Source: Escherichia phage tunzivis. From it: a stretch of 50,596 nucleotides of DNA. The translations under genes and the position numbers were made by a program. Below, piece after piece: positions 1 through 50,596 of this stretch. Within the stretch, counting starts at the first letter, position 1. Each line of letters starts with the position of its first letter. The DNA is taken from sequence record MN850604.1. One strand, 5' to 3'. Under the pieces are notes generated by a model that saw only the letters and a list, made by a program, of their open reading frames with translations, made no database searches and had not been told where the DNA came from.

Positions 1-3
1 AGA

Positions 4-1119
4 ATGAAAAATGTAAAAATTACAGATGAGCAATTCAAGATCGAACGGGCGGCTGGTAAGACATATAAACAGATCGCTCAAGAGTACGGAATGAATGTGA
101 GAAGCGTCGAGCGTCGCGCGGCGCGACTTGCAAAGCAAGGCCAGGTATCCACCATTGGAGCGCCTGGTTTTGGCGTTCATGGTGAGTCAGTAATGACTGA
201 CAAAGAAGGCAACATAATCCTAAAGTGGACTAAAACCAGCAAGGATAAAGAGCAATTAGAAGCATTAATGCGCGCAGCAATGGAGGCATTTAGCGAGGAA
301 GTGCCGCGATTAGATCCGGTTCCATTACAGGAGCGAGACTATAACGAAACGCTTTCCTTGTATCCGATCTTTGACATGCACTTAGGCGCTATGGCCCATA
401 AGCACGAATGCGGCGAAAATTGGGATACTGCCACGGCAGAGCGCGTTATGAATAACTTTATCGACTATGCTTTAATGTGCGCACCGGATAGCGAAAAGGC
501 TGTCATCCTGATTGGTGGCGATATGCTGCATAGCGACGGCCTGGAGGCGGTTACACCTGCAAGCGGTCACGTACTGGATCAAGATAGTCGATATGCAAAA
601 TTGGTTTACGTTGCCATCCGTGCAATGCGACGAGCAATCAATAAAATGTTGTTAAAGCATAAACATGTTGAAGTCCAGATCGTAGAGGGCAATCATGACC
701 AATCAGGAATGATTTGGCTGCGCGCAGCAATGGCGGCAGCATATGAAAACGAGCCGCGCGTTTACGTTGATGTTTCCCCTCGCGTTGTGCACCACACGCA
801 ATACGGAAAAACTTTCCTTGCGTACCATCACGGGCACACAGTGCGTAAACCGGAGACTTTGCTAATGATGTGCGCGTCAGATTGGCGGGAGGACTTCGGA
901 AACTCAAAAACGATGTATGCGCACGTAGGGCACTGGCATCACCAGACCGTAACGGAAACGTCGCTTGGCATCGTGGAAGTACATAGCACCCTGGCGGCAA
1001 AAGACGCATACGCAGCGCGCGGTGGCTGGCGATCTCGACGCCGTGCGGCGGTTATCATTTACGACAAAGAGCATGGAGAGGTTGGGCGATTTGTTCACTA
1101 TCCAGAAATGATGAATTGA
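4..1119 (+). CDS. HTH domain fused to calcineurin-type metallophosphoesterase (Mre11/SbcD-like)
   Basis: 371-aa ORF; N-terminal helix-turn-helix-like segment (KTYKQIAQEYGMNVRSVERRAARL); ordered phosphoesterase motifs FDMHLG, GGDMLHSDG, EGNHDQ, YHHGH, GHWHH; followed by hairpin+T-run terminator. Confidence 0.6.
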   Translation: MKNVKITDEQFKIERAAGKTYKQIAQEYGMNVRSVERRAARLAKQGQVSTIGAPGFGVHGESVMTDKEGNIILKWTKTSKDKEQLEALMRAAMEAFSEEVPRLDPVPLQERDYNETLSLYPIFDMHLGAMAHKHECGENWDTATAERVMNNFIDYALMCAPDSEKAVILIGGDMLHSDGLEAVTPASGHVLDQDSRYAKLVYVAIRAMRRAINKMLLKHKHVEVQIVEGNHDQSGMIWLRAAMAAAYENEPRVYVDVSPRVVHHTQYGKTFLAYHHGHTVRKPETLLMMCASDWREDFGNSKTMYAHVGHWHHQTVTETSLGIVEVHSTLAAKDAYAARGGWRSRRRAAVIIYDKEHGEVGRFVHYPEMMN

Positions 1120-1166
1120 TGAATTTTTATTTAAATCAATGACAAATTAAATCAAAAACTTGCAAA

Positions 1167-1197
1167 GGGGCGGCGTTTGTCGCCTCTTTTTTTTTGT
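1167..1197 (+). terminator. rho-independent terminator
   Basis: GC stem (GGGGCGGCG..CGCCTC) followed by run of 9 T. Confidence 0.6.
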
Positions 1198-1265
1198 TTA
1201 ATTTTTTACCATGTACGTTTATCATGCGGTCAATATATTGACTTTAATTAATATGGAGAATAAAA

Positions 1266-1481
1266 ATGAAAGATTTTATTAACGCAGCTACCGCTGGATC
1301 TGGCGGTTCATCTATCGCAAGCGCCGCTACAGGGCAGTTAACCATTGCTATTGCCAGCTTTGTTTTAATGGCTGCATTCGGTGCATGGGGCGCTTACCTT
1401 CGCTGGCGTGATAGTAAAAAATTCCACGAAGCGATCGAAAAAGGTGATATTCAAAAAGCTATTGAAATCAGGGGCAAGTAA
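1266..1481 (+). CDS. putative holin
   Basis: 71 aa; one hydrophobic TM stretch ([21 protein letters not shown]) and charged C-terminus; stop overlaps endolysin start (TAATG); RBS GGAGA upstream. Confidence 0.5.
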
Positions 1482-1972
1482 TGAGCATAAAGAACAGGGT
1501 AGCGGCTGCTGCCTTTGGCGTTGCGGTTGCCTTGACTTCTCCACTTCTTGAAGAGATCGAAGGGGTAAGATACAAGCCATACAAAGATATTGCTGGAGTA
1601 TGGACGGTTTGCGCAGGAATCACCGGACCAGATGTTATCCTGGGGAAAACGTACACTAAAAAAGAGTGTGATGCTTTGTTGGCTAAGCATATCCAGGTTG
1701 CTAAAAAGGAAGTTGACAAGCAAGTTAAGGTTGATATTCCTGATAGTATGCGTGCAGCAATGTACTCATTCACTTACAATGCAGGTGTGGGAGCTTTCAG
1801 AAATTCAACAATGCTGAAACTCATCAACCAGGGGAAATTAAACGAGGCTTGCGATCAGCTTTATCGTTGGACTTATTACCATAACCCAAAAACAGGAAAG
1901 CGCGAGAAGTCTAAAGGCTTACTTAACAGGCGCAAGGTCGAATACAAATATTGCACAATGGATCTGAAATGA
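1481..1972 (+). CDS. SAR endolysin (phage lysozyme, R21-like)
   Basis: 163 aa; N-terminal Ala/Gly-rich signal-anchor-release segment ([14 protein letters not shown]); lysozyme E-D-T region ([28 protein letters not shown]); [16 protein letters not shown] motif typical of P21/P22-type lysozymes. Confidence 0.85.
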
Positions 1973-2364
1973 TGAAGAATTTTTTACTTACACCAATCGC
2001 AATGGCGGTGATCTTGTCTGGATGTTCAAGCGTTACGCCACTGACCGGATTAATCGGCAGTAAGCCGGAAATCACAGCACAGGCTGGAGCGGAGAACGTG
2101 AAGCAGACAGTTGGCATTACAGCAAAGCAGGACGCCAGCACAAAACAGGAAACCACAATAAAGGAATCTGCGGTTGACAAGGTGGACACGTCCAGCAAGA
2201 AGGATTTCACAACATCAACCATTCAGGCCAATACCATCAAGGCAGACAAAATTCAGGTCGTGCAGGGTAATAACGGCAGATGGTACGATCCAGTAATCAT
2301 ATGCGTGGTTGTGTTTCTTGTGCTGATTTGTCTTTACTGGAGAGAAAAGAAAAAGGAGGCTTAA
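1969..2364 (+). CDS. unimolecular spanin (u-spanin, T1 gp11-like)
   Basis: ATG at 1969 overlaps endolysin stop (ATGA); lipoprotein signal with lipobox LSGC; C-terminal TM segment ([16 protein letters not shown]); position after endolysin. Confidence 0.6.
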
Positions 2365-2381
2365 TGCCTCCTTTATTTTTA
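2354..2381. terminator. bidirectional terminator between convergent lysis and early-left operons
   Basis: AGGAGGC-ttaat-GCCTCCT hairpin flanked by A-run and T-run. Confidence 0.55.
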
Positions 2382-2603
2382 TGCGTCGGGCCACATATGA
2401 GTTTCGTTTGTTGGCTTGTTCGATTCGTCGTACTGCCTTACTTCAATGCTGCAAGTGTCGCCGTACATTTCTGAAATCTTGCGCTCATTTTCAACCGCCG
2501 ATTGCTCACTCCAGCCTGAATCCTTATCGTAAACTGTCGGAATTTCAGAAGAAGATCCATTTGCATGATTGTATACGCGAACTACTAAAAACTTGCTGGA
2601 CAT
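2379..2603 (-). CDS. hypothetical protein
   Basis: ORF 2379..2654; start chosen at internal ATG (MSSKFLVV) preceded by AAAAAGGAAAA; motif-type promoter upstream. Confidence 0.4.
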   Translation of the reverse strand: MSSKFLVVRVYNHANGSSSEIPTVYDKDSGWSEQSAVENERKISEMYGDTCSIEVRQYDESNKPTNETHMWPDA

Positions 2604-2664
2604 AATTTTTCCTTTTTGGTTGGTTCGTTTCGATGAAACAAATATACCCGACACAAGGTCTGGA

Positions 2665-2683
2665 GTTTTAACAAAAAATGCTA
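2665..2683 (-). promoter_or_regulatory. conserved motif copy (reverse strand; variant TAGCATTTTTTGTTAAAAC), upstream of 2379..2603
   Basis: 18-nt spacer then TATATT (-10-like); CATCGAAACGAACC leader follows. Confidence 0.55.
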
Positions 2684-2801
2684 TTCCATACGCTTTACTG
2701 TAACCAATAACACACCATCATCATTGCATAAAACGTGTTCAGTGGTGCTAAAAGCTCGCATATCTGAATAAAGTAGCGTAAGTAAAGCATGAATAAAATC
2801 A

Positions 2802-3197
2802 TCATGTGATATTGAATTTACGGCGCAGTGCTTCAAGATCTTGTCTATTAGCTTTTGCCTGGAACAATTCATCATCGCCCATCTCCCCTATTCTAGCTAT
2901 ATCCCTGATCCAGTCGTTGCGCATACCATCCAGGCTATACAATTCGAATCCGAAAGGCCGCTTTGACGATCCTTTGGACCAGTATTTTCCGCAGACTCCA
3001 TCTATATAACCAGCCGTCATCATTCTTGCGCAAAATTCCTTAGATGCAAGGCTGGCGAACATTCGCGGCGTAAGTCCGGCGGCCCGTGCGAGCCGCTCAC
3101 ATTCTCTATGCTGATAGATAAATTTGGCTATGTGCTGCCTGTTAAACCAATCGTATGACTCACACCATTTATACAGATCAAGCAAAAACATAATCAT
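2802..3197 (-). CDS. hypothetical protein
   Basis: 131-aa ORF; start ATG overlaps stop of upstream gene 3194..4774 (ATGA coupling). Confidence 0.45.
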   Translation of the reverse strand: MIMFLLDLYKWCESYDWFNRQHIAKFIYQHRECERLARAAGLTPRMFASLASKEFCARMMTAGYIDGVCGKYWSKGSSKRPFGFELYSLDGMRNDWIRDIARIGEMGDDELFQAKANRQDLEALRRKFNIT

Positions 3198-4774
3198 CCC
3201 AGCAGTATTGGATTGACAAAAATAACACCATTAATCACACAAACATAATTTCTTTCTTCCAGCATTGGCAGTAAGTGCCCTTCTATCCTTTTCATTACGC
3301 CAGCCTGACCAACGAAAGGTTTTACCTTTCTCGCTGATTCGTACAGGGCGCGGATATTCAGAATCCCTTTATTAGCCTTGCCGTGCCTCGTGATCAATTC
3401 AATCAATTTACCCATTTCAGCATCATCACCAGCATAACCAGAAGCATTGGCGGCGCTAATGTATGTTTTGCTCAATTCCTGAAACATGATCAACGCCTCT
3501 TGCATTGTTTCCACGTCGATCTCTTTCGACTTCTGCGGGTATCCGGCAGGATTAAACCAGTTACGGATAACATGCAGGACGGAAGCAAGCCTGATCACCT
3601 GTTTATCCATTTTACCCAGCGCACCGCGTAACATTGTATGAGAATACTTTCCTCCGTCTGCAAGATGCGGTTCCATATCCTGGCGAGCAATGTTGAGCAC
3701 TCGCATAGCTGAACGGCTTATTTTCAGCGATATATTTGATTCGCTCATGATGTTATGCACCAATTGATAATATTGGGCTTTCAATTCAGAATCCACCGCC
3801 TCATAGGTAGAATCACCATTTTCATCAATGAATGAGCGACGGCCTAAGAATGATTCCTCTCGGACCAACAAAAAACGCTCACTAACACCGATGCCTCGCG
3901 ATCCAGCGTCCATGATTCCGCTTATCGTTTCATCCTGGGCTATGACGCTCATACATCCAAGCGCGCGAAAACTCATATTATTGTCAGCATTAGCACGGGC
4001 AATTGATACGTGACCATTATCCCACGCCTTAAGCACTAACTCACTGTTAGTCTTCCTTTCGCTATTTGCATAGGTCAAGCCTAACAGACTGTTAATACTT
4101 GTTGCTTCATCAGATATTACGGCAAAGTTACCTTGCTTGTTGTTGATTTTCGCCAAGCCTTCTGGAGTTGTATCTGAAACAGGAAAAGTTATATCACACA
4201 TTTTTTCCAGCTTTTCCTCCAGATCCTCTTTTTCCTGGTATAGAGATTCCATATCAGCGCCGGATCTTTCGCTTTTCATCTCCTTTGCAAGACCTGCCAG
4301 CTTTGCCTGTATTTTCTTTCTTTCCTTGCGGCGTTGCTCGTTGATCTTCTCAACTTCCGCAATCATCGGAGCAATAGCCATGCTGTTGATCGCAGATTTA
4401 CCAGTTGACGGCGGCTGGCTTGTAACGACGTAAAGCGCAGTCGGCTGATCGGTTCCGTGATAGTCAACCGTAAAGCGTCCAAGCATAGCGGCAGAAATGC
4501 AGCCGATAAAGTGCATGTAAGCCGATGATTCAGGGAATTGAACGGATCGCGCAATGCTGCGTGATAACTTGCCGACAACATCAATATCATTACCAAGAGA
4601 AATAACGGGGTAGCGATCGTGACCGCTATTCACATCCTTTACGTCGCCCCAAAAGCTGGACGACTGGCGATAGCCGTTAGCCTGAATTGATACGCGAACT
4701 GGCGAAAGGTTCTGGCTTTCAGCCATAGCGATTATTTGTTGTGGAGTTAATTTGTTCGTTTCTAATGAAAACAT
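3194..4774 (-). CDS. P-loop NTPase, putative replication-associated helicase-like protein (DUF3987-like)
   Basis: 526 aa; Walker A-like VVTSQPPSTGKSAINS; RBS AAGGAGAAG; motif-type promoter 53 bp upstream; family assignment is from memory. Confidence 0.45.
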   Translation of the reverse strand: MFSLETNKLTPQQIIAMAESQNLSPVRVSIQANGYRQSSSFWGDVKDVNSGHDRYPVISLGNDIDVVGKLSRSIARSVQFPESSAYMHFIGCISAAMLGRFTVDYHGTDQPTALYVVTSQPPSTGKSAINSMAIAPMIAEVEKINEQRRKERKKIQAKLAGLAKEMKSERSGADMESLYQEKEDLEEKLEKMCDITFPVSDTTPEGLAKINNKQGNFAVISDEATSINSLLGLTYANSERKTNSELVLKAWDNGHVSIARANADNNMSFRALGCMSVIAQDETISGIMDAGSRGIGVSERFLLVREESFLGRRSFIDENGDSTYEAVDSELKAQYYQLVHNIMSESNISLKISRSAMRVLNIARQDMEPHLADGGKYSHTMLRGALGKMDKQVIRLASVLHVIRNWFNPAGYPQKSKEIDVETMQEALIMFQELSKTYISAANASGYAGDDAEMGKLIELITRHGKANKGILNIRALYESARKVKPFVGQAGVMKRIEGHLLPMLEERNYVCVINGVIFVNPILLG

Positions 4775-4826
4775 TCGTTAGCTTCTCCTTTGTGGGCCGT
4801 AAATTTTAACGGCCCAATACTACCCC

Positions 4827-4845
4827 GTTTTGTCAAAAAGTGCTA
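4827..4845 (-). promoter_or_regulatory. conserved motif copy (variant TAGCACTTTTTGACAAAAC), upstream of 3194..4774
   Basis: 18-nt spacer then TAAAAT inside GC hairpin GGGCCGTTAAAATTTACGGCCC. Confidence 0.5.
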
Positions 4846-5064
4846 TTTGATCCGCTCTATTGCAACCAGAAGTCGATCAGGCTGGCGGTCGCTGTAGCAT
4901 TCTCCTGTAATCCCATCCTTAAACGTAAAGTAAAGCGCCTTATGATATGAAAAACCAATCAGCCAACCTACCGCCGTTTTTTTGATGGGCCTGACTATAT
5001 CGCCAGGCTTGAAAGTCTTTGTGGTAGAATGCGTTACTTTGTAACGGTTTTCACTGTTTATCAC
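4843..5064 (-). CDS. hypothetical protein
   Basis: 73-aa ORF; GTG start overlapping stop of upstream gene (GTGA). Confidence 0.35.
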   Translation of the reverse strand: MINSENRYKVTHSTTKTFKPGDIVRPIKKTAVGWLIGFSYHKALYFTFKDGITGECYSDRQPDRLLVAIERIK

Positions 5065-5447
5065 AGATATTTGCCCTCAAACAGATAACAGCCGCCAGCA
5101 GAGAATCCGACCTCTTCACGGTACAGGTTCCAGCGGTCGCCGCACTCATCAAAAACATAACCCGCAACGCTTCCAAGCGGTCGCCCTTTCTCGATCTGGT
5201 ATCGCTTGCCCTGCTTAAAGTGCTTTTTGCACGGCATGTTATGATCTACAAACGTGCAAAGAACGGTTTTTGTGTTAATGGCGCGGTAATCATCTCGGTT
5301 TGCTGGAAGCCAGCGGCTACCCTTAACAAGCGTCTTAACCTGGAACTCTTCCACCTCGATCACATCATCACTTCCTGCAATCTTCTGATAAACCGTTTTA
5401 AAACGGCCTTTCATCAATACGTTGGTTTCATTACAGATAACATTCAT
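5061..5447 (-). CDS. hypothetical protein
   Basis: 128-aa ORF; RBS AAGGAGATCT 7 nt upstream of ATG; motif-type promoter upstream. Confidence 0.45.
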   Translation of the reverse strand: MNVICNETNVLMKGRFKTVYQKIAGSDDVIEVEEFQVKTLVKGSRWLPANRDDYRAINTKTVLCTFVDHNMPCKKHFKQGKRYQIEKGRPLGSVAGYVFDECGDRWNLYREEVGFSAGGCYLFEGKYL

Positions 5448-5500
5448 GATCAGATCTCCTTTGTTTGTTCGATGTGATTATGCCAGGTTTTTACACCTGG

Positions 5501-5519
5501 CTTTTAACAAAAAGTGCTA
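5501..5519 (-). promoter_or_regulatory. conserved motif copy upstream of 5061..5447
   Basis: reverse complement of TAGCACTTTTTGTTAAAAg; hairpin GCCAGGTG..ACCTGGC; CATAAT 18 nt downstream. Confidence 0.55.
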
Positions 5520-6233
5520 TTTTGAGTTTGACTCAAAGACGGCGCGAGCAAATCCGCGCGGAGTGAGGGAGCGGATCATCTTTGTGCGCGATGACTTGCC
5601 GCCAGTTTTGGCCCAGCCTGGATTATCTTTGTCTTCCTCTTTCGGCAGGATTAAAGCGCGCGGAGGAATAACAAAGCCGTTGCCAGTCCAGAGGCACGTT
5701 TTCTTAAAATAGCGATCACGCGCCGGAATAATATCAGGGAAGTCGGGATGTTTATCATCTTCCGGCAGATAGCCAGCGTAATCGCACGGATGGAACGTAT
5801 AATCAGGCTTACGCCATAACGTTGACAACTTGCCAACCGGATTTTCGATCATGTAAGGAACACCGAAATAATCAGCTATATCAGCCGCGATTCTGCAAGT
5901 GTCGGCGGCCTCATCCTGGAACGATGGATTCTCAAGGCGTTTTTTGGCCCAATGGCGAGATCCGCTATTTGCAAGGTCGGTGCAAGGAGGGAACGCCATA
6001 ATAAAATCAGGATTGCCCCACTCATTATTGATTGCCTTAACATAAAAAGCATCATCAATCCAGACGTTAACGTATTCGATATTCTCATGCTGTATGCGCA
6101 CTGACTGGTAATCACCGTGATCGCCGCCGTCAGCATTAAAGCAAATGCACTTATAGCCATTATCAGCCCAATCTTTAACGGCTTTACCAGATCCATCAAA
6201 TAGGGAGAATATAAAACCTTTATACATCGTCAT
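5517..6233 (-). CDS. compact DNA (cytosine-5)-methyltransferase
   Basis: ORF 5517..6296; start placed at MTMYKG with GAGG RBS; C5-MTase motifs I (FSLFDGSG), IV (FPPCTDL) and VI (ENPVG) in canonical order; unusually short, no long target-recognition region. Confidence 0.6.
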   Translation of the reverse strand: MTMYKGFIFSLFDGSGKAVKDWADNGYKCICFNADGGDHGDYQSVRIQHENIEYVNVWIDDAFYVKAINNEWGNPDFIMAFPPCTDLANSGSRHWAKKRLENPSFQDEAADTCRIAADIADYFGVPYMIENPVGKLSTLWRKPDYTFHPCDYAGYLPEDDKHPDFPDIIPARDRYFKKTCLWTGNGFVIPPRALILPKEEDKDNPGWAKTGGKSSRTKMIRSLTPRGFARAVFESNSK

Positions 6234-6237
6234 TACC

Positions 6238-6462
6238 TCAAAACGGAAAACAGCGCGGACAACCAGGATCGAAATCGCATCCACAATCATTAACAATCAT
6301 AGTTGGATCTGCAAATATTGCGCTTGATTCAAGATCCATATCCATATCACCTAAAGCCTCATCAAGAGTCTTAATTTTATATGCCACTTCAAGCGCCGCC
6401 TCTTTATTTAGTCCGGCATCTTCTGCCATTTGAAGGCGCTCAAAAAATCCGTCTTGACTCAT
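6238..6462 (-). CDS. hypothetical Cys-rich small protein
   Basis: 74 aa; C-terminal CGCDFDPGCPRC cluster; RBS AAGGGGA. Confidence 0.4.
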   Translation of the reverse strand: MSQDGFFERLQMAEDAGLNKEAALEVAYKIKTLDEALGDMDMDLESSAIFADPTMIVNDCGCDFDPGCPRCFPF

Positions 6463-6586
6463 CGCATAATCCCCTTAATAACAGCCAAGATAATAGCCAT
6501 GCCAGCAGCAGTAACCAAAAAACCAACCGCGCCAATAATCGAATAAAAAAAGAAATCAATAGCCTTATCTATCACTTTCCACCTCA
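6459..6586 (-). CDS. small hydrophobic protein (not in ORF track, <60 aa)
   Basis: 42 codons read manually (MRWKVIDKAIDFFFYSIIGAVGFLVTAAGMAIILAVIKGIMR); stop overlaps start of 6238..6462 (ATGA). Confidence 0.3.
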
Positions 6587-6617
6587 TTTAAAAGGCGGCA
6601 AAACGCCGCCAGATTAA

Positions 6618-6845
6618 TTAAAGAGCACGCCAACTTTGAATATAGAAAGAGTTTTCTTCCAGTAATTCTTTTAACTGATCTTTATTGTATTTGCGCACCT
6701 TACCGCCTGGATGGATACCAATAAGATAGCCGCCTTTGCCCTCGGTGATAGTGATTTGGCTAATTCCACAAGACTTATCAAGTTTTACAGCCACGCGGTG
6801 ATGAGCGTCAATAGTTGACATAATGTTTAAAACTTTTGCTTTCAT
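6618..6845 (-). CDS. hypothetical protein
   Basis: 75-aa ORF; RBS GAGGAT. Confidence 0.45.
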   Translation of the reverse strand: MKAKVLNIMSTIDAHHRVAVKLDKSCGISQITITEGKGGYLIGIHPGGKVRKYNKDQLKELLEENSFYIQSWRAL

Positions 6846-6953
6846 TTAAATATCCTCAATTGAAATATGAATGGCGTCGTGCTCTTTTTCCGTCGCCGCC
6901 GTAATGGTCATTTGCAACCGCTACCATCCAGGCATTTTTGAAAATAAATAGCC

Positions 6954-7166
6954 TCATTTCTTATTTTTCATCTTAAATTTATGGCCTGGAACACCAGCAC
7001 CAATATATCCATCGTTGTATTCCATTAAATAAAGGTGAAGGCCATTATCTGAAATTACATGAGGATCTTCTTTGAGATTTCCCATTAGCGGGTATTCTTT
7101 TCCGCGCGTAAATCTCCAAGTTGAGTCATAAGTTTCTACGCATTTAAGTTTTAATTGCTTTGCCAT
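6954..7166 (-). CDS. hypothetical protein
   Basis: 70-aa ORF; start overlaps stop of upstream gene (TAATG). Confidence 0.45.
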   Translation of the reverse strand: MAKQLKLKCVETYDSTWRFTRGKEYPLMGNLKEDPHVISDNGLHLYLMEYNDGYIGAGVPGHKFKMKNKK

Positions 7167-7363
7167 TAGATGATCTCCATGTATGTTTCAAAGCCATTTA
7201 ACTTGAACAGGCCGTTTTCACATTTGCGAACGTTCCAAGTTAGCCCTGAGTGGTACGCCTCCATATCATCAAGGTCAATGGTGATTTCAGCACCTTTCTT
7301 AAACAAACCTTTTTCGTGAGACTTGTCGCGCTTAACAACTTTAACATCAACCTGATTTTCCAT
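7166..7363 (-). CDS. hypothetical protein
   Basis: 65-aa ORF; RBS GAGGAT; motif-type promoter upstream. Confidence 0.45.
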   Translation of the reverse strand: MENQVDVKVVKRDKSHEKGLFKKGAEITIDLDDMEAYHSGLTWNVRKCENGLFKLNGFETYMEII

Positions 7364-7417
7364 CTTTAAATCCTCGTTTGTTGTCGATGCGCTTACTATA
7401 CCAATCAGCAGCGCATC

Positions 7418-7437
7418 GTTTTTAACAAAAAGTGCTA
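7418..7437 (-). promoter_or_regulatory. conserved motif copy upstream of 7166..7363
   Basis: motif then hairpin GATGCGCT..AGCGCATC containing TATAGT at 17-nt spacing. Confidence 0.55.
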
Positions 7438-7438
7438 T

Positions 7439-7702
7439 TTAGTCCAGAAATTCGATTTCACGCTCTCCAGTTAACGGATTCACAAGCCAGAATCCGAGTG
7501 GTTCGCCGTGAACACCGCCATAGAATCCAAGAGCCGTCAGATCTTCACCTTTAACGAATACCAGGTTTCCGCTACGGCTTACGTGAGACACGTTAACGAT
7601 AACCGGAAATGTGCGATCCTTAAATGCAGGCCGCAGGGCGTAACATCCGTTATTGAGCAAACGTGCTTTGCGCTTAACTGGAATAGGTGCATTAATTTTC
7701 AT
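7439..7702 (-). CDS. hypothetical protein
   Basis: 87-aa ORF; RBS AAGGAG. Confidence 0.45.
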   Translation of the reverse strand: MKINAPIPVKRKARLLNNGCYALRPAFKDRTFPVIVNVSHVSRSGNLVFVKGEDLTALGFYGGVHGEPLGFWLVNPLTGEREIEFLD

Positions 7703-7714
7703 GGTTATTACTCC

Positions 7715-7927
7715 TTATCGTAAAGATTTAAAGACGTATAGTTTATTGCGGTAACTATATATCCGCATTGTTATTTCTCGCAGCGCAATATATTCCTTCC
7801 TGTTTTCCGGCAGACTGGCGAGCAACAACAGGCAGTATTTATAAGCGCGGTCAAGATTCCTTTCCGTGCCCCTGCAATATCCCTTATTGCGCCTGGAGCG
7901 GTACAGCCATAACAATTTCTTGAACAT
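7715..7927 (-). CDS. hypothetical protein
   Basis: ORF 7715..8017; start moved to internal ATG (MFKKLLW) preceded by GGGAGGA. Confidence 0.4.
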   Translation of the reverse strand: MFKKLLWLYRSRRNKGYCRGTERNLDRAYKYCLLLLASLPENRKEYIALREITMRIYSYRNKLYVFKSLR

Positions 7928-7928
7928 T

Positions 7929-8138
7929 TCAGATCCTCCCATACAGATCGCAAACTTCGTTGATAAAACAGCGTTGAGACTCTTTATCCTGCTTCTCAAA
8001 AATTGCGCGGCATTCAAACTTAAGATTATGCACGATGACTACAACCATATTTTCAGGCATTGAGCGGTTATAGCGTCGCGCGTCAGTGATTAAAACATCC
8101 ATACCCATCTCATGTGCTTTCTTGATCACATCCAACAT
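7929..8138 (-). CDS. hypothetical protein
   Basis: ORF 7929..8162 begins with TTG; internal ATG (MLDVIKK) preceded by AGGAGAAG chosen. Confidence 0.4.
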   Translation of the reverse strand: MLDVIKKAHEMGMDVLITDARRYNRSMPENMVVVIVHNLKFECRAIFEKQDKESQRCFINEVCDLYGRI

Positions 8139-8392
8139 TTTTTCTTCTCCTGCAATAAGCAAACATCATTGATAAAATCAGCACGGCCCTTAATGTTGCT
8201 GATGTGGAACGTCTTTTCAGCGTACAGGCCATCACCTTCAATCACGATCATTACGCGAGTCGGTTTATTCACGGGCGCACACGAAAAGAGTGGTCGCGCC
8301 GGAAGAAATTTAGTGGTCACATCCAGGTTGGCCCTGGCGGCCCTGCAAAACGCCTCCGCCAGATCCAAATCATTTTCGGTAATCACCGCCAT
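8126..8392 (-). CDS. hypothetical protein
   Basis: 88-aa ORF; TAATG overlap with upstream gene. Confidence 0.45.
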   Translation of the reverse strand: MAVITENDLDLAEAFCRAARANLDVTTKFLPARPLFSCAPVNKPTRVMIVIEGDGLYAEKTFHISNIKGRADFINDVCLLQEKKKCWM

Positions 8393-8664
8393 TACTTCTT
8401 GATCTCCTTACTGATAAATTTCAGCACCTGGCGCAAGAAAACTTCGTTGTTGATAGTCGCTGGCAATTCTTCTTTCACTTCTTGCGGCAGATAGATATTG
8501 CCGTGCCAGGTCAAGCAATCGTAGTTGATACGATAAGAGCAAAGCCACTCGCAATCGTTATCTGCTTCCCAAATGCAGAGTTGCAGAACATCGCCAAAAT
8601 CTTCAACAGTCAGATCCAGACCGTGACGCTTAGCGAAATTGAAAGTGGTTTTGCTGATGTTCAT
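8392..8664 (-). CDS. hypothetical protein (first gene of leftward early operon)
   Basis: 90-aa ORF; RBS AGGAGAT; motif-type promoter at 8724..8742. Confidence 0.45.
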   Translation of the reverse strand: MNISKTTFNFAKRHGLDLTVEDFGDVLQLCIWEADNDCEWLCSYRINYDCLTWHGNIYLPQEVKEELPATINNEVFLRQVLKFISKEIKK

Positions 8665-8723
8665 TTACTATCTCCTGAGCGGTTCGTTTCGATGTGTGTA
8701 ATGTACCCGATCAGGCGGCCTGA

Positions 8724-8742
8724 GTTTTAACAAAAAGTGCTA
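8724..8742 (-). promoter_or_regulatory. conserved motif copy upstream of 8392..8664
   Basis: exact 19-mer; 18-nt spacer; TACATT; CATCGAAACGAACC leader. Confidence 0.55.
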
Positions 8743-8749
8743 TTTGACG

Positions 8750-9300
8750 GTTATCGCCAGGATTGCGATCGAAATAATCAAAAGTAATCATTCGTAATCA
8801 AATCACGTCAAAATGATGATTGCCTTTGCAAATTTGATGAGAAAAGCAATCACGTTTAATCATTGGTTGCAGGGGAGATAGTGAAACCTTCCCCTCTTGC
8901 CTCACTTTTCCGCTTGGCTGTCAGCGGTTGTTGTCTTTTGTTCACCCCTGTTACCGATTTCAGGCGGCGTGTTTCCGCGCGGTTTTCCGGTGTATCGAAA
9001 ACGGAAAAAACAAAAAAAATCCTTTATAATACATTGAAAATAAAGATTATTTATTTATATATATCTATAATGTTTTCTTTTTGTTCTCACTGTTACAGTG
9101 CTTTTTGTTGGGTATGGTGTGTTTGTGTGTGGGTATATATGGATAGTTGCGCGCGCGGCGGATTGCATATGTATATATACTTTTTCCGGCGGATTGCGTT
9201 AACAGCGTGAACAGAAAAATAACAGCCCTGAAATCAATAACTTGCGCATGATTTTGTAGTTTTTCGATATTGGTAACGTTTTGAATACAACAAAAACATT
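8750..9300. repeat. AT-rich divergent control region with short direct repeats (TAATCA-type), TA/TG-rich tracts and a motif-like AGTGCTTTTTGTT
   Basis: TAATCA/AATCAC repeats 8775..8870; GGTTTTCCGGTGTATCGAAAAC 8981..9002; TTATTTATTTATATATATCTATAAT 9047..9071; GTGTGTTTGTGTGTGGGTATATATGG 9118..9143. Confidence 0.5.
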
Positions 9301-9326
9301 GACACGCACAAAATAGCTTTTATAAT
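9299..9326 (+). promoter_or_regulatory. consensus sigma70 promoter (TTGACA-16 nt-TATAAT), candidate early promoter
   Basis: TTGACA at 9299..9304, TATAAT at 9321..9326; 32 bp upstream of first rightward gene. Confidence 0.65.
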
Positions 9327-9357
9327 GCGCCAACAGTCAACAACTGGAGGAAAGGAA

Positions 9358-9822
9358 ATGGAACAGAAGACCACTAAGGACTATTGCGATTGGCTTCGCG
9401 AGCTTGGTCGCCGCCTGGCTAGTGGCGATATTGAAGAGTATAAAATGTCACTAATTGACCTGGCCGGAATGTTAAGCGGTGACGACTGCTACAAGATCAC
9501 GCGCAGTTCATCCTACAGCCGGACCATTATCAACCGCGTTCCAGAAGTAAGGGCCGCAGGTCGGGTAAGCATCAAGGTAGAGGAAACGGAAGATGATAAA
9601 TTTTACGTTTTCCGCATGGTCCGCGAATCGAAAAGGAAAATCATCACACCCGAAGAATTGCCAGCCATCAAGGCAAGGGCGATCAAAAAGTTTGCCGATC
9701 GCATACTGGCAGCAATCCCGAATATCGTGGACCTGGAAGGGGATAAACTGGCTGGGGCTTGCGAGGGTGTAAGCCGCTACCAGGATATGATCCGCGAAAT
9801 CATCAAAGAGGAAGAGCAATGA
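9358..9822 (+). CDS. hypothetical early protein (first gene after consensus sigma70 promoter)
   Basis: ORF 9325..9822; ATG at 9358 preceded by GGAGGAAAGG; 154 aa; a possible DNA-binding role is speculation. Confidence 0.45.
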   Translation: MEQKTTKDYCDWLRELGRRLASGDIEEYKMSLIDLAGMLSGDDCYKITRSSSYSRTIINRVPEVRAAGRVSIKVEETEDDKFYVFRMVRESKRKIITPEELPAIKARAIKKFADRILAAIPNIVDLEGDKLAGACEGVSRYQDMIREIIKEEEQ

Positions 9823-10091
9823 AAAAGGCATTAATCAGCGTTTTGGCGGCAATGGCATTCCTGACCGGATGCAAAGAAGATGGCGCGCATGTTGGCAATG
9901 TGCAGATGGCTAACCCTGGCGATGACTACAGCGTAAGGGAGCTATTCACCGCTGACGGTTGCACCGTTTACCGATTCTATGACGATCGCACTGTTTACTT
10001 CACCAACTGCAAGGGCACTACTAGCTGGGAAGTGTCGAAAAGCAATGGCAAAGGCACGAAGACAGAACATATGACCGTCGAGACAAAATAG
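9819..10091 (+). CDS. lipoprotein (candidate superinfection-exclusion protein)
   Basis: ORF 9759..10091; ATG at 9819; signal peptide with lipobox LTGC; about 70 mature residues with two further Cys; stop TAG is part of the downstream motif. Confidence 0.5.
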   Translation: MKKALISVLAAMAFLTGCKEDGAHVGNVQMANPGDDYSVRELFTADGCTVYRFYDDRTVYFTNCKGTTSWEVSKSNGKGTKTEHMTVETK

Positions 10092-10107
10092 CACTTTTTG
10101 TTAAAAC
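10089..10107 (+). promoter_or_regulatory. conserved motif copy upstream of 10164..10349
   Basis: exact TAGCACTTTTTGTTAAAAC; hairpin GCCAGGTGCAAAGCCTGGC; CATAAT 10126..10131; leader CATCGAAACGAG. Confidence 0.6.
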
Positions 10108-10163
10108 GCCAGGTGCAAAGCCTGGCATAATAGCCTCATCGAAACGAGATTGAGGAAACAAAA

Positions 10164-10349
10164 ATGGCACGTCGCATCACCAAAGACCTTAAAGTACTGA
10201 ACAAAGAAAACGTAGTTAAAATCCTGGTTATCTGGGGCTACAACGAAGAAACAGCAAAGCAGAAGGTAGAGGCAGGTTATGACCTGGCTGTAAAAGCAAT
10301 GCCAAACGATGACGCCAAAGGCATTGCAAACTATGTAGCGTTCTTTTAA
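10164..10349 (+). CDS. hypothetical protein
   Basis: 61-aa ORF downstream of a motif-type promoter and CATCGAAACGA leader. Confidence 0.4.
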   Translation: MARRITKDLKVLNKENVVKILVIWGYNEETAKQKVEAGYDLAVKAMPNDDAKGIANYVAFF

Positions 10350-10364
10350 TTAGCAGGTGAATAG

Positions 10365-10550
10365 ATGAAAACGAAATTAGTCCATAAGTCAGAAATCAAG
10401 ATCGGCGATACTGTGATTCACAACGGCGAGCTTAGAACGGTTGGCAAGGAGTCAATAAGCCACGATGAATTTATGGGGATCTTGTTGTTCGGTGACTCTT
10501 ATCGTCTTGGTTACAAGATGGTTGAGCTTGTGGAAGATGTCAAATTCTAA
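10365..10550 (+). CDS. hypothetical protein
   Basis: 61-aa ORF; RBS AGGTGA. Confidence 0.4.
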   Translation: MKTKLVHKSEIKIGDTVIHNGELRTVGKESISHDEFMGILLFGDSYRLGYKMVELVEDVKF

Positions 10551-10551
10551 A

Positions 10552-10570
10552 TAGCACTTTTTGTTAAAAC
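10552..10570 (+). promoter_or_regulatory. conserved motif copy upstream of 10649..11542
   Basis: exact 19-mer; CATAAT 10589..10594 (18-nt spacer). Confidence 0.55.
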
Positions 10571-10648
10571 TCGAAAACGATAACCAGGCATAATAAATCA
10601 CATATGGCGGCACGGCGTCGCCCACAAAACCAATCAGGAGAAAGCACC

Positions 10649-11542
10649 ATGTTAAAACTTGCTGACATTAAATTCCCGATCACCTTCGAATCTCGCGGCA
10701 TTGGTCATTACATTTTTACCGATGAAAAAACATGCCATAAGGTTGATATGAATAGCGACAAACTAAGCCCATCAGACATGGAGATTGAACACTTTATTGA
10801 TGCGCACAATACGCAGTACAACGCACTTAAAGACTATGGCTATGCAATGCCAGGATATACCAGCTTCCACTACAAGCCATATAAAGGCCAGGTGTTGCCA
10901 GTGCGCTCACCGGAACGCGCAGAGATTCCGATGGTCGAGATGAAAACATGCGACTATAAAAAGCTGTGGTGCTTAAGTGTTGACAATATCAAGTATCCGA
11001 TCACGTTCTACACGGTTGGTAATTCAACGATTCGATTCACATCGCGCGACAATGGCGTTTATAGCGATGGTACGAAATCAGAGTTGAAAGTTGATTTCTT
11101 TGTCAACGGTCACAATAGATACAATCCGCACAACGAAGAGGATAAAGTGTACTACGTGGAAGACATTACAAAACACTTGTTTGGAGAAACTCCATTCGGC
11201 GGCGGTAAGACGTCAATTCAAAAAATCATTGGCGATGAGATCCACAAAGCGGCTGCCGAAATGAAAGCGCCTGGAGGCTGGCGTATTGACAAGAGCGCAT
11301 TTGCAAATCAAGAAATAGTAACGCAGGGAGCAATTGAAGATATGCCAGTTGCAGCCACTCTAAAAGGAGTCCGGCTTGATGACGGCACCTGGTATGAAGT
11401 AACGGCTACACCAAAGACGATCGAGATTCATGATGACGTTGTTATCCTTCTGCTTCACTACGGCGGCTATAAAAACCGGACGATTGCAGGTGAGATCAGC
11501 ATCAAGCGCGGAACGATGGTTAAGTGGAAGGTGAAGATTTGA
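10649..11542 (+). CDS. hypothetical protein
   Basis: ORF 10604..11542; ATG at 10649 preceded by AGGAG preferred over 10604 (which would be leaderless). Confidence 0.45.
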   Translation: MLKLADIKFPITFESRGIGHYIFTDEKTCHKVDMNSDKLSPSDMEIEHFIDAHNTQYNALKDYGYAMPGYTSFHYKPYKGQVLPVRSPERAEIPMVEMKTCDYKKLWCLSVDNIKYPITFYTVGNSTIRFTSRDNGVYSDGTKSELKVDFFVNGHNRYNPHNEEDKVYYVEDITKHLFGETPFGGGKTSIQKIIGDEIHKAAAEMKAPGGWRIDKSAFANQEIVTQGAIEDMPVAATLKGVRLDDGTWYEVTATPKTIEIHDDVVILLLHYGGYKNRTIAGEISIKRGTMVKWKVKI

Positions 11543-11618
11543 GTTTGTTCACTGCGGCGCACGTCGCCGCATGGATCGGATTGTTTGCCTACCTGTTTAG
11601 CTTTTATTGAGGTGAGAG

Positions 11619-11771
11619 ATGGCTACCTGGATTTTACTGATTCTTATGATTGATGGCGGCGTTGACCATATCGAAATGAATAGCCAGCAATCTTGCATTG
11701 AGGCACGAGAGCAGATCAAGAACAACAACGGGTTTTATGCGTACACTCACACGCTATGTATTAAGAAATAG
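11619..11771 (+). CDS. small hydrophobic protein, paralog of 12777..12938 (<60 aa, not in track)
   Basis: Manual read MATWILLILMIDGG...CIEAREQIKNNNGFYAYTHTLCIKK; RBS GAGGTGAGAG; stop TAG is the first triplet of the motif at 11769. Confidence 0.4.
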   Translation: MATWILLILMIDGGVDHIEMNSQQSCIEAREQIKNNNGFYAYTHTLCIKK

Positions 11772-11787
11772 CACTTTTTGTTAAAAC
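11769..11787 (+). promoter_or_regulatory. conserved motif copy upstream of 11841..12062
   Basis: exact 19-mer; TATAAT 11805..11810 embedded in GGCCA..TGGCC hairpin. Confidence 0.55.
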
Positions 11788-11840
11788 TCAAATGTGGGGC
11801 CAAGTATAATGGCCTCACTTTCAACGAAGGAGATAAAACG

Positions 11841-12062
11841 ATGTACATTAAAAAGAAGATGAAATGCATTTCCGTTAACTATGCTTGCTCTGGCATGTTC
11901 AAGCCTGGCGAAATCTATACGGCGCAAAAACTGAAATCATCAACCGGATCTTTTTACGTGAGCAATAATAAGGGGCATCGCATGTTCCTGAACGGCGGCG
12001 AAGGCACTAAGGTTATGGCGCACGCTATGGTAATTGCTGAATTTGAGGAAGTGAAAGAATGA
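11841..12062 (+). CDS. hypothetical protein
   Basis: ORF 11778..12062; ATG at 11841 preceded by AAGGAGA. Confidence 0.4.
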   Translation: MYIKKKMKCISVNYACSGMFKPGEIYTAQKLKSSTGSFYVSNNKGHRMFLNGGEGTKVMAHAMVIAEFEEVKE

Positions 12063-12244
12063 TTATCTACGTTGTGCATGGTGATATTTACTACGACGGA
12101 GAATACTTTGAGGGAGCCTTCAGCGAATTTGATAAGGCAGAACAGCACGCTGAGACGCTTCCGGATTGTTACGACGAAGTAACAATACGCGAGATAAAAC
12201 TTGATGATCCAACATATGATGGCGACAAATGGAGCGTAAAATGA
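12059..12244 (+). CDS. hypothetical protein
   Basis: 61-aa ORF overlapping neighbours by 4 nt each side. Confidence 0.4.
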   Translation: MIIYVVHGDIYYDGEYFEGAFSEFDKAEQHAETLPDCYDEVTIREIKLDDPTYDGDKWSVK

Positions 12245-12780
12245 AAAAATACACTTTCGAACTGTGGGGCAAGAAGTACGAATTAATCACCAGCAAGCCG
12301 ATTGTTATCGTTGACCTGGACGGCACACTATCGGACGGATCGCATCGTCTGCACTTGCTGCCAACTGAAAACTTGCACCTTGCCGAATCGTGGAGCGAAT
12401 TTAACAGGGCCGCCGACGGAGATTCACCGATTAAGAGCACGATCGCGGTTATTAACGGTTTGTGGGTGTCAGGATTTGCCATCGTCATCTTGACCGGACG
12501 TAGCGACGAGGTTCGCTATAAAACCTGCAAATGGTTGAATGAGAACGGTGTGAAGTTTGACGAAATCATCATGCGCCGCCAGGAGGACAACCGAAAGGAT
12601 ACGGTTATTAAAGAAGAAGCCTTGCGCGCCATTGGCCTGGACAGCATTGTTTGCGCCTTTGACGATTCGCCGAACGTTGTTAAGCACTTCCGCAGCCTGG
12701 GAATCACAACCTATCAGGTCACGGAATACGACAAGCCGCACGCTCACCTGCAATCTCACGGCGTGGAGTGTTTAAAATGA
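12241..12780 (+). CDS. HAD-superfamily phosphatase (polynucleotide 3-prime-phosphatase / nucleotidase-like)
   Basis: ORF 12229..12780; HAD motif I VIVDLDGTLSD near N-terminus; ATGA overlap with upstream gene. Confidence 0.55.
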   Translation: MKKYTFELWGKKYELITSKPIVIVDLDGTLSDGSHRLHLLPTENLHLAESWSEFNRAADGDSPIKSTIAVINGLWVSGFAIVILTGRSDEVRYKTCKWLNENGVKFDEIIMRRQEDNRKDTVIKEEALRAIGLDSIVCAFDDSPNVVKHFRSLGITTYQVTEYDKPHAHLQSHGVECLK

Positions 12781-12938
12781 CTTGGTTGCTTTTAATCTTT
12801 GTCACAAGTTACAACTCCGCAGCTATTGAGTCGCAGGAGTTCCACGGCGAATCAAGATGCCAGGAAGCGCGAAAGCAAGTTATTCTCCACATGTCAGATA
12901 GTGGGAAGGATGTAACAGCGTTATGCGTTCGTAAATAG
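12777..12938 (+). CDS. small hydrophobic protein, paralog of 11619..11771 (<60 aa, not in track)
   Basis: Manual read MTWLLLIFVTSYNSAAIESQEFHGESRCQEARKQVILHMSDSGKDVTALCVRK; ATGA overlap with phosphatase stop; stop TAG is the first triplet of the motif at 12936. Confidence 0.4.
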   Translation: MTWLLLIFVTSYNSAAIESQEFHGESRCQEARKQVILHMSDSGKDVTALCVRK

Positions 12939-12955
12939 CACTTTTTGCAAAAAAC
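12936..12955 (+). promoter_or_regulatory. conserved motif copy (variant TAGCACTTTTTGCAAAAAAC) upstream of 13011..13274
   Basis: 18-nt spacer then TATAGT 12974..12979 inside GGGCTT..AAGCCC hairpin. Confidence 0.5.
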
Positions 12956-13010
12956 AGATCATTGGGCTTGCTGTATAGTAAGCCCATCAACAACAAACGA
13001 GGATTAAATC

Positions 13011-13274
13011 ATGGCTAACAAGATCGAGTTTTTTAAAGCTGTAGACATTATCGACGGCGCGCCTAGCTTCTTTGCTATCCATTCTATTGACGGCAAGGAT
13101 ATTGGGTACAACGTTATCCGTCGAGATGGAATATCAAAAATTAGTGACCTGGTAGGCCATATTGTGTCAAACGGGAAATGCGCATGGCCCGATTCGCCAC
13201 GAGAGCCGCGCCGCCGCGACATGGTAGAGCCTGTTCTGCTTTACACTCTGGTAGTAGAGGGAGAAAATAAATGA
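13011..13274 (+). CDS. hypothetical protein
   Basis: 87-aa ORF; RBS GAGGA; downstream of motif-type promoter. Confidence 0.45.
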   Translation: MANKIEFFKAVDIIDGAPSFFAIHSIDGKDIGYNVIRRDGISKISDLVGHIVSNGKCAWPDSPREPRRRDMVEPVLLYTLVVEGENK

Positions 13275-13456
13275 TTTTGTTACTTGCTTTTTTGGTTGTT
13301 TTTCTTTACATTTCAGGCTTATTCACGTTCCGCGCGTTTGTGAAATATTCTGGCGCGACAGACAAGGACGATAAAATCGTTCTCGCTTTCTGGTTTGTTT
13401 GGGTGTGGTTAGCAATTTACGAGATCATCAGAGAAAAACAGAAATTTGAGTGGTGA
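13271..13456 (+). CDS. small membrane protein
   Basis: 61 aa, two hydrophobic segments; ATGA overlap. Confidence 0.4.
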   Translation: MILLLAFLVVFLYISGLFTFRAFVKYSGATDKDDKIVLAFWFVWVWLAIYEIIREKQKFEW

Positions 13457-13515
13457 TTCTTGCTATGGCGCATTCATGCAGTGCGCCATGTTGAGAAAAC
13501 CTAAAGGGGGAGACG

Positions 13516-13665
13516 ATGCGTAACTTTGAAAAAATCATTACCAAAAAGAAGCGTCGCGGGTACGATGAGCATGTGGAGCTTGTGAAAAAGCAACGCAAGA
13601 AGCGCAACGAAGACAAGAAGCGCGGGAAAAAATTTAATGCGATTTTTCGCTATGGAGATCATTAA
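13516..13665 (+). CDS. small basic protein (<60 aa, not in track)
   Basis: Manual read MRNFEKIITKKKRRGYDEHVELVKKQRKKRNEDKKRGKKF...; RBS AAAGGGGGAGA. Confidence 0.3.
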   Translation: MRNFEKIITKKKRRGYDEHVELVKKQRKKRNEDKKRGKKFNAIFRYGDH

Positions 13666-13667
13666 TC

Positions 13668-14258
13668 ATGAAACGAGACATTATCATTCTTAATGGGCCG
13701 CCAGGTTGCGGGAAGGACACTATTGCAGCTTACCTAACGGGCCATCGTTACCCAGCGGTTAAGGCGTCATTCAAACAGCCGATGTTCGATATTGCGTTTT
13801 CCATGCTTGGCCCGACTCGATATGATGAGTTTATTGACCTGTACAACGACCGAGAGCAAAAAGAAAAGCCTCAAGTTATCTTAGGCGGCAAGTCACCTCG
13901 ACAATTCATGATCTGGATTAGCGAGGATGTAATGAAGCCAGTCTTTGGGGATCACTATTTCGGGCGTCGCATGGTTGAAGAGATTCACGAGATGTACCGA
14001 GATTTAGCGGTTGTGATCAGTGATGGGGGATTCCCCGAAGAAGTCAAGCCGCTTGTTAAGGCAGGGCATGAGGTGCATATTTGCCGATTGCATCGCGACG
14101 GCTTCACGTTTGCTGGCGATTCGAGAGACTACATTGACCTGAGCGGTTATCACTATCGAATCCATCACTATGACTTCCACTTGCAGGACGGAAAGCCGGA
14201 ACTGGCTGTAAACGAGATCGTCAATGCTGTCAAATGGAAGCACACACAGATTAAATAG
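13668..14258 (+). CDS. P-loop kinase (dNMP kinase / polynucleotide kinase-like)
   Basis: 196 aa; Walker A LNGPPGCGKDT at N-terminus, as in phage nucleotide kinases. Confidence 0.55.
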   Translation: MKRDIIILNGPPGCGKDTIAAYLTGHRYPAVKASFKQPMFDIAFSMLGPTRYDEFIDLYNDREQKEKPQVILGGKSPRQFMIWISEDVMKPVFGDHYFGRRMVEEIHEMYRDLAVVISDGGFPEEVKPLVKAGHEVHICRLHRDGFTFAGDSRDYIDLSGYHYRIHHYDFHLQDGKPELAVNEIVNAVKWKHTQIK

Positions 14259-14273
14259 CACGAATTGCTAAAC
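14256..14273 (+). promoter_or_regulatory. conserved motif copy (variant TAGCACGAATTGCTAAAC) upstream of 14329..14730
   Basis: TATAAT at 14293..14298, 37 bp from TAGCAC; GC hairpin between. Confidence 0.5.
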
Positions 14274-14328
14274 GCGGGGCGCAATGCCTCGCTATAATGC
14301 AAACACCAATCAACGAGAGGAAACAATC

Positions 14329-14730
14329 ATGGTGGAGTTAAACGACATTCGCGTTGGAACAAAATTTCGCGTAACCTGGGCAGATAAATATTGTGGCGTT
14401 AGCAAGGGCCAGGTTGTTGCGGTGGATAGTATTTATCGTGGTGTTAGTGGTGACTTTTGCCGTCCGCGCATCAATAATGGCTATATCATTACTCGCCGTA
14501 TTGGCTTTGATAATTATTGCGTAGTGGCGACTCAAGGAGTTTTGATTGAGCTTAAGAGAATCAGCGATCATCTCGGTCGTCATGTTAAGGCAATGAAAAC
14601 ACCATTTCAGCGAGCGAGATACGATGCGCGACGTATGCGCCGACTTGCGCGAAATGCGATCAAGTTCAAAAAGCCTGGCGATGATTTTTACGGCATGTAT
14701 AAGGGGATTGCGCGCAATGCTGGGAAATAA
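14329..14730 (+). CDS. hypothetical protein
   Basis: ORF 14284..14730; ATG at 14329 preceded by GAGAGGAAACA; downstream of variant motif and TATAAT. Confidence 0.45.
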   Translation: MVELNDIRVGTKFRVTWADKYCGVSKGQVVAVDSIYRGVSGDFCRPRINNGYIITRRIGFDNYCVVATQGVLIELKRISDHLGRHVKAMKTPFQRARYDARRMRRLARNAIKFKKPGDDFYGMYKGIARNAGK

Positions 14731-14829
14731 CAATAACGCAACGAATCCTAAGCCACCTTTTGATTTTCATTCCGCAATGATTGCGGTATTATCAATGCTA
14801 CTTTTTCTTTATAGCATGAGGGCGCTACT

Positions 14830-15078
14830 ATGGTTTTTAACGCATTGAAACGACTGTTTAAGCCGGAATACCGGATCGTATTTTGCCGCGACTGTTCTAC
14901 TTATCATGTGCAGCGACGCAGCTTAGGCGGCAATTGGCACTATGTTACAGACGACTTTTTCGGCATCATTGCCACTGAATTTAAGTATTACAGCGATGCT
15001 TATATGTACGTCAAGAAGCGCCACCGCTTACGCAAGTGTCGTTTTTCCGTGCTGATTCACGTTAATGATTGTTACTGA
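14830..15078 (+). CDS. hypothetical protein
   Basis: 82-aa ORF; RBS GAGGGCG. Confidence 0.4.
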   Translation: MVFNALKRLFKPEYRIVFCRDCSTYHVQRRSLGGNWHYVTDDFFGIIATEFKYYSDAYMYVKKRHRLRKCRFSVLIHVNDCY

Positions 15079-15085
15079 GGTGAAA

Positions 15086-15268
15086 ATGAAAACTGGTATT
15101 ATTATTCTTTTCCTGATTCTTTTCGGCAGTCATTTAACCATTAACTATGAGGGCATTATGGCCTTTTGGGGCAACTTGATGATGTTTGCCGCTGGTTCAA
15201 TTGCTGGCTACTCTGACGGGAAAAAGGATGGTGTGCGCAAGATGCTGATGGGGCTTAAACAAAAATAA
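15086..15268 (+). CDS. small membrane protein
   Basis: ORF 15065..15268; ATG at 15086 after GAGGTGA; two hydrophobic segments. Confidence 0.4.
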   Translation: MKTGIIILFLILFGSHLTINYEGIMAFWGNLMMFAAGSIAGYSDGKKDGVRKMLMGLKQK

Positions 15269-15279
15269 GGGGATATGAA

Positions 15280-15570
15280 ATGGCAAACAAAACTTACCGC
15301 AAACTACTTGTTAACGCTTTTGAAAACATCGCGCAGTGTAACAAGTGGAACGACTCTAAACACTCGCCAATCACAATGAAGCGCGCCGGATTCAAAAATG
15401 CTCGTTCATGGGCGCGAGCTTTCGCAGCTTGCTATATGCCGGATGGCGGACTAGGGGTGATGAACGATTTTTTGATCAACATGATAGAGGAAGCGGCGCG
15501 AGAGGATCGACCGCTGACACAGCGAGATTTTGACGGCTTCGCGCGCGATGAGCTTTACTATCTGAGCTAA
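15280..15570 (+). CDS. hypothetical protein
   Basis: 96-aa ORF; RBS AAGGGGA. Confidence 0.45.
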   Translation: MANKTYRKLLVNAFENIAQCNKWNDSKHSPITMKRAGFKNARSWARAFAACYMPDGGLGVMNDFLINMIEEAAREDRPLTQRDFDGFARDELYYLS

Positions 15571-15589
15571 TAGCACTTTTTGTTAAAAC
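15571..15589 (+). promoter_or_regulatory. conserved motif copy upstream of 15646..15858
   Basis: exact 19-mer; hairpin AAGGGCA..TGCCCTT; TAAAGT at +37. Confidence 0.5.
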
Positions 15590-15645
15590 TTCCGCAAGGG
15601 CATTTGGTAAAGTGCCCTTATTGAAGCGAAACAGAGGAAAGCGCA

Positions 15646-15858
15646 ATGAAAATCAAAATCACCAAAATCGACACTATCAACGGCGACGGATCAATCACTC
15701 TTGAGCAATGTGGCTTGGTTGTTGGTGATGTGCTGGAAGTTGACGGACATTTCAGCGACGGATCTTATTGTGTTATTGCGCCGCGTAACAGCGAGTTTAT
15801 CAAGGCTGGCGACAATATTAGTGTTAACCATGACGAATGCGAGGTAGTAGAAGAATGA
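15646..15858 (+). CDS. hypothetical protein
   Basis: 70-aa ORF downstream of motif-type promoter; RBS AGAGGAAAG. Confidence 0.45.
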   Translation: MKIKITKIDTINGDGSITLEQCGLVVGDVLEVDGHFSDGSYCVIAPRNSEFIKAGDNISVNHDECEVVEE

Positions 15859-16118
15859 TCACGATTAACCTGTCAGAGCAGCAAGCGCGCATTATATTAG
15901 CTGCCTTTGGCTGGCGAGATGATGACGGCATCCAGGCAACGGTTAAAATTCCTGAGCCAGTGGCGCGTGAAGTTTTCATCCAGCTAGAACACGCATTTGA
16001 TCCTGCTGGCACTGAGCAAGCGGAAACTGCCGCATGGTTCGGAGAGAACGGATACAGAGATCAGCAAGTCGAAAACTGGAAGCGCATAAACGAGACTATG
16101 GAGGAATCAGGTTTATGA
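15855..16118 (+). CDS. hypothetical protein
   Basis: ORF 15837..16118; ATG at 15855 overlaps upstream stop (ATGA). Confidence 0.4.
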   Translation: MITINLSEQQARIILAAFGWRDDDGIQATVKIPEPVAREVFIQLEHAFDPAGTEQAETAAWFGENGYRDQQVENWKRINETMEESGL

Positions 16119-16429
16119 TTTACATTCACTACTACCAAATCGGAACTAACGAGAACAAGAAAGAGCATCGTTTCATCCATGATGATTTGGACAAGGCAAA
16201 GGCACAGCAACAGGTTTTAGGCGGTGTCATTAAGGCTTTTGAGCCTGTAGAAGATATTGAGTACCGCGAGCATTTAAAAGATGTTGTTATTGATGAGATC
16301 TCTTGCTTGATTGATGATATGACAAATCACGGCCCTGGTTCCCCGTGGGAAGATGCAGGATCTGTAACGTGGGATAAGGCCAAAGTTAAGACGCTAAACA
16401 ACTTTCGAGAGATTCTCGACGGTTTTTAA
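16115..16429 (+). CDS. hypothetical protein
   Basis: ORF 16034..16429; ATG at 16115 overlaps upstream stop (ATGA), preceded by GGAGGAA. Confidence 0.4.
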   Translation: MIYIHYYQIGTNENKKEHRFIHDDLDKAKAQQQVLGGVIKAFEPVEDIEYREHLKDVVIDEISCLIDDMTNHGPGSPWEDAGSVTWDKAKVKTLNNFREILDGF

Positions 16430-16499
16430 TTAAAAACGCATAGCCGTTAGAGAGCCTCAATCGCATTCTAACGAGCTATTTTTCTGGTAAGGTGATTTA

Positions 16500-16628
16500 A
16501 TGGATGAGTACAAACAACCCTCGCAATGGTGCAAAGAGAAGCAGGAGGAAGCACTTGAGCGCGGAGATGTAGAAGAAGCTATGAACTATTTCAAACTTGC
16601 GGAAGAATGGAAGGGGAGAGGATACTGA
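16500..16628 (+). CDS. small protein (<60 aa, not in track)
   Basis: Manual read MDEYKQPSQWCKEKQEEALERGDVEEAMNYFKLAEEWKGRGY; RBS AAGGTGA; stop overlaps next start (TGATG). Confidence 0.3.
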   Translation: MDEYKQPSQWCKEKQEEALERGDVEEAMNYFKLAEEWKGRGY

Positions 16629-16858
16629 TGTTCGGCATGAACGAGGCGCAATTCAACGCAGCTAAACGCCAGGCTAAAAAGTGCGGCGAGGCAATGAAAG
16701 CGGATGTGGAAAAGCGCGGGAAGTATGTTGATGAAGTAATGAAGGGCATCATTGCAGAACACTACCAGCCAATCGCGCCAATGTTGACGATCACTCAATT
16801 CATTTGGCTATGTGGTTACTTGCGCGGACGTTGGGGGAACGCTTTCGACAGGGAATGA
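16628..16858 (+). CDS. hypothetical protein
   Basis: ORF 16607..16858; ATG at 16628 (MFGMNEAQ). Confidence 0.4.
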   Translation: MFGMNEAQFNAAKRQAKKCGEAMKADVEKRGKYVDEVMKGIIAEHYQPIAPMLTITQFIWLCGYLRGRWGNAFDRE

Positions 16859-16887
16859 TTGACAACTCTTTCCTGATTGGTTAGCAT
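16859..16887 (+). promoter_or_regulatory. sigma70-like promoter (TTGACA-17 nt-TAGCAT)
   Basis: TTGACA 16859..16864 and TAGCAT 16882..16887; upstream of structured leader 16924..17006. Confidence 0.4.
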
Positions 16888-16923
16888 GGCGTCGTTTACA
16901 TAAGAGCGGCTTTGTCCGAACGC

Positions 16924-17006
16924 GTGACGCGATAGTCACACAACAACGGCGATATGCAGGAGGTTTTTGCAATGCAAAATAATCCGTAAGACGTATCGCC
17001 TTTTTT
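16924..17006 (+). other. structured leader: nested palindromes, 5-codon mini-ORF and terminator-like element upstream of 17021
   Basis: GTGACgcgataGTCAC 16924..16939; GGCGATA (16948..16954) pairs with TATCGCC (16994..17000) followed by TTTTTT; palindrome TTTTGCAaTGCAAAA 16965..16979; mini-ORF ATG CAA AAT AAT CCG TAA 16972..16989 with AGGAGG 8 nt upstream. Confidence 0.35.
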
Positions 17007-17020
17007 AATGGAGATCTAAA

Positions 17021-17254
17021 ATGATTAAATACAAATTAACCGTTTCTTTCCGTGATACCGTTATTCATCCTTTCTACAATAGCTTTGTTAACAGCTTTAC
17101 AGTAGAAGCGACAAGTGATCAGCTTGGCGGTGACGAAACTTGCATTTCTATCGGCAATGTTGCTTATCCGATTCACAACATTACCAGCATTAAGCGTGAG
17201 GTTGTCGCTGATGAATTACAAAGTGAAGATGACGATCCGGCGAATGGGGCGTAA
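17021..17254 (+). CDS. hypothetical protein
   Basis: 77-aa ORF; RBS ATGGAGAT; preceded by structured leader region. Confidence 0.45.
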   Translation: MIKYKLTVSFRDTVIHPFYNSFVNSFTVEATSDQLGGDETCISIGNVAYPIHNITSIKREVVADELQSEDDDPANGA

Positions 17255-17396
17255 CTGCCAATCATGCAAACAGGAATATGAATGCGTAGTTGATGCTCTT
17301 GATGAACTGGAAGCAGTAGCAAAAGCAAAAGAGCAATCGGGCGCTAATCCTGAAACACATCAATTTTCAATTAATCTTGTGAGGGCTTTACAATGA
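17229..17396 (+). CDS. hypothetical small Cys-containing protein
   Basis: ORF 17115..17396 in alternate frame; internal ATG 17229 (MTIRRMGRNCQSCKQEYEC); overlaps previous gene; uncertain. Confidence 0.3.
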   Translation: MTIRRMGRNCQSCKQEYECVVDALDELEAVAKAKEQSGANPETHQFSINLVRALQ

Positions 17397-17617
17397 TCGC
17401 ATTATCTTTCTGCATTGGTTTTATCATGGCTATCATTATCTTTTCCGTTGTCATGCGCTTTGCTTATAAGTTCGTGATTAATAAAGGTTGGTACGCTTCT
17501 GCCATCTGGAGCGAAAAACAAAAGAAATGGCTTGTACGTGGTCAATACCTGATGATCGGCAGCAAGATCCTAAATTCCATTCGAGCCAAAGATGGAAAAG
17601 TAAAATATACAGCTTAA
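17393..17617 (+). CDS. small membrane protein
   Basis: 74 aa; N-terminal TM segment; ATGA overlap; followed by strong terminator. Confidence 0.45.
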   Translation: MIALSFCIGFIMAIIIFSVVMRFAYKFVINKGWYASAIWSEKQKKWLVRGQYLMIGSKILNSIRAKDGKVKYTA

Positions 17618-17622
17618 AAATT

Positions 17623-17648
17623 ACCCGCCGCACGGCGGGTTTTTTATT
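17623..17648 (+). terminator. rho-independent terminator
   Basis: ACCCGCCG-cac-GGCGGGT then TTTTTTATT. Confidence 0.7.
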
Positions 17649-17658
17649 GCCCGTTGTT

Positions 17659-17667
17659 TGGTATAAT
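17659..17667 (+). promoter_or_regulatory. extended -10 element TGgTATAAT upstream of terminase small subunit
   Basis: TGGTATAAT directly after terminator 17623..17648; no clear -35. Confidence 0.35.
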
Positions 17668-17695
17668 CAGGCATCTAACCAAAGGAGGATTAACA

Positions 17696-18223
17696 ATGGC
17701 TAAAAACGTTGAGCCTGCTGTAAAGGCATTAAATTTCAAAGAGTTATATAATAAAACTTATGGCGATATTGTCACGCTAAACAACCGCCACAAGTACACG
17801 CCGGAACAGGTTTTTGATATGGCGATCCGCTATTTCACTTGGGCCGAAGAGAATCACATCCAGGCGGCTGAAACTGCTTCCTTTCAGGGTGACGTGTACG
17901 AGAGCAGAGTTTACAAGCCTCGCGTTTTCACGGTTAACGGATTCAGCTTGTATCTCGGCGTGACTGAGGCTGCCGTAAGCAAATGGCGTAAAGAGCCTGG
18001 ATTCTGCGATGTGATGGAGTTTGTTGATAAAGTAATTTACGAGCAAAAATTCCAGCTTGCGGCAAATAACATGATTAATGCTGGATTTATCGGTAAAGAG
18101 ATCGGCGTAGAGAAGCCAGCAACAGTGAGCGTTGAAGCTAGCGCGGCAGCTAATGCAAGCATTGACGCAGTAACTGCCGATGAGGTGAAAGAGGCTGTTA
18201 TTGATATTCTGGAGCAACTTTAA
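17696..18223 (+). CDS. terminase small subunit
   Basis: ORF 17654..18223; ATG at 17696 after AAAGGAGGA; immediately upstream of, and overlapping (TAATG), the large terminase. Confidence 0.6.
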   Translation: MAKNVEPAVKALNFKELYNKTYGDIVTLNNRHKYTPEQVFDMAIRYFTWAEENHIQAAETASFQGDVYESRVYKPRVFTVNGFSLYLGVTEAAVSKWRKEPGFCDVMEFVDKVIYEQKFQLAANNMINAGFIGKEIGVEKPATVSVEASAAANASIDAVTADEVKEAVIDILEQL

Positions 18224-19791
18224 TGATCATATGGGAAGATTTGACGGCGGCGCAAAAGCGAGCCATTAAAGAAATCAGTGAGCATTCATTCGAAAAGATG
18301 ATCAGAATCTGGTTTCAGTTATTGCAGGGGCAAAAATTCCAGAGCAACTGGCATTTTAGCTTATTGTGCAGTGAGGTAGAGAAGATCATCAATGGAGAGT
18401 CGCAGAATGTGATTTTCAACATTACGCCAGGTAGCGGTAAGACTGAGATTTTCTCGATCCACATGTCACCCTACGCGTCATTGAAAAGTCGGAAGGTGAG
18501 AAACCTTAACCTTTCGTTTAGTGATGGACTTGTCCAGCAAAACAGCAACAGGATAAAGGAGATTATCGGTTCTCCTGAGTGGCAAGAGCTATGGCCAGGA
18601 AAACTGGCAAAGGCGAGCGCAAAAGATCTCATAGTTACGGATGGCGGCAAGGTTAAATTGCAAGTTAACTCACGTTCTATTGGCGGACAGGTAACAGGTT
18701 TGCGTGGCGGCTATATGGATGATGGTTTTACTGGTATGCTGGTTCTGGACGATCCAGACAAGCCTGATGATATGCTTTCTAAGGTCAAGCGTGAGGCGAT
18801 CCACATGAGGTTAAAAAACACAGTGCGTTCTCGTCGAATGAAAGACACCACGCCAATTGTTATGGTGCAACAGCGACTACACGTTAATGATTCCACCTGG
18901 TTCATGCTTAATGGCGGGATGGGCGGTATTGAGTTTAAAGTTGTGAGCATTCCTGCGCTGGTTACGAAAGAATACCGCGAAACGCTTCCTGATTGGTTGA
19001 AGCCTGAATTTGATCGTGATGTGTTGTCAAGTAAGCCAGTGATGATAGATGGAGTTGCTCATTATTCATTTTGGCCTGCAAAGGAAAGCGCGGAGGAATT
19101 GCTTGCATTGCGCAATGCAGATCCTTACACGTTCGCCAGCCAATACCAACAACAACCCATCGCGCTTGGCGGCAACGTGTTTAAAACAGAGTGGTTCCAG
19201 TATTACGGCAGCGGCGAAAAATGCGCACTTCCTAAACCGGATCGCTTTGAATACACATTTATTACTGGAGATACAGCACAGAAGGCCGGAGAGCTTAACG
19301 ACTATTCAGTTTTTTGTTATTGGGGGATGTATAAAAATCGCGTTTACTTCATTGATGGCATTCGCGGCAAGTGGGAAGCGCCAGATCTTGAATTAAATTT
19401 TATTGCCTTCGTTAATCAGTGCTGGAAGCGCAATAAGGAGTGTGGCAGCTTGCGACGTATTCACATTGAGGATAAGGCCAGCGGCACGGGTTTGATTCAG
19501 GGGGCCAAAAAGAAGATCCCGATTGATATAAATCCCGTTCAGCGAAGCAATGACAAGGTAACGCGAGCAATGGACGCCGCGCCAGTAATGAGGGCAGGAC
19601 GTGTGGCACTGCCAGAAAGTCATCCCATGTTACCTGAGATACTGGCAGAGGTTGCAGCGTTCACTTTTGACGATTCTCATCCCCATGATGATATTGTCGA
19701 TAATATAGTTGATGCTGTTAACGTCGAAATGAACTTGGCAGATGATCCGGTAGCAAGGATGAAAAAGCTGGCTGGTCTACGCAATAAATAG
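18223..19791 (+). CDS. terminase large subunit
   Basis: 522 aa; P-loop-like TPGSGKTE in N-terminal ATPase half, acidic residues in C-terminal nuclease half; position TerS-TerL-portal. Confidence 0.8.
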   Translation: MIIWEDLTAAQKRAIKEISEHSFEKMIRIWFQLLQGQKFQSNWHFSLLCSEVEKIINGESQNVIFNITPGSGKTEIFSIHMSPYASLKSRKVRNLNLSFSDGLVQQNSNRIKEIIGSPEWQELWPGKLAKASAKDLIVTDGGKVKLQVNSRSIGGQVTGLRGGYMDDGFTGMLVLDDPDKPDDMLSKVKREAIHMRLKNTVRSRRMKDTTPIVMVQQRLHVNDSTWFMLNGGMGGIEFKVVSIPALVTKEYRETLPDWLKPEFDRDVLSSKPVMIDGVAHYSFWPAKESAEELLALRNADPYTFASQYQQQPIALGGNVFKTEWFQYYGSGEKCALPKPDRFEYTFITGDTAQKAGELNDYSVFCYWGMYKNRVYFIDGIRGKWEAPDLELNFIAFVNQCWKRNKECGSLRRIHIEDKASGTGLIQGAKKKIPIDINPVQRSNDKVTRAMDAAPVMRAGRVALPESHPMLPEILAEVAAFTFDDSHPHDDIVDNIVDAVNVEMNLADDPVARMKKLAGLRNK

Positions 19792-19808
19792 CACTAATTG
19801 CTAAAAAG
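19789..19808 (+). promoter_or_regulatory. conserved motif copy (variant TAGCACTAATTGCTAAAAAG) with adjacent TATAAT, between terminase and portal
   Basis: variant motif followed 4 nt later by TATAAT (19812..19817) and then a terminator hairpin; atypical spacing. Confidence 0.4.
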
Positions 19809-19818
19809 TTATATAATC

Positions 19819-19846
19819 AAGGCTGGATTTTTCCAGCCTTTTTTAT
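19819..19846 (+). terminator. rho-independent terminator after terminase
   Basis: AAGGCTGGA-ttttt-CCAGCCTT then TTTTTATT. Confidence 0.65.
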
Positions 19847-19861
19847 TATGGAGATTTGACG

Positions 19862-21154
19862 ATGAGCGAAAAAACAAGGCTAGTTAAGGCCGATGGATAC
19901 AACGAGATTTTCAAGGGTAGTAAGGGCAATGGGCGTGTAGAGTTGCCTTTCTTTATGCAGGGGTTCGAATACACCACGCACGCTGATTTTTACATTCGTG
20001 ACGGCCTAGCAAAACGAATCATCGACGTTGTTCCAGAAGAAATGGTGACGCCTGGATTTAATATTGATGGCGTGGAAGATGAGGAAAGTTTTAGATCTTT
20101 GTGGGATGAGAAGCGACTAAACGATAAAATCATTGATGCGCTTTGCTGGTCGCGTCTTTTTGGTGGCGCTGCAATCGTGGCAATCGTCCAGGATGGCAGG
20201 TCGTTAAAGTCACCTGTAGCGCCTGGTGCAATCCTTGAAGATGTTCGCGTTTACGATCGCTTTCAGGTTAGGGTAGAAAAGCGCGAAACTAATCCACGCA
20301 AGGTAAGATATGGTGAGCCATTAATTTACACCATTTCACCTGGTGCCGACTTGCCAGAATACCAGGTTCACTATTCGCGAGTCTGTATTATCGACGGTGA
20401 GCGGCTACCAAATCAGCGGCGTCAATCAAATGATGGGTGGGGTGAGTCGATCCTGAATAAGAGACTTGTTGAGGCTATTTGTGATTATAACTACTGCGAA
20501 AACTTAGCAACTCAATTGTTGCGACGTAAGCAACAGGCGGTATGGAAAGTTAAAGGTCTTGCTGATCTTTGTGATGATGATGATGGTGTTAGTGCCGCAC
20601 GTTTGCGACTTGCTCAAGTTGATGATGAGGGTGGCGTAGGCCGTGCGATCGGCATTGATGCGGAAGATGAGGAATATGATGTTTTAAATTCTGATATTTC
20701 TGCCGTCGATTCGTTCTTGGAAAAGAAGATGGATCGCATTGTATCTCTTTCCGGCATCCATGAAATCATCCTCAAAAACAAGAACGTTGGCGGTGTTAGC
20801 GCGAGCCAAAACACGGCGCTTGAAACCTTCTACAAGCTGATCGACCGAAAGCGAAAGGAAGAATACAAACCAATCCTTGAATTTCTGATCCCGTTCCTTA
20901 TTCAAGAGGAAGAATGGAGCATTCAGTTTGCGCCGTTAAGCGTTCCAAGCGAAAAGGACCAGGCCGAAATCTTGAACAAGAACATTGATTCTTTGAGTAA
21001 GGCTATTGACGGTCAATTCATGGATGCAGAAGAGGCGCGCGACACATTGCGAGCCATTGCGCCTAACGTTAAACTAAAAGACGGCAATGACATTAAATTA
21101 CCTGAGCAAGACGTAGAGCCAGAGCCAGGAACAACAGAGGGTAGCAATCAATGA
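19862..21154 (+). CDS. portal protein
   Basis: ORF 19856..21154 (TTG); ATG at 19862 with GGAG RBS; about 430 aa; acidic C-terminus; synteny after terminase. Confidence 0.7.
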   Translation: MSEKTRLVKADGYNEIFKGSKGNGRVELPFFMQGFEYTTHADFYIRDGLAKRIIDVVPEEMVTPGFNIDGVEDEESFRSLWDEKRLNDKIIDALCWSRLFGGAAIVAIVQDGRSLKSPVAPGAILEDVRVYDRFQVRVEKRETNPRKVRYGEPLIYTISPGADLPEYQVHYSRVCIIDGERLPNQRRQSNDGWGESILNKRLVEAICDYNYCENLATQLLRRKQQAVWKVKGLADLCDDDDGVSAARLRLAQVDDEGGVGRAIGIDAEDEEYDVLNSDISAVDSFLEKKMDRIVSLSGIHEIILKNKNVGGVSASQNTALETFYKLIDRKRKEEYKPILEFLIPFLIQEEEWSIQFAPLSVPSEKDQAEILNKNIDSLSKAIDGQFMDAEEARDTLRAIAPNVKLKDGNDIKLPEQDVEPEPGTTEGSNQ

Positions 21155-21906
21155 TAGTGAAAGGCGTCGTTAAACAATGGCGCTTTCCTGAAGCAAGCGA
21201 GCGGCAATTGCGCCGCTCAATTCAGGAGGCGATAAGGGATCTTGTTGTGCTGATGCGCAGCAAAACAAAGGAAATGAAATTTGACGCGGACACCGAAGAA
21301 ATCAACGCCGCAGAGGATGAGATTAGTAGCTTCGCGTTAAAGCTAATAGCTGGCATCGCCGCATCACTTCCGGCTATCGGTCTTGCTGTTTATAAATTCA
21401 ACGCGAAGCAATTTATTAACGTAGCCAAATCAACGGGAGGCAAGTCAAATTCAGCCGTTATCATCCTTATGGCTATTGGGGCCAATGCGAATGAGAGTTG
21501 GTATAGGACGCTATACGGTCAATGGCATGACATGACGATCGCGTCTCTTCAAAAGCTATTTGGAAACATCGTGTCTGACTGGTCAACCAATATTAGATTG
21601 GCAAACTTTCGCGGAATGAGAGATAGCCAGGTTAATGAATTGGCTGGTAAGAGGTTCGCAGTGTATAGCTCTTGGGGTAAGACAAGGGCGGAAAACATCA
21701 TAGGCGCTTGGAATAGTAGACTCATGCGCCAGCGTCTTTATGATTCAAAAGTAACTCATTATTTTTGGCATGGTATGCTTGATGACAGAGAGCGATTGCA
21801 GCATGTACAATGGGAAGGTAAGCGCATTGCGCTAGATTCTGAACATGATTTTCCTGGTGAGCCTTTCGGTTGTCGTTGTTGGGCCATACCAGATTGGAAC
21901 AGTTAA
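21151..21906 (+). CDS. head morphogenesis protein (Mu F / SPP1 gp7-like)
   Basis: 251 aa; ATGA overlap with portal; conserved position. Confidence 0.55.
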   Translation: MIVKGVVKQWRFPEASERQLRRSIQEAIRDLVVLMRSKTKEMKFDADTEEINAAEDEISSFALKLIAGIAASLPAIGLAVYKFNAKQFINVAKSTGGKSNSAVIILMAIGANANESWYRTLYGQWHDMTIASLQKLFGNIVSDWSTNIRLANFRGMRDSQVNELAGKRFAVYSSWGKTRAENIIGAWNSRLMRQRLYDSKVTHYFWHGMLDDRERLQHVQWEGKRIALDSEHDFPGEPFGCRCWAIPDWNS

Positions 21907-21916
21907 GAGGTATTAA

Positions 21917-23032
21917 ATGAAGGCAAAACAAAGATTTGATAGCGCCAAAGTAAAGGCGCACTTTGATGATAACGGGTTTTTAGTTGATCGCCCTATCGTG
22001 GCGCGAATTGGTTTACAAGTCTATCAGACTCCTTTCGGTGAGCGCCGAGAATTTCGCCCTGCGTCAGAAGTATTCAAGGCCGACTCGCTCGCCACCTTTG
22101 CAGGGAAGCCGGTCACGGTTGGTCACGTCACGGTAACGCCAGAAAACGCCGAAAAGGTTGTAGTTGGTTCTTGTGCTGGCGCTGGTGTGCCGAACGGGAT
22201 CGGCGTAGAGGTTCCGTTAAGCATTTACTCAAAACGAGCAATCGAAAGCGCAAAGAAGCGAGACACGGCGGAAATTTCAGTTGGTTATACATCGGTTGAT
22301 ATTGATAAACCAGGCTGGGGCAATAATAAAACTGGTGAGTACGTTTTCGATGAGGACGTTAGCGAAGACTGGAAACCTGATTCTCCTGATTGGGTTAAGT
22401 TTGATGCAATCCAGACTGAAATCAAGGTAAACCACATCGCGTTAGTTTTCCGAGGTCGAGCTGGCATTGCAAAATTAAACCTTGATAGCCAGCAAGATTT
22501 TCCGTATAGTGACGACGTTATTAACAACAAAGAGGATCAAATCATGACTGTAAAAATTAAACTGGATGGCGCTGTAGAGTTTGACGTGCCGAAAGCGGTT
22601 GCGGATCACATTGAATCACTGAAAGCTGATACCAAAGCGCAGAAAGAAAAGGCTGACAGCCTGGAAGCTGAGCGAGACGCACTGCAAACCAAAGTAGATG
22701 GCATTCAGGATCAGATTGATGCCGCAGTCAAGAAGGCCAAAGAAGATGCCGAGCAATATGCTCAATTAGTGGCAGACGCTAAAGAGTTAGGCATCAAGTG
22801 CGACGGCCTGGATGCGAAAGCAATCAAGGTTGCATACATCAAGGAAGTTATGGGCAATGACGTTTCTGATAAAACTGATGCCTATATCGAAACAGCTTTC
22901 GACATCGCCAAAAACTCTGATAAAATGGCGGCGCAGCGTAAGAGCATTAAAGGTGACTCTTTCGCGAATGAAAAGCAGGATGACGCAGGTTCTAAGCTGA
23001 ATCCTAACGCTCGTTTTGAGAAACTGAAATAA
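21917..23032 (+). CDS. scaffolding protein (possibly with N-terminal protease-like domain)
   Basis: 371 aa; C-terminal half strongly coiled-coil (KADTKAQKEKADSLEAERDALQTKVDGIQDQIDAAVKKAKEDAEQ); lies between MuF and capsid genes. Confidence 0.5.
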   Translation: MKAKQRFDSAKVKAHFDDNGFLVDRPIVARIGLQVYQTPFGERREFRPASEVFKADSLATFAGKPVTVGHVTVTPENAEKVVVGSCAGAGVPNGIGVEVPLSIYSKRAIESAKKRDTAEISVGYTSVDIDKPGWGNNKTGEYVFDEDVSEDWKPDSPDWVKFDAIQTEIKVNHIALVFRGRAGIAKLNLDSQQDFPYSDDVINNKEDQIMTVKIKLDGAVEFDVPKAVADHIESLKADTKAQKEKADSLEAERDALQTKVDGIQDQIDAAVKKAKEDAEQYAQLVADAKELGIKCDGLDAKAIKVAYIKEVMGNDVSDKTDAYIETAFDIAKNSDKMAAQRKSIKGDSFANEKQDDAGSKLNPNARFEKLK

Positions 23033-23044
23033 GGAGTAATTAAA

Positions 23045-23554
23045 ATGGCTAAAATTGGAGCAAGTTATTTTGACACTATGGCGCGTGCGCTTCCTGGTCA
23101 GGTATCCGATACTTCGGCATATAACATCGACGGCGCTTGTGTTCTTGACAAGGAAGACGGCATCCCAATCCTGGTTGGCGTGGCTGTTAAGCTAAAAGGC
23201 GTTGACTCAATGGGTAATAAGCTGATCGACGCTATTTCTGGTAGTGGTGATGTTCCTTATGGCGTTGGCATCCGTTCGCACTTTCAAACTACGGCTGATA
23301 ATGGACGAATGGTTTATGAGGCTGGCGGCGGAATCAACGTTATGACAGAGGGACGCGTTTGGATGGTTGGCGATGATACCGACAAGAGCAAAAAACCATC
23401 GTATCGTGAGCCTGTAAAAATTGATGAAAACACTGGCAAGGTGAAAAGTGCTGGCACTATCAATACCAACTGGATTTACACGGGAGATAAAACCACATTT
23501 GGAACTGGCGATGATGTGTTGACTTTGTTTGAAGTTCAGGTCTTCCCAAGCTAA
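23045..23554 (+). CDS. capsid decoration-like protein, paralog 1
   Basis: 169 aa; shares pattern YNIDG...TEGRVWM...W-YTGD with 23605..24393; followed by terminator. Confidence 0.45.
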   Translation: MAKIGASYFDTMARALPGQVSDTSAYNIDGACVLDKEDGIPILVGVAVKLKGVDSMGNKLIDAISGSGDVPYGVGIRSHFQTTADNGRMVYEAGGGINVMTEGRVWMVGDDTDKSKKPSYREPVKIDENTGKVKSAGTINTNWIYTGDKTTFGTGDDVLTLFEVQVFPS

Positions 23555-23558
23555 AATT

Positions 23559-23587
23559 AAGGCGCTCGCTTGAGCGCCTTTTTTATT
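23559..23587 (+). terminator. rho-independent terminator
   Basis: GGCGCTC-gcttg-AGCGCC then TTTTTTATT. Confidence 0.7.
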
Positions 23588-23604
23588 ATGTAAGGAGAAA
23601 TGAA

Positions 23605-24393
23605 ATGGCTAAAGATTATTCATCTGTTATGGGTCTTTCTTGCCCTGGTTGTTTGGTTGATTCTACTCGCTACAATATTGATGGAACTGGTGTTTGCGGA
23701 TCTGAGTCGATCATTGCTGGCAAGGTTGTTTTCTTCAAAGAGAGAGTAGAAGGTTATAACATATTTGTTGATCAAAAAGAGGATAATGCAGTAGTTGCTG
23801 GTATTGCGCTAAGGAGCAACATAACAACAACAGTTAACGAGGATGGCGGGTACTCTGACTGCAAAGAAGGTGATCCTATTAGCGTTGTAACTCGTGGTCG
23901 CGTGTGGGTGTTAACTGAAAGTATTGATGAAGCTCCTTCACACGGTGAAAAAGTATATGTTAATAACGATGGATTTGTTGGTAAGTCCGGCGACCAGGTT
24001 GTTGATGGGTGGATTTTTACAGGTGATTTTATGAAATTTGACAGTAGCATTAACATTGTAGGGATTCATATCAAACCTGTAATAGTACATGTTCAAAAGT
24101 TAACAGCGGCTATTATTGAAGATGTTGAAGGTAACAAGCCTGATGGAAACAGACCAAACAATGAGCCTGTTAATCTCAAGGTTACTGTAGAGCCTGAATA
24201 TGCAACAGATAAAACTGGAACATGGGAGATTTCATTAGGAGGAGAATACGCATCAATTTCGCCAAGTGGTGACACGGCGCAAGTAACGCCATCAAGCAAT
24301 GGTGATGTATATGTAAACTGGGTGGCAAATGACGGATCTGGTGTATCTGACACATTTATCATCAACTTTGTAGATCCAGAGCCTGGCCCTTAA
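23605..24393 (+). CDS. capsid decoration-like protein, paralog 2, with C-terminal Ig-like domain
   Basis: 262 aa; N-terminal about 150 aa paralogous to 23045..23554 (YNIDG...TRGRVWV...WIFTGD); C-terminal beta-rich segment (NLKVTVEPEYATDKTGTWEISLGGEYASISPSGDTAQVTPSSNGDVYVNWV) resembles bacterial Ig-like domains. Confidence 0.5.
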   Translation: MAKDYSSVMGLSCPGCLVDSTRYNIDGTGVCGSESIIAGKVVFFKERVEGYNIFVDQKEDNAVVAGIALRSNITTTVNEDGGYSDCKEGDPISVVTRGRVWVLTESIDEAPSHGEKVYVNNDGFVGKSGDQVVDGWIFTGDFMKFDSSINIVGIHIKPVIVHVQKLTAAIIEDVEGNKPDGNRPNNEPVNLKVTVEPEYATDKTGTWEISLGGEYASISPSGDTAQVTPSSNGDVYVNWVANDGSGVSDTFIINFVDPEPGP

Positions 24394-24411
24394 CATAAAA
24401 ACATCTTGCAC

Positions 24412-24429
24412 GTTTAACAAAAAGTGCTA
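24412..24429 (-). promoter_or_regulatory. inverted conserved motif copy in front of major capsid gene
   Basis: GTTTAACAAAAAGTGCTA on + strand, followed by hairpin/T-run and RBS GGAGG; no class-F -10 on either strand. Confidence 0.45.
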
Positions 24430-24436
24430 TCATCTA

Positions 24437-24461
24437 GGCCGTTACATTTAACGGCCTTTTA
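24437..24461 (+). terminator. hairpin with short T-run upstream of capsid gene
   Basis: GGCCGTTA-cattt-AACGGCC then TTTTAT. Confidence 0.45.
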
Positions 24462-24474
24462 TGGAGGAAACAAA

Positions 24475-25446
24475 ATGGCTAAAAAATATGATGAACTAGA
24501 TGCTACGATTGTAGCAAATCATTTACAGGTTCAGGGCGTTAAGGGTGATGCTTCTGATATGGGTATTTGGACCGCTCAAGAGCTACACAAGATCCGCTCT
24601 ACCGCATACGAGAAAGAGTATCCGGCAGGTTCCGCACTTCGCGTATTCCCTGTAACAAACGAGCTTTCTGATACTGATAAGACTTTTGAGTATCAGACTT
24701 TTGATAAGGTTGGCTACGCGAAAATTATCGCCGACTACACCGACGATCTGCCGACCGTGGACGCGCTGATGACTTCTGAATTTGGCAAGGTGTTCCGCCT
24801 GGGTAACGCTTTTCTGATCTCCATTGATGAGATTAAAGCAGGTCAGCGAACTGGCAAGAGCCTGTCAACTCGCAAGGCTAACGCTGCGCAAAATGCGCAT
24901 GATCAGTTGATTAACTTCCTGGTGTTCAAAGGTTCCAAGCCTCATAAGATCGTTTCCGTTTTCGATCACCCTAACCTTACGAAAATTGTTTCTAAAGGAT
25001 GGATGAGCCAGGATGGAAACACCAAGTTCCCTGATGTGGCAAGCGATGAACTGGAGGCTGCAATCGAGACTATCGAGGAAGTAACAAAAGGTCAGCACCG
25101 CGCGACTAACATCCTGATCCCGCCGTCCATGCGTAAAGTCTTGACGGTTCGAATGGAAAATACCACTGAAAGTTATCTTGAATACTTCCAGAAGCAAAAC
25201 GGCGGAATCACTATCGACTCTATCGCAGAGCTTGAGGATATTGACGGCAAAGGTACGAAAGGTTGCTTGGTTTACGAAAAAGATCCAATGAACATGAGCA
25301 TTGAGATTCCAGAAGCGTTTAACATGCTTCCGGCGCAGCCAAAAGACCTTCATTTCAAGGTTCCTTGCACTTCCAAGTGTACTGGCCTTACGATTTACCG
25401 TCCGTTTACGATGGTGCTTATTACTGGCTTGAAAAAGTCAGTTTAA
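24475..25446 (+). CDS. major capsid protein
   Basis: ORF 24424..25446; ATG at 24475 after GGAGGAAACAAA; about 320 aa; followed by strong terminator. Confidence 0.65.
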   Translation: MAKKYDELDATIVANHLQVQGVKGDASDMGIWTAQELHKIRSTAYEKEYPAGSALRVFPVTNELSDTDKTFEYQTFDKVGYAKIIADYTDDLPTVDALMTSEFGKVFRLGNAFLISIDEIKAGQRTGKSLSTRKANAAQNAHDQLINFLVFKGSKPHKIVSVFDHPNLTKIVSKGWMSQDGNTKFPDVASDELEAAIETIEEVTKGQHRATNILIPPSMRKVLTVRMENTTESYLEYFQKQNGGITIDSIAELEDIDGKGTKGCLVYEKDPMNMSIEIPEAFNMLPAQPKDLHFKVPCTSKCTGLTIYRPFTMVLITGLKKSV

Positions 25447-25456
25447 TTAGATAACA

Positions 25457-25490
25457 TGGGGAGCCTTAAGGGTTCCCCCTTTTTTTATTT
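25457..25490 (+). terminator. rho-independent terminator after major capsid gene
   Basis: GGGGAGCC..GGTTCCCC then TTTTTTTATTT. Confidence 0.7.
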
Positions 25491-25504
25491 ACGGAGTACA
25501 CAAA

Positions 25505-25771
25505 ATGAGCAAAACTTTAAAACTTAAAGTAACTGGCGTTTGCATGATTATTATGGACGGTAAGCGTTATCACCATGGTGATGAGATTGAAATTGAATCT
25601 GATCGTATTAATGATTCCGCAATTGAATACCTGATCGCTCGCGGCGATGTGGAAGTTAAAGACAATTCCGAAATTAACGAGCAAATCAAGGAGAAAGCGG
25701 AGAAGAAGCGCAAAAAAGATCCTACAGAGGGCAAGAGCCGCAAAGAGCTAGAGGATGGCGGCGAATATTAA
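25505..25771 (+). CDS. hypothetical head-associated protein
   Basis: 88 aa; Lys/Glu-rich C-terminus; between capsid and connector genes. Confidence 0.4.
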
Positions 25772-25818
25772 TAATTGGGGCGCTTATGCGCCCCTTGTCA
25801 TATCTGGAGAAAACAAAA

Positions 25819-26237
25819 TGGTAGATGAATTTTACACAGACGCTGAAATCGTTCAGCAAATCGTAAAGTTGGCCCCACCAATGCAGCAGGTTGATCCCGA
25901 TTTAATTGTGGCATGGATTGAGCTTGCTAAAGAATTTGTTTGCAAAAAACGGTTTAAAAACTCATACCCGAAAGCGGTTGCGCTTTACACTCTTCACCTT
26001 ATGACCTTAGACGGGGCAATGAAACAGGAAGGTGAAAGCGTAGAAAGCTATTCCCGCCGCGTTGCATCGTTCACTCTGACTGGTGAGTTTAGTCAGACGT
26101 TTGATCGAATTTCTTCCGATACAAGCGGAAAGCAGATCCGACAAACGCCGTGGGGCAAAATGTACGAAGTGTTAAACCGTAAGCACGGTGGCGGCTTTGG
26201 ACTTGTAACTGGATTGCGCCGGAGATGTTGCCGATGA
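25819..26237 (+). CDS. head-tail adaptor/connector protein (putative)
   Basis: ORF 25755..26237; ATG at 25819 after GGAGAAAACAAA; synteny. Confidence 0.45.
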
Positions 26238-26608
26238 ATTACAATGAGATTGCAAGAATGGCTACTGCTGGGATTAACTTTTTCAGCGACGCTAACGGTA
26301 TGTTTAAGTGCATCACGCAGCAGGGAGGGGTTGATATTATCGGCGGGGAGGAAGTTACCAAGCCTGAGATTTCAGTGATGATAAAGGGGCTTGTTAGATC
26401 TCCGAGGACTAGAGAGGTTGACGGTGAAACGATCCGAGTAACCGACAAGTTGGGGGTATTCACCAATGAAACTGAGATCAAAAATGGTTATCAGATTGAA
26501 ATTGATGGCGATCGTTATGTTGTCGTTGAAGCAAGACCAGTCAGACAGACTAACATCACGGCAGCTTATCGTCCGATATTAAGGAGGATTGCAGTGCATG
26601 GCGGATAA
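26234..26608 (+). CDS. head-tail joining protein (putative)
   Basis: ORF 26225..26608; ATGA overlap; synteny. Confidence 0.4.
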
Positions 26609-27041
26609 TTATAAGATCAGGGAATTTCACGGTGATATAAGCAGGTGGATTGATTCAGTAAGCAGCGGCCTTGTTGATTGCGTTGAAATGTTCGCGACAA
26701 ACGTCCACGAGGATCTTGTAAAGCGTTCGCCAGTTGATACGGGCCGATATAAAGCTAACTGGCAGGTAACAGCAAACAAGCCGCCGCTATATGCTCTCAA
26801 TCAATACGATCGCGATGGTAGTAAAACCATTGCAGAAGGCAAGCGAGCAATATATGCAATCATGCGGGGCGGTGGCGCGGTGCGGTCAATCTATTTTTCA
26901 AACATGCTTATTTACGCCAATGCGCTTGAATACGGGCATTCAAAACAAGCGCCGTCCGGCGTGCTGGGAATCGTGGCGGTAAAGCTGCGATCATATATGA
27001 CTAAGGCAATAAAGGATTCGAGGGCAAAAAATGCACTATGA
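26598..27041 (+). CDS. tail-head joining protein (HK97 gp10-like, putative)
   Basis: ORF 26589..27041; ATG at 26598 after AAGGAGG; synteny. Confidence 0.4.
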   Translation: MADNYKIREFHGDISRWIDSVSSGLVDCVEMFATNVHEDLVKRSPVDTGRYKANWQVTANKPPLYALNQYDRDGSKTIAEGKRAIYAIMRGGGAVRSIYFSNMLIYANALEYGHSKQAPSGVLGIVAVKLRSYMTKAIKDSRAKNAL

Positions 27042-27432
27042 TTTAATGTTAGCGGCAAGAAAGGCGCTGGCGGCGGAATATGAATCACTATTCAAGATCG
27101 CCTATGAAAACGTTGATTTTGTTCCGCCTGGTGATGGTTCGATGTGGTTAAAATTTGACTACATGGAAGCCGACACAGATCGCATATCTCTTGATAGAAA
27201 ATGCGTTTCTTATATCGGATTGGTTCAGGTTGGAATTGTTATTCCTCCTGGCGTCGGCACTGATAAAGCGCGTTTGCTGGCTAAAGAGATTGCGAGATTT
27301 TTCTATGATGGTAGAATGTTTGAAACTGGCTATATTAGCGATGGGGCAAACGTCCACGCATTACTAAAAAGTGAAACAGGTTGGTTCTTACCGATCCGTT
27401 TCAGTGTTAGGCTTGACACAAAGGAGGAATAA
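27031..27432 (+). CDS. tail terminator/completion protein (putative)
   Basis: 133 aa; immediately upstream of major tail protein. Confidence 0.4.
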   Translation: MHYDLMLAARKALAAEYESLFKIAYENVDFVPPGDGSMWLKFDYMEADTDRISLDRKCVSYIGLVQVGIVIPPGVGTDKARLLAKEIARFFYDGRMFETGYISDGANVHALLKSETGWFLPIRFSVRLDTKEE

Positions 27433-27434
27433 TC

Positions 27435-28097
27435 ATGCACTTGCCTAATGGTTCTCAAATTTTCATCGGCGTTAATATGGGTGAGCCAATTAGCGCGACT
27501 CAAATCAGCAATGCTGATAATCCTGTTTTTACAACCGAAAACACTCAAAGCATCAAAAAAGGCGCTTATGTTCTTATTGAAACATCTTCTTGGGGAAAAC
27601 TTGTTAGTCGAGTGCTTCGAGTTAAGGAAGTATCAGATAATGTAAGTGTTACTCTTGAGGGTGTTAGCACTAAAGATACAAACGTATTTCCAGAAGGACA
27701 GAACACAGCAACTTTCCGAGAAGTGAAATCTTGGGTAGAGGTTCCTTGCGTACAGGATCTTGCGCAGGACGGCGGCGAGCAACAGTATTACACTTATCAG
27801 TGTTTGGCTGATGACCAGGAGCAGCAGTTACCGACCTACAAGAGCGCGGTTTCTCTTACCTACACTTTCGCTCATGAATATGATAACCCGATTTATCCGA
27901 TCTTGCGCGAGGCTGAGGAATCCGGCGACGTAACCGCTTTGCGTATGTACGTGCCGAAAGCTAAAGAGATGCGTTGCTGGGCTGGCGTATTGTCTTTTAA
28001 TGACATTCCGCAAACAACTATGAACGAAATGGAAACTGTTTCCCTTTCTGTATCTCTGAAAGGCCGATTCACGTTCTTACCTTCCGACGTTAAGTAA
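27435..28097 (+). CDS. major tail protein
   Basis: 220 aa; RBS AAGGAGGAA; followed by strong terminator; precedes G/GT chaperone and tape measure. Confidence 0.55.
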   Translation: MHLPNGSQIFIGVNMGEPISATQISNADNPVFTTENTQSIKKGAYVLIETSSWGKLVSRVLRVKEVSDNVSVTLEGVSTKDTNVFPEGQNTATFREVKSWVEVPCVQDLAQDGGEQQYYTYQCLADDQEQQLPTYKSAVSLTYTFAHEYDNPIYPILREAEESGDVTALRMYVPKAKEMRCWAGVLSFNDIPQTTMNEMETVSLSVSLKGRFTFLPSDVK

Positions 28098-28100
28098 AAC

Positions 28101-28124
28101 AAGGGGCGTTGCGCCCCTTTTTTC
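28101..28124. terminator. terminator after major tail gene (possibly bidirectional)
   Basis: AAGGGGCG-ttgc-GCCCCTT then TTTTT; A-rich on 5-prime side. Confidence 0.65.
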
Positions 28125-28163
28125 ATTCCTGTAAAATCAATCTATCAAATAAATTAATTCCAC

Positions 28164-28181
28164 TTTTAACAAAAAGTGCTA
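28164..28181 (-). promoter_or_regulatory. inverted conserved motif copy abutting RBS of tail chaperone G
   Basis: TTTTAACAAAAAGTGCTA then TAAGGAGATCTTAAGATG; on the opposite strand a TAGATT lies at the canonical +37 distance. Confidence 0.45.
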
Positions 28182-28196
28182 TAAGGAGATCTTAAG

Positions 28197-28514
28197 ATGG
28201 CAAAGATGAAACTAACGTTAGGCCCACTGCCTGATTTTAAGCTGCCTGTTTCTTTCGTGCTTCCAAATGGTGATGAGCAAGTTATTGTTTTTACCGTGCG
28301 CCACAAGAAGGCAAGCGAAATTCACGAACGATACACGGCAGAAAAGCCGATGAGCGACGTAGAAATGATCACCTTCCTTGCTTCCGGTTGGGATCTGGAA
28401 GATGAATTTAACGAGGAAAACGTTGCTAAATTGCTGGATTATTACCCGTCTGCGTCATTATCGCTGACTGGTCATTATATGAAAGCACTTGCTGGGCAGC
28501 GGGTAAAAAACTAA
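28197..28514 (+). CDS. tail assembly chaperone G
   Basis: 105 aa; ends just after slippery heptamer A_AAA_AAC (28505..28511); precedes tape measure. Confidence 0.7.
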   Translation: MAKMKLTLGPLPDFKLPVSFVLPNGDEQVIVFTVRHKKASEIHERYTAEKPMSDVEMITFLASGWDLEDEFNEENVAKLLDYYPSASLSLTGHYMKALAGQRVKN

Positions 28515-28831
28515 AGCGGGCGGTTTACCTGTTTTACCTCAAGCCGCCAACTGACGCACAATTAGAGGCCGTCGGCCTATCCCGTTCAGACTACGAAGGG
28601 GAGGATCCGCCGGAGGTAATTTTTGATGAATCAATGTTTCAATCTTGGGATCTATTTTGCGCCATGCAGACGCAATGGAGATCGACTAGCGGCAGTGTGT
28701 ATGGGTTCGACTATAACGTTTTGCCTATGCTTTTTGACATTTACAAGATTGAGGATCGGGAGATGGCGCTAAATGATTTGCGCATCATGGAACAAAAGGC
28801 GCTAGAAATGATTCATTCAAACAAAACATAA
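28197..28831 (+). CDS. tail assembly chaperone GT (-1 programmed frameshift product)
   Basis: -1 frame stays open from 28511 to 28831 (the track ORF 28634..28831 is its distal part); lambda G/GT-like arrangement. Confidence 0.55.
28505..28511 (+). other. -1 programmed ribosomal frameshift slippery site A_AAA_AAC (G to GT)
   Basis: heptamer lies 1-2 codons before the G stop; -1 frame open for a further 107 codons. Confidence 0.6.
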
Positions 28832-28852
28832 GCGCCGAGAGGCGCTTTTTTA
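28831..28852 (+). terminator. rho-independent terminator after GT
   Basis: AGCGCC-gaga-GGCGCT then TTTTTT. Confidence 0.6.
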
Positions 28853-28870
28853 ATATCTGGAGGTTTTAAA

Positions 28871-31552
28871 ATGGCTGAAAAATACGCTGGCCTAACGCTA
28901 GGCGTTGACGTGTCGCAGGTCAACAATGCTGTTAAATCATTGCAGCAATTCAAGAAGGCAAACGACGACGCAAAAAAAAGCGTTAATGAATTTGTTGATT
29001 CTGAGGTTGTGGCGCGACAGCAAGCAAAACAGTTTGCCGAAGAACTGGCGCGCCAGAAAGCAGAATTTAAGAAAATCCAAGAGTCAATTGATCCCACCGC
29101 GTCAAAGATGGATAAGCTGCGAAAGGCAGCGACACAGCTTGATGCGCTATGGAAAAAGGGCATTGTTCCTGATGAGACTTTTTTTGAGCTTGGATCAATT
29201 CTTGAGACGCAGCAAAACAAGCTGATCGCAACAAAAAAAGCGATGACGGAGGAAGGCCGCGCGGCGCTTGAGGAATCAAAGAACAAAGCGCGTGCAGCGG
29301 AAGAGGCTAAAAAATTCGTCCAGGCTTTGCGTGAGCAGGAAGAAGCAGCCGGAAAAAGCAAGTCTGAATTGCTGGAAATGAAAGCGGCACAGCTTGGTGT
29401 TAGCCAGGAGGCAGCGCCTTACATCGCAAGGCTGAAAGAGCAGGAAAAGCAGATCCAAAAACTTGGAATTTCTACGGGCCAATACAAACAAGCAATGGCG
29501 CAATTGCCAATGCAGATCACAGACGTGGTGACTTCACTTGCTTCTGGAATGCCTGTTTGGTTGGTCGCAATCCAGCAGGGCGGACAGATTAAGGATTCTT
29601 TTGGTGGCGCATCCAATGCTTTAAAAGCGTTGCTATCTTTCCTGAATCCGGTAAACGTGGCGTTTGGCTTGCTTTCCGGTACGCTGGCAATTGCTGCATA
29701 TAATGCCTACAAAACACAGACAGAGTTTGAGGCAATTAAAAAAACCGTTCAGGAAACAACTGGCTTGACTGGTGATTTTGCCGAAAAGATTGCTACCGGA
29801 ATACAGGAGCTTTCCGACAAGACAGGCGAAAGCGCCGAAGATCTTGCAAAGGCTTACATCACTACGAAAGACGGCGCGAGCGAGGCGATTAAAAAACTGG
29901 TTGACGTTGGCATGACTTATGATGACGCAAAAAAGAAAGTCAACGAGTACAAGGGCGCGTCTAGCTTTGTCAGCTTGAATAACGAAATTGCAAACCACAA
30001 AAACAAAGTCCTTGAGTTGGGCGATTCGTGGTATGAGGTTTTGAAAGCGAAGCGTGATTACGCTTCCCCGTCCGGCGGCCTGTTAGGTAAGGAGCTTGGC
30101 TATGTTAACCCTATGCTTAAGTTTGCACTTAACACTTATGAAGACATTGGAAAGGTCGTAAAAGATGCGAATAAGGACATGGCGGAACGAGCGGAGCGAA
30201 TCGACAAAGAAAACCTGGCCTTAAACAGAGTGCGCGCAGCACAGGAGGCTTTAAACAAAGCTATTGAGGATCAGAAAAATGTGGCGCGTTCGGCTGATGA
30301 AGAACTGAAAAAGCGCGCGGCTGAAAACGTGGAGTTTAGGCGCAAAGAGCTTGAGGAAATCAAGAAGCAGGAGCAGAAAAAGAAAGAGGCTAAAGGTGGA
30401 ATAGTTCGCGGCCCGACTGAGCAGCTTGATAAAGAGTTGTACGTTTTAAAAGCGCAACTGGAGATGCTTAAAGAGCATCGCACTGTTAACGATGTTATTT
30501 CTCGCCAGCGTAAATCATTATGGAGTATCGAAAAGCAGATCGAGATCCTGGAGGAAGCGCAGAGCAAGCGTAAATTGACCGGAGCGGAACAGGCGCTACT
30601 AAACGAGCAAAAAGCCGTTCTTGAAATGGCAAGGCAAAAAGCGGAGCTAGGGGATCAGATTGTTTTACAGGAGCGCAAAAACAAGCTGGAGCAAGATAGC
30701 ATTAAGTTTATCCGTGAAACTCAGGCGGCTATTGATGTGCTTGGCCTTAAGCAACTTGGCTACACTGAAAAGCAGATCGAGCGTGAGCTAGAGTTACGCA
30801 AGCTGCGCACCGACTACGAGGCGCAAGGCGGAAGCATTAGCGATGAAGTTTTTCAGCAAATGGAGGCGAAACTTAAGCAGTATTATCAGACACAGGATGA
30901 GGTTCAAGGCAACTGGTTGGCAGGAGCAAAAAACGCATGGGAGATGTTCGCGGAAGATGCAAACAATGCCTATGGCAATGTTCAGCAGATCGCAAGCGAG
31001 GCGTTAAACGGCCTTACAAACCAATTAGCGAATTTTATCGCTACTGGCAAGGCAAACTTTAAAGACTTCTCGACGGCTATCATCAAAATGATTATTCAGA
31101 TGATTACGAAAATGGTTGTCTTTAATGCGTTATCTGGCCTGATGGGTGGTCAAACCTGGACGATGGGGAGCTTGCTTAAGAATATTGGCGGATTTGCTGG
31201 CGGTGGATACACTGGCGACGGCGGGAAGTATGAGCCAGCCGGAATTGTCCATAAAGGTGAATTTGTCATGACGAAGGAGGCGACGCAGCGTATCGGGGTA
31301 GGAAACTTGTACCGCATGATGCGAGGCTATGCTAACGGCGGCGTTGTTGGTAGTTCCGGCCATACTGGCGGTGGCGCTGTAACTGGTGGAGCACCTCAAT
31401 TTAACATCGGCGGGATTGATGTTAGCATCACTAACGGAAACGATCCGAAGGGCATCGAAACTGGTGTTAAGATGATCTTTACTGATATGATTAAACGTTC
31501 CTGTATGCAGGGCGGCGAGGTTTACGAATTTGTTATGAGCAAGCGAGGTTGA
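28871..31552 (+). CDS. tail tape measure protein
   Basis: 893 aa; highly alpha-helical Lys/Glu/Ala-rich; C-terminal Gly-rich region; canonical position. Confidence 0.85.
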   Translation: MAEKYAGLTLGVDVSQVNNAVKSLQQFKKANDDAKKSVNEFVDSEVVARQQAKQFAEELARQKAEFKKIQESIDPTASKMDKLRKAATQLDALWKKGIVPDETFFELGSILETQQNKLIATKKAMTEEGRAALEESKNKARAAEEAKKFVQALREQEEAAGKSKSELLEMKAAQLGVSQEAAPYIARLKEQEKQIQKLGISTGQYKQAMAQLPMQITDVVTSLASGMPVWLVAIQQGGQIKDSFGGASNALKALLSFLNPVNVAFGLLSGTLAIAAYNAYKTQTEFEAIKKTVQETTGLTGDFAEKIATGIQELSDKTGESAEDLAKAYITTKDGASEAIKKLVDVGMTYDDAKKKVNEYKGASSFVSLNNEIANHKNKVLELGDSWYEVLKAKRDYASPSGGLLGKELGYVNPMLKFALNTYEDIGKVVKDANKDMAERAERIDKENLALNRVRAAQEALNKAIEDQKNVARSADEELKKRAAENVEFRRKELEEIKKQEQKKKEAKGGIVRGPTEQLDKELYVLKAQLEMLKEHRTVNDVISRQRKSLWSIEKQIEILEEAQSKRKLTGAEQALLNEQKAVLEMARQKAELGDQIVLQERKNKLEQDSIKFIRETQAAIDVLGLKQLGYTEKQIERELELRKLRTDYEAQGGSISDEVFQQMEAKLKQYYQTQDEVQGNWLAGAKNAWEMFAEDANNAYGNVQQIASEALNGLTNQLANFIATGKANFKDFSTAIIKMIIQMITKMVVFNALSGLMGGQTWTMGSLLKNIGGFAGGGYTGDGGKYEPAGIVHKGEFVMTKEATQRIGVGNLYRMMRGYANGGVVGSSGHTGGGAVTGGAPQFNIGGIDVSITNGNDPKGIETGVKMIFTDMIKRSCMQGGEVYEFVMSKRG

Positions 31553-31554
31553 TA

Positions 31555-31905
31555 ATGAAGCTGGATCAGTTTAAGTGGTGCACGCAGGTTCAGAACGGTG
31601 GCGGGTCCATGACGTCATCAAATAACGATCGAGAGATTGCATTCGGTAACGGATACACACAGGTAGCATCTGGAGGCTTTAACACAATCCGGCGAGAGTT
31701 TAGCATTGTTTACGCTGGGCTTGATTACAGAGATGTTGTCAAGTTCCTAAATGAGCACAGACTAAAACCTTTCTTGTGGATCATGCCTGATGGAAGCCCT
31801 GGATTGTTCAGAGTGAAAAGCGGTAGCGTCGGCCTTACTCCATTGTCGCCAACCGTTCAGGAAGTAAAAGCCACTTTTACGGAGCAATTTACATCAATGC
31901 AGTAA
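31555..31905 (+). CDS. minor tail protein (lambda gpM-like)
   Basis: ORF 31549 (TTG); ATG 31555; about 116 aa directly after tape measure. Confidence 0.55.
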   Translation: MKLDQFKWCTQVQNGGGSMTSSNNDREIAFGNGYTQVASGGFNTIRREFSIVYAGLDYRDVVKFLNEHRLKPFLWIMPDGSPGLFRVKSGSVGLTPLSPTVQEVKATFTEQFTSMQ

Positions 31906-31908
31906 TTT

Positions 31909-31934
31909 AAAGCCGCCTTTGTGCGGCTTTTTTC
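31909..31934 (+). terminator. rho-independent terminator
   Basis: AAAGCCGC-ctttgt-GCGGCTTT then TTTTCTT. Confidence 0.6.
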
Positions 31935-31967
31935 TTGATGTTACAATGAGCAAAAAGGAGGTAGAAA

Positions 31968-32729
31968 ATGGCTAATAAAGAATCAGGTAGAGTTGAATTT
32001 GAGAACTGCCTACAAAGTTTGTACCCAGGCGAAATTATAACGCTTGTAGAGATTGACGGGACGAAGTTCGGAGCAAATATTTACCGATTTCACAATGAGA
32101 ACATCTCTTATACTGCCGAGGAATTAATGCAAGCGCAGCAAACCGGAATCTTGCCGCCGAAAGATATTATTTTTCAGGGTGATGTTTACGGAGCGCGGCC
32201 TTTCGGTGTGAGCGGGATTAACTTCACAAGTAACGGCAGGGCAGATAAGCCTCAGCTTATAGTGTCAAACCTTGACAGCAGGGTTAGCGCCATGATCAGA
32301 AATTACAATGGCATGATGCAAGCAAAGGTGACTTTCTGGATCACGGCAAAGGAATTTATAGGAGAAGGCGGAGCAATCAAAGATGGCGCTTACAGAAAAT
32401 TGGTTTATTACATTGAGCGCCCAAGCCAGTATAATAGAGAGGTGGCGAAATTTGATCTGACATCGCCTTACGATATGGATGGATTAATGATCCCGCCGCG
32501 CATCACTCAAAGCGTTTGCTATTGGGCGCAAAGGGGGTGGTACAGGAGCGGAAAGGGTTGCTCTTATAACGGATCGGCAATGTTCGATAAAGACAATAAG
32601 CCAGTAACAGATCCATCACAAGACTATTGCGCCGGAACTGTAACGGCTTGCAAATTGAGGTTCGGTCAGCAAAACGAGTTGGATTTCGGCGGTTGTGCGG
32701 TGGCATCACTGCTACGGAGGAATCAATAA
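31968..32729 (+). CDS. minor tail protein (lambda gpL-like)
   Basis: 253 aa; C-terminal Cys cluster (CYWAQ...GKGCSYNGS...CAGTVTAC); RBS AAAAAGGAGG. Confidence 0.65.
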   Translation: MANKESGRVEFENCLQSLYPGEIITLVEIDGTKFGANIYRFHNENISYTAEELMQAQQTGILPPKDIIFQGDVYGARPFGVSGINFTSNGRADKPQLIVSNLDSRVSAMIRNYNGMMQAKVTFWITAKEFIGEGGAIKDGAYRKLVYYIERPSQYNREVAKFDLTSPYDMDGLMIPPRITQSVCYWAQRGWYRSGKGCSYNGSAMFDKDNKPVTDPSQDYCAGTVTACKLRFGQQNELDFGGCAVASLLRRNQ

Positions 32730-33460
32730 TGATTAGTGCAAAAATTAAACTTGAAATAATGCAGCACGTTAAAGAGGAATACCCTAAAGAGGCTTGCGGC
32801 GTCATAACTCAAAAGTCACGGGTACAGAAATATCACCGCATAACCAACGTGCATGACGATCCAGAAAATAATTTTGAAATGGACGCCGTAGAGTACGCTG
32901 AATCGCTCGACAAAGGCGAATTAATCGCGGTGGTACATTCCCATTGCGGGGATGGTGCTAGTACGATACCGAGCGCGCACGACTCATGTATGTGCGATGA
33001 AATGGGTGTATCGTGGATTATAGTTTCATGGCCCGAAGGTGATATGAGAATTGTCGAGCCGCAGGAGAGGCCGCTTATCGGTCGCCCGTGGTCGCTGGGG
33101 TCGTTCGATTGCTGGGGTCTTATCATGGCATGGCATAAACAGCACGGAGTAGTATTGAATGACTTCCGAAAGCCTTACGAGTGGTGGAAGTCAGAATATG
33201 GTGAAAATCTTTACCAGGATAATTATTTGAAAGAGGGATTTGTTGAAACTAACGAGCCTCCAAAACCTGGTGATATGGTGATTATGCAACTATCATCACC
33301 AGTCTGGAATCATGCGGGAATTTATTTGGGTAACAACCAGCTATTACATCATGCGTTTGGAAAGCTATCTCGCATCGACTTGTATTCTGGATGGTATCAG
33401 GAGCACACTGTAAAAATTTGTCGACATAAGGATCTGAAATATGACATTGAAAGTAATTAA
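32729..33460 (+). CDS. tail assembly protein (lambda gpK-like; MPN/JAB + NlpC/P60)
   Basis: ORF 32627..33460; ATG 32729 (TAATG overlap); JAMM-like HSHCGDGASTIPSAHD and NlpC/P60-like Cys in FDCWGLIMAWH. Confidence 0.75.
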   Translation: MISAKIKLEIMQHVKEEYPKEACGVITQKSRVQKYHRITNVHDDPENNFEMDAVEYAESLDKGELIAVVHSHCGDGASTIPSAHDSCMCDEMGVSWIIVSWPEGDMRIVEPQERPLIGRPWSLGSFDCWGLIMAWHKQHGVVLNDFRKPYEWWKSEYGENLYQDNYLKEGFVETNEPPKPGDMVIMQLSSPVWNHAGIYLGNNQLLHHAFGKLSRIDLYSGWYQEHTVKICRHKDLKYDIESN

Positions 33461-34037
33461 GCTATCTGGTTCCCTGGGGCGTAGATTTGGCGTCTTTCAC
33501 AAAATGGCGGTTGACTCATACCCCGAAGCAATACGTGCGTTATCTTCCCAGGTTGAAGGGTTCAAAGACTACATGCAAAGCGAAGTAGGATCGCGCATGA
33601 AGTACGCTGTATTCGTTGACGGTAAAAACGTTGGTCAGCATGATGAAAAATCATGGAAGTGCGCGCGAGAGGTTCGAATAGTTCCCGTTCCAACTGGTTC
33701 TAAGTCCGGCGGCCTGTTTAATGTTGTTCTTGGCGCTGCAATTATGGCCACTGCGTTCTTTACTGGTGGTGCAAGTCTTGCTGCTATGGGCGCTTTTGCA
33801 TCTTCCGCATTTATGATGGGTGGTGCTATCGCGCTTGGCGGTGTCATGCAAATGATCTCGCCGCAGCAGGGAGGAATGAAACTGCAAAGCCAATCAGCAG
33901 AAAATAAGCCTTCTTACGCTTTCGGCGGTGCTGTAAATACCACGGCGGCAGGTTATCCGGTTCCTTTGCCATATGGATATAGGACAGTAGGCGGCGCAAT
34001 CTGGTCGGCTGGTAGCTACGCAGAAGATAAAGCATAA
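33441..34037 (+). CDS. tail assembly protein (lambda gpI-like)
   Basis: 198 aa; Gly/Ala-rich hydrophobic C-terminal half typical of gpI; position between K and J. Confidence 0.7.
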   Translation: MTLKVIKLSGSLGRRFGVFHKMAVDSYPEAIRALSSQVEGFKDYMQSEVGSRMKYAVFVDGKNVGQHDEKSWKCAREVRIVPVPTGSKSGGLFNVVLGAAIMATAFFTGGASLAAMGAFASSAFMMGGAIALGGVMQMISPQQGGMKLQSQSAENKPSYAFGGAVNTTAAGYPVPLPYGYRTVGGAIWSAGSYAEDKA

Positions 34038-34043
34038 AAAAAT

Positions 34044-34067
34044 ACCCGCCTTGCGCGGGTTTTTTTG
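34044..34067 (+). terminator. rho-independent terminator before J
   Basis: ACCCGC-cttgc-GCGGGT then TTTTTTT. Confidence 0.65.
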
Positions 34068-34115
34068 TGCATTTATAATGTGCAAACCAAGAAACAGCAC
34101 AAAAGGTTAAAAGTC

Positions 34116-37100
34116 ATGGCTAAATATATGATAAGCGGCAGTAAGGGCGGAAGCAAAAAGCCATACGTGCCAAAAGAGATGGAAGATAACCTGATCTCGA
34201 TAAACAAGATTAAAGTTTTGCTGGCTGTATCTGATGGCGAGTGCGATCCAGATTTCACGTTGCGCGATCTTTATCTTGATGATGTTCCGGTTATTGCCAG
34301 CGATGGCACTGTTAACTACGAGGGTGTTACTGCTGAATATCGACCAGGTACGCAGACGCAAGATTACATCCAGGGTTTTACTGACACATCAAGTGAGGTG
34401 ACAGTTGCAAGAGATATTACCGGAGACAATCCTTATGTTATTTCTGTTACAAATAAAAATCTATCTGCGGTAAGAATAAAGATCCTGATGCCAGTAGGCA
34501 TAAAACAGGAGGATAACGGCGATCTTGTTGGCGTAAGGGTTGAGTATGCCGTAGATATGGCTATTGATGGCGGTTCTTATAGCGAGGTTATGAGAGATGT
34601 AATTGACGGCAAGACAAGATCAGGATACGACCGCAGCAGAAGGATTGATCTTCCTAAGTTTGATGAGCGCGTTTTAATCCGAGTAAAGCGACTGACTCCA
34701 GACAGCACATCTTCAAAGGTAACTGATAAAATCAAGCTGCAAAGTTACGCTGAGGTTGTTGATGCAAAATTCCGTTATCCTCTGACTGGCCTTGTATTCG
34801 TAGAATTTGACAGTGAATTGTTTCCTACGCAAATCCCTAACATTTCTATAAAAAAGAAATGGAAGATTATTAATGTGCCAAGCAACTATGATCCAATATC
34901 AAGAGAATATCACGGGTCATGGGATGGGACTTTTAAAAAAGCGTGGTCAAATAATCCCGCTTGGGTTCTTTATGATCTGGTGACAAATCAGCGTTATGGA
35001 CTTGATCAGCGAGAGTTAGGAATACAGATCGACAAGTGGAGCTTATACGAGGCGGGCGTTTACTGTGATCAGAAAGTTCCAGACGGTAAGGGCGGTACTG
35101 AGCCTCGCTACCTATGCGATGTGGTGATTCAGAATCAAGTTGAGGCTTATCAGCTAATCCGTGACATTTGCTCAATCTTTCGCGGAATGAGTTTTTGGAA
35201 TGGTGAGAGCTTATCAATCGTGATTGATAAGCCACGCGATCCATCATACGTGTTTACTAATGAAAACGTCATCAACGGTGATTTTCAGTACACAACCGCA
35301 AGCGAAAAAAGCATGTACACGCAGTGTAACGTGACGTTTGACGACGAACAAAACATGTATCAGCAGGACGTAGAGGGTGTTTTTGATACTGAGGCGGCAT
35401 TACGATTTGGATACAATCCAACAAGCATTACAGCGATCGGGTGCACACGCAGGAGCGAAGCGAATCGTCGCGGTCGGTGGGTTTTGAAAACAAACCTTAG
35501 AAGCACTACTGTAAACTTTGCTACCGGACTAGAGGGGATGATTCCATCAATAGGTGATGTTATTGCTATCGCTGATAATTTTCAGAGTAGCAACCTAACG
35601 TTAAACCTATCGGGCCGAGTAATGGAAGTTTCAGGATTGCAGGTTTTCGTTCCGTTTAAGGTTGATGCTCGCCCTAGTGATTTTATTATCATCAACAAGC
35701 CGGACGGCAAGCCAGTTAAGCGCACGATCTCAAAGGTTAGCGCAGACGGAAAAACCATAGAGTTAAATATTGGATTTGGTTTTGATGTTAAGCCTGATAC
35801 TGTTTTTGCGATTGACCGTACTGATCTTGCGTTGCAGCAATACGTTGTGACAACTATCAGCAAGGGTGATGACGAAAACGAGTTTACCTATTCAATCACG
35901 GCTGTGGAGTACGATCCGAACAAATACGACGAGATTGATTATGGCGTAAACATTGATGACAGGCCGACTTCAATTGTTCAGCCTGACGTGATGGCAGCGC
36001 CTGAGAACGTTAAGATCTCATCTTATTCTCGCGTCGTGCAGGGCGTTAGCGTTGAGACTATGGTTGTTTCATGGGATAAGGTTCCTTACGCATCGCTTTA
36101 TGAAATGCAGTGGCGAAAAGGTGATGGTAACTGGCTGAATACGCCGCAGACCGCTAACAAAGAGATAGAGGTAGAAGGGATTTATTCAGGCAACTACCAA
36201 GTAAGGGTGAGATCCGTTTCTGCAAGCGGTAACACTTCCCCGTGGTCAAGGATTGCAACCGCAACCCTGACAGGTAAAGTTGGCGAGCCAGGAGCGCCGA
36301 TTAATCTTACAGCCTCTGATAATGAAGTTTTTGGCATTCGTGTTAAATGGGGTATGCCGGAAGGTTCAGGCGATACTGCCTACATTGAGCTTCACCAATC
36401 GCCAGATGGAACGGTGGAAAACTCAAGTCTTCTTACGCTGATCCCATATCCGCAATATGAGTATTGGCATAGCACTTTACCAGCGGGGCAAGTTGTATGG
36501 TATAGAATCCGCAGCGTTGACAGAATAGGCAACGTTTCAAGCTGGACTGACTTTGTTCGCGGCATGGCGTCAGATGACGTTGAATCTGTTTTGGGCGACA
36601 TTCTGGACAAGATTTTTGATACAGAAGCTGGTCAAGAAATCAAAGAGAACGCCATAGACAGTGCCAATAAAATCAAAGACCAGGCGCAATCAATCATACA
36701 GAACGCGTTGGCAAATGATGCAGATGTGAAGTGGACGCGAGTGCAAAACGGAAAGCGCAAGGCTGAATATGGTCATGCTCTTGAGCTTATCGCCAATGAA
36801 ACAGAAGCGCGCGTAACTCAAATCGAAGAGTTAAGGGCATCAATTGATGGCGAGATAACATCAAGCATCAAGACAGTGCAGGAGGCAATTGCCACTGAAT
36901 CAGAGACGCGAGCGACTCAAATTCAGCAGCTTGATTCTAAATTCACAAAAGAAATCGACGGCGTGCGCAAGGATACTTCTGCAAGCATTAGCGATGTAAG
37001 GCAGACAATCACTAACGAGTCAGAAGCGCGCGCTCAGGCCGTTCAGCAGCTTGACGCTAAGTTCACGAAAGAGATAAACGACCTTGACGGAGTTATCAAA

Positions 37101-37694
37101 ACAGAAGTCGAGGCTAACATCTCAGAAGTGAAACAGGCGATCGCCAATGAGACAGAGGCAAGGGTTCAGGCTGACCAGGCATTAACAGCACGATTTGGCG
37201 ACGTTGAATCTGCATTGGTTGAAAAGTTGGATTCTTGGGCGAGCGTTGATTCAGTTGGGGCTAAATACGCTATGAAACTTGGCCTTACTTACAAAGGCCA
37301 GCAATACAGCGCAGGAATGGTGATGCAGCTTTCGCAGGGTTCATCCGGCCTTATATCGCAAATTTTGTTTGATGCTAACAGGTTCGCCATTATGACTAGC
37401 TCTACTGGAGGGACTTTTACTTTGCCTTTCGTGGTTGAGAATAATCAGGTTTTCATTAATAGTCTTTTGGTGAAGAACGGTTCAATCACTAATGCGATGA
37501 TTGGTAATGTGATTCAGTCAAACAACTTTGTTCAAAACCAGCAAGGATGGAGGCTTGATAAAAACGGAATCTTTGAGAATTACGGATCAACGCCAGGAGA
37601 AGGAGCTACTAAATTCACCAATGAGGGATTGAAGGTAAAAGATGCAAACGGAGTATTGAGGGTTGAAGTCGGAAGGATTACCGGAAGATGGTAA
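34116..37694 (+). CDS. central tail fibre / host specificity protein (lambda gpJ-like)
   Basis: ORF 34065..37694; ATG at 34116; about 1190 aa; fibronectin-III-like segment; C-terminal tandem 35-44-aa repeats; last gene of tail operon. Confidence 0.85.
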   Translation: MAKYMISGSKGGSKKPYVPKEMEDNLISINKIKVLLAVSDGECDPDFTLRDLYLDDVPVIASDGTVNYEGVTAEYRPGTQTQDYIQGFTDTSSEVTVARDITGDNPYVISVTNKNLSAVRIKILMPVGIKQEDNGDLVGVRVEYAVDMAIDGGSYSEVMRDVIDGKTRSGYDRSRRIDLPKFDERVLIRVKRLTPDSTSSKVTDKIKLQSYAEVVDAKFRYPLTGLVFVEFDSELFPTQIPNISIKKKWKIINVPSNYDPISREYHGSWDGTFKKAWSNNPAWVLYDLVTNQRYGLDQRELGIQIDKWSLYEAGVYCDQKVPDGKGGTEPRYLCDVVIQNQVEAYQLIRDICSIFRGMSFWNGESLSIVIDKPRDPSYVFTNENVINGDFQYTTASEKSMYTQCNVTFDDEQNMYQQDVEGVFDTEAALRFGYNPTSITAIGCTRRSEANRRGRWVLKTNLRSTTVNFATGLEGMIPSIGDVIAIADNFQSSNLTLNLSGRVMEVSGLQVFVPFKVDARPSDFIIINKPDGKPVKRTISKVSADGKTIELNIGFGFDVKPDTVFAIDRTDLALQQYVVTTISKGDDENEFTYSITAVEYDPNKYDEIDYGVNIDDRPTSIVQPDVMAAPENVKISSYSRVVQGVSVETMVVSWDKVPYASLYEMQWRKGDGNWLNTPQTANKEIEVEGIYSGNYQVRVRSVSASGNTSPWSRIATATLTGKVGEPGAPINLTASDNEVFGIRVKWGMPEGSGDTAYIELHQSPDGTVENSSLLTLIPYPQYEYWHSTLPAGQVVWYRIRSVDRIGNVSSWTDFVRGMASDDVESVLGDILDKIFDTEAGQEIKENAIDSANKIKDQAQSIIQNALANDADVKWTRVQNGKRKAEYGHALELIANETEARVTQIEELRASIDGEITSSIKTVQEAIATESETRATQIQQLDSKFTKEIDGVRKDTSASISDVRQTITNESEARAQAVQQLDAKFTKEINDLDGVIKTEVEANISEVKQAIANETEARVQADQALTARFGDVESALVEKLDSWASVDSVGAKYAMKLGLTYKGQQYSAGMVMQLSQGSSGLISQILFDANRFAIMTSSTGGTFTLPFVVENNQVFINSLLVKNGSITNAMIGNVIQSNNFVQNQQGWRLDKNGIFENYGSTPGEGATKFTNEGLKVKDANGVLRVEVGRITGRW
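36788..37180 (+). repeat. in-frame tandem repeats (~105-130 bp) within J gene
   Basis: four degenerate units beginning ATCGCCAATGA(A/G)ACAGA(A/G)GC / ATCACTAACGAGTCAGAAGC, encoding I-(A/T)-N-E-(T/S)-E-A-R...QQLD(A/S)KFTKEI. Confidence 0.6.
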
Positions 37695-37724
37695 AAAAGG
37701 GGGCATAGCCCCCTTTAATTTTAA
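37695..37724. terminator. bidirectional terminator between J and the convergent leftward operon
   Basis: AAAAAAGGGGGC-ata-GCCCCCTTTAATTTT. Confidence 0.6.
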
Positions 37725-38335
37725 TCATAGTGTGATGCATTTATAACCAAAACAGATGAAGCGGTGTAAATACCAACAGGTCCAGGAGTTTGTGCAACCT
37801 GCCTAGAAAAAGAGTAGATCCCGTTACCATACGCGGCAGCTTGAGACTCAAAAATCATGAATCCACCTAAAGCCGGATTAGGAACAGAGTTTAATGCTGT
37901 CAGTGATGGCATTATGGCGCAAGGATAGCCCATGTTAACATCAAATGCGATCCCGCTTACGCCTACTTGCTTTGCATCTAGCGGCCTCATTTTTCCATGA
38001 TAAACCATTTCACCATGAGCATTATAAAACGCTATGCCGTGACTACCTGGGGGAGTAACCATATTACTAAAAGCATAAACAATAACCTCACCCTGATTAT
38101 CAGATCTATCAAGTCTTATTGCGTGCCTTCCACCATTGTTAAATTGCGTGAATGATATGTATGATTTAGCGGTCAATCTAACAAAGAAAAAACATACCCT
38201 ATCAACAGGAATTGACGAAGTAAAAACGGTTCCGGTATTAGCAGATATTACGGCCCGATCAATTAGATTAACTGGAGTGAAATCTGGACTTAACCATAAC
38301 GATCCGTCTGATTTTTTTATACTCATCCCGTACAT
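37721..38335 (-). CDS. hypothetical protein
   Basis: ORF 37721..38347 (TTG); start tentatively at ATG 38335; downstream of lipoprotein gene in same operon. Confidence 0.4.
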   Translation of the reverse strand: MYGMSIKKSDGSLWLSPDFTPVNLIDRAVISANTGTVFTSSIPVDRVCFFFVRLTAKSYISFTQFNNGGRHAIRLDRSDNQGEVIVYAFSNMVTPPGSHGIAFYNAHGEMVYHGKMRPLDAKQVGVSGIAFDVNMGYPCAIMPSLTALNSVPNPALGGFMIFESQAAAYGNGIYSFSRQVAQTPGPVGIYTASSVLVINASHYD

Positions 38336-38337
38336 TA

Positions 38338-38616
38338 TCACCCCCAAAAAGTATATATATATCTTGAATCAGATCCAGAAAGCCCACTCCATGTAACGGT
38401 GTCGCCACTCACCCCTAAGTTTGGTGCGCCAGGGTCGCCACCACGCCAGGAATTCATGCCAACATATATTGCTTTCAATGATTTACCTGGCGGCCTGTTT
38501 TGGTAAGTCTTGCTACCTGATGGCTGAGTGAATTTATCAAGGAAGAAAACAGGCGTTAAAAGTCCTGTAACTTCCCTTCCTCGATCGTCATATATTGCAT
38601 AACCATATTGCGCCAT
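38338..38616 (-). CDS. hypothetical protein
   Basis: 92-aa ORF; TAATG overlap with upstream lipoprotein gene. Confidence 0.4.
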   Translation of the reverse strand: MAQYGYAIYDDRGREVTGLLTPVFFLDKFTQPSGSKTYQNRPPGKSLKAIYVGMNSWRGGDPGAPNLGVSGDTVTWSGLSGSDSRYIYTFWG

Positions 38617-38885
38617 TAATTACACCTCAAATCAATAAATTTACTTTCATTTTGCCAACGGTTGATAAATTTAACTTCTTTATTGTCAACGCTCAACCTG
38701 TATTGCTTTTGGCTGAATCTGTTTTCGCGGACTGCATTAATTTTGACTTCATGGAATCCGTTAACAGGGAATGTTTTAACGTTAAATTTTGCCGTGCAAT
38801 CGATCTCCTTGAAGTTGCCAGTAGGCGACGCTGCGCATCCTGTCAGAGCGGCTACAGTGGCGATAACTGCGATTAACTTTTTCAT
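38616..38885 (-). CDS. lipoprotein (candidate Cor/Llp-like superinfection-exclusion protein)
   Basis: 89 aa; signal peptide with lipobox LTGC; first gene behind a motif-type promoter; near tail-fibre region as cor-type genes are in other phages. Confidence 0.5.
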   Translation of the reverse strand: MKKLIAVIATVAALTGCAASPTGNFKEIDCTAKFNVKTFPVNGFHEVKINAVRENRFSQKQYRLSVDNKEVKFINRWQNESKFIDLRCN

Positions 38886-38937
38886 CTTTATATCTCCTTA
38901 GTTGTTGTTTTCAACTATACACGATCTTGGGCATCGC

Positions 38938-38955
38938 GTTTAGCAAAAAGTGCTA
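38938..38955 (-). promoter_or_regulatory. conserved motif copy (variant TAGCACTTTTTGCTAAAC) upstream of lipoprotein operon 38885->37721
   Basis: 18-nt spacer then TATAGT; RBS AAGGAGAT. Confidence 0.5.
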
Positions 38956-39325
38956 TTTGTTATTTTTTGTTTTCCGGTGTTATCGAATTTAAGACGGCGT
39001 AAATTTAGCGCAAAATTTAGACAACATAAGATCAATAAACAATCAATAAAATAGATATATACATATAAAATCAATAGTTTATTTATTTATGTATGTATAT
39101 TTGTTTTTTCTTGTTATCTGCGTTTCTTGTGGTTTTGGTTGTTTGTGGTGATTTTTCTTTCTGAGTATCTGTATGTGCCATCATTCATGTGTATGTATAT
39201 AATCCGGCGTATCTGAGAGAACATGGTAACAAGAAAAATAACACACATTAATCATTAACTTATGAGTCAAATCTGTTTTCTTGCCATCTGAGAACGTTTA
39301 GAAAACAGAAAAAACAAAACAGCTA
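38956..39325. repeat. second AT-rich divergent control region, partly homologous to 8750..9300
   Basis: GTTTTCCGGTGTTATCGAA 38969..38987 matches 8982..8999 with one inserted T; ATCAATA repeats; TTTATTTATTTATGTATGTATAT; GT-rich TGTGGTTTTGGTTGTTTGTGGTG. Confidence 0.5.
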
Positions 39326-39353
39326 TTGACTAAATCAACCAAATGGCTACAAT
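39326..39353 (+). promoter_or_regulatory. near-consensus sigma70 promoter (TTGACT-16 nt-TACAAT), candidate early promoter for recombination operon
   Basis: TTGACT 39326..39331, TACAAT 39348..39353; 30 bp upstream of exonuclease gene. Confidence 0.6.
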
Positions 39354-39383
39354 GCACGCATAAAGCAACAAGGAGCATTAAAG

Positions 39384-40439
39384 ATGAGTGATTTTAACGC
39401 CTACACTAGCGAAGAAATGAGCAACGAGCTTTATCATGATCCTAACGCGTGGACTGCTGAATATGTCAGCGGTTCCAGCCTAGCGGAGATTTACAGCACT
39501 TGCCCGGCGTACTGGAAGTACAAGCCGCGCCAGGAAACTAAGGCACTTGTTTTCGGTACGCAGTCGCATACCAACTTTGAAAGCAAGGAGCTATTCGAAA
39601 AAACATATCGCCGCGCACCGTCGCAGGATGATTTTAAAGATCTGATCACTAGTCAAACGGCGTTAGCATCAAAGCTGAAATCTTTTGGCCTGAAAGGTAC
39701 AACGGGCAAACAATACCCTGAATTACTGGAAATGCTGTACAAGTGCGGCGAGGATCTCAATGTGTGGTGGCTTATCGAAATGATGGCAGAATGCCAGGCC
39801 GCAGCGGACGGAGTGCAGTTAATAGACGCTAAAGATTATGATGCCTGTGTAGCGATGCGGCGCGTACTTGAGGCCATACCGGAGCATAACGCTTGCATGA
39901 ACAGCCCAACCGCGCAGCGTGAAATGTCAATATTTGGGATCATCAACGGCGTAAAAGTAAAAGTGCGTCTTGATCACGTTGACGTAAACAAGGATGTAAA
40001 GGCAACAATCATTAACGGTTACGACGAAAAAGGCAGGCCGATTTATGAAGAAGTCACCTATCCAGAAGCGGTGATTATCACTGACTACAAAACAACGGTT
40101 AGCGCAAATCCGGTTGACTTCCAGCGCCTGGCTTACAATCACGGCTATTATCTTAAAATGGCTTTGCAACATGACTTATTCAAAAAGGCGTATCCAGACG
40201 AGGAAAGGCCAGTAATTGTAAGATTGCTTGCTCAAGAGAAGAAAGAGCCTTACTTGCCGCTCGCATTCCGCATGAACATTGAGCAGTTGAAGATTGGGCG
40301 TATCCAGTACATGAGCGTGATCAACAAGTTTAACGTTTGCCAGCAGTTAGATGAATGGCCTTCGTATGCAAACGGACAACCAGAAATTGATCTTGATACT
40401 CCTGATTGGGTCCGTGCTCAATTCAGGCAGTATCTGTGA
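39384..40439 (+). CDS. PD-(D/E)xK recombination exonuclease
   Basis: 351 aa; RecB-like nuclease core (LDHVDV ... VIITDYKTT); first gene after consensus sigma70 promoter; followed by Erf and SSB. Confidence 0.55.
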   Translation: MSDFNAYTSEEMSNELYHDPNAWTAEYVSGSSLAEIYSTCPAYWKYKPRQETKALVFGTQSHTNFESKELFEKTYRRAPSQDDFKDLITSQTALASKLKSFGLKGTTGKQYPELLEMLYKCGEDLNVWWLIEMMAECQAAADGVQLIDAKDYDACVAMRRVLEAIPEHNACMNSPTAQREMSIFGIINGVKVKVRLDHVDVNKDVKATIINGYDEKGRPIYEEVTYPEAVIITDYKTTVSANPVDFQRLAYNHGYYLKMALQHDLFKKAYPDEERPVIVRLLAQEKKEPYLPLAFRMNIEQLKIGRIQYMSVINKFNVCQQLDEWPSYANGQPEIDLDTPDWVRAQFRQYL

Positions 40440-40514
40440 CAAACTAAACAAATAGCTAAACTTTTATAATGGTTGGTGATATAATTCGCCAACCAGATAA
40501 CGGGAGAATGAGAA

Positions 40515-40772
40515 ATGACAGATAAAGACAATGCCACATTATTGCATTTAGAACGATTCATTGATCGAGTAACCATTGCAATGAAAGAATTTATTAAGCC
40601 GATGAACATTAAAGAGTCTGAAGAAATGAAGACTTATATCAAGGACGTGGTTGCATCCATTGACAACGTTATCCTTGTTGCAACGATGAGCAAGGGAAAC
40701 AAAGAGCGCGAGAGGTTGGTTGCTGAATCAACAGAAGAATTTATTAAAATGCTTGAAAGCGAGAAGGAATAA
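40515..40772 (+). CDS. hypothetical protein
   Basis: 85-aa ORF; RBS GGGAGAATGAGAA. Confidence 0.4.
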   Translation: MTDKDNATLLHLERFIDRVTIAMKEFIKPMNIKESEEMKTYIKDVVASIDNVILVATMSKGNKERERLVAESTEEFIKMLESEKE

Positions 40773-41429
<657 letters not shown>

Positions 41430-41434
41430 TAAAC

Positions 41435-41454
41435 GGGGCGCTTGCGCCCCTTTT
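41435..41454 (+). terminator. hairpin/T-run after erf
   Basis: GGGGCG-cttg-CGCCCC then TTTTGT. Confidence 0.5.
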
Positions 41455-41472
41455 GTCATAGGAGAAAACAAA

Positions 41473-41925
41473 ATGCACGTTATTACAGGTGAGATTCGAA
41501 AAGAGCCAAAAGTAAAGCAAATGCCTAACGGCAGCACGCTATATGTTATTGAGCTTTCCGAACGATACAAAGACCGAGAAGGAAATTGGCAGTATACAAA
41601 CTATGTGTTTTTCTTTAACGCGAAAACAGACGGCCTGAATGGTTGGTATGCTGAGGCGTTCCAGGTGGGCAAGGTTATTTCTGTTTCCTGCGATACCTTG
41701 CGAGTTGAAACGCGAGAATACAACGGAAAGATTTACAGTACCGTGCAGCCTGGCGGATTTGCAAACTTGCTATTTAGCCAGAGAGGTGAAAGCCAGCAAC
41801 AATATCAGCAGCGAACGCAAGGAGGATGGGGGCAACCACAACAGCAACAGCAACAAAATACTCAACAGCAGCCGCAGCAAAGCAATCAGCCTCCGATTGA
41901 CTTTGACGACGATATACCATTCTGA
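41473..41925 (+). CDS. ssb: single-stranded DNA-binding protein
   Basis: ORF 41422..41925; ATG 41473 after GGAGAAAACAAA; Gln-rich linker; C-terminal tip DFDDDIPF identical to the E. coli SSB acidic tail. Confidence 0.8.
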   Translation: MHVITGEIRKEPKVKQMPNGSTLYVIELSERYKDREGNWQYTNYVFFFNAKTDGLNGWYAEAFQVGKVISVSCDTLRVETREYNGKIYSTVQPGGFANLLFSQRGESQQQYQQRTQGGWGQPQQQQQQNTQQQPQQSNQPPIDFDDDIPF

Positions 41926-41930
41926 TAACA

Positions 41931-41959
41931 AAAAGCCCCGCATATGCGGGGCATTTTTT
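41931..41959. terminator. bidirectional terminator between ssb and convergent tail-fibre operon
   Basis: AAAAAGCCCCGC-atat-GCGGGGCATTTTTT. Confidence 0.65.
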
Positions 41960-42632
41960 AGTCTAACGTGGTTGGTTTGTTTACCAGTGCCGCTACAACC
42001 GCTTTTAGCTCGTCAATTTCTTTTCTCATCTCATCGTTTTCCGCTTTCAGTTTCTTAACGTGGTGAATCAGTGGAACAGTGAGGCGGTCATACATAACGC
42101 CTTCCGCCACCATGCCATTACTTGAAGCAATGGCAGGATCTTCTCCTTCTTGCAGCGGTCGCCAGTGAACGTACTCCGGCGCAATTTCTCCAACCTCTTC
42201 CGCGATTAGCCCGTACCATCCCCAATCTTTACGGTCGCTTTCACAAGTTGACCGATACCAAACAGGACGCATTTCAAGCATCAGATCCGCATATTCATCA
42301 ATAACCGATTCTACGCTGCTCTTATAACGAGAAGAGGAAGTGGAGCGTAAAACTTGCGACACTCCAGCATTTGGATCAAGCCATAAGTTTGCTGATTGAG
42401 CGGTTGTGTTAAGATTAAATAAATAAAATGCATCTTTACCAGTTAGGGGGTAAAAACTCCCACTATACCTTCCGCTACCCAACTCGGATGATAGATCAGT
42501 TTGTTTTAGATACAACTTCAACTTATTGTCAACATCAGTAGTTGATGCTTTTCCTGCAACATCCTGTTTTAGTGTTGAAACGTCATTTTTCAGCTTCGTT
42601 ATATCACTAGGTATAACAGTGACTGTAGCCAT
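41958..42632 (-). CDS. tail-fibre-associated protein (putative assembly/chaperone)
   Basis: 224 aa; coiled-coil N- and C-termini; last gene of tail-fibre operon; RBS AAGGAG. Confidence 0.35.
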   Translation of the reverse strand: MATVTVIPSDITKLKNDVSTLKQDVAGKASTTDVDNKLKLYLKQTDLSSELGSGRYSGSFYPLTGKDAFYLFNLNTTAQSANLWLDPNAGVSQVLRSTSSSRYKSSVESVIDEYADLMLEMRPVWYRSTCESDRKDWGWYGLIAEEVGEIAPEYVHWRPLQEGEDPAIASSNGMVAEGVMYDRLTVPLIHHVKKLKAENDEMRKEIDELKAVVAALVNKPTTLD

Positions 42633-42644
42633 TTTCCTAACTCC

Positions 42645-42923
42645 TTAAGCCCATTCTCTAATAGGCTGATCTAACTCAACCACGTATCCATTAAAAATTA
42701 CGGCATCAAACTTATCATCAATGATTCGCACATTAACGAAATAGCCGTCGTTCTTTCGCGCAATCTCCTCGCCATCGTCAGATCGTGCAATTACTGTATA
42801 AGTATTGCCGATTACATCGAGCAGGATTGCATCCTGAATGGATTCGTTATCATCCCAATTAATTTTTCCTAAAAAGGCCGAAAACTCGGCCTTGTCTGAA
42901 AATTTTAATGTTAAATCACGCAT
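42645..42923 (-). CDS. hypothetical protein
   Basis: ORF 42645..42968; start set to internal ATG 42923 which overlaps the tail-fibre stop (TAATG). Confidence 0.35.
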   Translation of the reverse strand: MRDLTLKFSDKAEFSAFLGKINWDDNESIQDAILLDVIGNTYTVIARSDDGEEIARKNDGYFVNVRIIDDKFDAVIFNGYVVELDQPIREWA

Positions 42924-44878
42924 TAAACAATTTCCCCCAATTGATGATCTGTTAGTGCCTTGTGCCATATACGGAAGTTTCTAACGTGCCCGAAAAGATG
43001 ACGTTCTCCCGTAGTTGTTTGTCCGCCAATCCTTATAGTAGCCGTCGATCTTATGTATCTCCATTCCGCTTTTGATTCGCTTGATATTATGGAATTACTT
43101 ACACAACAAGTATTGTAATCACTCTTTACTCTCATTCCCATGATCATCTTTTTTAGTTTCGCATTCTCGTAAACCCTTCGGTTTGAGTTACCTATGTCGC
43201 AATAAGGGAATCCGTCATTATCGCCTTCGGCAGACCCGAAAGCAAGAATTATTGCCGCTCCGGTTTGATGGCCGGATGTATCAAAAACACGTGGCGCAGC
43301 GTTTGGCGTTATACTCCAGTTTTTATGAGCTTCCACAAGCACTGTAAACGGCAAATTGTAAAGGTTGTTTTTTATTGGCAATGTAACCATATCGCTTGCC
43401 CTTGTTGTCGGACTTTCATTAGTTATAATGAATGATGAAGCGCAAGATCCAACCTCTACTTGAGGAGTTGTTAAATCCATAAAGCTATTTTCATCAAAAA
43501 CTTCTCCTTGTTTATTAACGACCTGTATTACCCCCCTAATGGAAGTTGATTCATCAGTAACTTTGTAAACTATTTCTGCAAAAATCCATTCCCCGTCTAT
43601 GGTAGCGTTCTTTAGCACTATGTTTTTTGCGTCAACTCCAGAAGTTGCCACCCCTAAGTTATCGCAATCAATAATAGCAGAAGCAACAGAAGATAAAGGA
43701 TCTCCCTTGTCAAATCTTGCTGCAAATCTTACATTTTTCCCCTTAGCCCTAAAAGATATTGTAACTCCATCACCCTTTACAACTGCAATCTTATTTGCAG
43801 CAGGTCCAGCTATAATAGTGTAAGATCCTACGCCACCTAAATATTCCCCTGGTTTAAATGTTGCATACTTAAACCCCCTTTCATCAGTCTTAGTTTCACC
43901 TCTTTCTAATCCTGGATTTGGATTCCATGATTCAGGCTTATTTGAATTTAAAAAATAGTTTGTTCTCTGCCCTTCAATCAAAAGACCATCCTTTTCAAAT
44001 CTAGGTTCATCAATAGCAGCATCAGTAAGCAACCCAGACTTATTAATGTAAGTAGCGGTTGATGCACGTTTAAACTTAACAATCTTGTCACCTGGCATCG
44101 TGATCTCATCATCACCTATGACAATCTTTTTGTATGACGGCGAGAATCCGGTGATCATATCCAGGGAATCATTAAATGGTATCCACACGTCAGGTAGAGG
44201 CTGCAATAAATCTTTGTAAGGTTCTGCGGCCTGTTTTGCGTATTCCTCCGCTTGATCTCGCGCACTTTCAGCGCCTGCCTTTGCGGTGTTCGCAGCATCA
44301 CGCGCAGTTTCAGCGCCTTTTCTTGCAGTTTCAGCGCCAGTCTTTGCAGTGTTTGCAGCGTCGCGCGCGGATTCAGCGGCAGCCTTTGCAGTATCAGCGC
44401 CTTTCTTGCTATTCGCTGCATTTGTTGCGCTTGTCTTCGCGTTATTCTCGCTGGTTTTAGCTGCCTGCTGGCTTGCTGCTGCTGCGTCAGCATTTGTCTT
44501 TACGTCTTCCTGGATCTTCTGTAGCTTATCCCAATCAAAATCCTTGATGATCTCAATAAATCCAGCAAACTCCGATTCCTTCCCCTGGTAATAACGCAAC
44601 GTTTCCGCTACGTCTTGCGCAAGACCGTCAACCGTTAACGAGTCATGAAGCAAGATCAGGTAATTTGTCTTCTGTACTACCGAGCCTCCAGTAGTAATTG
44701 CGCGAATGCTTGTATCGCTAATCACTTCTGTAATCACAGCAGCTTGCAAAGGTTGAGCAAGAAAGAAAATAGTTGCACCTGGGCGAATCAAGGTTAATTG
44801 CTCACGCCATTTTGTACCGTAACCAGTTACATAACCTTGCGCGTCCATAGACGCTTGGCCTTGTCTGTAAATCGCCAT
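42923..44878 (-). CDS. tail fibre protein with Ala-rich repeat and lectin-like (LamG-type) C-terminus
   Basis: ORF 42923..44902; ATG at 44878 after AGGAGG; degenerate Ala/Thr/Lys repeats (DTAKAAAESARDAANTAKTGAETARKGAETARDAANTAKAGAESARD); C-terminal ...HVRNFRIWHKALTDHQLGEI resembles concanavalin/LamG lectin signature. Confidence 0.65.
   Translation of the reverse strand: MAIYRQGQASMDAQGYVTGYGTKWREQLTLIRPGATIFFLAQPLQAAVITEVISDTSIRAITTGGSVVQKTNYLILLHDSLTVDGLAQDVAETLRYYQGKESEFAGFIEIIKDFDWDKLQKIQEDVKTNADAAAASQQAAKTSENNAKTSATNAANSKKGADTAKAAAESARDAANTAKTGAETARKGAETARDAANTAKAGAESARDQAEEYAKQAAEPYKDLLQPLPDVWIPFNDSLDMITGFSPSYKKIVIGDDEITMPGDKIVKFKRASTATYINKSGLLTDAAIDEPRFEKDGLLIEGQRTNYFLNSNKPESWNPNPGLERGETKTDERGFKYATFKPGEYLGGVGSYTIIAGPAANKIAVVKGDGVTISFRAKGKNVRFAARFDKGDPLSSVASAIIDCDNLGVATSGVDAKNIVLKNATIDGEWIFAEIVYKVTDESTSIRGVIQVVNKQGEVFDENSFMDLTTPQVEVGSCASSFIITNESPTTRASDMVTLPIKNNLYNLPFTVLVEAHKNWSITPNAAPRVFDTSGHQTGAAIILAFGSAEGDNDGFPYCDIGNSNRRVYENAKLKKMIMGMRVKSDYNTCCVSNSIISSESKAEWRYIRSTATIRIGGQTTTGERHLFGHVRNFRIWHKALTDHQLGEIV
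44203..44467 (-). repeat. Ala-rich degenerate repeats within tail fibre gene
   Basis: repeated GCGCCTGCCTTTGC/GCGCCAGTCTTTGC-type units encoding (A/T)AKxGAE(T/S)ARDAANTAK. Confidence 0.5.
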
Positions 44879-44896
44879 TTGTAAAATCCTCCTAAA

Positions 44897-44913
44897 TAGC
44901 ACTTTTTGCTAAT
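44897..44913 (+). promoter_or_regulatory. near-palindromic conserved motif copy abutting RBS of tail fibre gene
   Basis: TAGCACTTTTTGCTAAT; read on the gene strand gives ATTAGCAAAAAGTGCTATTTAGGAGG...ATG. Confidence 0.45.
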
Positions 44914-44943
44914 GACAATGCAGATAATAGCATTTTCAAGTGC

Positions 44944-44968
44944 AAAAAAAAACCCCGCATAAGCGGGG
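44944..44968 (-). terminator. rho-independent terminator after primase gene (leftward)
   Basis: on minus strand CCCCGC-ttat-GCGGGG followed by 9 T. Confidence 0.6.
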
Positions 44969-44984
44969 CAATACTAGCGGAGTT

Positions 44985-45914
44985 TTATAGCAGTGATTCA
45001 GGCTTGTAGAGTTTTCTTTCTACGCCCTGTTTAAAATTATCGTTAACAGGCATCATTATGTCAAGCCCTCTTTCCTCTGCCGCGATTATCACATCACGAT
45101 CATCTTTCCGGCAGACTACGCGCATTCTTCTTTCTCCTTTATATCTATGCGCAACCATTTCAAGATTTGAAGGAGTAAAACAGGCCCACACCTCTTGACC
45201 AGTTGATAAATGAACATGCTGAGAATCAACCCAATCAAGGCACAAATAGATCGTCTTATCTGTACTACCTGTTTTAACAACAGATCCGCGCGTGTAGTCG
45301 CGAGCTAAAAACCAATCCTTTCCATCCTCATCAATGAAAAGCACGTTACACATTTCATCATCCAGCCCGTCATCATGCACCAGGTGACAAGGTAGCGCGT
45401 GAATGTATCGACCATCCTTGACTCCGCAATCATAATGACAATCTTCCGGCGGATATATCCCCTCATAAACGCTTAAAGGTGTGCGATCGAATTTTAATGT
45501 TTTTTCCATCACTTTTTCGCAACATTCATGACTTGCCTGTTTCCCGAACGAGTAACCAGAAGAACGCGAAGCGCGTTTGTTTGCTCTGATCCTGTAATCT
45601 TGTGGCACTTTTCCGAGGAAGCGGCCCAAAATGTTGATGGCCTCGCTGTAAGGTTCGCCAGTTAATTTCATTAACCAACCGATCCCCGTGTCGTTGCCGC
45701 ATACGTTGCAGATCGCGCCGCCGTCGCCCTCTTCATTTAGCTTATCAGTCCACCTAAAACGATCCTTACCGCCGCAGTGTGGGCAAGGCTGATGCTTTTT
45801 GTTGAAAACATCGCTATGCAGTCCGCAAATGCTTTGTAGTGCTTCACGCCATAACCCCTTCATATATGGCAAAACATCTTCTTTCTGATAGGTCATAAAG
45901 CTTTCAGTATTCAT
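44985..45914 (-). CDS. DNA primase (zinc-ribbon type)
   Basis: ORF 44985..45992; ATG 45914 after GAGG; primase zinc ribbon CPHCGGKDRFRW...CNVCG; adjacent to helicase gene. Confidence 0.6.
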   Translation of the reverse strand: MNTESFMTYQKEDVLPYMKGLWREALQSICGLHSDVFNKKHQPCPHCGGKDRFRWTDKLNEEGDGGAICNVCGNDTGIGWLMKLTGEPYSEAINILGRFLGKVPQDYRIRANKRASRSSGYSFGKQASHECCEKVMEKTLKFDRTPLSVYEGIYPPEDCHYDCGVKDGRYIHALPCHLVHDDGLDDEMCNVLFIDEDGKDWFLARDYTRGSVVKTGSTDKTIYLCLDWVDSQHVHLSTGQEVWACFTPSNLEMVAHRYKGERRMRVVCRKDDRDVIIAAEERGLDIMMPVNDNFKQGVERKLYKPESLL

Positions 45915-45969
45915 GGCAAACCTCAATAAAAAAGCCCAGCAAATATTATCATTTCGCTGAGCCTTATCA

Positions 45970-46446
45970 TTAGCTATTTGTGCTGTTATCACCTTTGTAG
46001 AATCGTCCGCCTGGTTCGTAGTCTGAATTTTTGACTACGCGCAACATCTCGTATTTGTCGCAACGGGTAGTAAGAGGCTTACCGTTAGAATCAAACCGCA
46101 GATCTGGACGACAAAATGATGCGCGGTATCCTTTGCATCCATTATATTTGTAGTCGTTATGCACCTTTTGTGCTCCAGCGGCTGAAATCATACCACGCTT
46201 TCGCCATTGGTTAACGACTTGCTGAGATACGCGTAGACGTCGAGCCATAGCAGGAACACCGCCATAATACTCGATCAGAATATCCAGGCGAGATTTCAGG
46301 CTTGCTTTTACCTCATCTCGCAGGATAAGAAATCCGGTTCGGTGTTTTCGTGGCTTTTTGTCTTTACCTCGTCGCGTTCCGTTGTTACCGTTAATAGTGC
46401 GCTTGTCGATCTCACCCGTAGAAACTGCAATTCGTGCATCTTTCAT
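45970..46446 (-). CDS. HTH DNA-binding protein (candidate transcription regulator)
   Basis: 158 aa; helix-turn-helix-like GGVPAMARRLRVSQQVVNQWRKRG; RBS AGGTGA abuts an inverted copy of the conserved motif. Confidence 0.5.
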   Translation of the reverse strand: MKDARIAVSTGEIDKRTINGNNGTRRGKDKKPRKHRTGFLILRDEVKASLKSRLDILIEYYGGVPAMARRLRVSQQVVNQWRKRGMISAAGAQKVHNDYKYNGCKGYRASFCRPDLRFDSNGKPLTTRCDKYEMLRVVKNSDYEPGGRFYKGDNSTNS

Positions 46447-46458
46447 CTAGTCACCTCA

Positions 46459-46477
46459 TAGCATTTTTTGTTAAAAC
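46459..46477 (+). promoter_or_regulatory. conserved motif copy (TAGCATTTTTTGTTAAAAC) in divergent region between HTH gene and helicase
   Basis: forward for helicase (TATTAT at +37); on the other strand it directly abuts the RBS of the HTH gene. Confidence 0.55.
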
Positions 46478-46533
46478 AGTTTATTGTAATGAGTCTATTA
46501 TATACTCCAAATGGCATTTTTTAAAGGTTTAAG

Positions 46534-48531
46534 ATGATTCCAAATATCGAAAAACAAATATCAGCGTTAGGCGAGGCAGTAATAAAAAGCATCCAAGAGC
46601 GATTCACGGTTGGCAATATAGTGCCTTATCCTTATCAGTGCGTTGCGTATGCAGAGATCGCAAAGCGCATGAAAAACTATGAGCATCCTTTCTTTGTTAA
46701 GGCTTCTGTATCGGCTGGCAAAACATTGATGTTTGCGATGGTTGCGGCGCAATGCCGCAAAATGGGATTGAAAATGATGGTCCTTGCTCGCCAGGCTGAA
46801 ATTGTTGATCAGGATTCGGAAGAGATCAGCAATCTTGGCGTGCCAAACTCAATCTATTGCGCAGGACTGAAAACAAAAAGCGCATACTTTCCGATCGTAG
46901 TCGGTTCTGAGGGCACTGTAGTAAACGGATTGTTTAAGTCGTTAGGTGATTATGTTCCGCACGTTATCGGTATTGATGAATGTCACCAGGTGGATTGGGA
47001 GGATCTCGCGGACGCGATAGAAAATAATGAATCTTACCAGCAGATGACCACTAAGAAGGATTTGCCTGTACTGATTGGAGAAGAACAGCAATTTGATTCC
47101 AATGGCGATCCAATGTTCGGAACAGGGCGCACACAGTACACCGTAATAATCATGGAAATGATGCGTAGGTGTCGCGAGGCATACGGGCACGAATTGCGAA
47201 TATTCGGCATGACTGGATCTGAGTTTCGCGGCGTGGTTCCAATACTGGTTGAAGATAAGAACAAAAAGGGATTCTGGCGTGAGCAGGTGACTAACATAGA
47301 CACAAACTACTTAATCAAATTCGGTTCGGTAGTGCCAACAAACTTCGGCGACGTAGGCGACCTGGGTTATGACCTTTCAGAGTTCGAAGCCAGTAGCGAG
47401 GATGGCGTTTCAGACTTTGACGCTAAAACATTGCGCAAGATGGAAGAAAAGATCCATCAAGACGCAACAATGACACAGAAAATCATGGCTAAAGTCCATG
47501 AGATATGCAAAGACAGGAACGGAGTTTTAGTTACATGCGCAGGGGAAAGGCACTGCAAGGAGGCTGCCGCCGCACTGCCGCCAGGCGTTGAATACAGGAT
47601 CATAACTGGCAAGACTGGAGATAATCAGCGTAAAGAGTGGCTGAGGGAGGCATACGAGGGAAAAGTAAAATACATCTTCCAGGTACAGGCGCTTACCACT
47701 GGCGTTAACGTTCCGTTTTGGGATACTTCTGTAATACTGAGAAAGATAGGATCTCTAACATTGCTTATCCAGCTTTTGGGGCGCGGCATGCGACTGCTTA
47801 AGCAATGGCACATTGAGCAGGGATTCAAGAAAAAAGATCATCTTGTATTGGATTTTGCAGGTACTATGGATGAGTTAGGTGATTTGTATTTCGATCCAAT
47901 CCTTGAGCAAGCGCAATTCCAAAAGAGATTTACAAACGGGAAAGAGCCTAAGACTTGTCCGATATGTGGAACGCTAAACAGCTTTTACGCTCGCCGATGT
48001 ATGCACGTAGACGATAACGGGAAGCGATGTGAGCATTTTTGGACTTACAGAATTTGCGAGGACCAGGTAGATCCGAGAACGAAAAAGATAATCAAGCGCG
48101 GTTGTGGAACAAAAAACGACGTAGTGGCGAGAGTATGCCGTTGTTGCGATATTTCTCTTGTCGATCCTAACGAGAAGTTAAGCGGTAAGCACTACACCAA
48201 AAACGATTGGTGCAACGTTAAATCTTTCCGCGTTGATATGACGAAAAACCAGAAAGGAATTATTTTTTGCTATGAGCTTGAGGCCAACGGCGACACGTTC
48301 AAGGCATACGAAAGATTTTTCCCTGAGTCAGAAAGCAACATTTGCCGGACGATATGGAGAAAAATAGCATTGCAGCACATACCGGATCGCAAGATTGCTG
48401 GTATGGTGGCGAGCTATAGAAATGCTCGTAAAATAATGTCATACGCTCATCACATCATGCCGCCTGTACGCGTAACGCATCGCAAAAACGGCAAAGGTGA
48501 GGATAACATTGCAAAACGGGAGTTTGTTTAA
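46534..48531 (+). CDS. superfamily-2 DNA helicase with C-terminal zinc ribbons
   Basis: 665 aa; Walker A SVSAGKT, DExH box GIDECHQ; C-terminal CPICG...CRCC clusters; motif-type promoter upstream. Confidence 0.75.
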   Translation: MIPNIEKQISALGEAVIKSIQERFTVGNIVPYPYQCVAYAEIAKRMKNYEHPFFVKASVSAGKTLMFAMVAAQCRKMGLKMMVLARQAEIVDQDSEEISNLGVPNSIYCAGLKTKSAYFPIVVGSEGTVVNGLFKSLGDYVPHVIGIDECHQVDWEDLADAIENNESYQQMTTKKDLPVLIGEEQQFDSNGDPMFGTGRTQYTVIIMEMMRRCREAYGHELRIFGMTGSEFRGVVPILVEDKNKKGFWREQVTNIDTNYLIKFGSVVPTNFGDVGDLGYDLSEFEASSEDGVSDFDAKTLRKMEEKIHQDATMTQKIMAKVHEICKDRNGVLVTCAGERHCKEAAAALPPGVEYRIITGKTGDNQRKEWLREAYEGKVKYIFQVQALTTGVNVPFWDTSVILRKIGSLTLLIQLLGRGMRLLKQWHIEQGFKKKDHLVLDFAGTMDELGDLYFDPILEQAQFQKRFTNGKEPKTCPICGTLNSFYARRCMHVDDNGKRCEHFWTYRICEDQVDPRTKKIIKRGCGTKNDVVARVCRCCDISLVDPNEKLSGKHYTKNDWCNVKSFRVDMTKNQKGIIFCYELEANGDTFKAYERFFPESESNICRTIWRKIALQHIPDRKIAGMVASYRNARKIMSYAHHIMPPVRVTHRKNGKGEDNIAKREFV

Positions 48532-48950
48532 TGGCTATAACTGATAAAGGAGATTATCTTGAGTTTTACGAAAGAGATCCAACCGACACGAGAAAGGAAG
48601 TTAATCACCAGATAGATAGCTTTCAGTGGTTGACTTATGCTCATCCTTATTTGCTAGCGTGGCATACGGTAAACGAGAATGAGAAGTCGAAAGTAACGGC
48701 GATGATTGATCAGCAGTCCGGATTGGTTAAGGGGGTAAGCGATTTCATCATCCTGATTGGTTCAAACGGAAAATACCCCTTTGCAGCGATTGAGATCAAA
48801 CGAGTTAATAAATCAGGCAAGGGGAAAGCATCACCAGTCAGCGATGAACAAAAGGCTTTTTTGCGTCGCGTTCGCAGCTTAGGAGGATTCGCTGCGGTCG
48901 CCTACGGATTTAATCAGTTTAAGTTAGCTATTGAATACATGCTTAAATAG
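48531..48950 (+). CDS. VRR-NUC-type nuclease (putative)
   Basis: 139 aa; PD-(D/E)xK-like core VSDFIILIGSNGKYPFAAIEIKR...SDEQK; ATGA overlap with helicase. Confidence 0.45.
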   Translation: MAITDKGDYLEFYERDPTDTRKEVNHQIDSFQWLTYAHPYLLAWHTVNENEKSKVTAMIDQQSGLVKGVSDFIILIGSNGKYPFAAIEIKRVNKSGKGKASPVSDEQKAFLRRVRSLGGFAAVAYGFNQFKLAIEYMLK

Positions 48951-48966
48951 CACTTTTTGTTAAAAC
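48948..48966 (+). promoter_or_regulatory. conserved motif copy upstream of dam
   Basis: exact 19-mer; hairpin TGGCGCgatggattGCGCCA; CATAAT 48985..48990. Confidence 0.55.
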
Positions 48967-49024
48967 TGGCGCGATGGATTGCGCCATAATTCAATAACAC
49001 GAGATGGCTTTTAATAGCGGAGAA

Positions 49025-49756
49025 ATGAAAATGGCTAAAGATATTTTAGATAAAGACACCCATGACGCATTTGTTAGCTTTGAGCAGTTGGAGAGAGAAA
49101 CGTTTATAGGAAATGCTCTTGCAACTGGAGGCTATTACCAGGCAGTAAAGCCAAATCAATATTATAAGGTAAGCGGCAACCGATACGCTGGAAGCACTAC
49201 GCCGGACGTTGTGCGCGATATGTGGAGCACACCTCAAGAGATCGTTGAGTGGATGGAATCAGAATTTGGCGAATACGATCTCGACGCGGCAGCAAGCCAG
49301 GAAAACGCAGTTTGCGAGAAGTTCTATAGCAAGGAAACAAACTGCTTAAAGCGTTGGTGGGGTAGCAACAAGCACGTATGGCTTAACCCGCCGTACAGCA
49401 ACCCAACTCCATTTATCAAGAAAGCAATTGAGCAAATGGAGCACAACAACCAAATTGATGTTTTGCTGCCTGCCGACAATTCCACGGCCTGGTTTTATGA
49501 GGCGCAGAAAAACGCGGCTGAAATCATCTGGATCACTGGAGAAGTTTACGAAGAGGGGGGAGTGGAATATTCCCGCACCGGAAGAATCGCCTTTGTGTCT
49601 GGATTGACTGGCGAGCCTGTACAGGGCAACAATAAGGGGAGCGTGATTTTTGTCATGCGTAAACTTAAAGAAGGCGAAGAGCAGAAAACGCGATACGTTA
49701 AGATCAGCGATATTTGCCCTTCTGTAACCGAACGCCGCGCGCGCAAACGGAGCTAA
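49025..49756 (+). CDS. dam: DNA N6-adenine methyltransferase (phage Dam-type)
   Basis: ORF 49004..49756; start placed at ATG 49025 after GGAG; catalytic NPPY motif (WLNPPYSN). Confidence 0.7.
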   Translation: MKMAKDILDKDTHDAFVSFEQLERETFIGNALATGGYYQAVKPNQYYKVSGNRYAGSTTPDVVRDMWSTPQEIVEWMESEFGEYDLDAAASQENAVCEKFYSKETNCLKRWWGSNKHVWLNPPYSNPTPFIKKAIEQMEHNNQIDVLLPADNSTAWFYEAQKNAAEIIWITGEVYEEGGVEYSRTGRIAFVSGLTGEPVQGNNKGSVIFVMRKLKEGEEQKTRYVKISDICPSVTERRARKRS

Positions 49757-49760
49757 CACG

Positions 49761-50018
49761 ATGAAAAAAGAGAGAAGCGTTTATTTAAATGAAACTGGCG
49801 AGTGGTTGTTATTTCGCGCTATGGTGTGCGATGCACTTGATAAAAACCCTAACGTGAAAAAGATGATTGATTGCGATCCGTGGGAATTTTCAAGCGCATT
49901 AGATATGAGCTTTGAGGATACAAGAAAACTACCTCTTGAAAAATGGCACGAACAAATAAGAAATGACATGCAAGAGTTTGTCGATTCGTGGAATTTTCAG
50001 AACGGAATGATCCACTAA
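49761..50018 (+). CDS. hypothetical protein
   Basis: 85-aa ORF; stop adjacent to motif at 50019. Confidence 0.45.
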   Translation: MKKERSVYLNETGEWLLFRAMVCDALDKNPNVKKMIDCDPWEFSSALDMSFEDTRKLPLEKWHEQIRNDMQEFVDSWNFQNGMIH

Positions 50019-50037
50019 TAGCACTTTTTGTTAAAAC
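50019..50037 (+). promoter_or_regulatory. conserved motif copy upstream of 50088..50273
   Basis: exact 19-mer; hairpin GCCCGGCATTTTGTCGGGC; CATAAT 50056..50061; leader CATCGAAACGAACG. Confidence 0.6.
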
Positions 50038-50087
50038 GCCCGGCATTTTGTCGGGCATAATTATTTCATCGAAACGAACGTGAGGAA

Positions 50088-50273
50088 ATGAAAATGGTAG
50101 TATATAGCAAGAAAGCATTTGACCAGGCGCAACAAGCCGCACGCGAGGCGGTAAAAGGTGGAACGAAAAACAATATGCAGCTTGATTGGGGCGCTGCAAT
50201 GATTCTACTTCGCGTTGCATATGGTCACTACCCATTAGAATTTGCGGAGGCATATTATAAGCATGAAGGTTGA
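50088..50273 (+). CDS. hypothetical protein
   Basis: 61-aa ORF behind motif-type promoter with CATCGAAACGA leader. Confidence 0.45.
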   Translation: MKMVVYSKKAFDQAQQAAREAVKGGTKNNMQLDWGAAMILLRVAYGHYPLEFAEAYYKHEG

Positions 50274-50505
50274 ACAAGGTAGAGAGGCGGTATGGAATCA
50301 CGCTAAAGAATGCGGAATAGCCGACGATATAAAGAAGATCGCGCAATACTTTGATATTGCAGATGTGAGCATAATTAGCGGCGATAAGATGACTTTCCTC
50401 AAGGAAAGGCCGCGAAAAATGGTAAGGGTTCCAGCAGTTCCAACAAAAATTGATTTCAAAGAGGCAATGGCTAAAATCCGAGAGCCTCGCAAATATTATA
50501 AATGA
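50263..50505 (+). CDS. hypothetical protein
   Basis: ORF 50242..50505; ATG 50263 after GGAGG. Confidence 0.4.
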   Translation: MKVEQGREAVWNHAKECGIADDIKKIAQYFDIADVSIISGDKMTFLKERPRKMVRVPAVPTKIDFKEAMAKIREPRKYYK

Positions 50506-50596
50506 GGATAGTTATCATGTGGCGCTTGTTTGTTCTACCGTTACCCGTTATCATCGCTGTTACAGTTATGTACCATATAGTGATGAGATAGGTGGC

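What the first reader, a model, noticed from the sequence alone, without database searches (positions are those of the whole stretch)
2802..4774. Large P-loop protein plus coupled partner in the leftward early operon: possible second replication-initiation or anti-defence module
The 526-aa product of 3194..4774 carries a Walker A motif (SQPPSTGKS) in its central region and has the size and organisation of DUF3987-type primase-associated helicase-like proteins; this family assignment is from memory and unverified. It is translationally coupled (ATGA) to a 131-aa protein (2802..3197) and has its own motif-type promoter. The genome already encodes a primase (44985..45914) and an SF2 helicase (46534..48531), so this pair is either the origin-recognition/initiator component or has a non-replicative role.
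Basis: inference. Interest (0 to 1): 0.5.

Follow-up and report, generated by a model that had tools for sequence, protein, structure and literature searches.

The report
MCM-like phage helicase with winged-helix partner
The two genes are real, but they are the already-annotated DUF3987 (MCM-like) helicase of T1-like phages and its small winged-helix neighbour, most likely the phage's own replication-fork helicase module rather than an anti-defence system.

The parts
4828..4848 (-). Direct-repeat promoter element AAATAGCACTTTTTGACAAAA. The stop codon TAG of the upstream gene 4843..5064 lies inside it.
   Evidence: One of 15 strand-consistent copies in the window. It matches the TLS element aaATAGCACnnnTTGnTAAAA (PMC11447400).
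4817..4822 (-). TAGTAT, a -10-like hexamer whose T, A and final T are invariant in the 17 aligned orthologous regions. It lies 17 nt after the ATAGCAC block.
   Evidence: Alignment A4, invariant columns T27, A28, T32.
4793..4816 (-). Hairpin TGGGCCGT-TAAAATTT-ACGGCCCA, with a second -10-like hexamer (TAAAAT) in the loop.
   Evidence: Inverted repeat I9. Fold -9.1 kcal/mol, z -3.45. Orthologous regions keep a hairpin with unrelated stems, z -2.5 to -6.75.
4785..4790 (-). Shine-Dalgarno sequence AAGGAG, 10 nt before the ATG at 4774.
   Evidence: Read directly from the sequence. Conserved in A4.
3194..4774 (-). 526-aa DUF3987 / MCM-like AAA+ (SF6) helicase. The model shows an N-terminal helical domain (aa 1-97), an AAA+ core (about 98-345) with a roughly 65-residue helical hairpin after Walker A, a lid (about 346-420) and a C-terminal winged helix (about 421-526).
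4394..4417 (-). Walker A motif QPPSTGKS (aa 120-127). Q120, P121, P122, S123, G125, K126 and S127 are invariant in 23 homologues.
   Evidence: Alignment A1; sequence.
4106..4126 (-). Walker B strand FAVISDE (aa 217-223). E223 is invariant. D222 is Ala in 5 of 23 homologues.
   Evidence: Alignment A1; strand E217-221 in the model.
3875..3883 (-). S298-E299-R300 of the 'SERF' motif, the putative arginine finger (compare MCM SRFD). It sits just before strand 301-305.
   Evidence: E299 and R300 invariant, S298 nearly invariant. Position in the model. Equivalence to the MCM motif is inference.
2802..3197 (-). 131-aa winged-helix protein (alternative start at 3191 gives 129 aa), carrying the invariant motif D108-x-x-L111-F112. 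It is mis-named 'YdbL' in many records.
2681..2875 (-). 64-aa ORF overlapping the 3' end of the partner gene by 74 nt. Function unknown. Probably in the same transcription unit.
   Evidence: phrog_9539 E 7e-26. Not annotated in RefSeq for phage tonn.
2379..2654 (-). Last small ORF of the unit (91 aa as listed; 75 aa in RefSeq). Function unknown.
   Evidence: phrog_27210 E 2.5e-34; annotation.
2352..2374 (.). Bidirectional terminator-like hairpin AAAGGAGGC-TTAAT-GCCTCCTTT, between the leftward unit and the convergent lysis cassette.
   Evidence: Terminator scan, both strands; inverted repeat I2.

Best explanation
The 526-aa protein is the DUF3987-family, MCM-like AAA+ (superfamily 6) helicase of a T1-like phage. 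Most likely it forms a ring and hydrolyses ATP at subunit interfaces, using Walker A K126, Walker B E223 and a trans arginine R300. In this reading it unwinds the phage replication fork. It would work with the separately encoded T7-gp4-type primase and with the host's DNA polymerase III, because these phages encode no polymerase. The 131-aa protein made from the adjoining, tightly juxtaposed gene is a small basic winged-helix protein found only in this phage family. My preferred reading is that it is a DNA-binding cofactor of the helicase. It would target or load the helicase on DNA, perhaps docking through its invariant acidic-hydrophobic D-x-x-L-F motif. The family membership, fold, conserved catalytic motifs, gene order and phylogenetic distribution are shown here. 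The fork-helicase role, ring assembly, polarity, any contact between the two proteins and any DNA binding are inferred.
For: Family and fold:
- Pfam DUF3987 scores 152.9 bits against a cut-off of 27.
- PHROG 2373 is 'DNA helicase'.
- The AF2 model has pLDDT 86.5 and pTM 0.84.

Motifs: Walker A, the Walker B Glu, SERF, and R383/K388 in the lid are invariant in 23 homologues down to 36% identity.

Literature:
- DUF3987 is described as SF6 and MCM-related, with a C-terminal winged helix, and proposed as a phage replicative helicase (PMC4889955).
- A PriCT-DUF3987 protein is a Walker A/B-dependent 5'-3' helicase that binds its primase-polymerase (PMC11724360).
- TLS gp71 is annotated 'DUF3987, HHpred similarity to 6RAW'.

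Distribution: the protein is in 925 phage records, 911 of them full length. The primase is full length in 1,046.

Context in distant relatives:
- KlebP_265: helicase, small ORF, primase, SF2 helicase, VRR-NUC.
- phiP4-7: helicase ... dam, dUTPase, primase, SF2 helicase.
- A 78-kb contig: DUF3987, SF2 helicase, DUF3799 nuclease, AAA_24, SSB.

No alternative: the SECphi27 annotation lists no polymerase and no other helicase apart from the SF2 one. The TLS paper states that T1 and TLS have no polymerase gene. The primase has only a Zn-ribbon Pfam hit and no helicase domain.

Partner:
- The model shows a winged helix and the protein has pI 8.9.
- Arg residues are invariant in the putative recognition helix and after the wing: R45, R58, R80.
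- It lies directly downstream in 82 of 84 loci, with a junction of -4 to +4 nt in 56 of 59.
Against: - No experiment on this gene in any T1-like phage was found. The TLS paper names the primase and the SF2 helicase, not gp71, as the likely replication proteins.
- In the window the gene is not next to the primase. It is about 40 kb away, or about 10 kb if the map is treated as circular.
- HMMER finds no MCM by sequence, so residue-level equivalences rest on a predicted model.
- The MCM N-terminal OB/Zn domain is absent, and a helix-2 insert is not evident in the model.
- The Walker B Asp is Ala in 5 of 23 homologues.
- For the partner, adjacency inside one syntenic phage family is weak evidence of a physical partnership.
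- Distant phages that have the helicase lack any detectable partner homologue, so the helicase does not universally need it.
- No multimer prediction could be run.
- The only apparent helicase-partner fusion (Vibrio phage Vc1) is a sequence artefact.
Confidence: 0.62

Rival explanations
1. The helicase is itself the initiator. Like SaPI Rep, P4 alpha or papillomavirus E1, it would recognise the origin through its own N-terminal helical domain or C-terminal winged helix, melt it and self-load. The 131-aa protein would then be unrelated to replication. It would be a transcription regulator that binds the repeated ATAGCAC...TAAAA promoter element found upstream of many genes, including the helicase gene.
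For: - Distant relatives have the helicase without the partner.
- The repeat element is present in nearly all loci that carry the partner. It is absent from the three distant loci that lack it: L003, L004 and L085.
- The function of the repeat is unresolved, and an 'enhancer-binding' role has been proposed (PMC11447400).
- The partner fold is that of MarR, PadR and ArsR-type regulators.
Against: - The co-occurrence of element and partner reflects a single lineage split, so it is phylogenetically confounded. Two loci that carry the partner lack an exact match to the element (L013, L051).
- No iterons or AT-rich origin-like tract lie next to the pair.
- The phage has another HTH regulator next to the primase.
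- Winged helices are equally common as protein-protein modules.
Confidence: 0.22
2. The pair is not part of fork replication. The MCM-like ATPase would work in recombination-dependent replication, repair or DNA processing, as MCM8/9, ComM or RavA-like AAA+ proteins do. The phage would use host DnaB, or its own SF2 helicase, at the fork.
For: - The phage has a rich recombination set: ERF, exonuclease VIII, SSB, SF2 helicase and VRR-NUC.
- The TLS authors assign replication to the primase plus the SF2 helicase.
Against: - SF2 helicases paired with VRR-NUC are typical branch-processing or repair modules (established knowledge).
- DUF3987 replaces DnaB, RepA or MCM domains in primase-helicase fusions of mobile elements (PMC5862659; PMC4889955).
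- A DUF3987 protein unwinds forked DNA and binds its primase-polymerase.
- The best structural matches are replicative MCM2-7 and archaeal MCM, not MCM8/9.
Confidence: 0.12
3. The pair is an anti-defence or host-takeover module.
For: - It lies in a cluster of small early-type genes with two DNA methyltransferases nearby.
- A neighbouring 128-aa gene is probably the trigger of Mokosh type I.
Against: - The pair is conserved at core-gene scale across about 900 phage records, rather than being patchy.
- The ATPase motifs are intact and invariant.
- There are no PADLOC hits, and no literature links this gene to escape from any defence system.
- In distant relatives the gene moves together with replication genes.
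Confidence: 0.04

Closest known systems
TLS gp71 / gp70 and the T1 orthologues (T1-like phage annotation, PMC11447400)
   Same: These are direct orthologues. TLS gp71 is 526 aa and annotated 'putative ATPase, DUF3987, HHpred similarity to 6RAW'. TLS gp70 is 130 aa and annotated 'HTH domain-containing protein'. Gene order and position after the lysis cassette are the same. T1 has the same pair, with 58% and 52% identity.
   Different: Nothing material differs. The window's copy has a TTGACA variant of the upstream repeat, and its ATGA overlap is specific to its clade.
AgaPH, the PriCT-DUF3987 helicase of a Seonamhaeicola mobile element (PMC11724360)
   Same: It belongs to the same Pfam family. 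It has conserved Walker A and B motifs and a small C-terminal domain, and it is associated with a primase. It is the only member found here with demonstrated ATP-dependent 5'-3' unwinding.
   Different: AgaPH has an N-terminal PriCT domain and pairs with an AEP primase-polymerase encoded next to it. The phage protein has an unrelated ~97-residue helical N-terminus (no PriCT Pfam hit). It pairs, if at all, with a distant DnaG/T7-gp4-type primase.
Archaeal and eukaryotic MCM helicases (SF6 AAA+)
   Different: There is no MCM Pfam hit and no HMMER-detectable sequence similarity. The N-terminal OB-fold/Zn domain is missing and no helix-2 insert is evident. The phage protein has an extra ~65-residue helical hairpin after Walker A. 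MCM moves 3'-5', whereas the one tested DUF3987 protein moves 5'-3'.
Helicases of staphylococcal mobile elements: SCCmec Cch (5dgk) and the SaPI5 primase-helicase (7ola)
   Different: The structural similarity is much weaker than to MCM, and they belong to different families. From my own knowledge, not tested here, SaPI Rep proteins recognise iterons next to their gene. No such iterons are seen here.
Phage N4 dns protein (DUF3987 fused to an AEP domain; PMC4889955)
   Same: It is a DUF3987 helicase domain in a lytic coliphage and is reported as essential for replication.
   Different: In N4 the primase domain is fused C-terminally. Here the primase is a separate gene of a different (DnaG/T7-type) class. 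No comparison was run.

Membership tests
DUF3987 (Pfam PF13148) | Match to the family HMM above the gathering score over most of the model | tested here: met
   152.9 bits against a cut-off of 27, E 1.7e-44, residues 81-430 on profile positions 3-350 of 364.
DUF3987 (Pfam PF13148) | Conserved Walker A (GxxxxGK[ST]) and Walker B (DExx-like) motifs | tested here: met
   QPPSTGKS is invariant. In hhhhS(D/A)E the Glu is invariant, and the Asp is replaced by Ala in 5 of 23 homologues.
DUF3987 (Pfam PF13148) | [quoted passage not shown] 2016) | tested here: met
DUF3987 (Pfam PF13148) | Fusion to, or adjacency with, a primase gene | tested here: inconclusive
   Not adjacent in the window: the primase is at 44985..45992. 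The genes are within about 0.2-1.4 kb in KlebP_265 and phiP4-7.
DUF3987 (Pfam PF13148) | ATP-dependent DNA unwinding | not testable with these tools
   Shown only for AgaPH (PMC11724360).
MCM family proper (Pfam PF00493; SF6 AAA+) | Sequence match to the MCM profile | tested here: not met
   No MCM hit in Pfam at E up to 0.1. No MCM chain found by phmmer or profile search of PDB sequences. Published HHsearch links the family to MCM only at the profile-profile level.
MCM family proper (Pfam PF00493; SF6 AAA+) | AAA+ core superimposable on MCM | tested here: met
MCM family proper (Pfam PF00493; SF6 AAA+) | N-terminal OB-fold / zinc-binding domain | tested here: not met
   Residues 1-97 are modelled as short helices only. 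The aligned part of the MCM chains is the AAA+ domain.
MCM family proper (Pfam PF00493; SF6 AAA+) | Pre-sensor-1 beta-hairpin and helix-2 insert | tested here: inconclusive
   A hairpin (strands 255-258 and 267-270, with invariant R260) precedes the sensor-1 strand, but pLDDT there is only 57-64. No insert is evident in helix 204-214.
Winged helix-turn-helix proteins (the 131-aa partner) | Three-helix bundle followed by a beta-hairpin wing | tested here: met
Winged helix-turn-helix proteins (the 131-aa partner) | Sequence-specific DNA binding | not testable with these tools
   Only indirect support: pI 8.9 and invariant R45, R58 and R80.
Known helicase loaders (DnaC/DnaI, lambda P, T4 gp59, Cdc6/Cdt1) | Homology to a described loader family | tested here: not met
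   No Pfam, NCBIfam or PDB sequence hit for the partner. The exhaustive profile search finds only its own family. A loader-like role therefore remains a functional analogy only.
Known anti-phage defence system components | Match to a PADLOC model | tested here: not met
   No hit for either protein or for three neighbours at E up to 0.1. No anti-defence library was available.

The most novel reading that the evidence does not exclude
T1-like phages would run a hybrid replisome. An MCM-like (SF6) ring helicase would work with a T7-type primase and the host's Pol III holoenzyme. The lineage-specific 131-aa winged-helix protein would be a new kind of loader or origin adaptor for that helicase. This would be a bacterial-virus analogue of the winged-helix factors that load MCM, docking through its invariant D-x-x-L-F motif. 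The helicase gene would also be driven from a promoter whose -10 element is presented in a structurally conserved hairpin.
Probability: 0.2. Interest if true: 0.55.

Novelty: already known. Interest (0 to 1): 0.28.

Why it matters
T1-like phages are abundant. They are widely used in phage-defence studies (SECphi27, the BASEL Bas01-13 phages) and in therapy collections, yet how they replicate is essentially unstudied. Recognising that their only candidate ring helicase is an MCM-like DUF3987 protein corrects the common assumption that the SF2 helicase is the replicative one. It also frames a testable question: how does an MCM-like helicase couple to a bacterial Pol III replisome? This adds little as a discovery, because the family assignment, the MCM similarity and the HTH nature of the partner are already in public annotation.

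Tried and rejected
- Sequence searches of both proteins, and of the helicase profile, against PDB sequences gave only chance hits.
- NCBIfam and PADLOC gave nothing.
- The small ORFs downstream of the helicase in KlebP_265 and phiP4-7 are not remote partner homologues by BLASTP or hhalign.
- The partner is not a duplicate of the helicase's own C-terminal winged helix or N-terminal domain: hhalign probability below 1%.
- The apparent helicase-partner fusion in Vibrio phage Vc1 was rejected. That protein has an internal 80-residue duplication and a read-through into a decaying frame, so it is an assembly or annotation artefact.
- No origin was found next to the pair. There are no iterons, and GC skew simply follows gene orientation.
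- Defence-escape literature gave no link to this gene.
- Classical T1 genetics and host dna-gene requirements could not be retrieved.
- Searching for the motif string ATAGCAC alone returned thousands of irrelevant primer matches.
- AFDB50 was unavailable. The BFVD search returned only orthologues.
- Column-wise covariation counting on the MAFFT alignment A4 was abandoned because the stem register shifts between rows. Per-sequence folding against shuffles was used instead.
- Rfam and tRNA scans of the window were negative.
Full report
**Observation.** The window is a T1-like siphovirus of the Drexlerviridae (Tempevirinae, Warwickvirus). The tested segment 2300..5500 is 99.9% identical to phage tonn and 99% identical to SECphi27.

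- Both ORFs exist as described: 3194..4774(-) gives 526 aa and 2802..3197(-) gives 131 aa.
- The Walker A string SQPPSTGKS is at residues 119-127. That is the N-terminal quarter of the protein, not the centre.
- The ATGA stop/start overlap is present. It is clade-specific. Across 59 measurable loci the junction is -4 to +4 nt in 56.
- Most homologues begin at MFLLDL, which is Met3 of the window ORF. Tight juxtaposition is therefore conserved, but which start codon is used is uncertain.
- The 'motif-type promoter' is the element AAATAGCACTTTTTGACAAAA at 4848..4828(-). It is one of 15 copies in the window, each oriented with the local genes.
- The generic sigma-70 scan misses it because the TTGnnA block lies about 22 nt from the -10-like hexamer.

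**What the large protein is.**

- Pfam places it in DUF3987 (E 1.7e-44, 152.9 bits against a cut-off of 27). PHROGs places it in family 2373, 'DNA helicase'.
- In an alignment of 23 homologues down to 36% identity, these are invariant: QPPSxGKS, the Walker B glutamate (hhhhS[D/A]E), IAxDE, E299-R300 of a 'SERF' motif, and R383/G384/G387/K388/D390.
- An AlphaFold model built from that alignment is confident (pLDDT 86.5, pTM 0.84).
- HMMER cannot see MCM by sequence. Equating R300 with the MCM SRFD arginine finger, and the low-confidence hairpin 255-270 (invariant R260) with the pre-sensor-1 hairpin, is therefore inference.
- The protein lacks the MCM N-terminal OB/Zn domain. It carries a ~65-residue helical hairpin after Walker A that the Pfam match spans without a break, and it ends in a winged helix.
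- All of this matches the literature. DUF3987 is described as an SF6, MCM-related family with a C-terminal winged helix, proposed to supply replicative helicases to phages (PMC4889955). It substitutes for DnaB, RepA or MCM domains in primase fusions of mobile elements (PMC5862659). One member, AgaPH, is a Walker A/B-dependent 5'-3' helicase that binds its primase-polymerase (PMC11724360).
- The orthologue TLS gp71 is already annotated 'putative ATPase, DUF3987, HHpred similarity to 6RAW'.

**Why replication, and why not a 'second' module.**

- The protein is found in 925 phage records, 911 of them at full length. The primase is full length in 1,046. That is the behaviour of a core gene, not of a patchy accessory gene.
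- In distant relatives the gene sits inside the replication/recombination block.
  - KlebP_265 (36% identity): beside the primase, the SF2 helicase and VRR-NUC.
  - Plesiomonas phiP4-7 (33% identity): beside dam, dUTPase, primase and the SF2 helicase.
  - A 78-kb contig: immediately before the SF2 helicase, a DUF3799 nuclease, AAA_24 and SSB.
- The window's primase gives only a T7-gp4-type zinc-ribbon Pfam hit and no helicase domain. The SF2 helicase (ResIII + Helicase_C) is followed by a VRR-NUC nuclease, and an ERF recombinase is present.
- No polymerase is annotated in SECphi27, and none is found in T1 or TLS.
- The DUF3987 protein is thus the only candidate ring helicase. The most economical model is a fork helicase that cooperates with the stand-alone primase and host Pol III, while SF2 plus VRR-NUC handles branched DNA.
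- This is inference. I found no experiment on the gene in any T1-like phage, and the TLS paper credits the primase and the SF2 helicase instead.

**The small partner.**

- It has no Pfam, NCBIfam, PADLOC or PDB sequence match. The 'YdbL' label in many records is not supported by any search here and appears to have been carried over from another phage record.
- It is basic (pI 8.9). It keeps invariant arginines in the putative recognition helix and after the wing, and an invariant D108-x-x-L111-F112 motif that ends the conserved part of the protein.
- An exhaustive profile search of 1.84 billion representative proteins finds only 20 clusters, all with E of 1e-10 or better. The family is small and lineage-restricted.
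- It lies directly downstream of the helicase in 82 of 84 loci and occurs in 834 phage records.
- It is undetectable in the distant phages that still carry the helicase.
- TLS gp70 is annotated 'HTH domain-containing protein'.
- Adjacency within one syntenic family is weak evidence for a complex, so I hold the cofactor reading (loader or DNA-targeting adaptor) at only about one in three.
- The main rival is a regulator that binds the repeated promoter element. The element and the partner co-occur, and both are missing from the three distant loci, but this amounts to a single phylogenetic split.

**Anti-defence.** Nothing supports it.

- The Mokosh type I trigger reported for SECphi27 is 'a protein of unknown function (128 aa)'.
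- The only 128-aa CDS in the SECphi27 RefSeq annotation is gp13. Its orthologue is window ORF 5061..5447, two genes upstream of the helicase. It is a neighbour, not a member of the pair.

**The promoter region.**

- The repeat is the known TLS element aaATAGCACnnnTTGnTAAAA, whose function is unresolved.
- Two features appear here that the TLS paper does not mention.
- First, -10-like hexamers lie at fixed offsets. An invariant TAnnAT lies 17 nt after the ATAGCAC block, and a second TAnnnT lies 14 nt further on.
- Second, next to or around the second hexamer there is an inverted repeat whose sequence differs in every copy.
  - In the window's 15 copies the mean perfect stem is 5.33 bp. Shuffles give 3.80 +/- 0.23, and none of 1,000 reaches the observed value.
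  - Upstream of the helicase gene the hairpin is TGGGCCGT-TAAAATTT-ACGGCCCA (4816..4793).
  - In 16 orthologous regions, from T1 to Webervirus, a hairpin persists with unrelated stems. Each folds better than its shuffles, with z from -2.5 to -6.75.
- A transcript starting about 7 nt after either hexamer would not contain both arms. The pairing therefore acts either at the DNA level or on read-through RNA. I could not resolve which.
- The older T1 and Rtp genome papers could not be searched, so I make no novelty claim for this side observation.

**Verdict.** The family assignment is right and the replication reading is favoured. The anti-defence reading is unsupported.

The genes and their annotations (DNA helicase/DUF3987/MCM-like; HTH protein) are already public for orthologues that are nearly identical. 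The finding is therefore already known at the annotation level, and untested experimentally. Interest is low to moderate.

Noticed in passing
window, 15 copies: '-' strand at 4848, 5522, 7440, 8745, 24430, 28182, 38958; '+' strand at 10086, 10549, 11766, 12933, 15569, 44894, 48945, 50017: The repeated element AAATAGCACTTTTTGTTAAAA is known from phage TLS, with function unresolved. In the window it is followed at fixed offsets by -10-like hexamers and by an inverted repeat whose sequence differs in each copy. The mean stem is 5.33 bp, against 3.80 +/- 0.23 in shuffles. Upstream of the helicase gene the hairpin survives with unrelated stems in 16 orthologous regions (z -2.5 to -6.75), usually with a TAnnnT hexamer in the loop. 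So the structure is conserved and the sequence is not. Whether it acts at the DNA level or the RNA level is unexplained.
   Followed up: partly
window 5061..5447 (-): This 128-aa ORF (phrog_2684) is the orthologue of SECphi27 gp13. That is the only 128-aa CDS in the SECphi27 RefSeq record, so it is very probably the 'protein of unknown function (128aa)' reported to trigger the Mokosh type I defence system. It lies two genes upstream of the helicase and has its own copy of the repeat element at 5522.
   Followed up: partly
window 8665..9356, especially 9045..9180: This is a ~690-bp divergent intergenic region between the leftward and rightward gene blocks. It has TATATATA-rich tracts and several imperfect repeats, and the cumulative GC skew reaches its minimum near 9 kb. 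It is a possible origin or regulatory hub, but the skew is confounded by gene orientation.
   Followed up: partly
window 2681..2875 (-): A 64-aa ORF overlaps the 3' end of the partner gene by 74 nt in another frame. It matches a PHROG family (phrog_9539, E 7e-26) but is not annotated in the RefSeq record of phage tonn. It may be a real overlapping gene.
   Followed up: no
helicase residue D222 (window 4109..4111); alignment A1: The Walker B aspartate is replaced by alanine (ISAEA) in 5 of 23 homologues, while the following glutamate and the preceding serine are invariant. This is unusual for an active AAA+ ATPase.
   Followed up: no
window 2802..3197 (-), and public records: The product name 'YdbL' attached to the 131-aa protein in many phage records is not supported by any search run here. 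It seems to have spread from a Salmonella phage SP126 annotation.
   Followed up: partly
P0112 (Vibrio phage Vc1 'Helicase', 345 aa) and related Vc1 entries: This public protein contains an internal 80-residue duplication of the helicase lid region. It reads through the stop codon into a partner frame that then decays, so the record is low quality. It could be mistaken for a natural helicase-partner fusion.
   Followed up: yes
loci L044, L046, L057, L075 (gaps of 87-532 nt between helicase and partner); T1 locus L002 2213..2752: In a few relatives extra DNA separates the helicase and partner genes. In T1 a putative endonuclease gene abuts the helicase start. These are probably homing-endonuclease insertions around this conserved gene pair.
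   Followed up: no
window 5517..6296 (-) and 49004..49756 (+): The phage carries two DNA methyltransferases: phrog_757 (annotated as a cytosine methylase in TLS) and a Dam-family adenine methylase. The first lies in the same leftward block as the helicase.
   Followed up: no

What the first reader, a model, noticed from the sequence alone, without database searches (positions are those of the whole stretch)
5517..6233. Compact C5-cytosine methyltransferase plus a separate Dam-type N6-adenine methyltransferase: dual self-methylation
The ORF at 5517..6233 contains C5-MTase motifs I (FxGxG), IV (PC) and VI (ENV) in order but is only about 240 aa, leaving little room for a conventional target-recognition domain. 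A Dam-type enzyme with NPPY is encoded at 49025..49756. Two orphan methyltransferases of different chemistry suggest broad protection against host restriction; the short C5 enzyme may have relaxed or short-site specificity.
Basis: partly seen in the sequence, partly recalled or inferred. Interest (0 to 1): 0.45.

Follow-up and report, generated by a model that had tools for sequence, protein, structure and literature searches.

The report
Known compact phage cytosine methylase plus Dam
This T1-like coliphage carries a very small but real DNA cytosine methylase and a classical Dam adenine methylase; close relatives of both have already been annotated and tested, so the finding is correct but ordinary.

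Summary
A Dam gene at 49031..49756 carries NPPY.

The window is a Warwickvirus-like Drexlerviridae phage, 99.6% identical to swan01, and public records already call these genes dcm and dam.

Published work covers close homologs. An 89%-identical enzyme makes 5mC and triggers retron Ec86. A 61%-identical one sits in a phage whose DNA resists EcoRII and MboI.

My comparison of Drexlerviridae genomes singles out CCWGG. It is never avoided in 41 loci that carry the gene, but it is depleted 10- to 25-fold in two genera that lack it.

"Relaxed specificity" and "broad protection" are not supported. The genome instead avoids restriction sites: 29 of 64 palindromic hexamers occur at most once. This is already known and of low interest.

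The parts
5517..6227 (-). Compact Dcm-like DNA cytosine-C5 methyltransferase gene. It encodes 236 aa; the stop codon is at 5517-5519.
6236..6239 (-). Shine-Dalgarno GAGG serving the ATG at 6227. It overlaps the TGA stop (6240-6238) of the upstream 74-aa gene.
   Evidence: Read directly from the sequence. The same arrangement occurs in KarlJaspers. The K42 escape mutants carry a C-to-A change 9 bp upstream of the start, which falls in this GAGG. The link between that mutation and this site is my inference.
6186..6200 (-). Motif I, FDGSG (residues 10-14), the SAM-binding loop that follows strand beta-1.
   Evidence: DGSG is invariant in alignment A1. Coordinates verified. It aligns with LFDG of DNMT3B.
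5982..5990 (-). Motif IV, PPC (residues 80-82). Cys82 is the catalytic nucleophile.
   Evidence: P81 and C82 are invariant. It aligns with the PC of DNMT3B and of E. coli Dcm. The K42 quadruple mutant that includes C82A loses activity.
5835..5846 (-). Motif VI, ENPV (residues 128-131). Glu128 corresponds to the Glu of the canonical ENV motif.
   Evidence: Invariant. It sits at the end of a beta strand in the model. E128A is one of the four changes in the inactive K42 mutant.
5697..5720 (-). RDRYFKKT (residues 170-177), occupying the place of motif VIII (QxRxR). K175 and K176 are proposed substrate-binding residues.
   Evidence: D171, Y173, K175, K176 and T177 are invariant; R170 is nearly so. 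K175A and K176A are part of the inactive K42 mutant. Equating this segment with motif VIII is an inference from its position.
5574..5684 (-). Short variable segment (residues 182-218, about 37 aa) in the position of the target-recognition domain.
   Evidence: This is the only poorly conserved internal stretch. It comes in two variants, NPGW and GYSxQ. Canonical enzymes carry about 80-100 residues here (my own knowledge of M.HhaI).
5538..5573 (-). Motif IX, RSLTPRGFARAV (residues 219-230). The protein ends 6 residues later, so there is no separate canonical motif X.
   Evidence: IRSLTPRG.A.A is invariant. BLASTP aligns it with RRLTPRECARLM of E. coli Dcm.
49031..49756 (+). Dam-type DNA N6-adenine methyltransferase gene (241 aa from the ATG at 49031). 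In-frame ATGs also lie at 49004 and 49025. NPPY is at 49385-49396 and a GGAG at 49019-49022.
   Evidence: Pfam PF05869, 1e-61, and TIGR01712, 181 bits. 67% identical to the T1 Dam, ST20. Start inferred from the sequence. NPPY coordinates.
48531..48950 (+). VRR-NUC nuclease gene immediately upstream of dam. It is context only and not a restriction partner.
   Evidence: Pfam PF08774, 2e-10. The order helicase, VRR-NUC, Dam is the same in T1, SRT8, IME347, AAS23 and Vc1.
3194..4774 (-). Helicase gene (homolog of T1 ST9), downstream in the same minus-strand gene block as the cytosine methylase. I used it as the anchor for comparing related loci.

Best explanation
The window is a complete or nearly complete genome of a T1-like coliphage (Drexlerviridae, Tempevirinae, Warwickvirus). 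It encodes two orphan SAM-dependent DNA methyltransferases.

(1) The gene at 5517..6227 (minus strand) makes a 236-aa, single-domain cytosine-C5 methyltransferase of the compact phage 'Dcm-like' family. Chemistry is inferred to be the standard one: Cys82 (PPC) attacks C6 of a flipped-out cytosine, Glu128 (ENP) protonates N3, and the methyl group of SAM, held by the FDGSG loop, goes to C5. Its target is most likely CCWGG, the same motif the E. coli host's own Dcm methylates. However, the protein is not an ortholog of host Dcm. It is half the size, shows no significant sequence similarity to it, and is structurally closest to the DNMT3 catalytic domain.

(2) The gene at 49031..49756 makes a T1-type Dam that methylates the adenine in GATC.

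Together they keep rapidly replicating phage DNA fully modified at these two motifs, which are abundant and non-avoided in this genome. This also holds in hosts that lack dcm. The result is protection from enzymes that cut unmethylated GATC or CCWGG (MboI/DpnII-type and EcoRII-type). Protection against everything else comes from purging sites from the genome, not from methylation. A known cost is that the cytosine methylase is the trigger sensed by retron Ec86/Eco1.

Shown here: gene structure, invariant catalytic motifs, fold, family size, and the pattern of site usage.
Shown in the literature for homologs: 5mC formation, retron triggering, and virion DNA resistance to EcoRII and MboI.
Inferred: CCWGG as the exact site for this particular enzyme, and anti-restriction as the selective benefit.
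For: Identity of the window and of the genes:
- The window is 99.6% identical to swan01 and 98.8% to FritzSarasin, and the gene is annotated there as dcm or Dcm-like.

Family membership and conservation:
- PHROG 757, 2e-85.
- 2059 homologs, all about 227-260 aa.
- 2091 clusters at 50% identity.
- Homologs in 1498 of 50,697 phage records.
- Motifs I, IV, VI and IX are invariant.

Fold:
- AF2 model pLDDT 87, pTM 0.87.
- The top Foldseek hits are DNMT3A and DNMT3B, E = 3e-6.

Experiments on homologs:
- Phage K42 Dcm has a 711-bp gene and catalytic residues C82, E128, K175 and K176, the same residues as here. It raises 5mC on msDNA and activates retron Ec86. Escape mutants disrupt the gene (bioRxiv 10.1101/2023.08.16.553469; published as Cell Rep 2024 43:114857, cited).
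- The KarlJaspers ortholog is 89% identical, and its C-terminal half is nearly identical.
- Pantoea phage AAS23 carries the same gene pair (gp52 is 61% identical). Its virion DNA was reported as Dam- and Dcm-methylated from restriction digests; EcoRII and MboI were among the enzymes used (PMC8004638).

Site usage:
- CCWGG 134 observed vs 68 expected; GATC 305 vs 191; CCSGG 2 vs 55.
- All 41 related loci with an intact gene have CCWGG observed/expected of 1.27-2.53.
- SRT8 and IME347 have no homolog anywhere in their genomes and have 8/85 and 4/95 CCWGG sites.
- CCWGG is the only one of 48 motifs with this pattern.

Dam:
- PF05869, TIGR01712, an NPPY motif, and 67% identity to the T1 Dam.
Against: - No methylation data exist for this phage itself.
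- The CCWGG specificity of the family has never been mapped. The K42 paper assumed it from E. coli Dcm. The AAS23 result could partly reflect methylation by the host.
- T1 lacks the gene yet does not avoid CCWGG (83/71), so host Dcm may be enough.
- Vibrio phage Vc1 has a full-length copy (D-to-G change in motif I) but only 9/28 CCWGG sites, so the coupling is not absolute.
- The independent lineages behind the correlation are few: two genera lacking the gene plus one clade with a decaying copy.
- BASEL found no simple relation between these genes and restriction resistance.
Confidence: 0.72

Rival explanations
1. One reading: because the target-recognition region is so small, the enzyme has a short or relaxed specificity (for example CpG, GpC, CC or CCNGG). 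It would then blanket the genome with 5mC and give broad anti-restriction cover.
For: - Only about 37 residues lie between the motif VIII-like segment and motif IX.
- The site has never been mapped directly.
- In the K42 study, msDNA from a dcm+ K-12 host carried little 5mC until the phage enzyme was expressed. The retron is not set off by host Dcm. The phage enzyme may therefore do something host Dcm does not.
Against: - Nineteen palindromic hexamers are absent and 29 of 64 occur at most once. These include nearly all sites that CpG or GpC methylation would protect.
- CCSGG is purged 27-fold while CCWGG is enriched 2-fold, which argues against CCNGG or CC as the target.
- Only CCWGG co-varies with the gene across genomes.
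- From established knowledge: broad 5mC would create RmC sites that McrBC of E. coli K-12 restricts, yet these phages are isolated and propagated on K-12 MG1655 (hosts listed). Inner-C methylation of CCWGG creates no RmC site.
Confidence: 0.1
2. The enzyme targets CCWGG but is not functionally equivalent to host Dcm. It might modify the outer cytosine or both cytosines, or it might work efficiently on hairpin, single-stranded or protein-bound DNA. Its main significance would then differ from simply topping up host methylation.
For: - There is no detectable homology to E. coli Dcm beyond motifs IV and IX (BLASTP E = 2; hhalign E = 0.048).
- Retron Ec86 in a dcm+ host responds to the phage enzyme only. 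Changing either C of the msDNA CCTGG abolishes defence.
- The target-recognition segment has two sequence variants, NPGW and GYSxQ.
Against: - Over-expression from pBAD, compared with low host Dcm levels, could explain the retron result without any difference in specificity.
- AAS23 DNA was reported as Dcm-methylated from restriction digests that included EcoRII, as expected for inner-C methylation.
- Both variants of the recognition segment go with CCWGG retention.
Confidence: 0.12
3. The ORF is a decayed or inactive remnant of a larger C5 methyltransferase, and the motif matches are relics.
For: - It is about 90-240 residues shorter than the canonical enzymes compared here (HhaI 327 aa, E. 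coli Dcm 472 aa).
- It has no Pfam or NCBIfam hit.
- It has no clear QxRxR motif and no separate motif X.
Against: - The same length recurs in more than 2000 relatives, and 50-odd positions are invariant.
- The fold is predicted with confidence.
- The 89%-identical K42 enzyme is active in vivo, and catalytic mutations abolish that activity.
- Truly decayed copies look different: L050 is frameshifted and L048 is split.
Confidence: 0.02
4. The protein uses the C5-methyltransferase fold for another reaction or substrate. Examples are tRNA/RNA m5C (Dnmt2-like) or transfer of a group other than methyl, such as carboxymethyl from Cx-SAM.
Against: - LC-MS detected 5-methylcytosine on DNA after expression of the K42 homolog.
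- AAS23 virion DNA was reported as Dcm-methylated from restriction digests that included EcoRII.
- Genome-wide CCWGG usage tracks the gene, which points to a DNA-level, sequence-specific effect.
Confidence: 0.03

Closest known systems
Dcm of Drexlerviridae phage K42 / KarlJaspers (Bas06), the trigger of retron Ec86 (Retron-Eco1). Wang et al., bioRxiv 10.1101/2023.08.16.553469; Cell Rep 2024 43:114857.
   Same: - 89% identical, and the same 236 aa / 711 bp.
- The same C82, E128, K175 and K176.
- The same Shine-Dalgarno and start arrangement.
- The same position upstream of the helicase.
- The window phage should therefore also be sensed by retron Ec86.
   Different: - 25 substitutions, mostly in the N-terminal half.
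- Two conservative changes in the target-recognition segment.
- A different genus (Warwickvirus vs Hanrivervirus).
- Nothing has been tested on this phage itself.
gp52 (DNA cytosine methyltransferase) and gp34 (Dam) of Pantoea phage vB_PagS_AAS23 (PMC8004638).
   Same: - The same gene pair in the same synteny.
- gp52 is 235 aa and 61% identical.
- The authors also found no conserved domain by BLASTP and needed HHpred.
- Its DNA was reported as Dam- and Dcm-methylated from restriction digests (EcoRII and MboI among the enzymes used).
   Different: - A different host genus and phage genus.
- The contribution of host methylation was not separated in that study.
Phage T1 Dam (ST20; Pfam PF05869, TIGR01712).
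   Same: - 67% identity.
- The same NPPY motif.
- The same helicase, VRR-NUC, Dam order.
- T1 Dam is the classical phage-induced GATC adenine methyltransferase (my own knowledge: Auer and Schweiger 1984; Schneider-Scherzer et al. 1990).
   Different: T1 itself has no cytosine methylase gene.
E. coli Dcm / M.EcoRII (CCWGG C5 methyltransferases, about 470 aa).
   Same: - Probably the same target motif.
- The same catalytic chemistry.
- Motif IV (PC) and motif IX (R.LTPR..AR) can be aligned.
   Different: - No significant overall similarity (BLASTP E = 2).
- Half the length.
- No N-terminal extension, no large target-recognition domain, and no vsr partner.
- The name 'Dcm-like' describes function, not orthology.
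DNMT3A/DNMT3B catalytic domains (eukaryotic de novo C5 methyltransferases).
   Same: - They share an LFDG-type motif I and a short target-recognition loop.
   Different: - 14-20% identity and TM-score about 0.5.
- DNMT3 enzymes act on CpG as dimers or tetramers with regulatory domains.
- The oligomeric state of the phage enzyme is unknown.

Membership tests
DNA cytosine-C5 methyltransferase superfamily (Pfam PF00145; motifs I-X) | Motif I, FxGxG, the SAM-binding loop | tested here: met
   F10-D-G-S-G14. DGSG is invariant in 29 homologs. It aligns to LFDG of DNMT3B.
DNA cytosine-C5 methyltransferase superfamily (Pfam PF00145; motifs I-X) | Motif IV, the Pro-Cys catalytic dipeptide | tested here: met
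   P81-C82 is invariant. It aligns with the PC of DNMT3B and E. coli Dcm.
DNA cytosine-C5 methyltransferase superfamily (Pfam PF00145; motifs I-X) | Motif VI, ENV | tested here: met
   E128-N-P-V131 is invariant, and the critical Glu and Asn are present. Pro replaces Val at the third position.
DNA cytosine-C5 methyltransferase superfamily (Pfam PF00145; motifs I-X) | Motif VIII, QxRxR | tested here: inconclusive
   No QxRxR is present. A nearly invariant R-D-x-Y-x-K-K-T (170-177) occupies the equivalent position. No residue-level structural alignment was available.
DNA cytosine-C5 methyltransferase superfamily (Pfam PF00145; motifs I-X) | Motifs IX (RxLTxRE..R) and X (GNxV) | tested here: inconclusive
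   Motif IX is present as RSLTPRGFAR and aligns with Dcm RRLTPRECAR. The protein ends 6 residues after the IX helix. Only an invariant Asn234 could stand in for motif X.
DNA cytosine-C5 methyltransferase superfamily (Pfam PF00145; motifs I-X) | Score above the curated Pfam / NCBIfam threshold | tested here: not met
   The window protein has no PF00145 hit at E <= 0.1. 16 of 29 relatives give only sub-threshold hits, the best at E = 0.0022. NCBIfam gives none.
DNA cytosine-C5 methyltransferase superfamily (Pfam PF00145; motifs I-X) | C5-methyltransferase fold | tested here: met
   [not shown]
DNA cytosine-C5 methyltransferase superfamily (Pfam PF00145; motifs I-X) | Formation of 5-methylcytosine in DNA | not testable with these tools
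   Literature only: LC-MS detection of 5mC for the 89%-identical K42 enzyme, and AAS23 DNA reported as Dcm-methylated from restriction digests that included EcoRII.
Compact phage 'Dcm-like' methyltransferases (PHROG 757; K42/KarlJaspers Dcm type) | Full-length profile match, length of about 225-260 aa, and conserved C82/E128/K175/K176 | tested here: met
   PHROG 757, 2e-85, over residues 2-237. 89% identity to KarlJaspers with all four residues kept. Length distribution.
E. coli Dcm / M.EcoRII orthologs | Significant sequence similarity across the catalytic and target-recognition domains | tested here: not met
   BLASTP E = 2.0. hhalign E = 0.048 over 24 columns only.
E. coli Dcm / M.EcoRII orthologs | CCWGG specificity | tested here: inconclusive
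   Indirect support only. CCWGG is the sole motif whose avoidance tracks gene absence. Exceptions are T1 and Vc1.
E. coli Dcm / M.EcoRII orthologs | Linked vsr very-short-patch repair gene | tested here: not met
   tblastn of E. coli Vsr against the window gives nothing better than E = 0.68.
Phage Dam (Pfam PF05869 / TIGR01712 phage_N6A_met) | Profile score above the curated cut-offs, plus the (D/N)PPY catalytic motif | tested here: met
   PF05869: 207.9 bits vs a cut-off of 28.1. TIGR01712: 181 bits vs 97. NPPY at residues 119-122. 67% identity to T1 Dam.
Restriction-modification system (methylase with a cognate endonuclease) | An adjacent restriction endonuclease gene | tested here: not met
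   The neighbours are small proteins of unknown function (PHROGs 9323 and 2684), helicases, and a VRR-NUC nuclease that is conserved beside Dam in all the Drexlerviridae genomes I fetched.

The most novel reading that the evidence does not exclude
The 236-aa enzyme may be the smallest sequence-specific C5 methyltransferase that reads a 5-bp site. It would do so with a recognition segment of about 37 residues, perhaps as a dimer in the manner of DNMT3. It may also not be a functional copy of host Dcm: it could modify a different cytosine of CCWGG, or a different DNA form such as hairpin, nascent or protein-bound DNA. That would explain how retron Ec86 in dcm+ E. coli K-12 tells phage methylation from host methylation.
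Probability: 0.15. Interest if true: 0.5.

Novelty: already known. Interest (0 to 1): 0.15.

Why it matters
As a discovery it matters little. Both genes are annotated in many T1-like phage genomes, T1 Dam is a classic, and the compact cytosine methylase has been shown to be active in a near-identical relative.

Three things are useful to know:
- Carrying this gene makes the phage visible to retron Ec86/Eco1, so an anti-restriction asset doubles as an immune trigger.
- 'Dcm-like' is a functional label. The enzyme is unrelated in sequence to host Dcm and is missed by Pfam and NCBIfam, so automated annotation often leaves it as hypothetical.
- Across Drexlerviridae, carrying the methylase and purging CCWGG look like alternative solutions to the same restriction pressure.

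The exact methylated base and the structural basis of specificity in so small an enzyme remain untested.

Tried and rejected
Searches that gave nothing or nothing significant:
- Pfam and NCBIfam scans of the short protein gave no hit.
- phmmer and hmmsearch against PDB sequences gave only non-significant DNMT3B matches, E = 0.62 and 0.13.
- hhalign and BLASTP against E. coli Dcm showed no real similarity.
- The profile search of 1.84 billion representatives returned only family members in its top 150, so it gave family size and lengths but no bridge to canonical enzymes.
- The peer-reviewed Cell Reports paper is not held. I used the preprint and a citing paper instead.
- tRNA and Rfam scans found nothing.

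Unresolved loci:
- L028 has CCWGG 1/19, but the helicase sits at the contig end, so the methylase locus is not covered. It also has no close isolate relative.
- L050 looks like a scrambled assembly with duplicated segments, so its frameshifted copy is weak evidence.

Ideas rejected:
- VRR-NUC plus Dam as a restriction-modification pair. The nuclease is conserved next to the helicase in all the relatives I fetched, and nothing suggests it is sequence-specific.
- The longer 257- or 259-aa start. It overlaps the upstream gene, is not conserved, and has no Shine-Dalgarno sequence.

GATC gave no informative contrast, because every genome examined has Dam and none avoids GATC.
Full report
WHAT IS THERE

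The window is a T1-like coliphage genome. The region 4800-6500 is 99.6% identical to Escherichia phage vB_EcoS_swan01 and 98.8% identical to the BASEL phage FritzSarasin (Drexlerviridae; Tempevirinae; Warwickvirus). The gene under the finding is annotated in those records as dcm, 'DNA methylase' or 'Dcm-like C5 cytosine methyltransferase'.

The ORF is on the minus strand. The purely mechanical ORF reaches 6296. The upstream 74-aa gene ends with TGA at 6240-6238, and a GAGG at 6239-6236 lies 8 nt before the ATG at 6227 but only 2 nt before the ATG at 6233. Relatives do not share any N-terminal extension. The KarlJaspers ortholog is annotated as exactly 711 bp / 236 aa with the same Shine-Dalgarno arrangement. 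I therefore place the gene at 5517..6227 (236 aa).

The second gene is an unambiguous phage Dam. It matches Pfam PF05869 at 1e-61 and TIGR01712 at 181 bits against a cut-off of 97. NPPY lies at 49385-49396. It is 67% identical to T1 Dam. Its best start is the ATG at 49031, with a GGAG 8 nt upstream. It follows a helicase and a VRR-NUC nuclease, exactly as in T1, SRT8, IME347, AAS23 and Vc1.

IS THE SHORT PROTEIN A REAL C5 METHYLTRANSFERASE?

Sequence libraries are nearly blind to it:
- There is no Pfam or NCBIfam hit.
- Only sub-threshold PF00145 hits appear, in 16 of 29 relatives, the best at E = 0.0022.
- Only non-significant DNMT3B matches appear in PDB sequence searches (E = 0.62 and 0.13), covering motifs I to IV.

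It does belong to PHROG 757 (2e-85) and to a very large family:
- 2059 proteins at E <= 1e-3 in the 90%-clustered collection, all about 227-260 aa and none with a Pfam domain.
- 2091 clusters at 50% identity, almost all 210-260 aa.
- Homologs in 1498 of 50,697 phage records, including Drexlerviridae, Webervirus, Dhillonvirus, Kagunavirus and genomes of about 135-170 kb.

In an alignment of 29 members sharing 54-82% identity with the window protein, the following are invariant (236-aa numbering): DGSG (11-14), P81-C82, ENPV (128-131), W138/R139/P141, K175-K176-T177, and I218-RSLTPRG (218-225) followed by A227 and A229.

The compaction lies in three places:
- There is no N-terminal extension.
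- The segment where the target-recognition domain belongs is about 37 residues (182-218).
- The C-terminus stops 6 residues after motif IX, so there is no separate motif X.

WHAT IS ALREADY PUBLISHED

Wang et al. (bioRxiv 10.1101/2023.08.16.553469; published as Cell Rep 2024 43:114857, cited) isolated mutants of the Drexlerviridae phage K42, a KarlJaspers relative, that escape retron Ec86. Their findings:
- All four escape mutants hit a 711-bp dcm gene or a base 9 bp upstream of its start.
- Expression of the protein is toxic only when the retron is present.
- msDNA gains 5mC by LC-MS.
- A C82A/E128A/K175A/K176A mutant is inert.

Those four residues are the same ones found here. The KarlJaspers protein is 89% identical to the window protein over the same 236 residues, and its C-terminal half is almost identical.

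Independently, the Pantoea phage AAS23 paper (PMC8004638) describes the same gene pair. It notes that BLASTP finds no domain in gp52 and that HHpred does. It reports, from restriction digests (EcoRII and MboI were among the enzymes used), that virion DNA is 'Dam and Dcm methylated'. gp52 is 235 aa, 61% identical to the window protein, and sits in the same synteny.

The BASEL paper (PMC8594841) states that Drexlerviridae abundantly encode N6-adenine and C5-cytosine methyltransferases. It found no simple link between those genes and restriction resistance. The finding is therefore already known.

WHICH SITE?

Neither paper maps the site. The K42 paper takes CCWGG from E. coli Dcm. The window protein is not an ortholog of E. 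coli Dcm: BLASTP gives E = 2, and hhalign aligns only the motif IV neighbourhood. BLASTP also lines up RSLTPRGFAR with Dcm's RRLTPRECAR, which is motif IX. I therefore looked for indirect evidence in site usage.

In the window, GATC (305 observed, 191 expected from base composition) and CCWGG (134 vs 68) are over-represented. CCSGG is almost absent (2 vs 55). Of the 64 palindromic hexamers, 29 occur at most once and 19 never. The absent ones include nearly every CpG- or GpC-containing site: CCGCGG, CGGCCG, CTCGAG, GCCGGC, GGCGCC, AGCGCT and GAGCTC. That is hard to reconcile with a broad-specificity C5 methylase protecting the genome.

I then collected 49 related loci anchored on the adjacent helicase and several whole genomes.
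- Every one of the 41 loci (the window included) with an intact copy of the gene has a CCWGG observed/expected ratio of 1.27-2.53.
- Phages SRT8 (Sertoctavirus) and IME347 (Badaguanvirus) have no homolog anywhere in their genomes. They have 8/85 and 4/95 CCWGG sites, while keeping CCSGG at 1.8- to 2.1-fold.
- In an unbiased scan of 48 palindromic 4- and 5-mers, CCWGG is the only motif that is never avoided where the gene is present yet is strongly avoided in gene-less genomes.
- Both sequence variants of the recognition segment (NPGW and GYSxQ) go with CCWGG retention.

The caveats are these:
- T1 lacks the gene and does not avoid CCWGG (83/71).
- Vibrio phage Vc1 has a full-length copy (67% identical, D-to-G in motif I) but only 9/28 CCWGG sites. 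Its relative L050 has a frameshifted copy and 1/29, but on a contig that looks scrambled.
- The number of independent lineages is small.

I take CCWGG as the probable target (about 0.7) and relaxed specificity as unlikely (about 0.1).

One further argument comes from established knowledge. Broad 5mC would create RmC sites that McrBC of K-12 cleaves, and these phages are isolated on K-12 MG1655. Inner-C methylation of CCWGG is McrBC-silent.

HOW IT MOST LIKELY WORKS

Both enzymes are orphans. There is no endonuclease partner and no vsr. The cytosine methylase sits in a minus-strand block of small genes ending in a helicase, downstream of a terminator-like hairpin at 6610-6594.

They methylate replicating phage DNA at GATC and CCWGG, the two motifs the host itself marks. 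This protects against enzymes that cut the unmethylated forms, including in dcm- hosts such as E. coli B. It is narrow cover.

The rest of the genome's defence is site avoidance: 0 EcoKI, 0 EcoBI, 1 EcoRI and 0 EcoRV sites, and AGACC at 21 vs 89 expected. BASEL reports that the near-identical FritzSarasin is unusually restriction-resistant, and I infer that this site avoidance explains it better than the methylases do.

The known cost is detection by retron Ec86.

WHAT REMAINS OPEN

- Why does host Dcm in K-12 not set off the retron while the phage enzyme does? This could be dosage, or a real difference in substrate or target cytosine.
- How does a recognition segment of about 37 residues read five base pairs?

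These questions underlie the novel case, to which I give a probability of about 0.15.

VERDICT

The feature is already known and of low interest.

Noticed in passing
window 1-50596 (whole window): Restriction-site avoidance is extreme. 29 of 64 palindromic hexamers occur at most once and 19 never, against 229 of 4032 non-palindromic hexamers that occur at most once. There are 0 EcoKI, 0 EcoBI, 1 EcoRI and 0 EcoRV sites, and RGGNCCY occurs 0 times vs 31 expected. This probably explains the high restriction resistance reported for the near-identical phage FritzSarasin better than the methylases do.
   Followed up: partly
window 39503 and 50039 (the only two CCSGG sites): CCSGG occurs 2 times vs 55 expected, while CCWGG occurs 134 times vs 68 expected. 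The CCSGG purge is clade-specific among Drexlerviridae. It is present in several clades, absent in others, and independent of the cytosine methylase gene.
   Followed up: partly
L052 (Escherichia phage SRT8) and L053 (vB_EcoS_IME347), whole genomes: These two Tunavirinae genera have Dam but no cytosine methylase homolog. They have almost eliminated CCWGG (8/85 and 4/95) and GGWCC (0 and 2 sites), while keeping EcoRI and EcoRV sites at 2- to 3-fold over expectation. This is the opposite pattern to the window. Both were isolated on dcm- E. coli BL21.
   Followed up: yes
window, genome-wide; also all related loci L002-L055: GCGC, CGCG, GCSGC and CGSCG are 1.5- to 5-fold over-represented relative to base composition in every Drexlerviridae sequence examined. 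In the window, GCGC is 325 vs 123 and GCSGC is 170 vs 55. I have no explanation.
   Followed up: no
window 9299-9326, + strand: A perfect sigma-70 consensus promoter: TTGACA, 16 nt, TATAAT, 12 of 12 matches. It is the only such site in 3000-12000. By comparison with the FritzSarasin annotation, it seems to lie near the switch from the minus-strand small-gene block to plus-strand genes.
   Followed up: no
window 6594-6610, - strand: A strong terminator-like hairpin (7-bp stem with 6 G-C pairs, followed by a T run). It lies just upstream of the small genes at 6587..6459 and 6462..6238 that precede the cytosine methylase gene, and may mark a transcription-unit boundary.
   Followed up: no
window 6228-6296 and public records (for example FritzSarasin bas04_0049, L001:4718-5491): Many public annotations and protein clusters use a start 21-23 codons upstream of the ATG I favour (for example P0001, 257 aa, 320 members). 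That start overlaps the preceding gene. The conserved family N-terminus and the Shine-Dalgarno position indicate that the 236-aa form is correct.
   Followed up: yes
L050:8365-9075 and L048:6649-7337; L060:9037-9732 (Vibrio phage Vc1): Decaying or altered copies of the cytosine methylase gene. L050 is frameshifted after residue 195 and L048 is split into two pieces. The Vc1 copy is full-length but has D-to-G in motif I. The Vc1 clade has low CCWGG (0.03-0.33 of expectation).
   Followed up: partly
proteins P0232, P0233, P0254, P0255; BFVD entries A0A6J5SE15 and A0A6J5NPY6: The compact methylase domain also occurs fused inside much longer proteins (about 400-560 aa, and 1126-1397 aa labelled helicase/UvrB-like) in uncultured phages.
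   Followed up: no
phage records H37, H40, H47, H51 and H85: In several siphoviruses of about 44-46 kb (GeorgBuechner, KS_S9, rolling, Shigella phage 1b), homing/HNH endonuclease genes are annotated under or next to the match to the methylase gene. In Shigella phage 1b only the last 59 residues match. This suggests insertion of a homing endonuclease at this locus.
   Followed up: no
phage records MG065690, MG065659 and MG065680 (also 20 records): Records labelled 'Campylobacter phage', with host Campylobacter jejuni, carry close homologs. Some are more than 80% identical at the DNA level to this coliphage region. The host labels look doubtful.
   Followed up: no

What the first reader, a model, noticed from the sequence alone, without database searches (positions are those of the whole stretch)
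8750..9357. Two partly homologous AT-rich divergent control regions: candidate origins or early control centres
Regions 8750-9357 and 38956-39383 are the only long non-coding stretches (about 600 and 430 bp). Both lie between divergent operons. Both end in a near-consensus sigma70 promoter firing rightward, start with a motif-type promoter firing leftward, and share specific sequence: GTTTTCCGGTGT(T)ATCGAA, TTTATTTATTTAT and (T)GTATGTATATA-type tracts. Region 8750-9357 also has direct TAATCA/AATCAC repeats at 8775-8870; the second has ATCAATA repeats. Iteron-like repeats with AT-rich unwinding tracts are typical of replication origins; alternatively they are binding arrays for a regulator. The only ORF here (8863..9210) is low-complexity and probably not coding.
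Basis: seen in the sequence. Interest (0 to 1): 0.55.

Follow-up and report, generated by a model that had tools for sequence, protein, structure and literature searches.

The report
Paired candidate origins in T1-like phage
The two longest non-coding stretches of this T1-like coliphage are old duplicates of one ~370-bp DNA element, kept in all the T1 relatives examined, that holds the genome's most easily melted DNA flanked by short repeated boxes and a strong early promoter; they are the best candidates so far for the unmapped replication origins of this phage family, but this is not proven.

Summary
The window is a Warwickvirus (Drexlerviridae). Regions 8747-9357 (A) and 38960-39383 (B) are its two longest unannotated gaps. 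A 8928-9298 and B 38957-39316 are collinear paralogues: 64% identity, z about 12 against composition-matched shuffles.

New evidence:
- The pair also exists in T1 and TLS, so the duplication is old. B's layout is conserved in the 33 diverse relatives aligned (of 43 loci fetched).
- The AT-rich centres of A and B are the two least stable duplex segments of the genome in this window, in T1 and in TLS.
- Short (G/T)AACA boxes lie in the same inverted layout in A and B. The box sequence changes with lineage: GAACA in Tempevirinae, TGTAAC in T1-like phages.
- I found no conserved RNA structure, Rfam match, conserved ORF or DnaA box.

The extra left part of A (8753-8927, the AATCA repeats) lies in the intergenic region where the T1 and TLS genome records start and where the pac site is reported. 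These repeats are therefore more likely packaging-related than origin iterons.

Best reading (about 0.45): paired origin-type elements, each joined to an early promoter. Main rival (about 0.3): control arrays for early transcription only. GC skew cannot separate them. An experiment is needed.

The parts
8700..8752 (-). Leftward promoter of region A. It has the family's 21-nt repeat (read on the - strand: CAAATAGCACTTTTTGTTAAAAC) and, 22 nt further on, a -10-like TACATT.
   Evidence: The repeat is described for TLS in PMC11447400.
8753..8927 (.). A-left, the segment with no counterpart in B. It has AATCA/TGATT-type repeats (8775-8862), the inverted repeat AGGGGA/TCCCCT (8871-8897), and a terminator-like hairpin plus T-run (8910-8937, + strand). 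It is a candidate packaging (pac) zone.
   Evidence: The T1 and TLS records start in the equivalent spacer. PMC7718038 places the T1 pac site there. Alignment of this segment to the T1/TLS pac zone is not significant.
8928..9003 (+). Left arm of core A. It has T-form boxes TGTTC/TGTTA at 8939 and 8949 (TGTTCACC is exact at 8939-8946), CGGCGTGTTT at 8965-8974, and a second partial copy of the arm, GGTTTTCCGGTGTATCGAA, at 8981-8999.
9004..9096 (.). AT/TA-rich, quasi-palindromic centre of core A (candidate DNA unwinding element). It includes the core ATTATTTATTTATAT(A/G)TATCTAT, conserved in all four A orthologues apart from the one A/G position, and T-form boxes at 9082 and 9091.
   Evidence: Least stable 40-bp window of the genome and second least stable 100-bp window. 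Self-complementary at 70% over 97 nt. Invariant block in alignment A3.
9097..9155 (+). G+T-rich spacer. The second most keto-rich 80-nt window of the genome starts at 9071.
9156..9226 (+). Right arm of core A. It has CGGCGGATTGC twice (9156, 9187) around a TATATA patch, then three A-form boxes TAACA/GAACA/TAACA at 9200, 9209 and 9220 (GTGAACA at 9207).
9232..9244 (+). Match to the IHF core consensus, AATCAATAACTTG.
   Evidence: About 5 such matches occur in the whole window, and this block is conserved in the family alignment.
9278..9326 (+). A-rich UP-like block followed by the perfect sigma-70 promoter TTGACA-16-TATAAT. It drives the rightward early gene at 9358 (DUF7174).
38914..38965 (-). 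Leftward promoter of region B: the 21-nt repeat plus a -10-like TATAGT.
38957..39011 (+). Left arm of core B. It has T-form boxes at 38958 and 38978 (GTTTTCCGGTGTTATCGAA) and CGGCGTAAAT at 38997-39006.
39012..39118 (.). AT/TA-rich, quasi-palindromic centre of core B (candidate DNA unwinding element). It has an IHF-consensus match at 39069-39081 and a T-form box at 39112.
   Evidence: Least stable 100- and 200-bp windows of the genome.
39119..39203 (+). G+T-rich spacer (the most keto-rich 80 nt of the genome, 85%) ending in the patch TGTATGTATATAAT.
39204..39262 (+). Right arm of core B. It has CCGGCGTATC, three A-form boxes at 39219, 39227 and 39239 (GAGAACATGGTAACAAGAAAAATAACA), and the IHF-like block AATCATTAACTTA (one mismatch).
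39298..39353 (+). A-rich UP-like block followed by the sigma-70 promoter TTGACT-16-TACAAT, conserved across the family. It drives the exonuclease VIII - Erf - SSB operon.
3194..4774 (-). DUF3987 helicase with a C-terminal winged-helix domain. It is a candidate (unproven) box-binding initiator.
44985..46446 (-). P4-alpha-type primase (44985-45992) and the Cro/YdaS-like HTH protein upstream of it (45970-46446). The HTH protein is the alternative candidate for binding the boxes.

Best explanation
Regions A and B each contain one copy of an ancient ~370-bp cis-acting DNA element that is conserved in all the Drexlerviridae I examined. From left to right the element has:
- two T-form TGTT(A/C) boxes and a CGGCG(T)AAAT box;
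- a quasi-palindromic TA-rich centre, which is the most easily melted DNA of the genome;
- one or two more T-form boxes;
- a G+T-rich spacer;
- a second CGGCG box;
- three inverted (G/T)AACA boxes;
- an IHF-like site and an A-rich UP-like block;
- a strong sigma-70 promoter firing away from the element.

Most likely these are the phage's replication origins, or an origin plus a second cis replication site.

Inferred mechanism. A phage-encoded DNA-binding protein occupies the inverted box arrays. The candidates are the DUF3987 helicase, through its C-terminal winged helix, or the Cro-like HTH protein encoded next to the P4-alpha-type primase. A host bending protein such as IHF may help. Early transcription leaving the element leaves negative supercoils behind it: on both sides in this phage, on the right side only in Tlsvirus B. 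Together these open the TA-rich centre so that the helicase and primase can load. The same DNA also serves as the upstream region of the two early promoters.

Region A carries an extra left module (8753-8927) that probably belongs to the packaging (pac) zone, not to the origin.

What is shown: paralogy, conservation, the stability minima, box enrichment and its change with lineage, and the absence of an RNA or ORF signal. What is inferred: binding, unwinding and initiation.
For: - Paralogy. A and B are paralogous in this window (z about 12), in T1 (z 5.1) and in TLS (z 4.9). Orthologues score higher than paralogues between this window and TLS: TLS B with window B z 10.1, TLS A with window A z 7.0, against 3.3 and 8.9 for the crosswise pairs. 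T1 is too diverged for this comparison. The duplication is therefore old.
- Conservation. The layout of B is kept in the 33 aligned relatives, drawn from 43 loci whose exonuclease is 57-100% identical. Footprint blocks are at least 95% conserved among about 8 effective Tempevirinae lineages. A has a core of about 23 bp conserved in four genera apart from one A/G position.
- Helix stability. The centres of A and B are the two least stable 40-bp and 100-bp windows of the whole genome here (z 4.3-5.0), in T1 (z 4.8-5.9) and in TLS (z 4.5-5.0). Seven of the 16 TATATA hexamers in the window lie in the cores, against 0.14 expected. The centres are imperfect palindromes.
- Boxes. [GT]AACA occurs 13 times in the cores, against 3.7 expected from the genome and 5.4 +/- 2.2 in composition-matched shuffles (2 of 1000 reached 13). 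The orientation pattern is the same in A and B.
- Box sequence changes with lineage in both copies. In TLS, GTGAACA has 4 of its 8 genome copies in A+B (p 2e-6). In T1, TGTAAC has 9 of 24 (p 6e-11) and GTGAACA none. At orthologous B loci, GAACA occurs 2-8 times (mostly 3-8) in Tempevirinae and TGTAAC 6-7 times in T1-like lineages.
- Not RNA or protein coding. Rfam gives nothing even at E=1. The RNAalifold consensus energy is about -1 to -3 kcal/mol over 366 nt. The ORFs are not conserved.
- Literature. The origin of T1-like phages is reported as not found (PMC11447400; PMC7718038).
Against: - There are no functional data of any kind.
- The box arrays are short and degenerate in this window. 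Exact GTGAACA occurs twice, both times in A, and B has only variants.
- Overall conservation is only modestly above synonymous sites. B core between the window and TLS is 58% identical, against 48.5% at four-fold sites and 45% for gap-optimised shuffles. The constraint is patchy.
- Every feature except the stability minimum also fits a transcription-control region. In T1 region A, TGTAAC boxes overlap the rightward promoter like operators.
- There are no DnaA boxes and no GATC cluster.
- The winged-helix fold is generic, and the P4 alpha origin-binding domain was not among the top matches.
- T1-type phages might replicate mainly by recombination-dependent initiation, without a fixed origin.
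Confidence: 0.45

Rival explanations
1. The regions are early-transcription control centres only. The two cores are extended upstream regulatory regions of the two strongest host-RNA-polymerase (early) promoters. The A-rich block acts as an UP element. The boxes are operators or activator sites for a phage regulator, for example the Cro/YdaS-like HTH protein, which shuts off or times early transcription. The TA-rich centre is flexible DNA that allows looping between the left and right box arrays.
For: - Both cores end in the best sigma-70 promoters of the genome. The TLS authors found only three sigma-70-like intergenic promoters in that phage.
- A-rich blocks lie at about -40 to -60.
- In T1 region A, two inverted TGTAAC boxes flank or overlap the promoter.
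- The inverted box arrays, about 240-270 bp apart, suit looping.
- The phage encodes an HTH regulator.
- The right arm and promoter of A are exchanged together as one mosaic unit between Warwickvirus lineages.
Against: - About 370 bp of conserved layout, with the most conserved block (the TA-rich centre) 250-300 bp upstream of the promoter, is unusual for sigma-70 promoters.
- This reading does not explain why these two sites are the global stability minima in three genera.
- Phasing of A-tracts, which would indicate curved activating DNA, is not consistent between A and B.
Confidence: 0.3
2. One or both copies are a packaging or fork-management site rather than an initiation site. A would be the pac region recognised by small terminase. 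B, or both cores, would act as a protein-bound fork barrier or recombination hotspot that triggers the switch to concatemer synthesis, as proposed for SPP1 oriR.
For: - The T1 and TLS records begin inside the A-equivalent spacer. TLS starts at the mapped pac motif AGATTT amid TGATT repeats. The SU57 paper puts the T1 pac site in this UTR.
- B adjoins the exonuclease/Erf/SSB recombination operon.
- SPP1 offers a precedent: two origins, with initiator protein bound at oriR stalling forks (PMC3485210).
Against: - The pac-zone repeats lie in A-left, which has no counterpart in B. The shared core is therefore not explained by packaging.
- A-left of this window cannot be aligned significantly with the T1/TLS pac zone (z 2.5 or less).
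- No data exist on fork stalling.
Confidence: 0.12
3. The cores encode non-coding RNA: a small RNA, or a primer RNA started at the conserved TATAAT-like element in the AT-rich centre. The G/U-rich product could form an R-loop.
For: - A TATAATA(C/T)AT block is conserved in most orthologues.
- The region downstream of it is extremely G+T-rich and C-poor.
- A terminator-like hairpin lies at 9088-9100.
- Single-sequence folding gives z about -2.2.
Against: - There is no recognisable -35 or extended -10, and the block is degenerate in this window's own B copy.
- The 9088 hairpin is not conserved in atuna, W011D or pSf-1.
- Rfam gives nothing at E=1.
- The consensus structure energy is about zero.
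- The inverted-repeat complementarity is not conserved across orthologues.
Confidence: 0.06
4. The regions are non-functional AT-rich spacers whose resemblance is due to composition or chance.
For: The sequence is low in complexity, and many apparent repeats of 6-9 nt in AT-rich DNA are chance matches. A degenerate AT-rich pattern from the core hits unrelated viral contigs.
Against: - The homology survives shuffles that keep local composition.
- The layout is conserved across subfamilies where synonymous sites are only 38-48% identical.
- The box switches with lineage.
Confidence: 0.02

Closest known systems
Bacillus phage SPP1 oriL / oriR
   Same: SPP1 is also a pac-type, headful-packaging siphovirus of similar genome size. 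It has two separate origin elements in one genome, next to early replication and recombination genes (5'-3' exonuclease, recombinase, SSB). The second copy is thought to act on fork progression rather than initiation (PMC3485210).
   Different: In SPP1 oriL lies inside the initiator gene and the two origins are 12 kb apart. Here both copies are intergenic and about 30 kb apart. I did not look for a homologue of the SPP1 initiator G38P, and the binding protein here is unknown. Replication from either site has not been shown.
Satellite phage P4 ori and crr (type I repeats TGTTCACC bound by the alpha primase-helicase)
   Same: P4 has two partly homologous cis regions that share an octamer box, annotated in the P4 record as GGTGAACA/TGTTCACC. 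The Tempevirinae box core is the same word: GTGAACA in both TLS elements, and TGTTCACC exact at 8939-8946 in this window. The phage primase is homologous to the primase domain of P4 alpha (E 6e-14). A helicase with a C-terminal winged helix resembles the domain order of alpha.
   Different: - P4 has 6 boxes in ori and 10 in crr. This window has 2 exact heptamers, both in A, and only degenerate variants in B.
- T1-like lineages use TGTAAC instead.
- The helicase is DUF3987 and shows no sequence match to P4 alpha's helicase region. No sequence match to the alpha helicase or origin-binding domain was found, and 1KA8 was not among the top structural hits.
- P4 crr has no large TA-rich centre.
Iteron/DUE origins activated by flanking transcription (lambda ori, oriC with gidA/mioC; from general knowledge)
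   Same: Both have an AT-rich unwinding element beside arrays of initiator sites, a site for a bending protein, and promoters whose transcription away from the element would leave negative supercoils behind.
   Different: There are no DnaA boxes and no GATC cluster. The boxes are 5-7 bp and few, not 19-bp iterons. The element is not inside an initiator gene.
The 21-nt intergenic repeat of T1-like phages (aaATAGCACnnnTTGnTAAAA; TLS paper)
   Same: The leftward 'motif-type promoter' at the left edge of each region is a copy of this published repeat.
   Different: The repeat marks about 17 transcription units across the genome. It is only the left boundary of regions A and B, not the paired core element. 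The TLS paper does not describe the paired core and states that no origin-like repeats were found.

Membership tests
Phage/plasmid replication origin with unwinding element and initiator boxes | An AT-rich DNA unwinding element of unusually low helix stability | tested here: met
   The centres of A and B are the two least stable 40-bp and 100-bp windows of the genome here, in T1 and in TLS.
Phage/plasmid replication origin with unwinding element and initiator boxes | Clustered repeated binding sites for an initiator | tested here: inconclusive
   [GT]AACA boxes number 13 against 3.7 expected, with the same layout in A and B, and the box type is lineage-specific in both copies. But the boxes are short and degenerate, and no binding protein is known.
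Phage/plasmid replication origin with unwinding element and initiator boxes | Replication actually starts there, or the element confers replication in cis | not testable with these tools
   This needs marker-frequency sequencing, 2D gels or a plasmid amplification assay.
oriC-type (DnaA-dependent) origin | DnaA boxes TTWTNCACA, and clustered GATC sites | tested here: not met
   Neither region has a DnaA box, even allowing one mismatch to TTATCCACA. Each region has one GATC site, fewer than expected.
P4 ori/crr system | Multiple TGTTCACC type I repeats in both cis regions | tested here: not met
   The window has one exact octamer (8939) plus CGTGAACA (9206) in A, and none in B. TLS has 2 GTGAACA in each element. 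T1 has none.
P4 ori/crr system | An alpha-type protein: primase, helicase and C-terminal origin-binding domain | tested here: inconclusive
   A homologue of the primase domain is present (E 6e-14). There is no sequence match to the alpha helicase or origin-binding domain. The separate DUF3987 helicase has a generic C-terminal winged helix.
Two-origin arrangement (SPP1 oriL/oriR type) | Two partly homologous origin elements in one genome | tested here: met
   Two paralogous elements exist. That they function as origins is untested.
pac site of headful-packaging phage (applies to A-left only) | The first packaging cut, or genome terminus, maps there | not testable with these tools
   The evidence is indirect. 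The T1 and TLS records start in the equivalent spacer, and published statements place pac there. The sequence of this window's A-left is not significantly alignable to theirs.
Sigma-70 promoter | -35 and -10 hexamers at 16-18 bp spacing | tested here: met
   9299-9326 matches 12/12. 39326-39353 matches 10/12 and is conserved family-wide. Promoter activity was not tested.
Structured non-coding RNA | A conserved secondary structure, or membership of a known RNA family | tested here: not met
   Rfam gives nothing at the gathering threshold or at E=1. RNAalifold consensus energy is about zero. The inverted repeats are not conserved.
Drexlerviridae 21-nt intergenic repeat | The consensus aaATAGCACnnnTTGnTAAAA, oriented with transcription and upstream of a gene | tested here: met
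   8732-8746 and 38945-38959 are exact copies of the core, oriented leftward.

The most novel reading that the evidence does not exclude
The two elements would form a replicator with divided labour, recognised by a new class of initiator: the DUF3987 helicase, docking through its C-terminal winged helix on (G/T)AACA box arrays. One copy would fire theta replication. The other copy, next to the exonuclease/Erf/SSB operon, would act as a cis enhancer or fork barrier that switches the phage to recombination-dependent concatemer synthesis. The extreme G+T strand asymmetry beside each unwinding element would set the direction of helicase loading or priming. This would finally locate the origin of phage T1 and its family.
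Probability: 0.15. Interest if true: 0.75.

Novelty: new member of a known kind. Interest (0 to 1): 0.5.

Why it matters
T1 is one of the classic coliphages, and its relatives are common laboratory and industrial contaminants and candidates for phage therapy. Even so, the two papers I could read that looked for an origin (TLS 2024, SU57 2020) report finding none.

A pair of conserved, precisely bounded elements gives the field concrete targets about 370 bp long. They can be used for marker-frequency mapping, ori-cloning, footprinting and engineering, for example minimal replicons or attenuated phages. The results also separate the probable packaging module in region A from the shared core.

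If the elements turn out to be purely transcriptional, they still define the early-promoter control regions of the family.

Tried and rejected
- GC skew. Its sign follows gene orientation at every strand switch, so it is uninformative about an origin.
- Structured RNA. Rfam gave nothing at the gathering threshold or at E=1. RNAalifold with column shuffles gave a consensus energy of about zero. Single-sequence folding gave only z about -2.2.
- A conserved long stem between the T-box and the A-box arrays. Perfect complementarity of 11-12 nt occurs only in some lineages, and the others do not differ from shuffles.
- Phased A-tract curvature. It is not consistent between A and B.
- Host-factor sites. 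There are no DnaA boxes and no convincing Fis pattern. There is only one match to the IHF consensus in each region, at non-equivalent positions.
- Copies outside the family. Nothing was found in the plasmid collection (PLSDB) or in 5,426 E. coli genomes.
- Scan of IMG/VR with a degenerate pattern from the AT-rich core. It hit mostly unrelated AT-rich contigs and was uninformative.
- Records that start at region B (BEK26). The record is simply linearised just before the exonuclease gene; the fetched ends give no sign of a terminal repeat.
- Transcriptome literature. I found no RNA-seq data for Drexlerviridae; the one candidate paper sequenced a T5-like phage.
- ORFs. The ORF at 8863..9210 and the small ORFs in both regions are not conserved.
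Full report
IDENTITY AND CONTEXT. The window is a complete or nearly complete genome of a T1-like coliphage (Drexlerviridae, Tempevirinae, Warwickvirus). It is 98-99% identical across both regions to phages tonn, tinuso, swan01 and others. In the annotation of tinuso the two largest unannotated gaps are the counterparts of region A (693 bp) and region B (501 bp). The next gap, 356 bp, sits between the tape-measure chaperone and tape-measure genes, where TLS annotates a joined two-piece product, so I infer it is coding. Region A lies between a leftward cluster of small early-type genes and a rightward cluster that begins with a DUF7174 gene. Region B lies between three leftward small genes that follow the tail genes and the rightward exonuclease VIII - Erf - SSB operon.

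CHECK OF THE OBSERVATION.
- The rightward promoters are TTGACA-16-TATAAT at 9299-9326, the only 12/12 match in the genome, and TTGACT-16-TACAAT at 39326-39353.
- The leftward 'motif-type promoters' are exact copies of AAAAAGTGCTATTTG at 8732-8746 and 38945-38959. Read in the direction of the genes, the motif is AAATAGCACTTTTTGTTAAAAC, followed after 22 nt by a (C/T)ATAAT-like -10. There are about 17 good copies, all oriented with transcription. This is the 21-nt repeat already published for TLS, whose function its authors list as an open question (PMC11447400).
- The shared sequence is not limited to a few words. A 8928-9298 and B 38957-39316 align collinearly at 64% identity. The local alignment score is 73, against 25.7 +/- 4.0 when B is shuffled within 10-nt blocks, so the match is not a by-product of similar composition gradients.
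- There is no third copy in the genome.
- The 115-codon ORF at 8863..9210 is broken into other frames in the related phage atuna. No small ORF is conserved.

THE PAIR IS ANCIENT AND FOUND IN EVERY RELATIVE EXAMINED.
- I anchored on the exonuclease gene and retrieved 43 loci whose exonuclease is 57-100% identical, including T1 and TLS. In the alignment of 33 of them the layout of region B is kept throughout. Within Tempevirinae (about 8 effective lineages) the footprint shows blocks that are at least 95% conserved. These are the left TTTTGTT..GTGTT boxes, an invariant TTGTT after the centre, CGGCG.AAAT..GTGAACA..AACA.AAAAA, AATCA..ACTTA, AACAGAAAAAACAA, and the promoter.
- Region A orthologues from four genera share a core, ATTATTTATTTATAT(A/G)TATCTAT, that is conserved apart from one A/G position, together with the TTGACAC promoter.
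- T1 and TLS each have their own A/B pair (z 5.1 and 4.9). Between this window and TLS the orthologous pairs score z 10.1 (B with B) and 7.0 (A with A), against 3.3 and 8.9 for the crosswise pairs. T1 is too diverged for this comparison. The duplication therefore predates the split of the subfamilies.
- The constraint is patchy rather than uniform. Between the window and TLS the B core is 58% identical, against 48.5% at four-fold sites of the adjacent exonuclease gene and 45% for gap-optimised shuffles.

ANATOMY OF THE SHARED CORE. Each core has the following parts, from left to right:
1. Two T-form boxes TGTT(A/C) (8939 and 8949; 38958 and 38978) and a CGGCG(T)AAAT-like box.
2. An AT/TA-rich centre of about 90-100 bp that is an imperfect palindrome: A-rich on the left, T-rich on the right, 70-72% self-complementary.
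3. One or two more T-form boxes (9082 and 9091; 39112).
4. A spacer that is extremely rich in G+T on the top strand. The two most keto-rich 80-nt windows of the whole genome start at 39077 (85%) and 9071 (80%).
5. A TATATA patch and a second CGGCG box.
6. Three A-form boxes (G/T)AACA in inverted orientation (9200, 9209 and 9220; 39219, 39227 and 39239).
7. A conserved AATCA(A/T)nnACTTA block. It matches the IHF core consensus exactly in A and with one mismatch in B. B has its exact match in the centre instead.
8. An A-rich UP-like block and then the promoter.

The box count is 13, against 3.7 expected from the rest of the genome and 5.4 +/- 2.2 in shuffles that keep local composition (2 of 1000 reached 13). 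The orientation pattern is the same in both copies.

TWO PROPERTIES THAT POINT TO A DNA-LEVEL, ORIGIN-LIKE FUNCTION.
First, with nearest-neighbour energies the centres of A and B are the two least stable 40-bp and 100-bp windows of the entire genome (z 4.3-5.0). The same holds for T1 (z 4.8-5.9) and TLS (z 4.5-5.0). TATATA is concentrated there: 7 of 16 copies in this window and 15 of 22 in T1.

Second, the sequence of the boxes changes with lineage, in both paralogues of a genome and at orthologous loci.
- In TLS, GTGAACA has 4 of its 8 genome copies in A+B (p 2e-6).
- In T1, GTGAACA is absent from both regions, but TGTAAC has 9 of its 24 genome copies there (p 6e-11).
- Across the aligned B loci, GAACA occurs 2-8 times (mostly 3-8) in Tempevirinae and TGTAAC 6-7 times in T1-like lineages. 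One lineage uses TGTAAT.

Boxes that change together in both copies while keeping their positions are what one expects of sites read by a phage-encoded protein that co-evolves with them.

WHAT THE CORES ARE NOT.
- No Rfam family matches, even at E=1, and there are no tRNAs.
- The RNAalifold consensus energy over 12 diverse B orthologues is -1 to -3 kcal/mol for 366 nt, which is effectively nothing.
- Single-sequence folding gives only z about -2.2, which the A-rich/T-rich inverted layout explains.
- Long complementarity between the T-box and A-box arrays is present only in some lineages.
- There are no DnaA boxes, GATC is depleted, and A-tract phasing is inconsistent.
- GC skew simply follows gene orientation.
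- Nothing similar occurs in the plasmid collection or in complete E. coli genomes.

THE EXTRA MODULE IN REGION A. B aligns only to the right 370 bp of A. The left 175 bp of A (8753-8927) hold the AATCA/TGATT repeats, a conserved GGGGAGATAGTGAAAC...CCCTCTTGC inverted repeat (also present in pSf-1 and, on visual comparison only, resembling T1's GGGGGGATCTAGTG), and a terminator-like hairpin.

The GenBank records of T1 and TLS both begin inside the equivalent spacer. T1 annotates a 2.8-kb terminal repeat starting there. TLS begins with AGATTT, the motif its authors assigned as pac after restriction mapping, inside a run of TGATT(G/T) repeats. The SU57 paper states that the T1 pac site lies in this untranslated region. 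The pac zones of TLS and T1 are homologous to each other (z 6.9), but this window's A-left cannot be aligned to them significantly (z 2.5 or less). The assignment of A-left as a packaging module is therefore by position and repeat type only.

CANDIDATE PROTEINS. The phage encodes four relevant proteins:
- a primase homologous to the primase domain of P4 alpha (E 6e-14);
- a Cro/YdaS-like HTH protein just upstream of the primase;
- a second, superfamily-2-type helicase (Helicase_C/ResIII/DEAD domains);
- a DUF3987 helicase at 3194-4774.

COMPARISON WITH P4. The P4 record annotates ori and crr, two cis regions that share the octamer TGTTCACC/GGTGAACA. The Tempevirinae box core is the same word. 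TGTTCACC is exact at 8939-8946, and GTGAACA occurs twice in each TLS element. But copy numbers are low, T1 uses a different word, and no homologue of the alpha origin-binding domain was detected. This is a resemblance in logic, not membership of the P4 system.

MOST LIKELY MECHANISM (inferred). A phage protein binds the inverted box arrays on both sides of the TA-rich palindrome, possibly helped by IHF. Early transcription leaves the element and generates negative supercoils behind the polymerases: on both sides in this phage, on the right side only in Tlsvirus B, where the left T-box doubles as a terminator tail. The weakest duplex in the genome then opens, and the helicase and primase load.

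Two copies could be alternative origins. They could also be an origin plus a second cis site, as in P4 (ori/crr) or SPP1, where oriL fires and oriR bound by the initiator stalls forks and triggers recombination-dependent concatemer synthesis (PMC3485210). The position of B directly upstream of the exonuclease/Erf/SSB operon fits that picture.

The main rival is that the cores are only long control regions for the two early promoters. That reading explains the promoter-proximal A-rich block and the operator-like boxes over the T1 A promoter. It does not readily explain a conserved, maximally unstable palindrome 250-300 bp upstream. I put the origin reading at about 0.45 and the transcription-only reading at about 0.3. 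The two are not mutually exclusive.

NOVELTY. The 21-nt repeat and the strong promoters are already described for TLS. The paired core element is not. The TLS paper states that no origin-type repeats were found anywhere in that genome, and the SU57 paper reports no origin. Further full-text searches found no description. If confirmed, this would be a new member of a known kind (a phage origin with an unwinding element and box arrays, in two copies), not a new kind of system.

Noticed in passing
window 2673-50029 (about 17 copies, e.g. 4835, 5509, 7427, 10085, 10548, 11765, 12932, 15567, 44893, 48944, 50015): The family's 21-nt repeat AAATAGCACTTTTTGTTAAAAC is always oriented with the genes. 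It is followed after a fixed 22 nt by a (C/T)ATAAT-like -10, often with TGn in front. The TTGTTA inside it is too far from the -10 to serve as a -35. This looks like a promoter class that depends on an upstream factor site. Its function is still listed as an open question in the TLS paper.
   Followed up: partly
phage collection, (e.g. MG065643, MG065680, MG065675): Eighteen GenBank records named 'Campylobacter phage' carry a T1-like region B at about 72% identity and have T1-like genome sizes. They look like E. coli-type Drexlerviridae deposited under a Campylobacter host label.
   Followed up: no
window 9145-9357 compared with L054 (atuna) and L051 (pSf-1): Within Warwickvirus, the right arm and promoter of region A have been swapped as a unit. 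The atuna-type lineages carry a Hanrivervirus-like version (GATAACA boxes) and the window type resembles Changchunvirus W011D. Region B meanwhile stays 94-96% identical.
   Followed up: partly
window 9071-9150 and 39077-39156: The two most G+T-rich 80-nt windows of the whole genome (80% and 85%, with C at 5% in B) lie immediately to the right of each AT-rich centre. In TLS, B ranks third. In T1 this asymmetry is not prominent. I have no explanation for it.
   Followed up: partly
window 3194-3520 (- strand; helicase residues about 415-526): The DUF3987 helicase ends in a winged-helix domain that also exists as a separate PHROG family (phrog_7327). This suggests a mobile DNA-binding module.
   Followed up: yes
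L056 (TLS) 28707-28760; L013-L022 in alignment A2: In Tlsvirus there are no leftward genes before region B. The tail gene's terminator hairpin runs straight into the left T-box, which then also serves as the terminator's T-run.
   Followed up: partly
window 1090-1290 and 46440-46560: These are the next least stable AT-rich spots after A and B. The second is the divergent promoter region between the HTH-regulator/primase operon and the helicase gene, and it holds two degenerate copies of the 21-nt repeat.
   Followed up: no
window 8871-8897, with counterparts in pSf-1 (L051) and T1 (L049, near record position 60): The inverted repeat GGGGAGATAGTGAAAC...CCCTCTTGC in A-left is conserved in the Hanrivervirus pSf-1 (alignment) and, on visual comparison only, resembles GGGGGGATCTAGTG in T1. 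In T1 it lies about 65 bp from the start of the genome record, so it may be part of the packaging signal.
   Followed up: partly

What the first reader, a model, noticed from the sequence alone, without database searches (positions are those of the whole stretch)
9819..10091. Two unrelated small lipoproteins (9819..10091 and 38616..38885): candidate receptor-blocking superinfection exclusion
Both ORFs encode about 90-aa proteins with a classical lipoprotein signal and lipobox LTGC. One follows the first early gene after the consensus early promoter; the other is the first gene of a leftward operon next to the tail-fibre region. Small outer-membrane lipoproteins in T1/T5/phi80-type phages (Cor, Llp) inactivate the phage receptor FhuA. 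Two distinct lipoproteins may target different receptors or act at different times.
Basis: inference. Interest (0 to 1): 0.5.

Follow-up and report, generated by a model that had tools for sequence, protein, structure and literature searches.

The report
Two phage lipoproteins, one guards BtuB
This T1-like coliphage encodes two real, unrelated small lipoproteins: one sits in the receptor-recognition cassette and most likely blocks the vitamin-B12 transporter BtuB (not FhuA) after infection, while the other belongs to a large uncharacterised phage family whose function is not tied to the phage's receptor.

Summary
Both ORFs are real lipoprotein genes with LTGC lipoboxes. The only other lipoprotein signal in the window is the u-spanin. 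The window is a Warwickvirus (Drexlerviridae).

Lp2 (38616..38885, minus) heads a leftward operon, Lp2-p92-p204, between gpJ and the exonuclease gene. All three proteins are 100% identical to those of phage Tuinin and about 99% to FritzSarasin. Both phages need btuB, not fhuA, in published genetic screens. FhuA-dependent relatives (T1, PeterMerian) carry canonical Cor there instead. The database "Cor" match of Lp2 comes from its signal peptide; the mature domain does not match Cor. Lp2 is therefore a positional and functional analogue of Cor/Llp, most likely directed at BtuB. This kind of protein is expected at this locus.

Lp1 (9819..10091, plus) is a DUF4884 lipoprotein. It is the second gene after the window's only perfect sigma-70 promoter. 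The family is large (about 1,800 clusters) and occurs in unrelated phages. Lp1 alleles swap independently of receptor type: the same allele occurs with BtuB and FhuA cassettes, and different alleles occur with the same BtuB cassette. It is not the cognate receptor blocker, and its function remains unknown.

Interest is modest.

The parts
9299..9326 (+). Perfect sigma-70 consensus promoter (TTGACA-16-TATAAT) driving the DUF7174-Lp1 unit
   Evidence: this is the only 12/12 match in the whole window.
9358..9822 (+). First early gene: DUF7174 protein of 154 aa, translationally coupled to Lp1
   Evidence: Pfam PF23796, E 5.6e-51. The start codon follows the relatives' annotation. ATGA overlap with Lp1.
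9819..10091 (+). Lp1: 90-aa DUF4884 lipoprotein. Lipobox LTGC at 9861..9872; invariant Cys48 (9960..9962) and Cys64 (10008..10010).
   Evidence: (PF16225, 31.8 bits against a cut-off of 30, matching core residues 35-64).
9857..10087 (+). Allelic cassette: the part of Lp1 that encodes the mature domain
   Evidence: 45-65% nucleotide identity to FritzSarasin inside this stretch, 90-100% in the flanks on both sides.
10090..10105 (+). First copy of the promoter-associated motif AGCACTTTTTGTTAAA. It overlaps the Lp1 stop codon and marks the start of the next transcription unit.
38914..38954 (-). Promoter-like element of the Lp2 operon: motif AGCACTTTTTGCTAAA (38954..38939), 19 nt, then TATAGT (38919..38914)
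   Evidence: The same element lies upstream of PeterMerian cor and of the KarlJaspers Lp2 homologue.
38616..38885 (-). Lp2: 89-aa lipoprotein and positional equivalent of Cor. Lipobox LTGC at 38835..38846; invariant Cys30 and Cys88.
38338..38616 (-). p92: homologue of T1 gp32 (phrog_557), an accessory protein of the receptor-specificity module with no signal peptide
   Evidence: E 4.3e-20. T1 gp32 hits the same PHROG. 100% identical to Tuinin.
37721..38335 (-). p204: homologue of T1 gp31 (phrog_425), the putative BtuB-binding receptor-binding protein
   Evidence: (E 1.1e-49). It probably corresponds to the Tuinin gene the preprint names as RBP ('CDS_0022' in its own re-annotation; Tuinin's GenBank CDS0022 is this 204-aa gene). 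This mapping is inferred from matching gene numbers. 100% identical to Tuinin.
37696..37716 (.). Bidirectional intrinsic terminator between the converging gpJ gene and the Lp2 operon
34116..37694 (+). gpJ-like central tail fibre / tail tip protein, to which the module's proteins are thought to attach
   Evidence: (phrog_31).

Best explanation
The window is a Warwickvirus (T1-like siphovirus) with two genuine, unrelated outer-membrane-type lipoprotein genes that do different jobs.

Lp2 (38616..38885, minus strand) is the superinfection-exclusion component of a BtuB-specific host-recognition cassette, Lp2-p92-p204. This cassette replaces the Cor-gp32-gp31 cassette found in FhuA-dependent relatives. 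Lp2 is transcribed from an early/middle-type phage promoter together with the receptor-binding genes. It is then exported, lipidated and anchored in the inner leaflet of the outer membrane. There it most likely binds the periplasmic face of the TonB-dependent transporter BtuB and makes it unusable for the phage's receptor-binding protein. This would work like Llp on FhuA and Rtp45 on LptD. The result would be to block superinfection and to stop progeny being lost on cell debris.

Lp1 (9819..10091, plus strand) is a DUF4884-family lipoprotein made immediately after infection from the only perfect host-type promoter in the window. It is not the cognate blocker of the phage's own receptor. It most likely acts on some widely conserved envelope component. 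Its target is unknown.

What is shown: the gene structures, the lipoprotein signals, family membership, synteny, identity to BtuB-dependent phages, and allele independence. What is inferred: lipidation, localisation, BtuB binding, expression timing, and any activity of Lp1.
For: Identity of the phage: 98-99% nucleotide identity to Warwickvirus genomes.

Lp2 context: its two partner proteins hit the same PHROGs as T1 gp32 and gp31. The cassette lies between gpJ and the exonuclease VIII gene, as cor does in T1 and PeterMerian.

BtuB link: Lp2, p92 and p204 are 100% identical to those of Tuinin, 98.5-98.9% identical to FritzSarasin, and 55-72% identical, with the same architecture, to KarlJaspers. 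RB-TnSeq screens give btuB, sdaC and dcrB, and not fhuA, for Tuinin, FritzSarasin and KarlJaspers. Maffei et al. list BtuB for FritzSarasin (Bas04) and KarlJaspers (Bas06). PeterMerian, of the same genus, needs FhuA and has the T1-type cassette with canonical Cor.

Precedent: small lipoproteins next to receptor-binding genes are proven exclusion factors for FhuA (Llp) and LptD (Rtp45).

Lp1: the Pfam DUF4884 match falls on the core domain. The family has 1,795 cluster representatives, nearly all lipoproteins of about 80-95 aa. Members occur in early-type gene arrays of unrelated Serratia, Pseudomonas and Xanthomonas phages, in metagenomic phage contigs and in a Pseudomonas prophage. The same allele (84/86 identical) occurs in BtuB-dependent FritzSarasin and FhuA-dependent PeterMerian. 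The window carries a 39%-identical mature allele beside a BtuB cassette that is 98.5-98.9% identical to FritzSarasin's. A homologue, rtp3, is present in the LptD phage Rtp. T1 has none.
Against: No experiment has tested either protein. BtuB dependence was measured on relatives, not on this phage.

No good sigma-70 promoter was found upstream of Lp2, so its timing rests on an uncharacterised promoter-like motif.

The Lp1 model has low confidence (pLDDT 65) and matches only generic beta-meanders. Nothing links Lp1 to a target. A search for loci that co-vary with its allele found none.
Confidence: 0.55

Rival explanations
1. One reading: Lp2 (and perhaps Lp1) is a Cor/Llp-type protein that inactivates FhuA.
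For: Full-length Lp2 hits the Cor PHROG (E 8.4e-8) and weakly hits NCBIfam Cor. It occupies the Cor position. One GenBank record labels it Cor (Kalemo).
Against: Those hits come from the signal peptide. The mature domain gives no Cor hit at E<=1, whereas mature T1 Cor scores 3e-19. hhalign on mature domains gives E 0.014 over 16 columns. The NCBIfam score of 19.2 is below the cut-off of 31. Phages with the identical cassette need btuB and not fhuA. FhuA-dependent relatives carry a different cassette.
Confidence: 0.04
2. Lp1 is a second receptor blocker. It would target another outer-membrane protein, either one used by competing phages (heterotypic exclusion) or a co-receptor.
For: It is an early-expressed small lipoprotein of the outer-membrane type, like T5 Llp. 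Its mature part is a sharply bounded allelic cassette, which fits a protein under arms-race or modular exchange.
Against: The allele is independent of the BtuB/FhuA cassette. The core motif is strongly conserved in phages of Pseudomonas, Xanthomonas and Serratia, which share no receptor. It is not adjacent to any receptor-binding gene. There is no fold or sequence similarity to Llp, Cor or Rtp45.
Confidence: 0.15
3. Lp1 blocks a step after adsorption, namely periplasmic or inner-membrane DNA entry. Its relatives need DcrB and SdaC for this step. This would resemble exclusion by HK97 gp15 or T4 Imm/Sp rather than receptor masking.
For: Tuinin, FritzSarasin, KarlJaspers and PeterMerian all need dcrB, and the three BtuB-dependent ones also need sdaC. 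All four carry Lp1 homologues. T1 and JulesPiccard show no Lp1 homologue in the regions searched, and JulesPiccard needs only fhuA and tonB.
Against: AugustePiccard needs dcrB but has no Lp1 in its early region. The family also occurs in non-enterobacterial phages. The +2 residue predicts an outer-membrane anchor, not an inner-membrane one. The sample is small and follows phylogeny.
Confidence: 0.12
4. Lp2 is a maturation or assembly helper of the receptor-binding module rather than an exclusion factor.
For: It is translationally coupled to and co-transcribed with p92 and p204. In T1 the homologous gp32/gp31 genes are transcribed with the tail genes, separately from cor.
Against: A lipoprotein signal sends Lp2 to the periplasm, whereas virions assemble in the cytoplasm, and p92 and p204 have no signal peptides. 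Receptor-adjacent lipoproteins in three other systems are exclusion factors.
Confidence: 0.07

Closest known systems
Cor (phage exclusion lipoprotein of T1, phi80, N15, HK022; phrog_1119, NCBIfam NF047972)
   Same: For Lp2: a small lipoprotein with a lipobox. Same genomic slot, between gpJ plus gp31/gp32-like genes and the exonuclease VIII gene. Same Cys pattern, one near the N-terminus and one near the C-terminus. In PeterMerian, of the same genus, even the promoter, 5'UTR and signal peptide are shared.
   Different: The mature domain has no significant similarity to Cor. It is 72 residues rather than 58. It is linked to BtuB-dependent rather than FhuA-dependent phages. Here the gp32/gp31-like genes are inverted and lie in the same operon as the lipoprotein.
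Llp of phage T5 (lytic conversion lipoprotein; PDB 8A60 chain B)
Rtp45 / Oekolampad exclusion lipoprotein (LptD-directed; PDB 9RPS)
   Same: It lies in the same locus downstream of gpJ in small siphoviruses and has the same logic: a cognate exclusion lipoprotein beside the receptor-binding gene.
   Different: It is about 6 kDa, targets a protein that is not a TonB-dependent transporter, and works by steric clash. No match to Lp1 or Lp2 appeared in the PDB sequence or fold searches.
Receptor-blocking lipoprotein of BtuB-dependent T5-like phages (BF23, DT57C)
   Same: It is the precedent that a phage lipoprotein can block BtuB. This rests on my own knowledge of Mondigler et al. 2006, which I did not read here. 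T5-like BtuB phages do carry Llp homologues.
   Different: tblastn with Lp2 found no T5-like phage, so this is an independent lineage.
DUF4884 (Pfam PF16225; phrog_6360)
   Same: Lp1 passes the Pfam gathering threshold on its core domain. It shares the family architecture: lipobox, a linker of about 24 residues, then the LFTxDGCTVYRFYD...YFTNC core with an invariant Cys pair.
   Different: Lp1 lacks the second Cys pair (CGKxC) found in most members. No member has a known function.

Membership tests
Bacterial lipoproteins (Lgt/LspA substrates) | N-terminal signal peptide with a basic n-region, an uncharged hydrophobic core and a lipobox [LVI][ASTVI][GAS]C | tested here: met
   Both proteins have MKK..., 11-12 uncharged hydrophobic residues and LTGC. 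The Cys is conserved across both families. Lipidation itself cannot be tested here.
Cor exclusion lipoproteins (NF047972 / phrog_1119) | Profile match of the mature domain, or a score above the curated cut-off | tested here: not met
   For Lp2, NCBIfam gives 19.2 bits against a cut-off of 31. The full-length PHROG hit (E 8.4e-8) disappears once the signal peptide is removed, while mature T1 Cor scores 3.1e-19. hhalign of mature domains gives E 0.014, probability 3%. Lp1 matches only through its signal peptide.
Cor exclusion lipoproteins (NF047972 / phrog_1119) | Location beside gp31/gp32-type genes immediately downstream of gpJ | tested here: met
   Met for Lp2: p204 hits phrog_425 and p92 hits phrog_557, the same families as T1 gp31 and gp32. 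Not met for Lp1, which lies about 24 kb upstream of gpJ.
Cor exclusion lipoproteins (NF047972 / phrog_1119) | Association with FhuA-dependent phages and inactivation of FhuA | tested here: not met
   Phages carrying the identical or nearly identical cassette need btuB, not fhuA. Inactivation of a receptor cannot be tested here.
Cor / Llp superfamily | Conserved intramolecular Cys pair, one shortly after the lipid Cys and one at the C-terminus (Llp Cys11-Cys58) | tested here: met
   Lp2 Cys30 and Cys88, at mature positions 14 and 72 of 73 (counting from the lipid Cys), are invariant in 13 homologues. The corresponding pair in Cor is C25/C73. The Llp disulfide is described.
Llp (T5) | Fold similarity to Llp bound to FhuA (8A60_B) | tested here: inconclusive
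DUF4884 (PF16225) | Pfam score above the gathering threshold, on the core domain | tested here: met
   Lp1 scores 31.8 bits against 30, over residues 35-64. The mature domain alone hits phrog_6360 at E 2.4e-4. A family profile finds 1,795 representatives. Lp2 has no such hit.
Unimolecular spanins (T1 gp11 type) | Lipoprotein signal plus a C-terminal transmembrane helix, located in the lysis cassette | tested here: not met
   Neither Lp1 nor Lp2 has a C-terminal hydrophobic segment. The true u-spanin is at 1969..2364, next to the holin and endolysin genes.
Rtp45-type LptD exclusion lipoproteins | Sequence or fold similarity to Rtp45 (PDB 9RPS) | tested here: not met

The most novel reading that the evidence does not exclude
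DUF4884 lipoproteins such as Lp1 could be a widespread class of early phage effectors that act independently of the phage's receptor. They would be anchored in the outer membrane and act on a conserved envelope component. Possible roles include a general block of a step after adsorption, or interference with envelope-stress sensing. The family has about 1,800 sequence clusters across virulent and temperate phages of Gram-negative bacteria. Separately, Lp2 may be an independently evolved BtuB blocker whose mature domain is unrelated to Cor and Llp.
Probability: 0.25. Interest if true: 0.6.

Novelty: new member of a known kind. Interest (0 to 1): 0.33.

Why it matters
For Lp2, the practical point is annotation and cocktail design. 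Pipelines that label this protein "Cor" imply FhuA exclusion. The evidence points to BtuB instead, and the label itself comes from the shared signal peptide. A BtuB-Lp2 complex would test whether the "reverse allostery" seen for Llp-FhuA applies to other TonB-dependent transporters. For Lp1, the value is a pointer. A very large, almost uniformly lipidated phage protein family has no known function. In this phage it is expressed from the strongest host-type promoter, which makes it an easy candidate for expression screens.

Tried and rejected
(1) Cor homology of Lp2. The full-length PHROG, NCBIfam and hhalign hits looked convincing. Lp1 gave equally good hhalign scores against Cor and against Lp2 through the signal peptide alone. 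Trimming the signal peptides removed the signal.

(3) Search for a partner locus of the Lp1 allele. A gene-by-gene comparison with FritzSarasin and PeterMerian gave two candidates, 23605..24393 and 14284..14730. Database tables showed that neither tracks the Lp1 allele.

(4) Coupling of DUF7174 and Lp1 as a two-gene module. This holds only within Drexlerviridae (Rtp rtp1 and rtp3), not in distant phages.

(5) Correlation of Lp1 presence with DcrB dependence. AugustePiccard breaks it.

(6) PADLOC defence models gave no hits. Rfam found nothing in the 500-bp spacer upstream of Lp2.

(7) Literature. Nothing functional was found on DUF4884, nothing on SECphi27 with 'lipoprotein', and nothing on the promoter-like motif. 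The Rtp genome paper could not be read.

Full report
WHAT THE WINDOW IS. The two regions are 98-99% identical at the DNA level to Escherichia phages tonn, tunus, tinuso, swan01, SECphi27 and Tuinin, all Drexlerviridae, Tempevirinae, genus Warwickvirus. The gene order matches T1-like phages. A lysis cassette comes first (holin, endolysin, u-spanin at 1266..2364). A leftward block of small genes follows, then a rightward block of small genes starting at about 9300. After that come the terminase, head and tail genes up to gpJ (34116..37694), and then the recombination, lateral tail fibre and replication genes.

THE OBSERVATION. Both ORFs exist as described. Lp1 (9819..10091, plus strand) begins MKKALISVLAAMAFLTGC. 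Lp2 (38616..38885, minus strand) begins MKKLIAVIATVAALTGC. A scan of every possible start codon in all six frames found only three convincing lipoprotein signals: these two and the u-spanin, which also has the expected C-terminal membrane helix. Neither Lp1 nor Lp2 has Asp at +2, so the E. coli sorting rule predicts outer-membrane anchoring. This is an inference. The context statements also hold. The only 12/12 sigma-70 consensus promoter in the window is at 9299..9326. It is followed by a DUF7174 gene whose stop codon overlaps the Lp1 ATG. Lp2 has a TAAGGAG ribosome-binding site and leads a tightly packed minus-strand operon, Lp2-p92-p204. This operon ends at a bidirectional terminator next to the gpJ stop codon. 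With signal peptides removed, the two families show no similarity (hhalign E 0.34).

LP2: WHAT THE DATABASES SAY AND WHY IT MISLEADS. Full-length Lp2 hits the PHROG 'Cor superinfection exclusion protein' at E 8.4e-8 and NCBIfam Cor at 19.2 bits, below the cut-off of 31. A profile-profile comparison with canonical Cor proteins gave 97% probability. However, the unrelated Lp1 family scored almost as well against Cor and against Lp2, and those alignments covered only the signal peptide. After trimming to the mature domains, Lp2 against Cor fell to E 0.014 over 16 C-terminal columns. Mature Lp2 gave no Cor PHROG hit at all, while mature T1 Cor scored 3e-19. The 'Cor' label is therefore produced by the signal peptide. 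A recent paper that reports Cor-like proteins in BtuB-dependent Tempevirinae from HMM hits may be affected in the same way.

LP2: WHICH RECEPTOR. Lp2, p92 and p204 are 100% identical to the Tuinin proteins, 98.5-98.9% identical to FritzSarasin, and 55%, 72% and 64% identical to KarlJaspers, which has the same three-gene minus-strand layout. Maffei et al. list BtuB as the terminal receptor of FritzSarasin (Bas04) and KarlJaspers (Bas06), and FhuA for PeterMerian (Bas05). A 2026 preprint gives genome-wide transposon screens. Tuinin (CPL00160), Bas04 and Bas06 select btuB, sdaC and dcrB. Bas05 selects fhuA and dcrB. Bas03 selects fhuA and tonB. The preprint also lists JK16 as BtuB-dependent. It names 'CDS_0022' of its own re-annotation as Tuinin's receptor-binding protein. 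In Tuinin's GenBank record, CDS0022 is the 204-aa gene, so this is probably the p204 homologue; the mapping rests on matching gene numbers only. The same cassette occurs in a Dhillonvirus, which fits horizontal exchange of these modules. This phage therefore almost certainly adsorbs to BtuB. The lipoprotein in its recognition cassette is best read as the cognate BtuB blocker. Adjacent lipoproteins have been shown to be exclusion factors for FhuA (Llp) and LptD (Rtp45). A BtuB-blocking lipoprotein is known from BF23; this last point is from my own knowledge and was not checked here.

LP2: EXPRESSION. No ordinary sigma-70 promoter lies upstream of Lp2 on the minus strand. Instead, a 16-nt motif, AGCACTTTTTGCTAAA, sits at 38954..38939, followed 19 nt later by TATAGT. 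The motif occurs 20 times in the window, against 2.1 expected by chance. Nearly all copies are intergenic and co-oriented with the downstream gene, and each is followed by a -10-like hexamer. It is abundant in the small-gene and replication regions and nearly absent, in the sense orientation, from the structural block. I therefore infer an early or middle promoter class. The same element, 5'UTR and signal peptide precede canonical cor in PeterMerian, and the sequences diverge only in the mature domain. T1 cor has an ordinary TTGCAA-17-TACAAT promoter instead.

LP1: FAMILY. Lp1 passes the Pfam DUF4884 threshold on residues 35-64, not on its signal peptide. Homologues share LFTxDGCTVYRFYDDRTVYFTNCKG with invariant C48 and C64. 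Most also carry a second pair, CGKxC, which this protein lacks. A profile search of 1.84 billion representatives found 1,795 clusters at E<=0.001 and 752 at E<=1e-10. Almost all are 80-95 aa, with a lipobox, a linker of about 24 residues and the core. Members sit in arrays of small early-type genes in Serratia myoviruses, a Pseudomonas phage, a Xanthomonas jumbo phage, metagenomic phage contigs of 71 and 124 kb, and a Pseudomonas prophage-like region. No publication assigns the family a function. The structural model has low confidence and is uninformative.

LP1: NOT THE COGNATE RECEPTOR BLOCKER. Against FritzSarasin, nucleotide identity is 90-100% on both sides of the gene but drops to 45-65% exactly across the part that encodes the mature domain (9857..10087). 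The signal peptide stays conserved. The FritzSarasin allele is 84/86 identical to the PeterMerian allele, although one phage uses BtuB and the other FhuA. The window's mature Lp1 is 39% identical (28/72) to FritzSarasin's, although the BtuB cassettes of the two phages are 98.5-98.9% identical. The tables show the same independent assortment across many genomes. The LptD phage Rtp has a homologue, rtp3. T1 has none. JulesPiccard and AugustePiccard have a different gene at the syntenic position. An exclusion factor matched to the phage's own receptor should travel with the receptor cassette, and Lp1 does not. The strongly conserved core across hosts argues for a conserved target or a structural scaffold. 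I could not identify the target. Tests for co-variation with two candidate loci failed. The idea that Lp1 acts on the DcrB/SdaC-dependent entry step is only loosely compatible with the data.

VERDICT. Lp2 is an expected component of a known type of module, a receptor-specificity cassette with its own exclusion lipoprotein, but it is aimed at BtuB rather than FhuA, and its mature domain cannot be assigned to the Cor family by sequence. Lp1 is a member of a large, uncharacterised phage lipoprotein family. It is expressed from the strongest host-type promoter, and there is no evidence that it blocks a receptor. Neither result would surprise a specialist. The open question worth an experiment is what DUF4884 lipoproteins do.

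Noticed in passing
window, 20 sites, e.g. 5503..5518(-), 8726..8741(-), 10090..10105(+), 10553..10568(+), 38939..38954(-), 48949..48964(+), 50020..50035(+): The 16-nt motif AGCACTTTTTGYTAAA occurs 20 times, against 2.1 expected. Nearly all copies are intergenic and co-oriented with the next gene. Each is followed about 20 nt later by a -10-like CATAAT, TATAAT or TATAGT, with no properly spaced -35. The spacer often holds an inverted repeat of variable sequence. The motif is also present in T1 (13 sites) and PeterMerian (15 sites). It looks like a phage-specific promoter class, perhaps dependent on an activator. No paper in the library contains the string.
   Followed up: partly
window 9857..10087 and 38616..38846; compare L004 (PeterMerian) 20985..21330: For both lipoprotein genes, the mosaic breakpoints fall at the junction between signal peptide and mature domain. 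The promoter, 5'UTR and signal peptide stay conserved while the mature domain is swapped. For Lp2 the receptor-binding genes are swapped along with it. The right-hand boundary of the Lp1 cassette coincides with a copy of the promoter motif.
   Followed up: partly
window 1969..2364 (+): A third lipoprotein gene: the unimolecular spanin. It has lipobox ILSGC and a C-terminal transmembrane helix, and it follows the holin (1266..1481) and endolysin (1481..1972) genes.
   Followed up: partly
window 37721..38616 (-); T1 (L002) 28607..29601: p92, p204 and their T1 and PeterMerian counterparts all start with a similar motif, M-(A)-x-YG-x-x-[IFL]-x-[DK]-x-x-G. The larger proteins repeat it internally, for example HGIAFYNAHGEMVY in p204 and WGMAIWDASGKLVL in T1 gp31. 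[quoted passage not shown]
   Followed up: no
published screens on relatives (preprint Dataset S1); relevant to the whole window: Phages with the identical cassette (Tuinin), or a homologous cassette of the same architecture (FritzSarasin, KarlJaspers), need the inner-membrane serine transporter SdaC and the periplasmic lipoprotein DcrB as well as BtuB. They do not need TonB. This is the host-factor set I recall for the classical phage C1. The phage determinant for SdaC and DcrB use is not known.
   Followed up: partly
window 38886..39383 and 8742..9298: Two AT-rich non-coding spacers of about 500 bp lie between divergent transcription units. The first is also present between cor and the exonuclease gene in T1. 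Rfam finds nothing in it.
   Followed up: partly
window 23605..24393 (+) and 41958..44902 (-): The 262-aa head-region gene, annotated elsewhere as capsid fibre or scaffolding protein, is only about 65% identical to most congeners but 96-99% identical to a minority. The lateral tail fibre locus follows the three-gene PeterMerian layout rather than FritzSarasin's single long gene. These are further mosaic cassettes, and they are independent of both lipoprotein alleles.
   Followed up: partly
GenBank MG0656xx records seen: About 20 records named 'Campylobacter phage' with host C. jejuni carry genes that are 36-85% identical at protein level to genes of these E. coli Drexlerviridae (84-86% for the 148-aa gene). 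The host attribution looks doubtful.
   Followed up: no
Lp1 family alignment A1 against PDB: The DUF4884 core (DGCTVYRFYDDRTVYFTNCKGTTxW) resembles a single blade of designed and PQQ-type beta-propellers ('Cake' proteins). Each blade scores only about 3.5 bits, so the low E-value comes from summed repeats. This may be no more than a shared beta-hairpin pattern.
   Followed up: no
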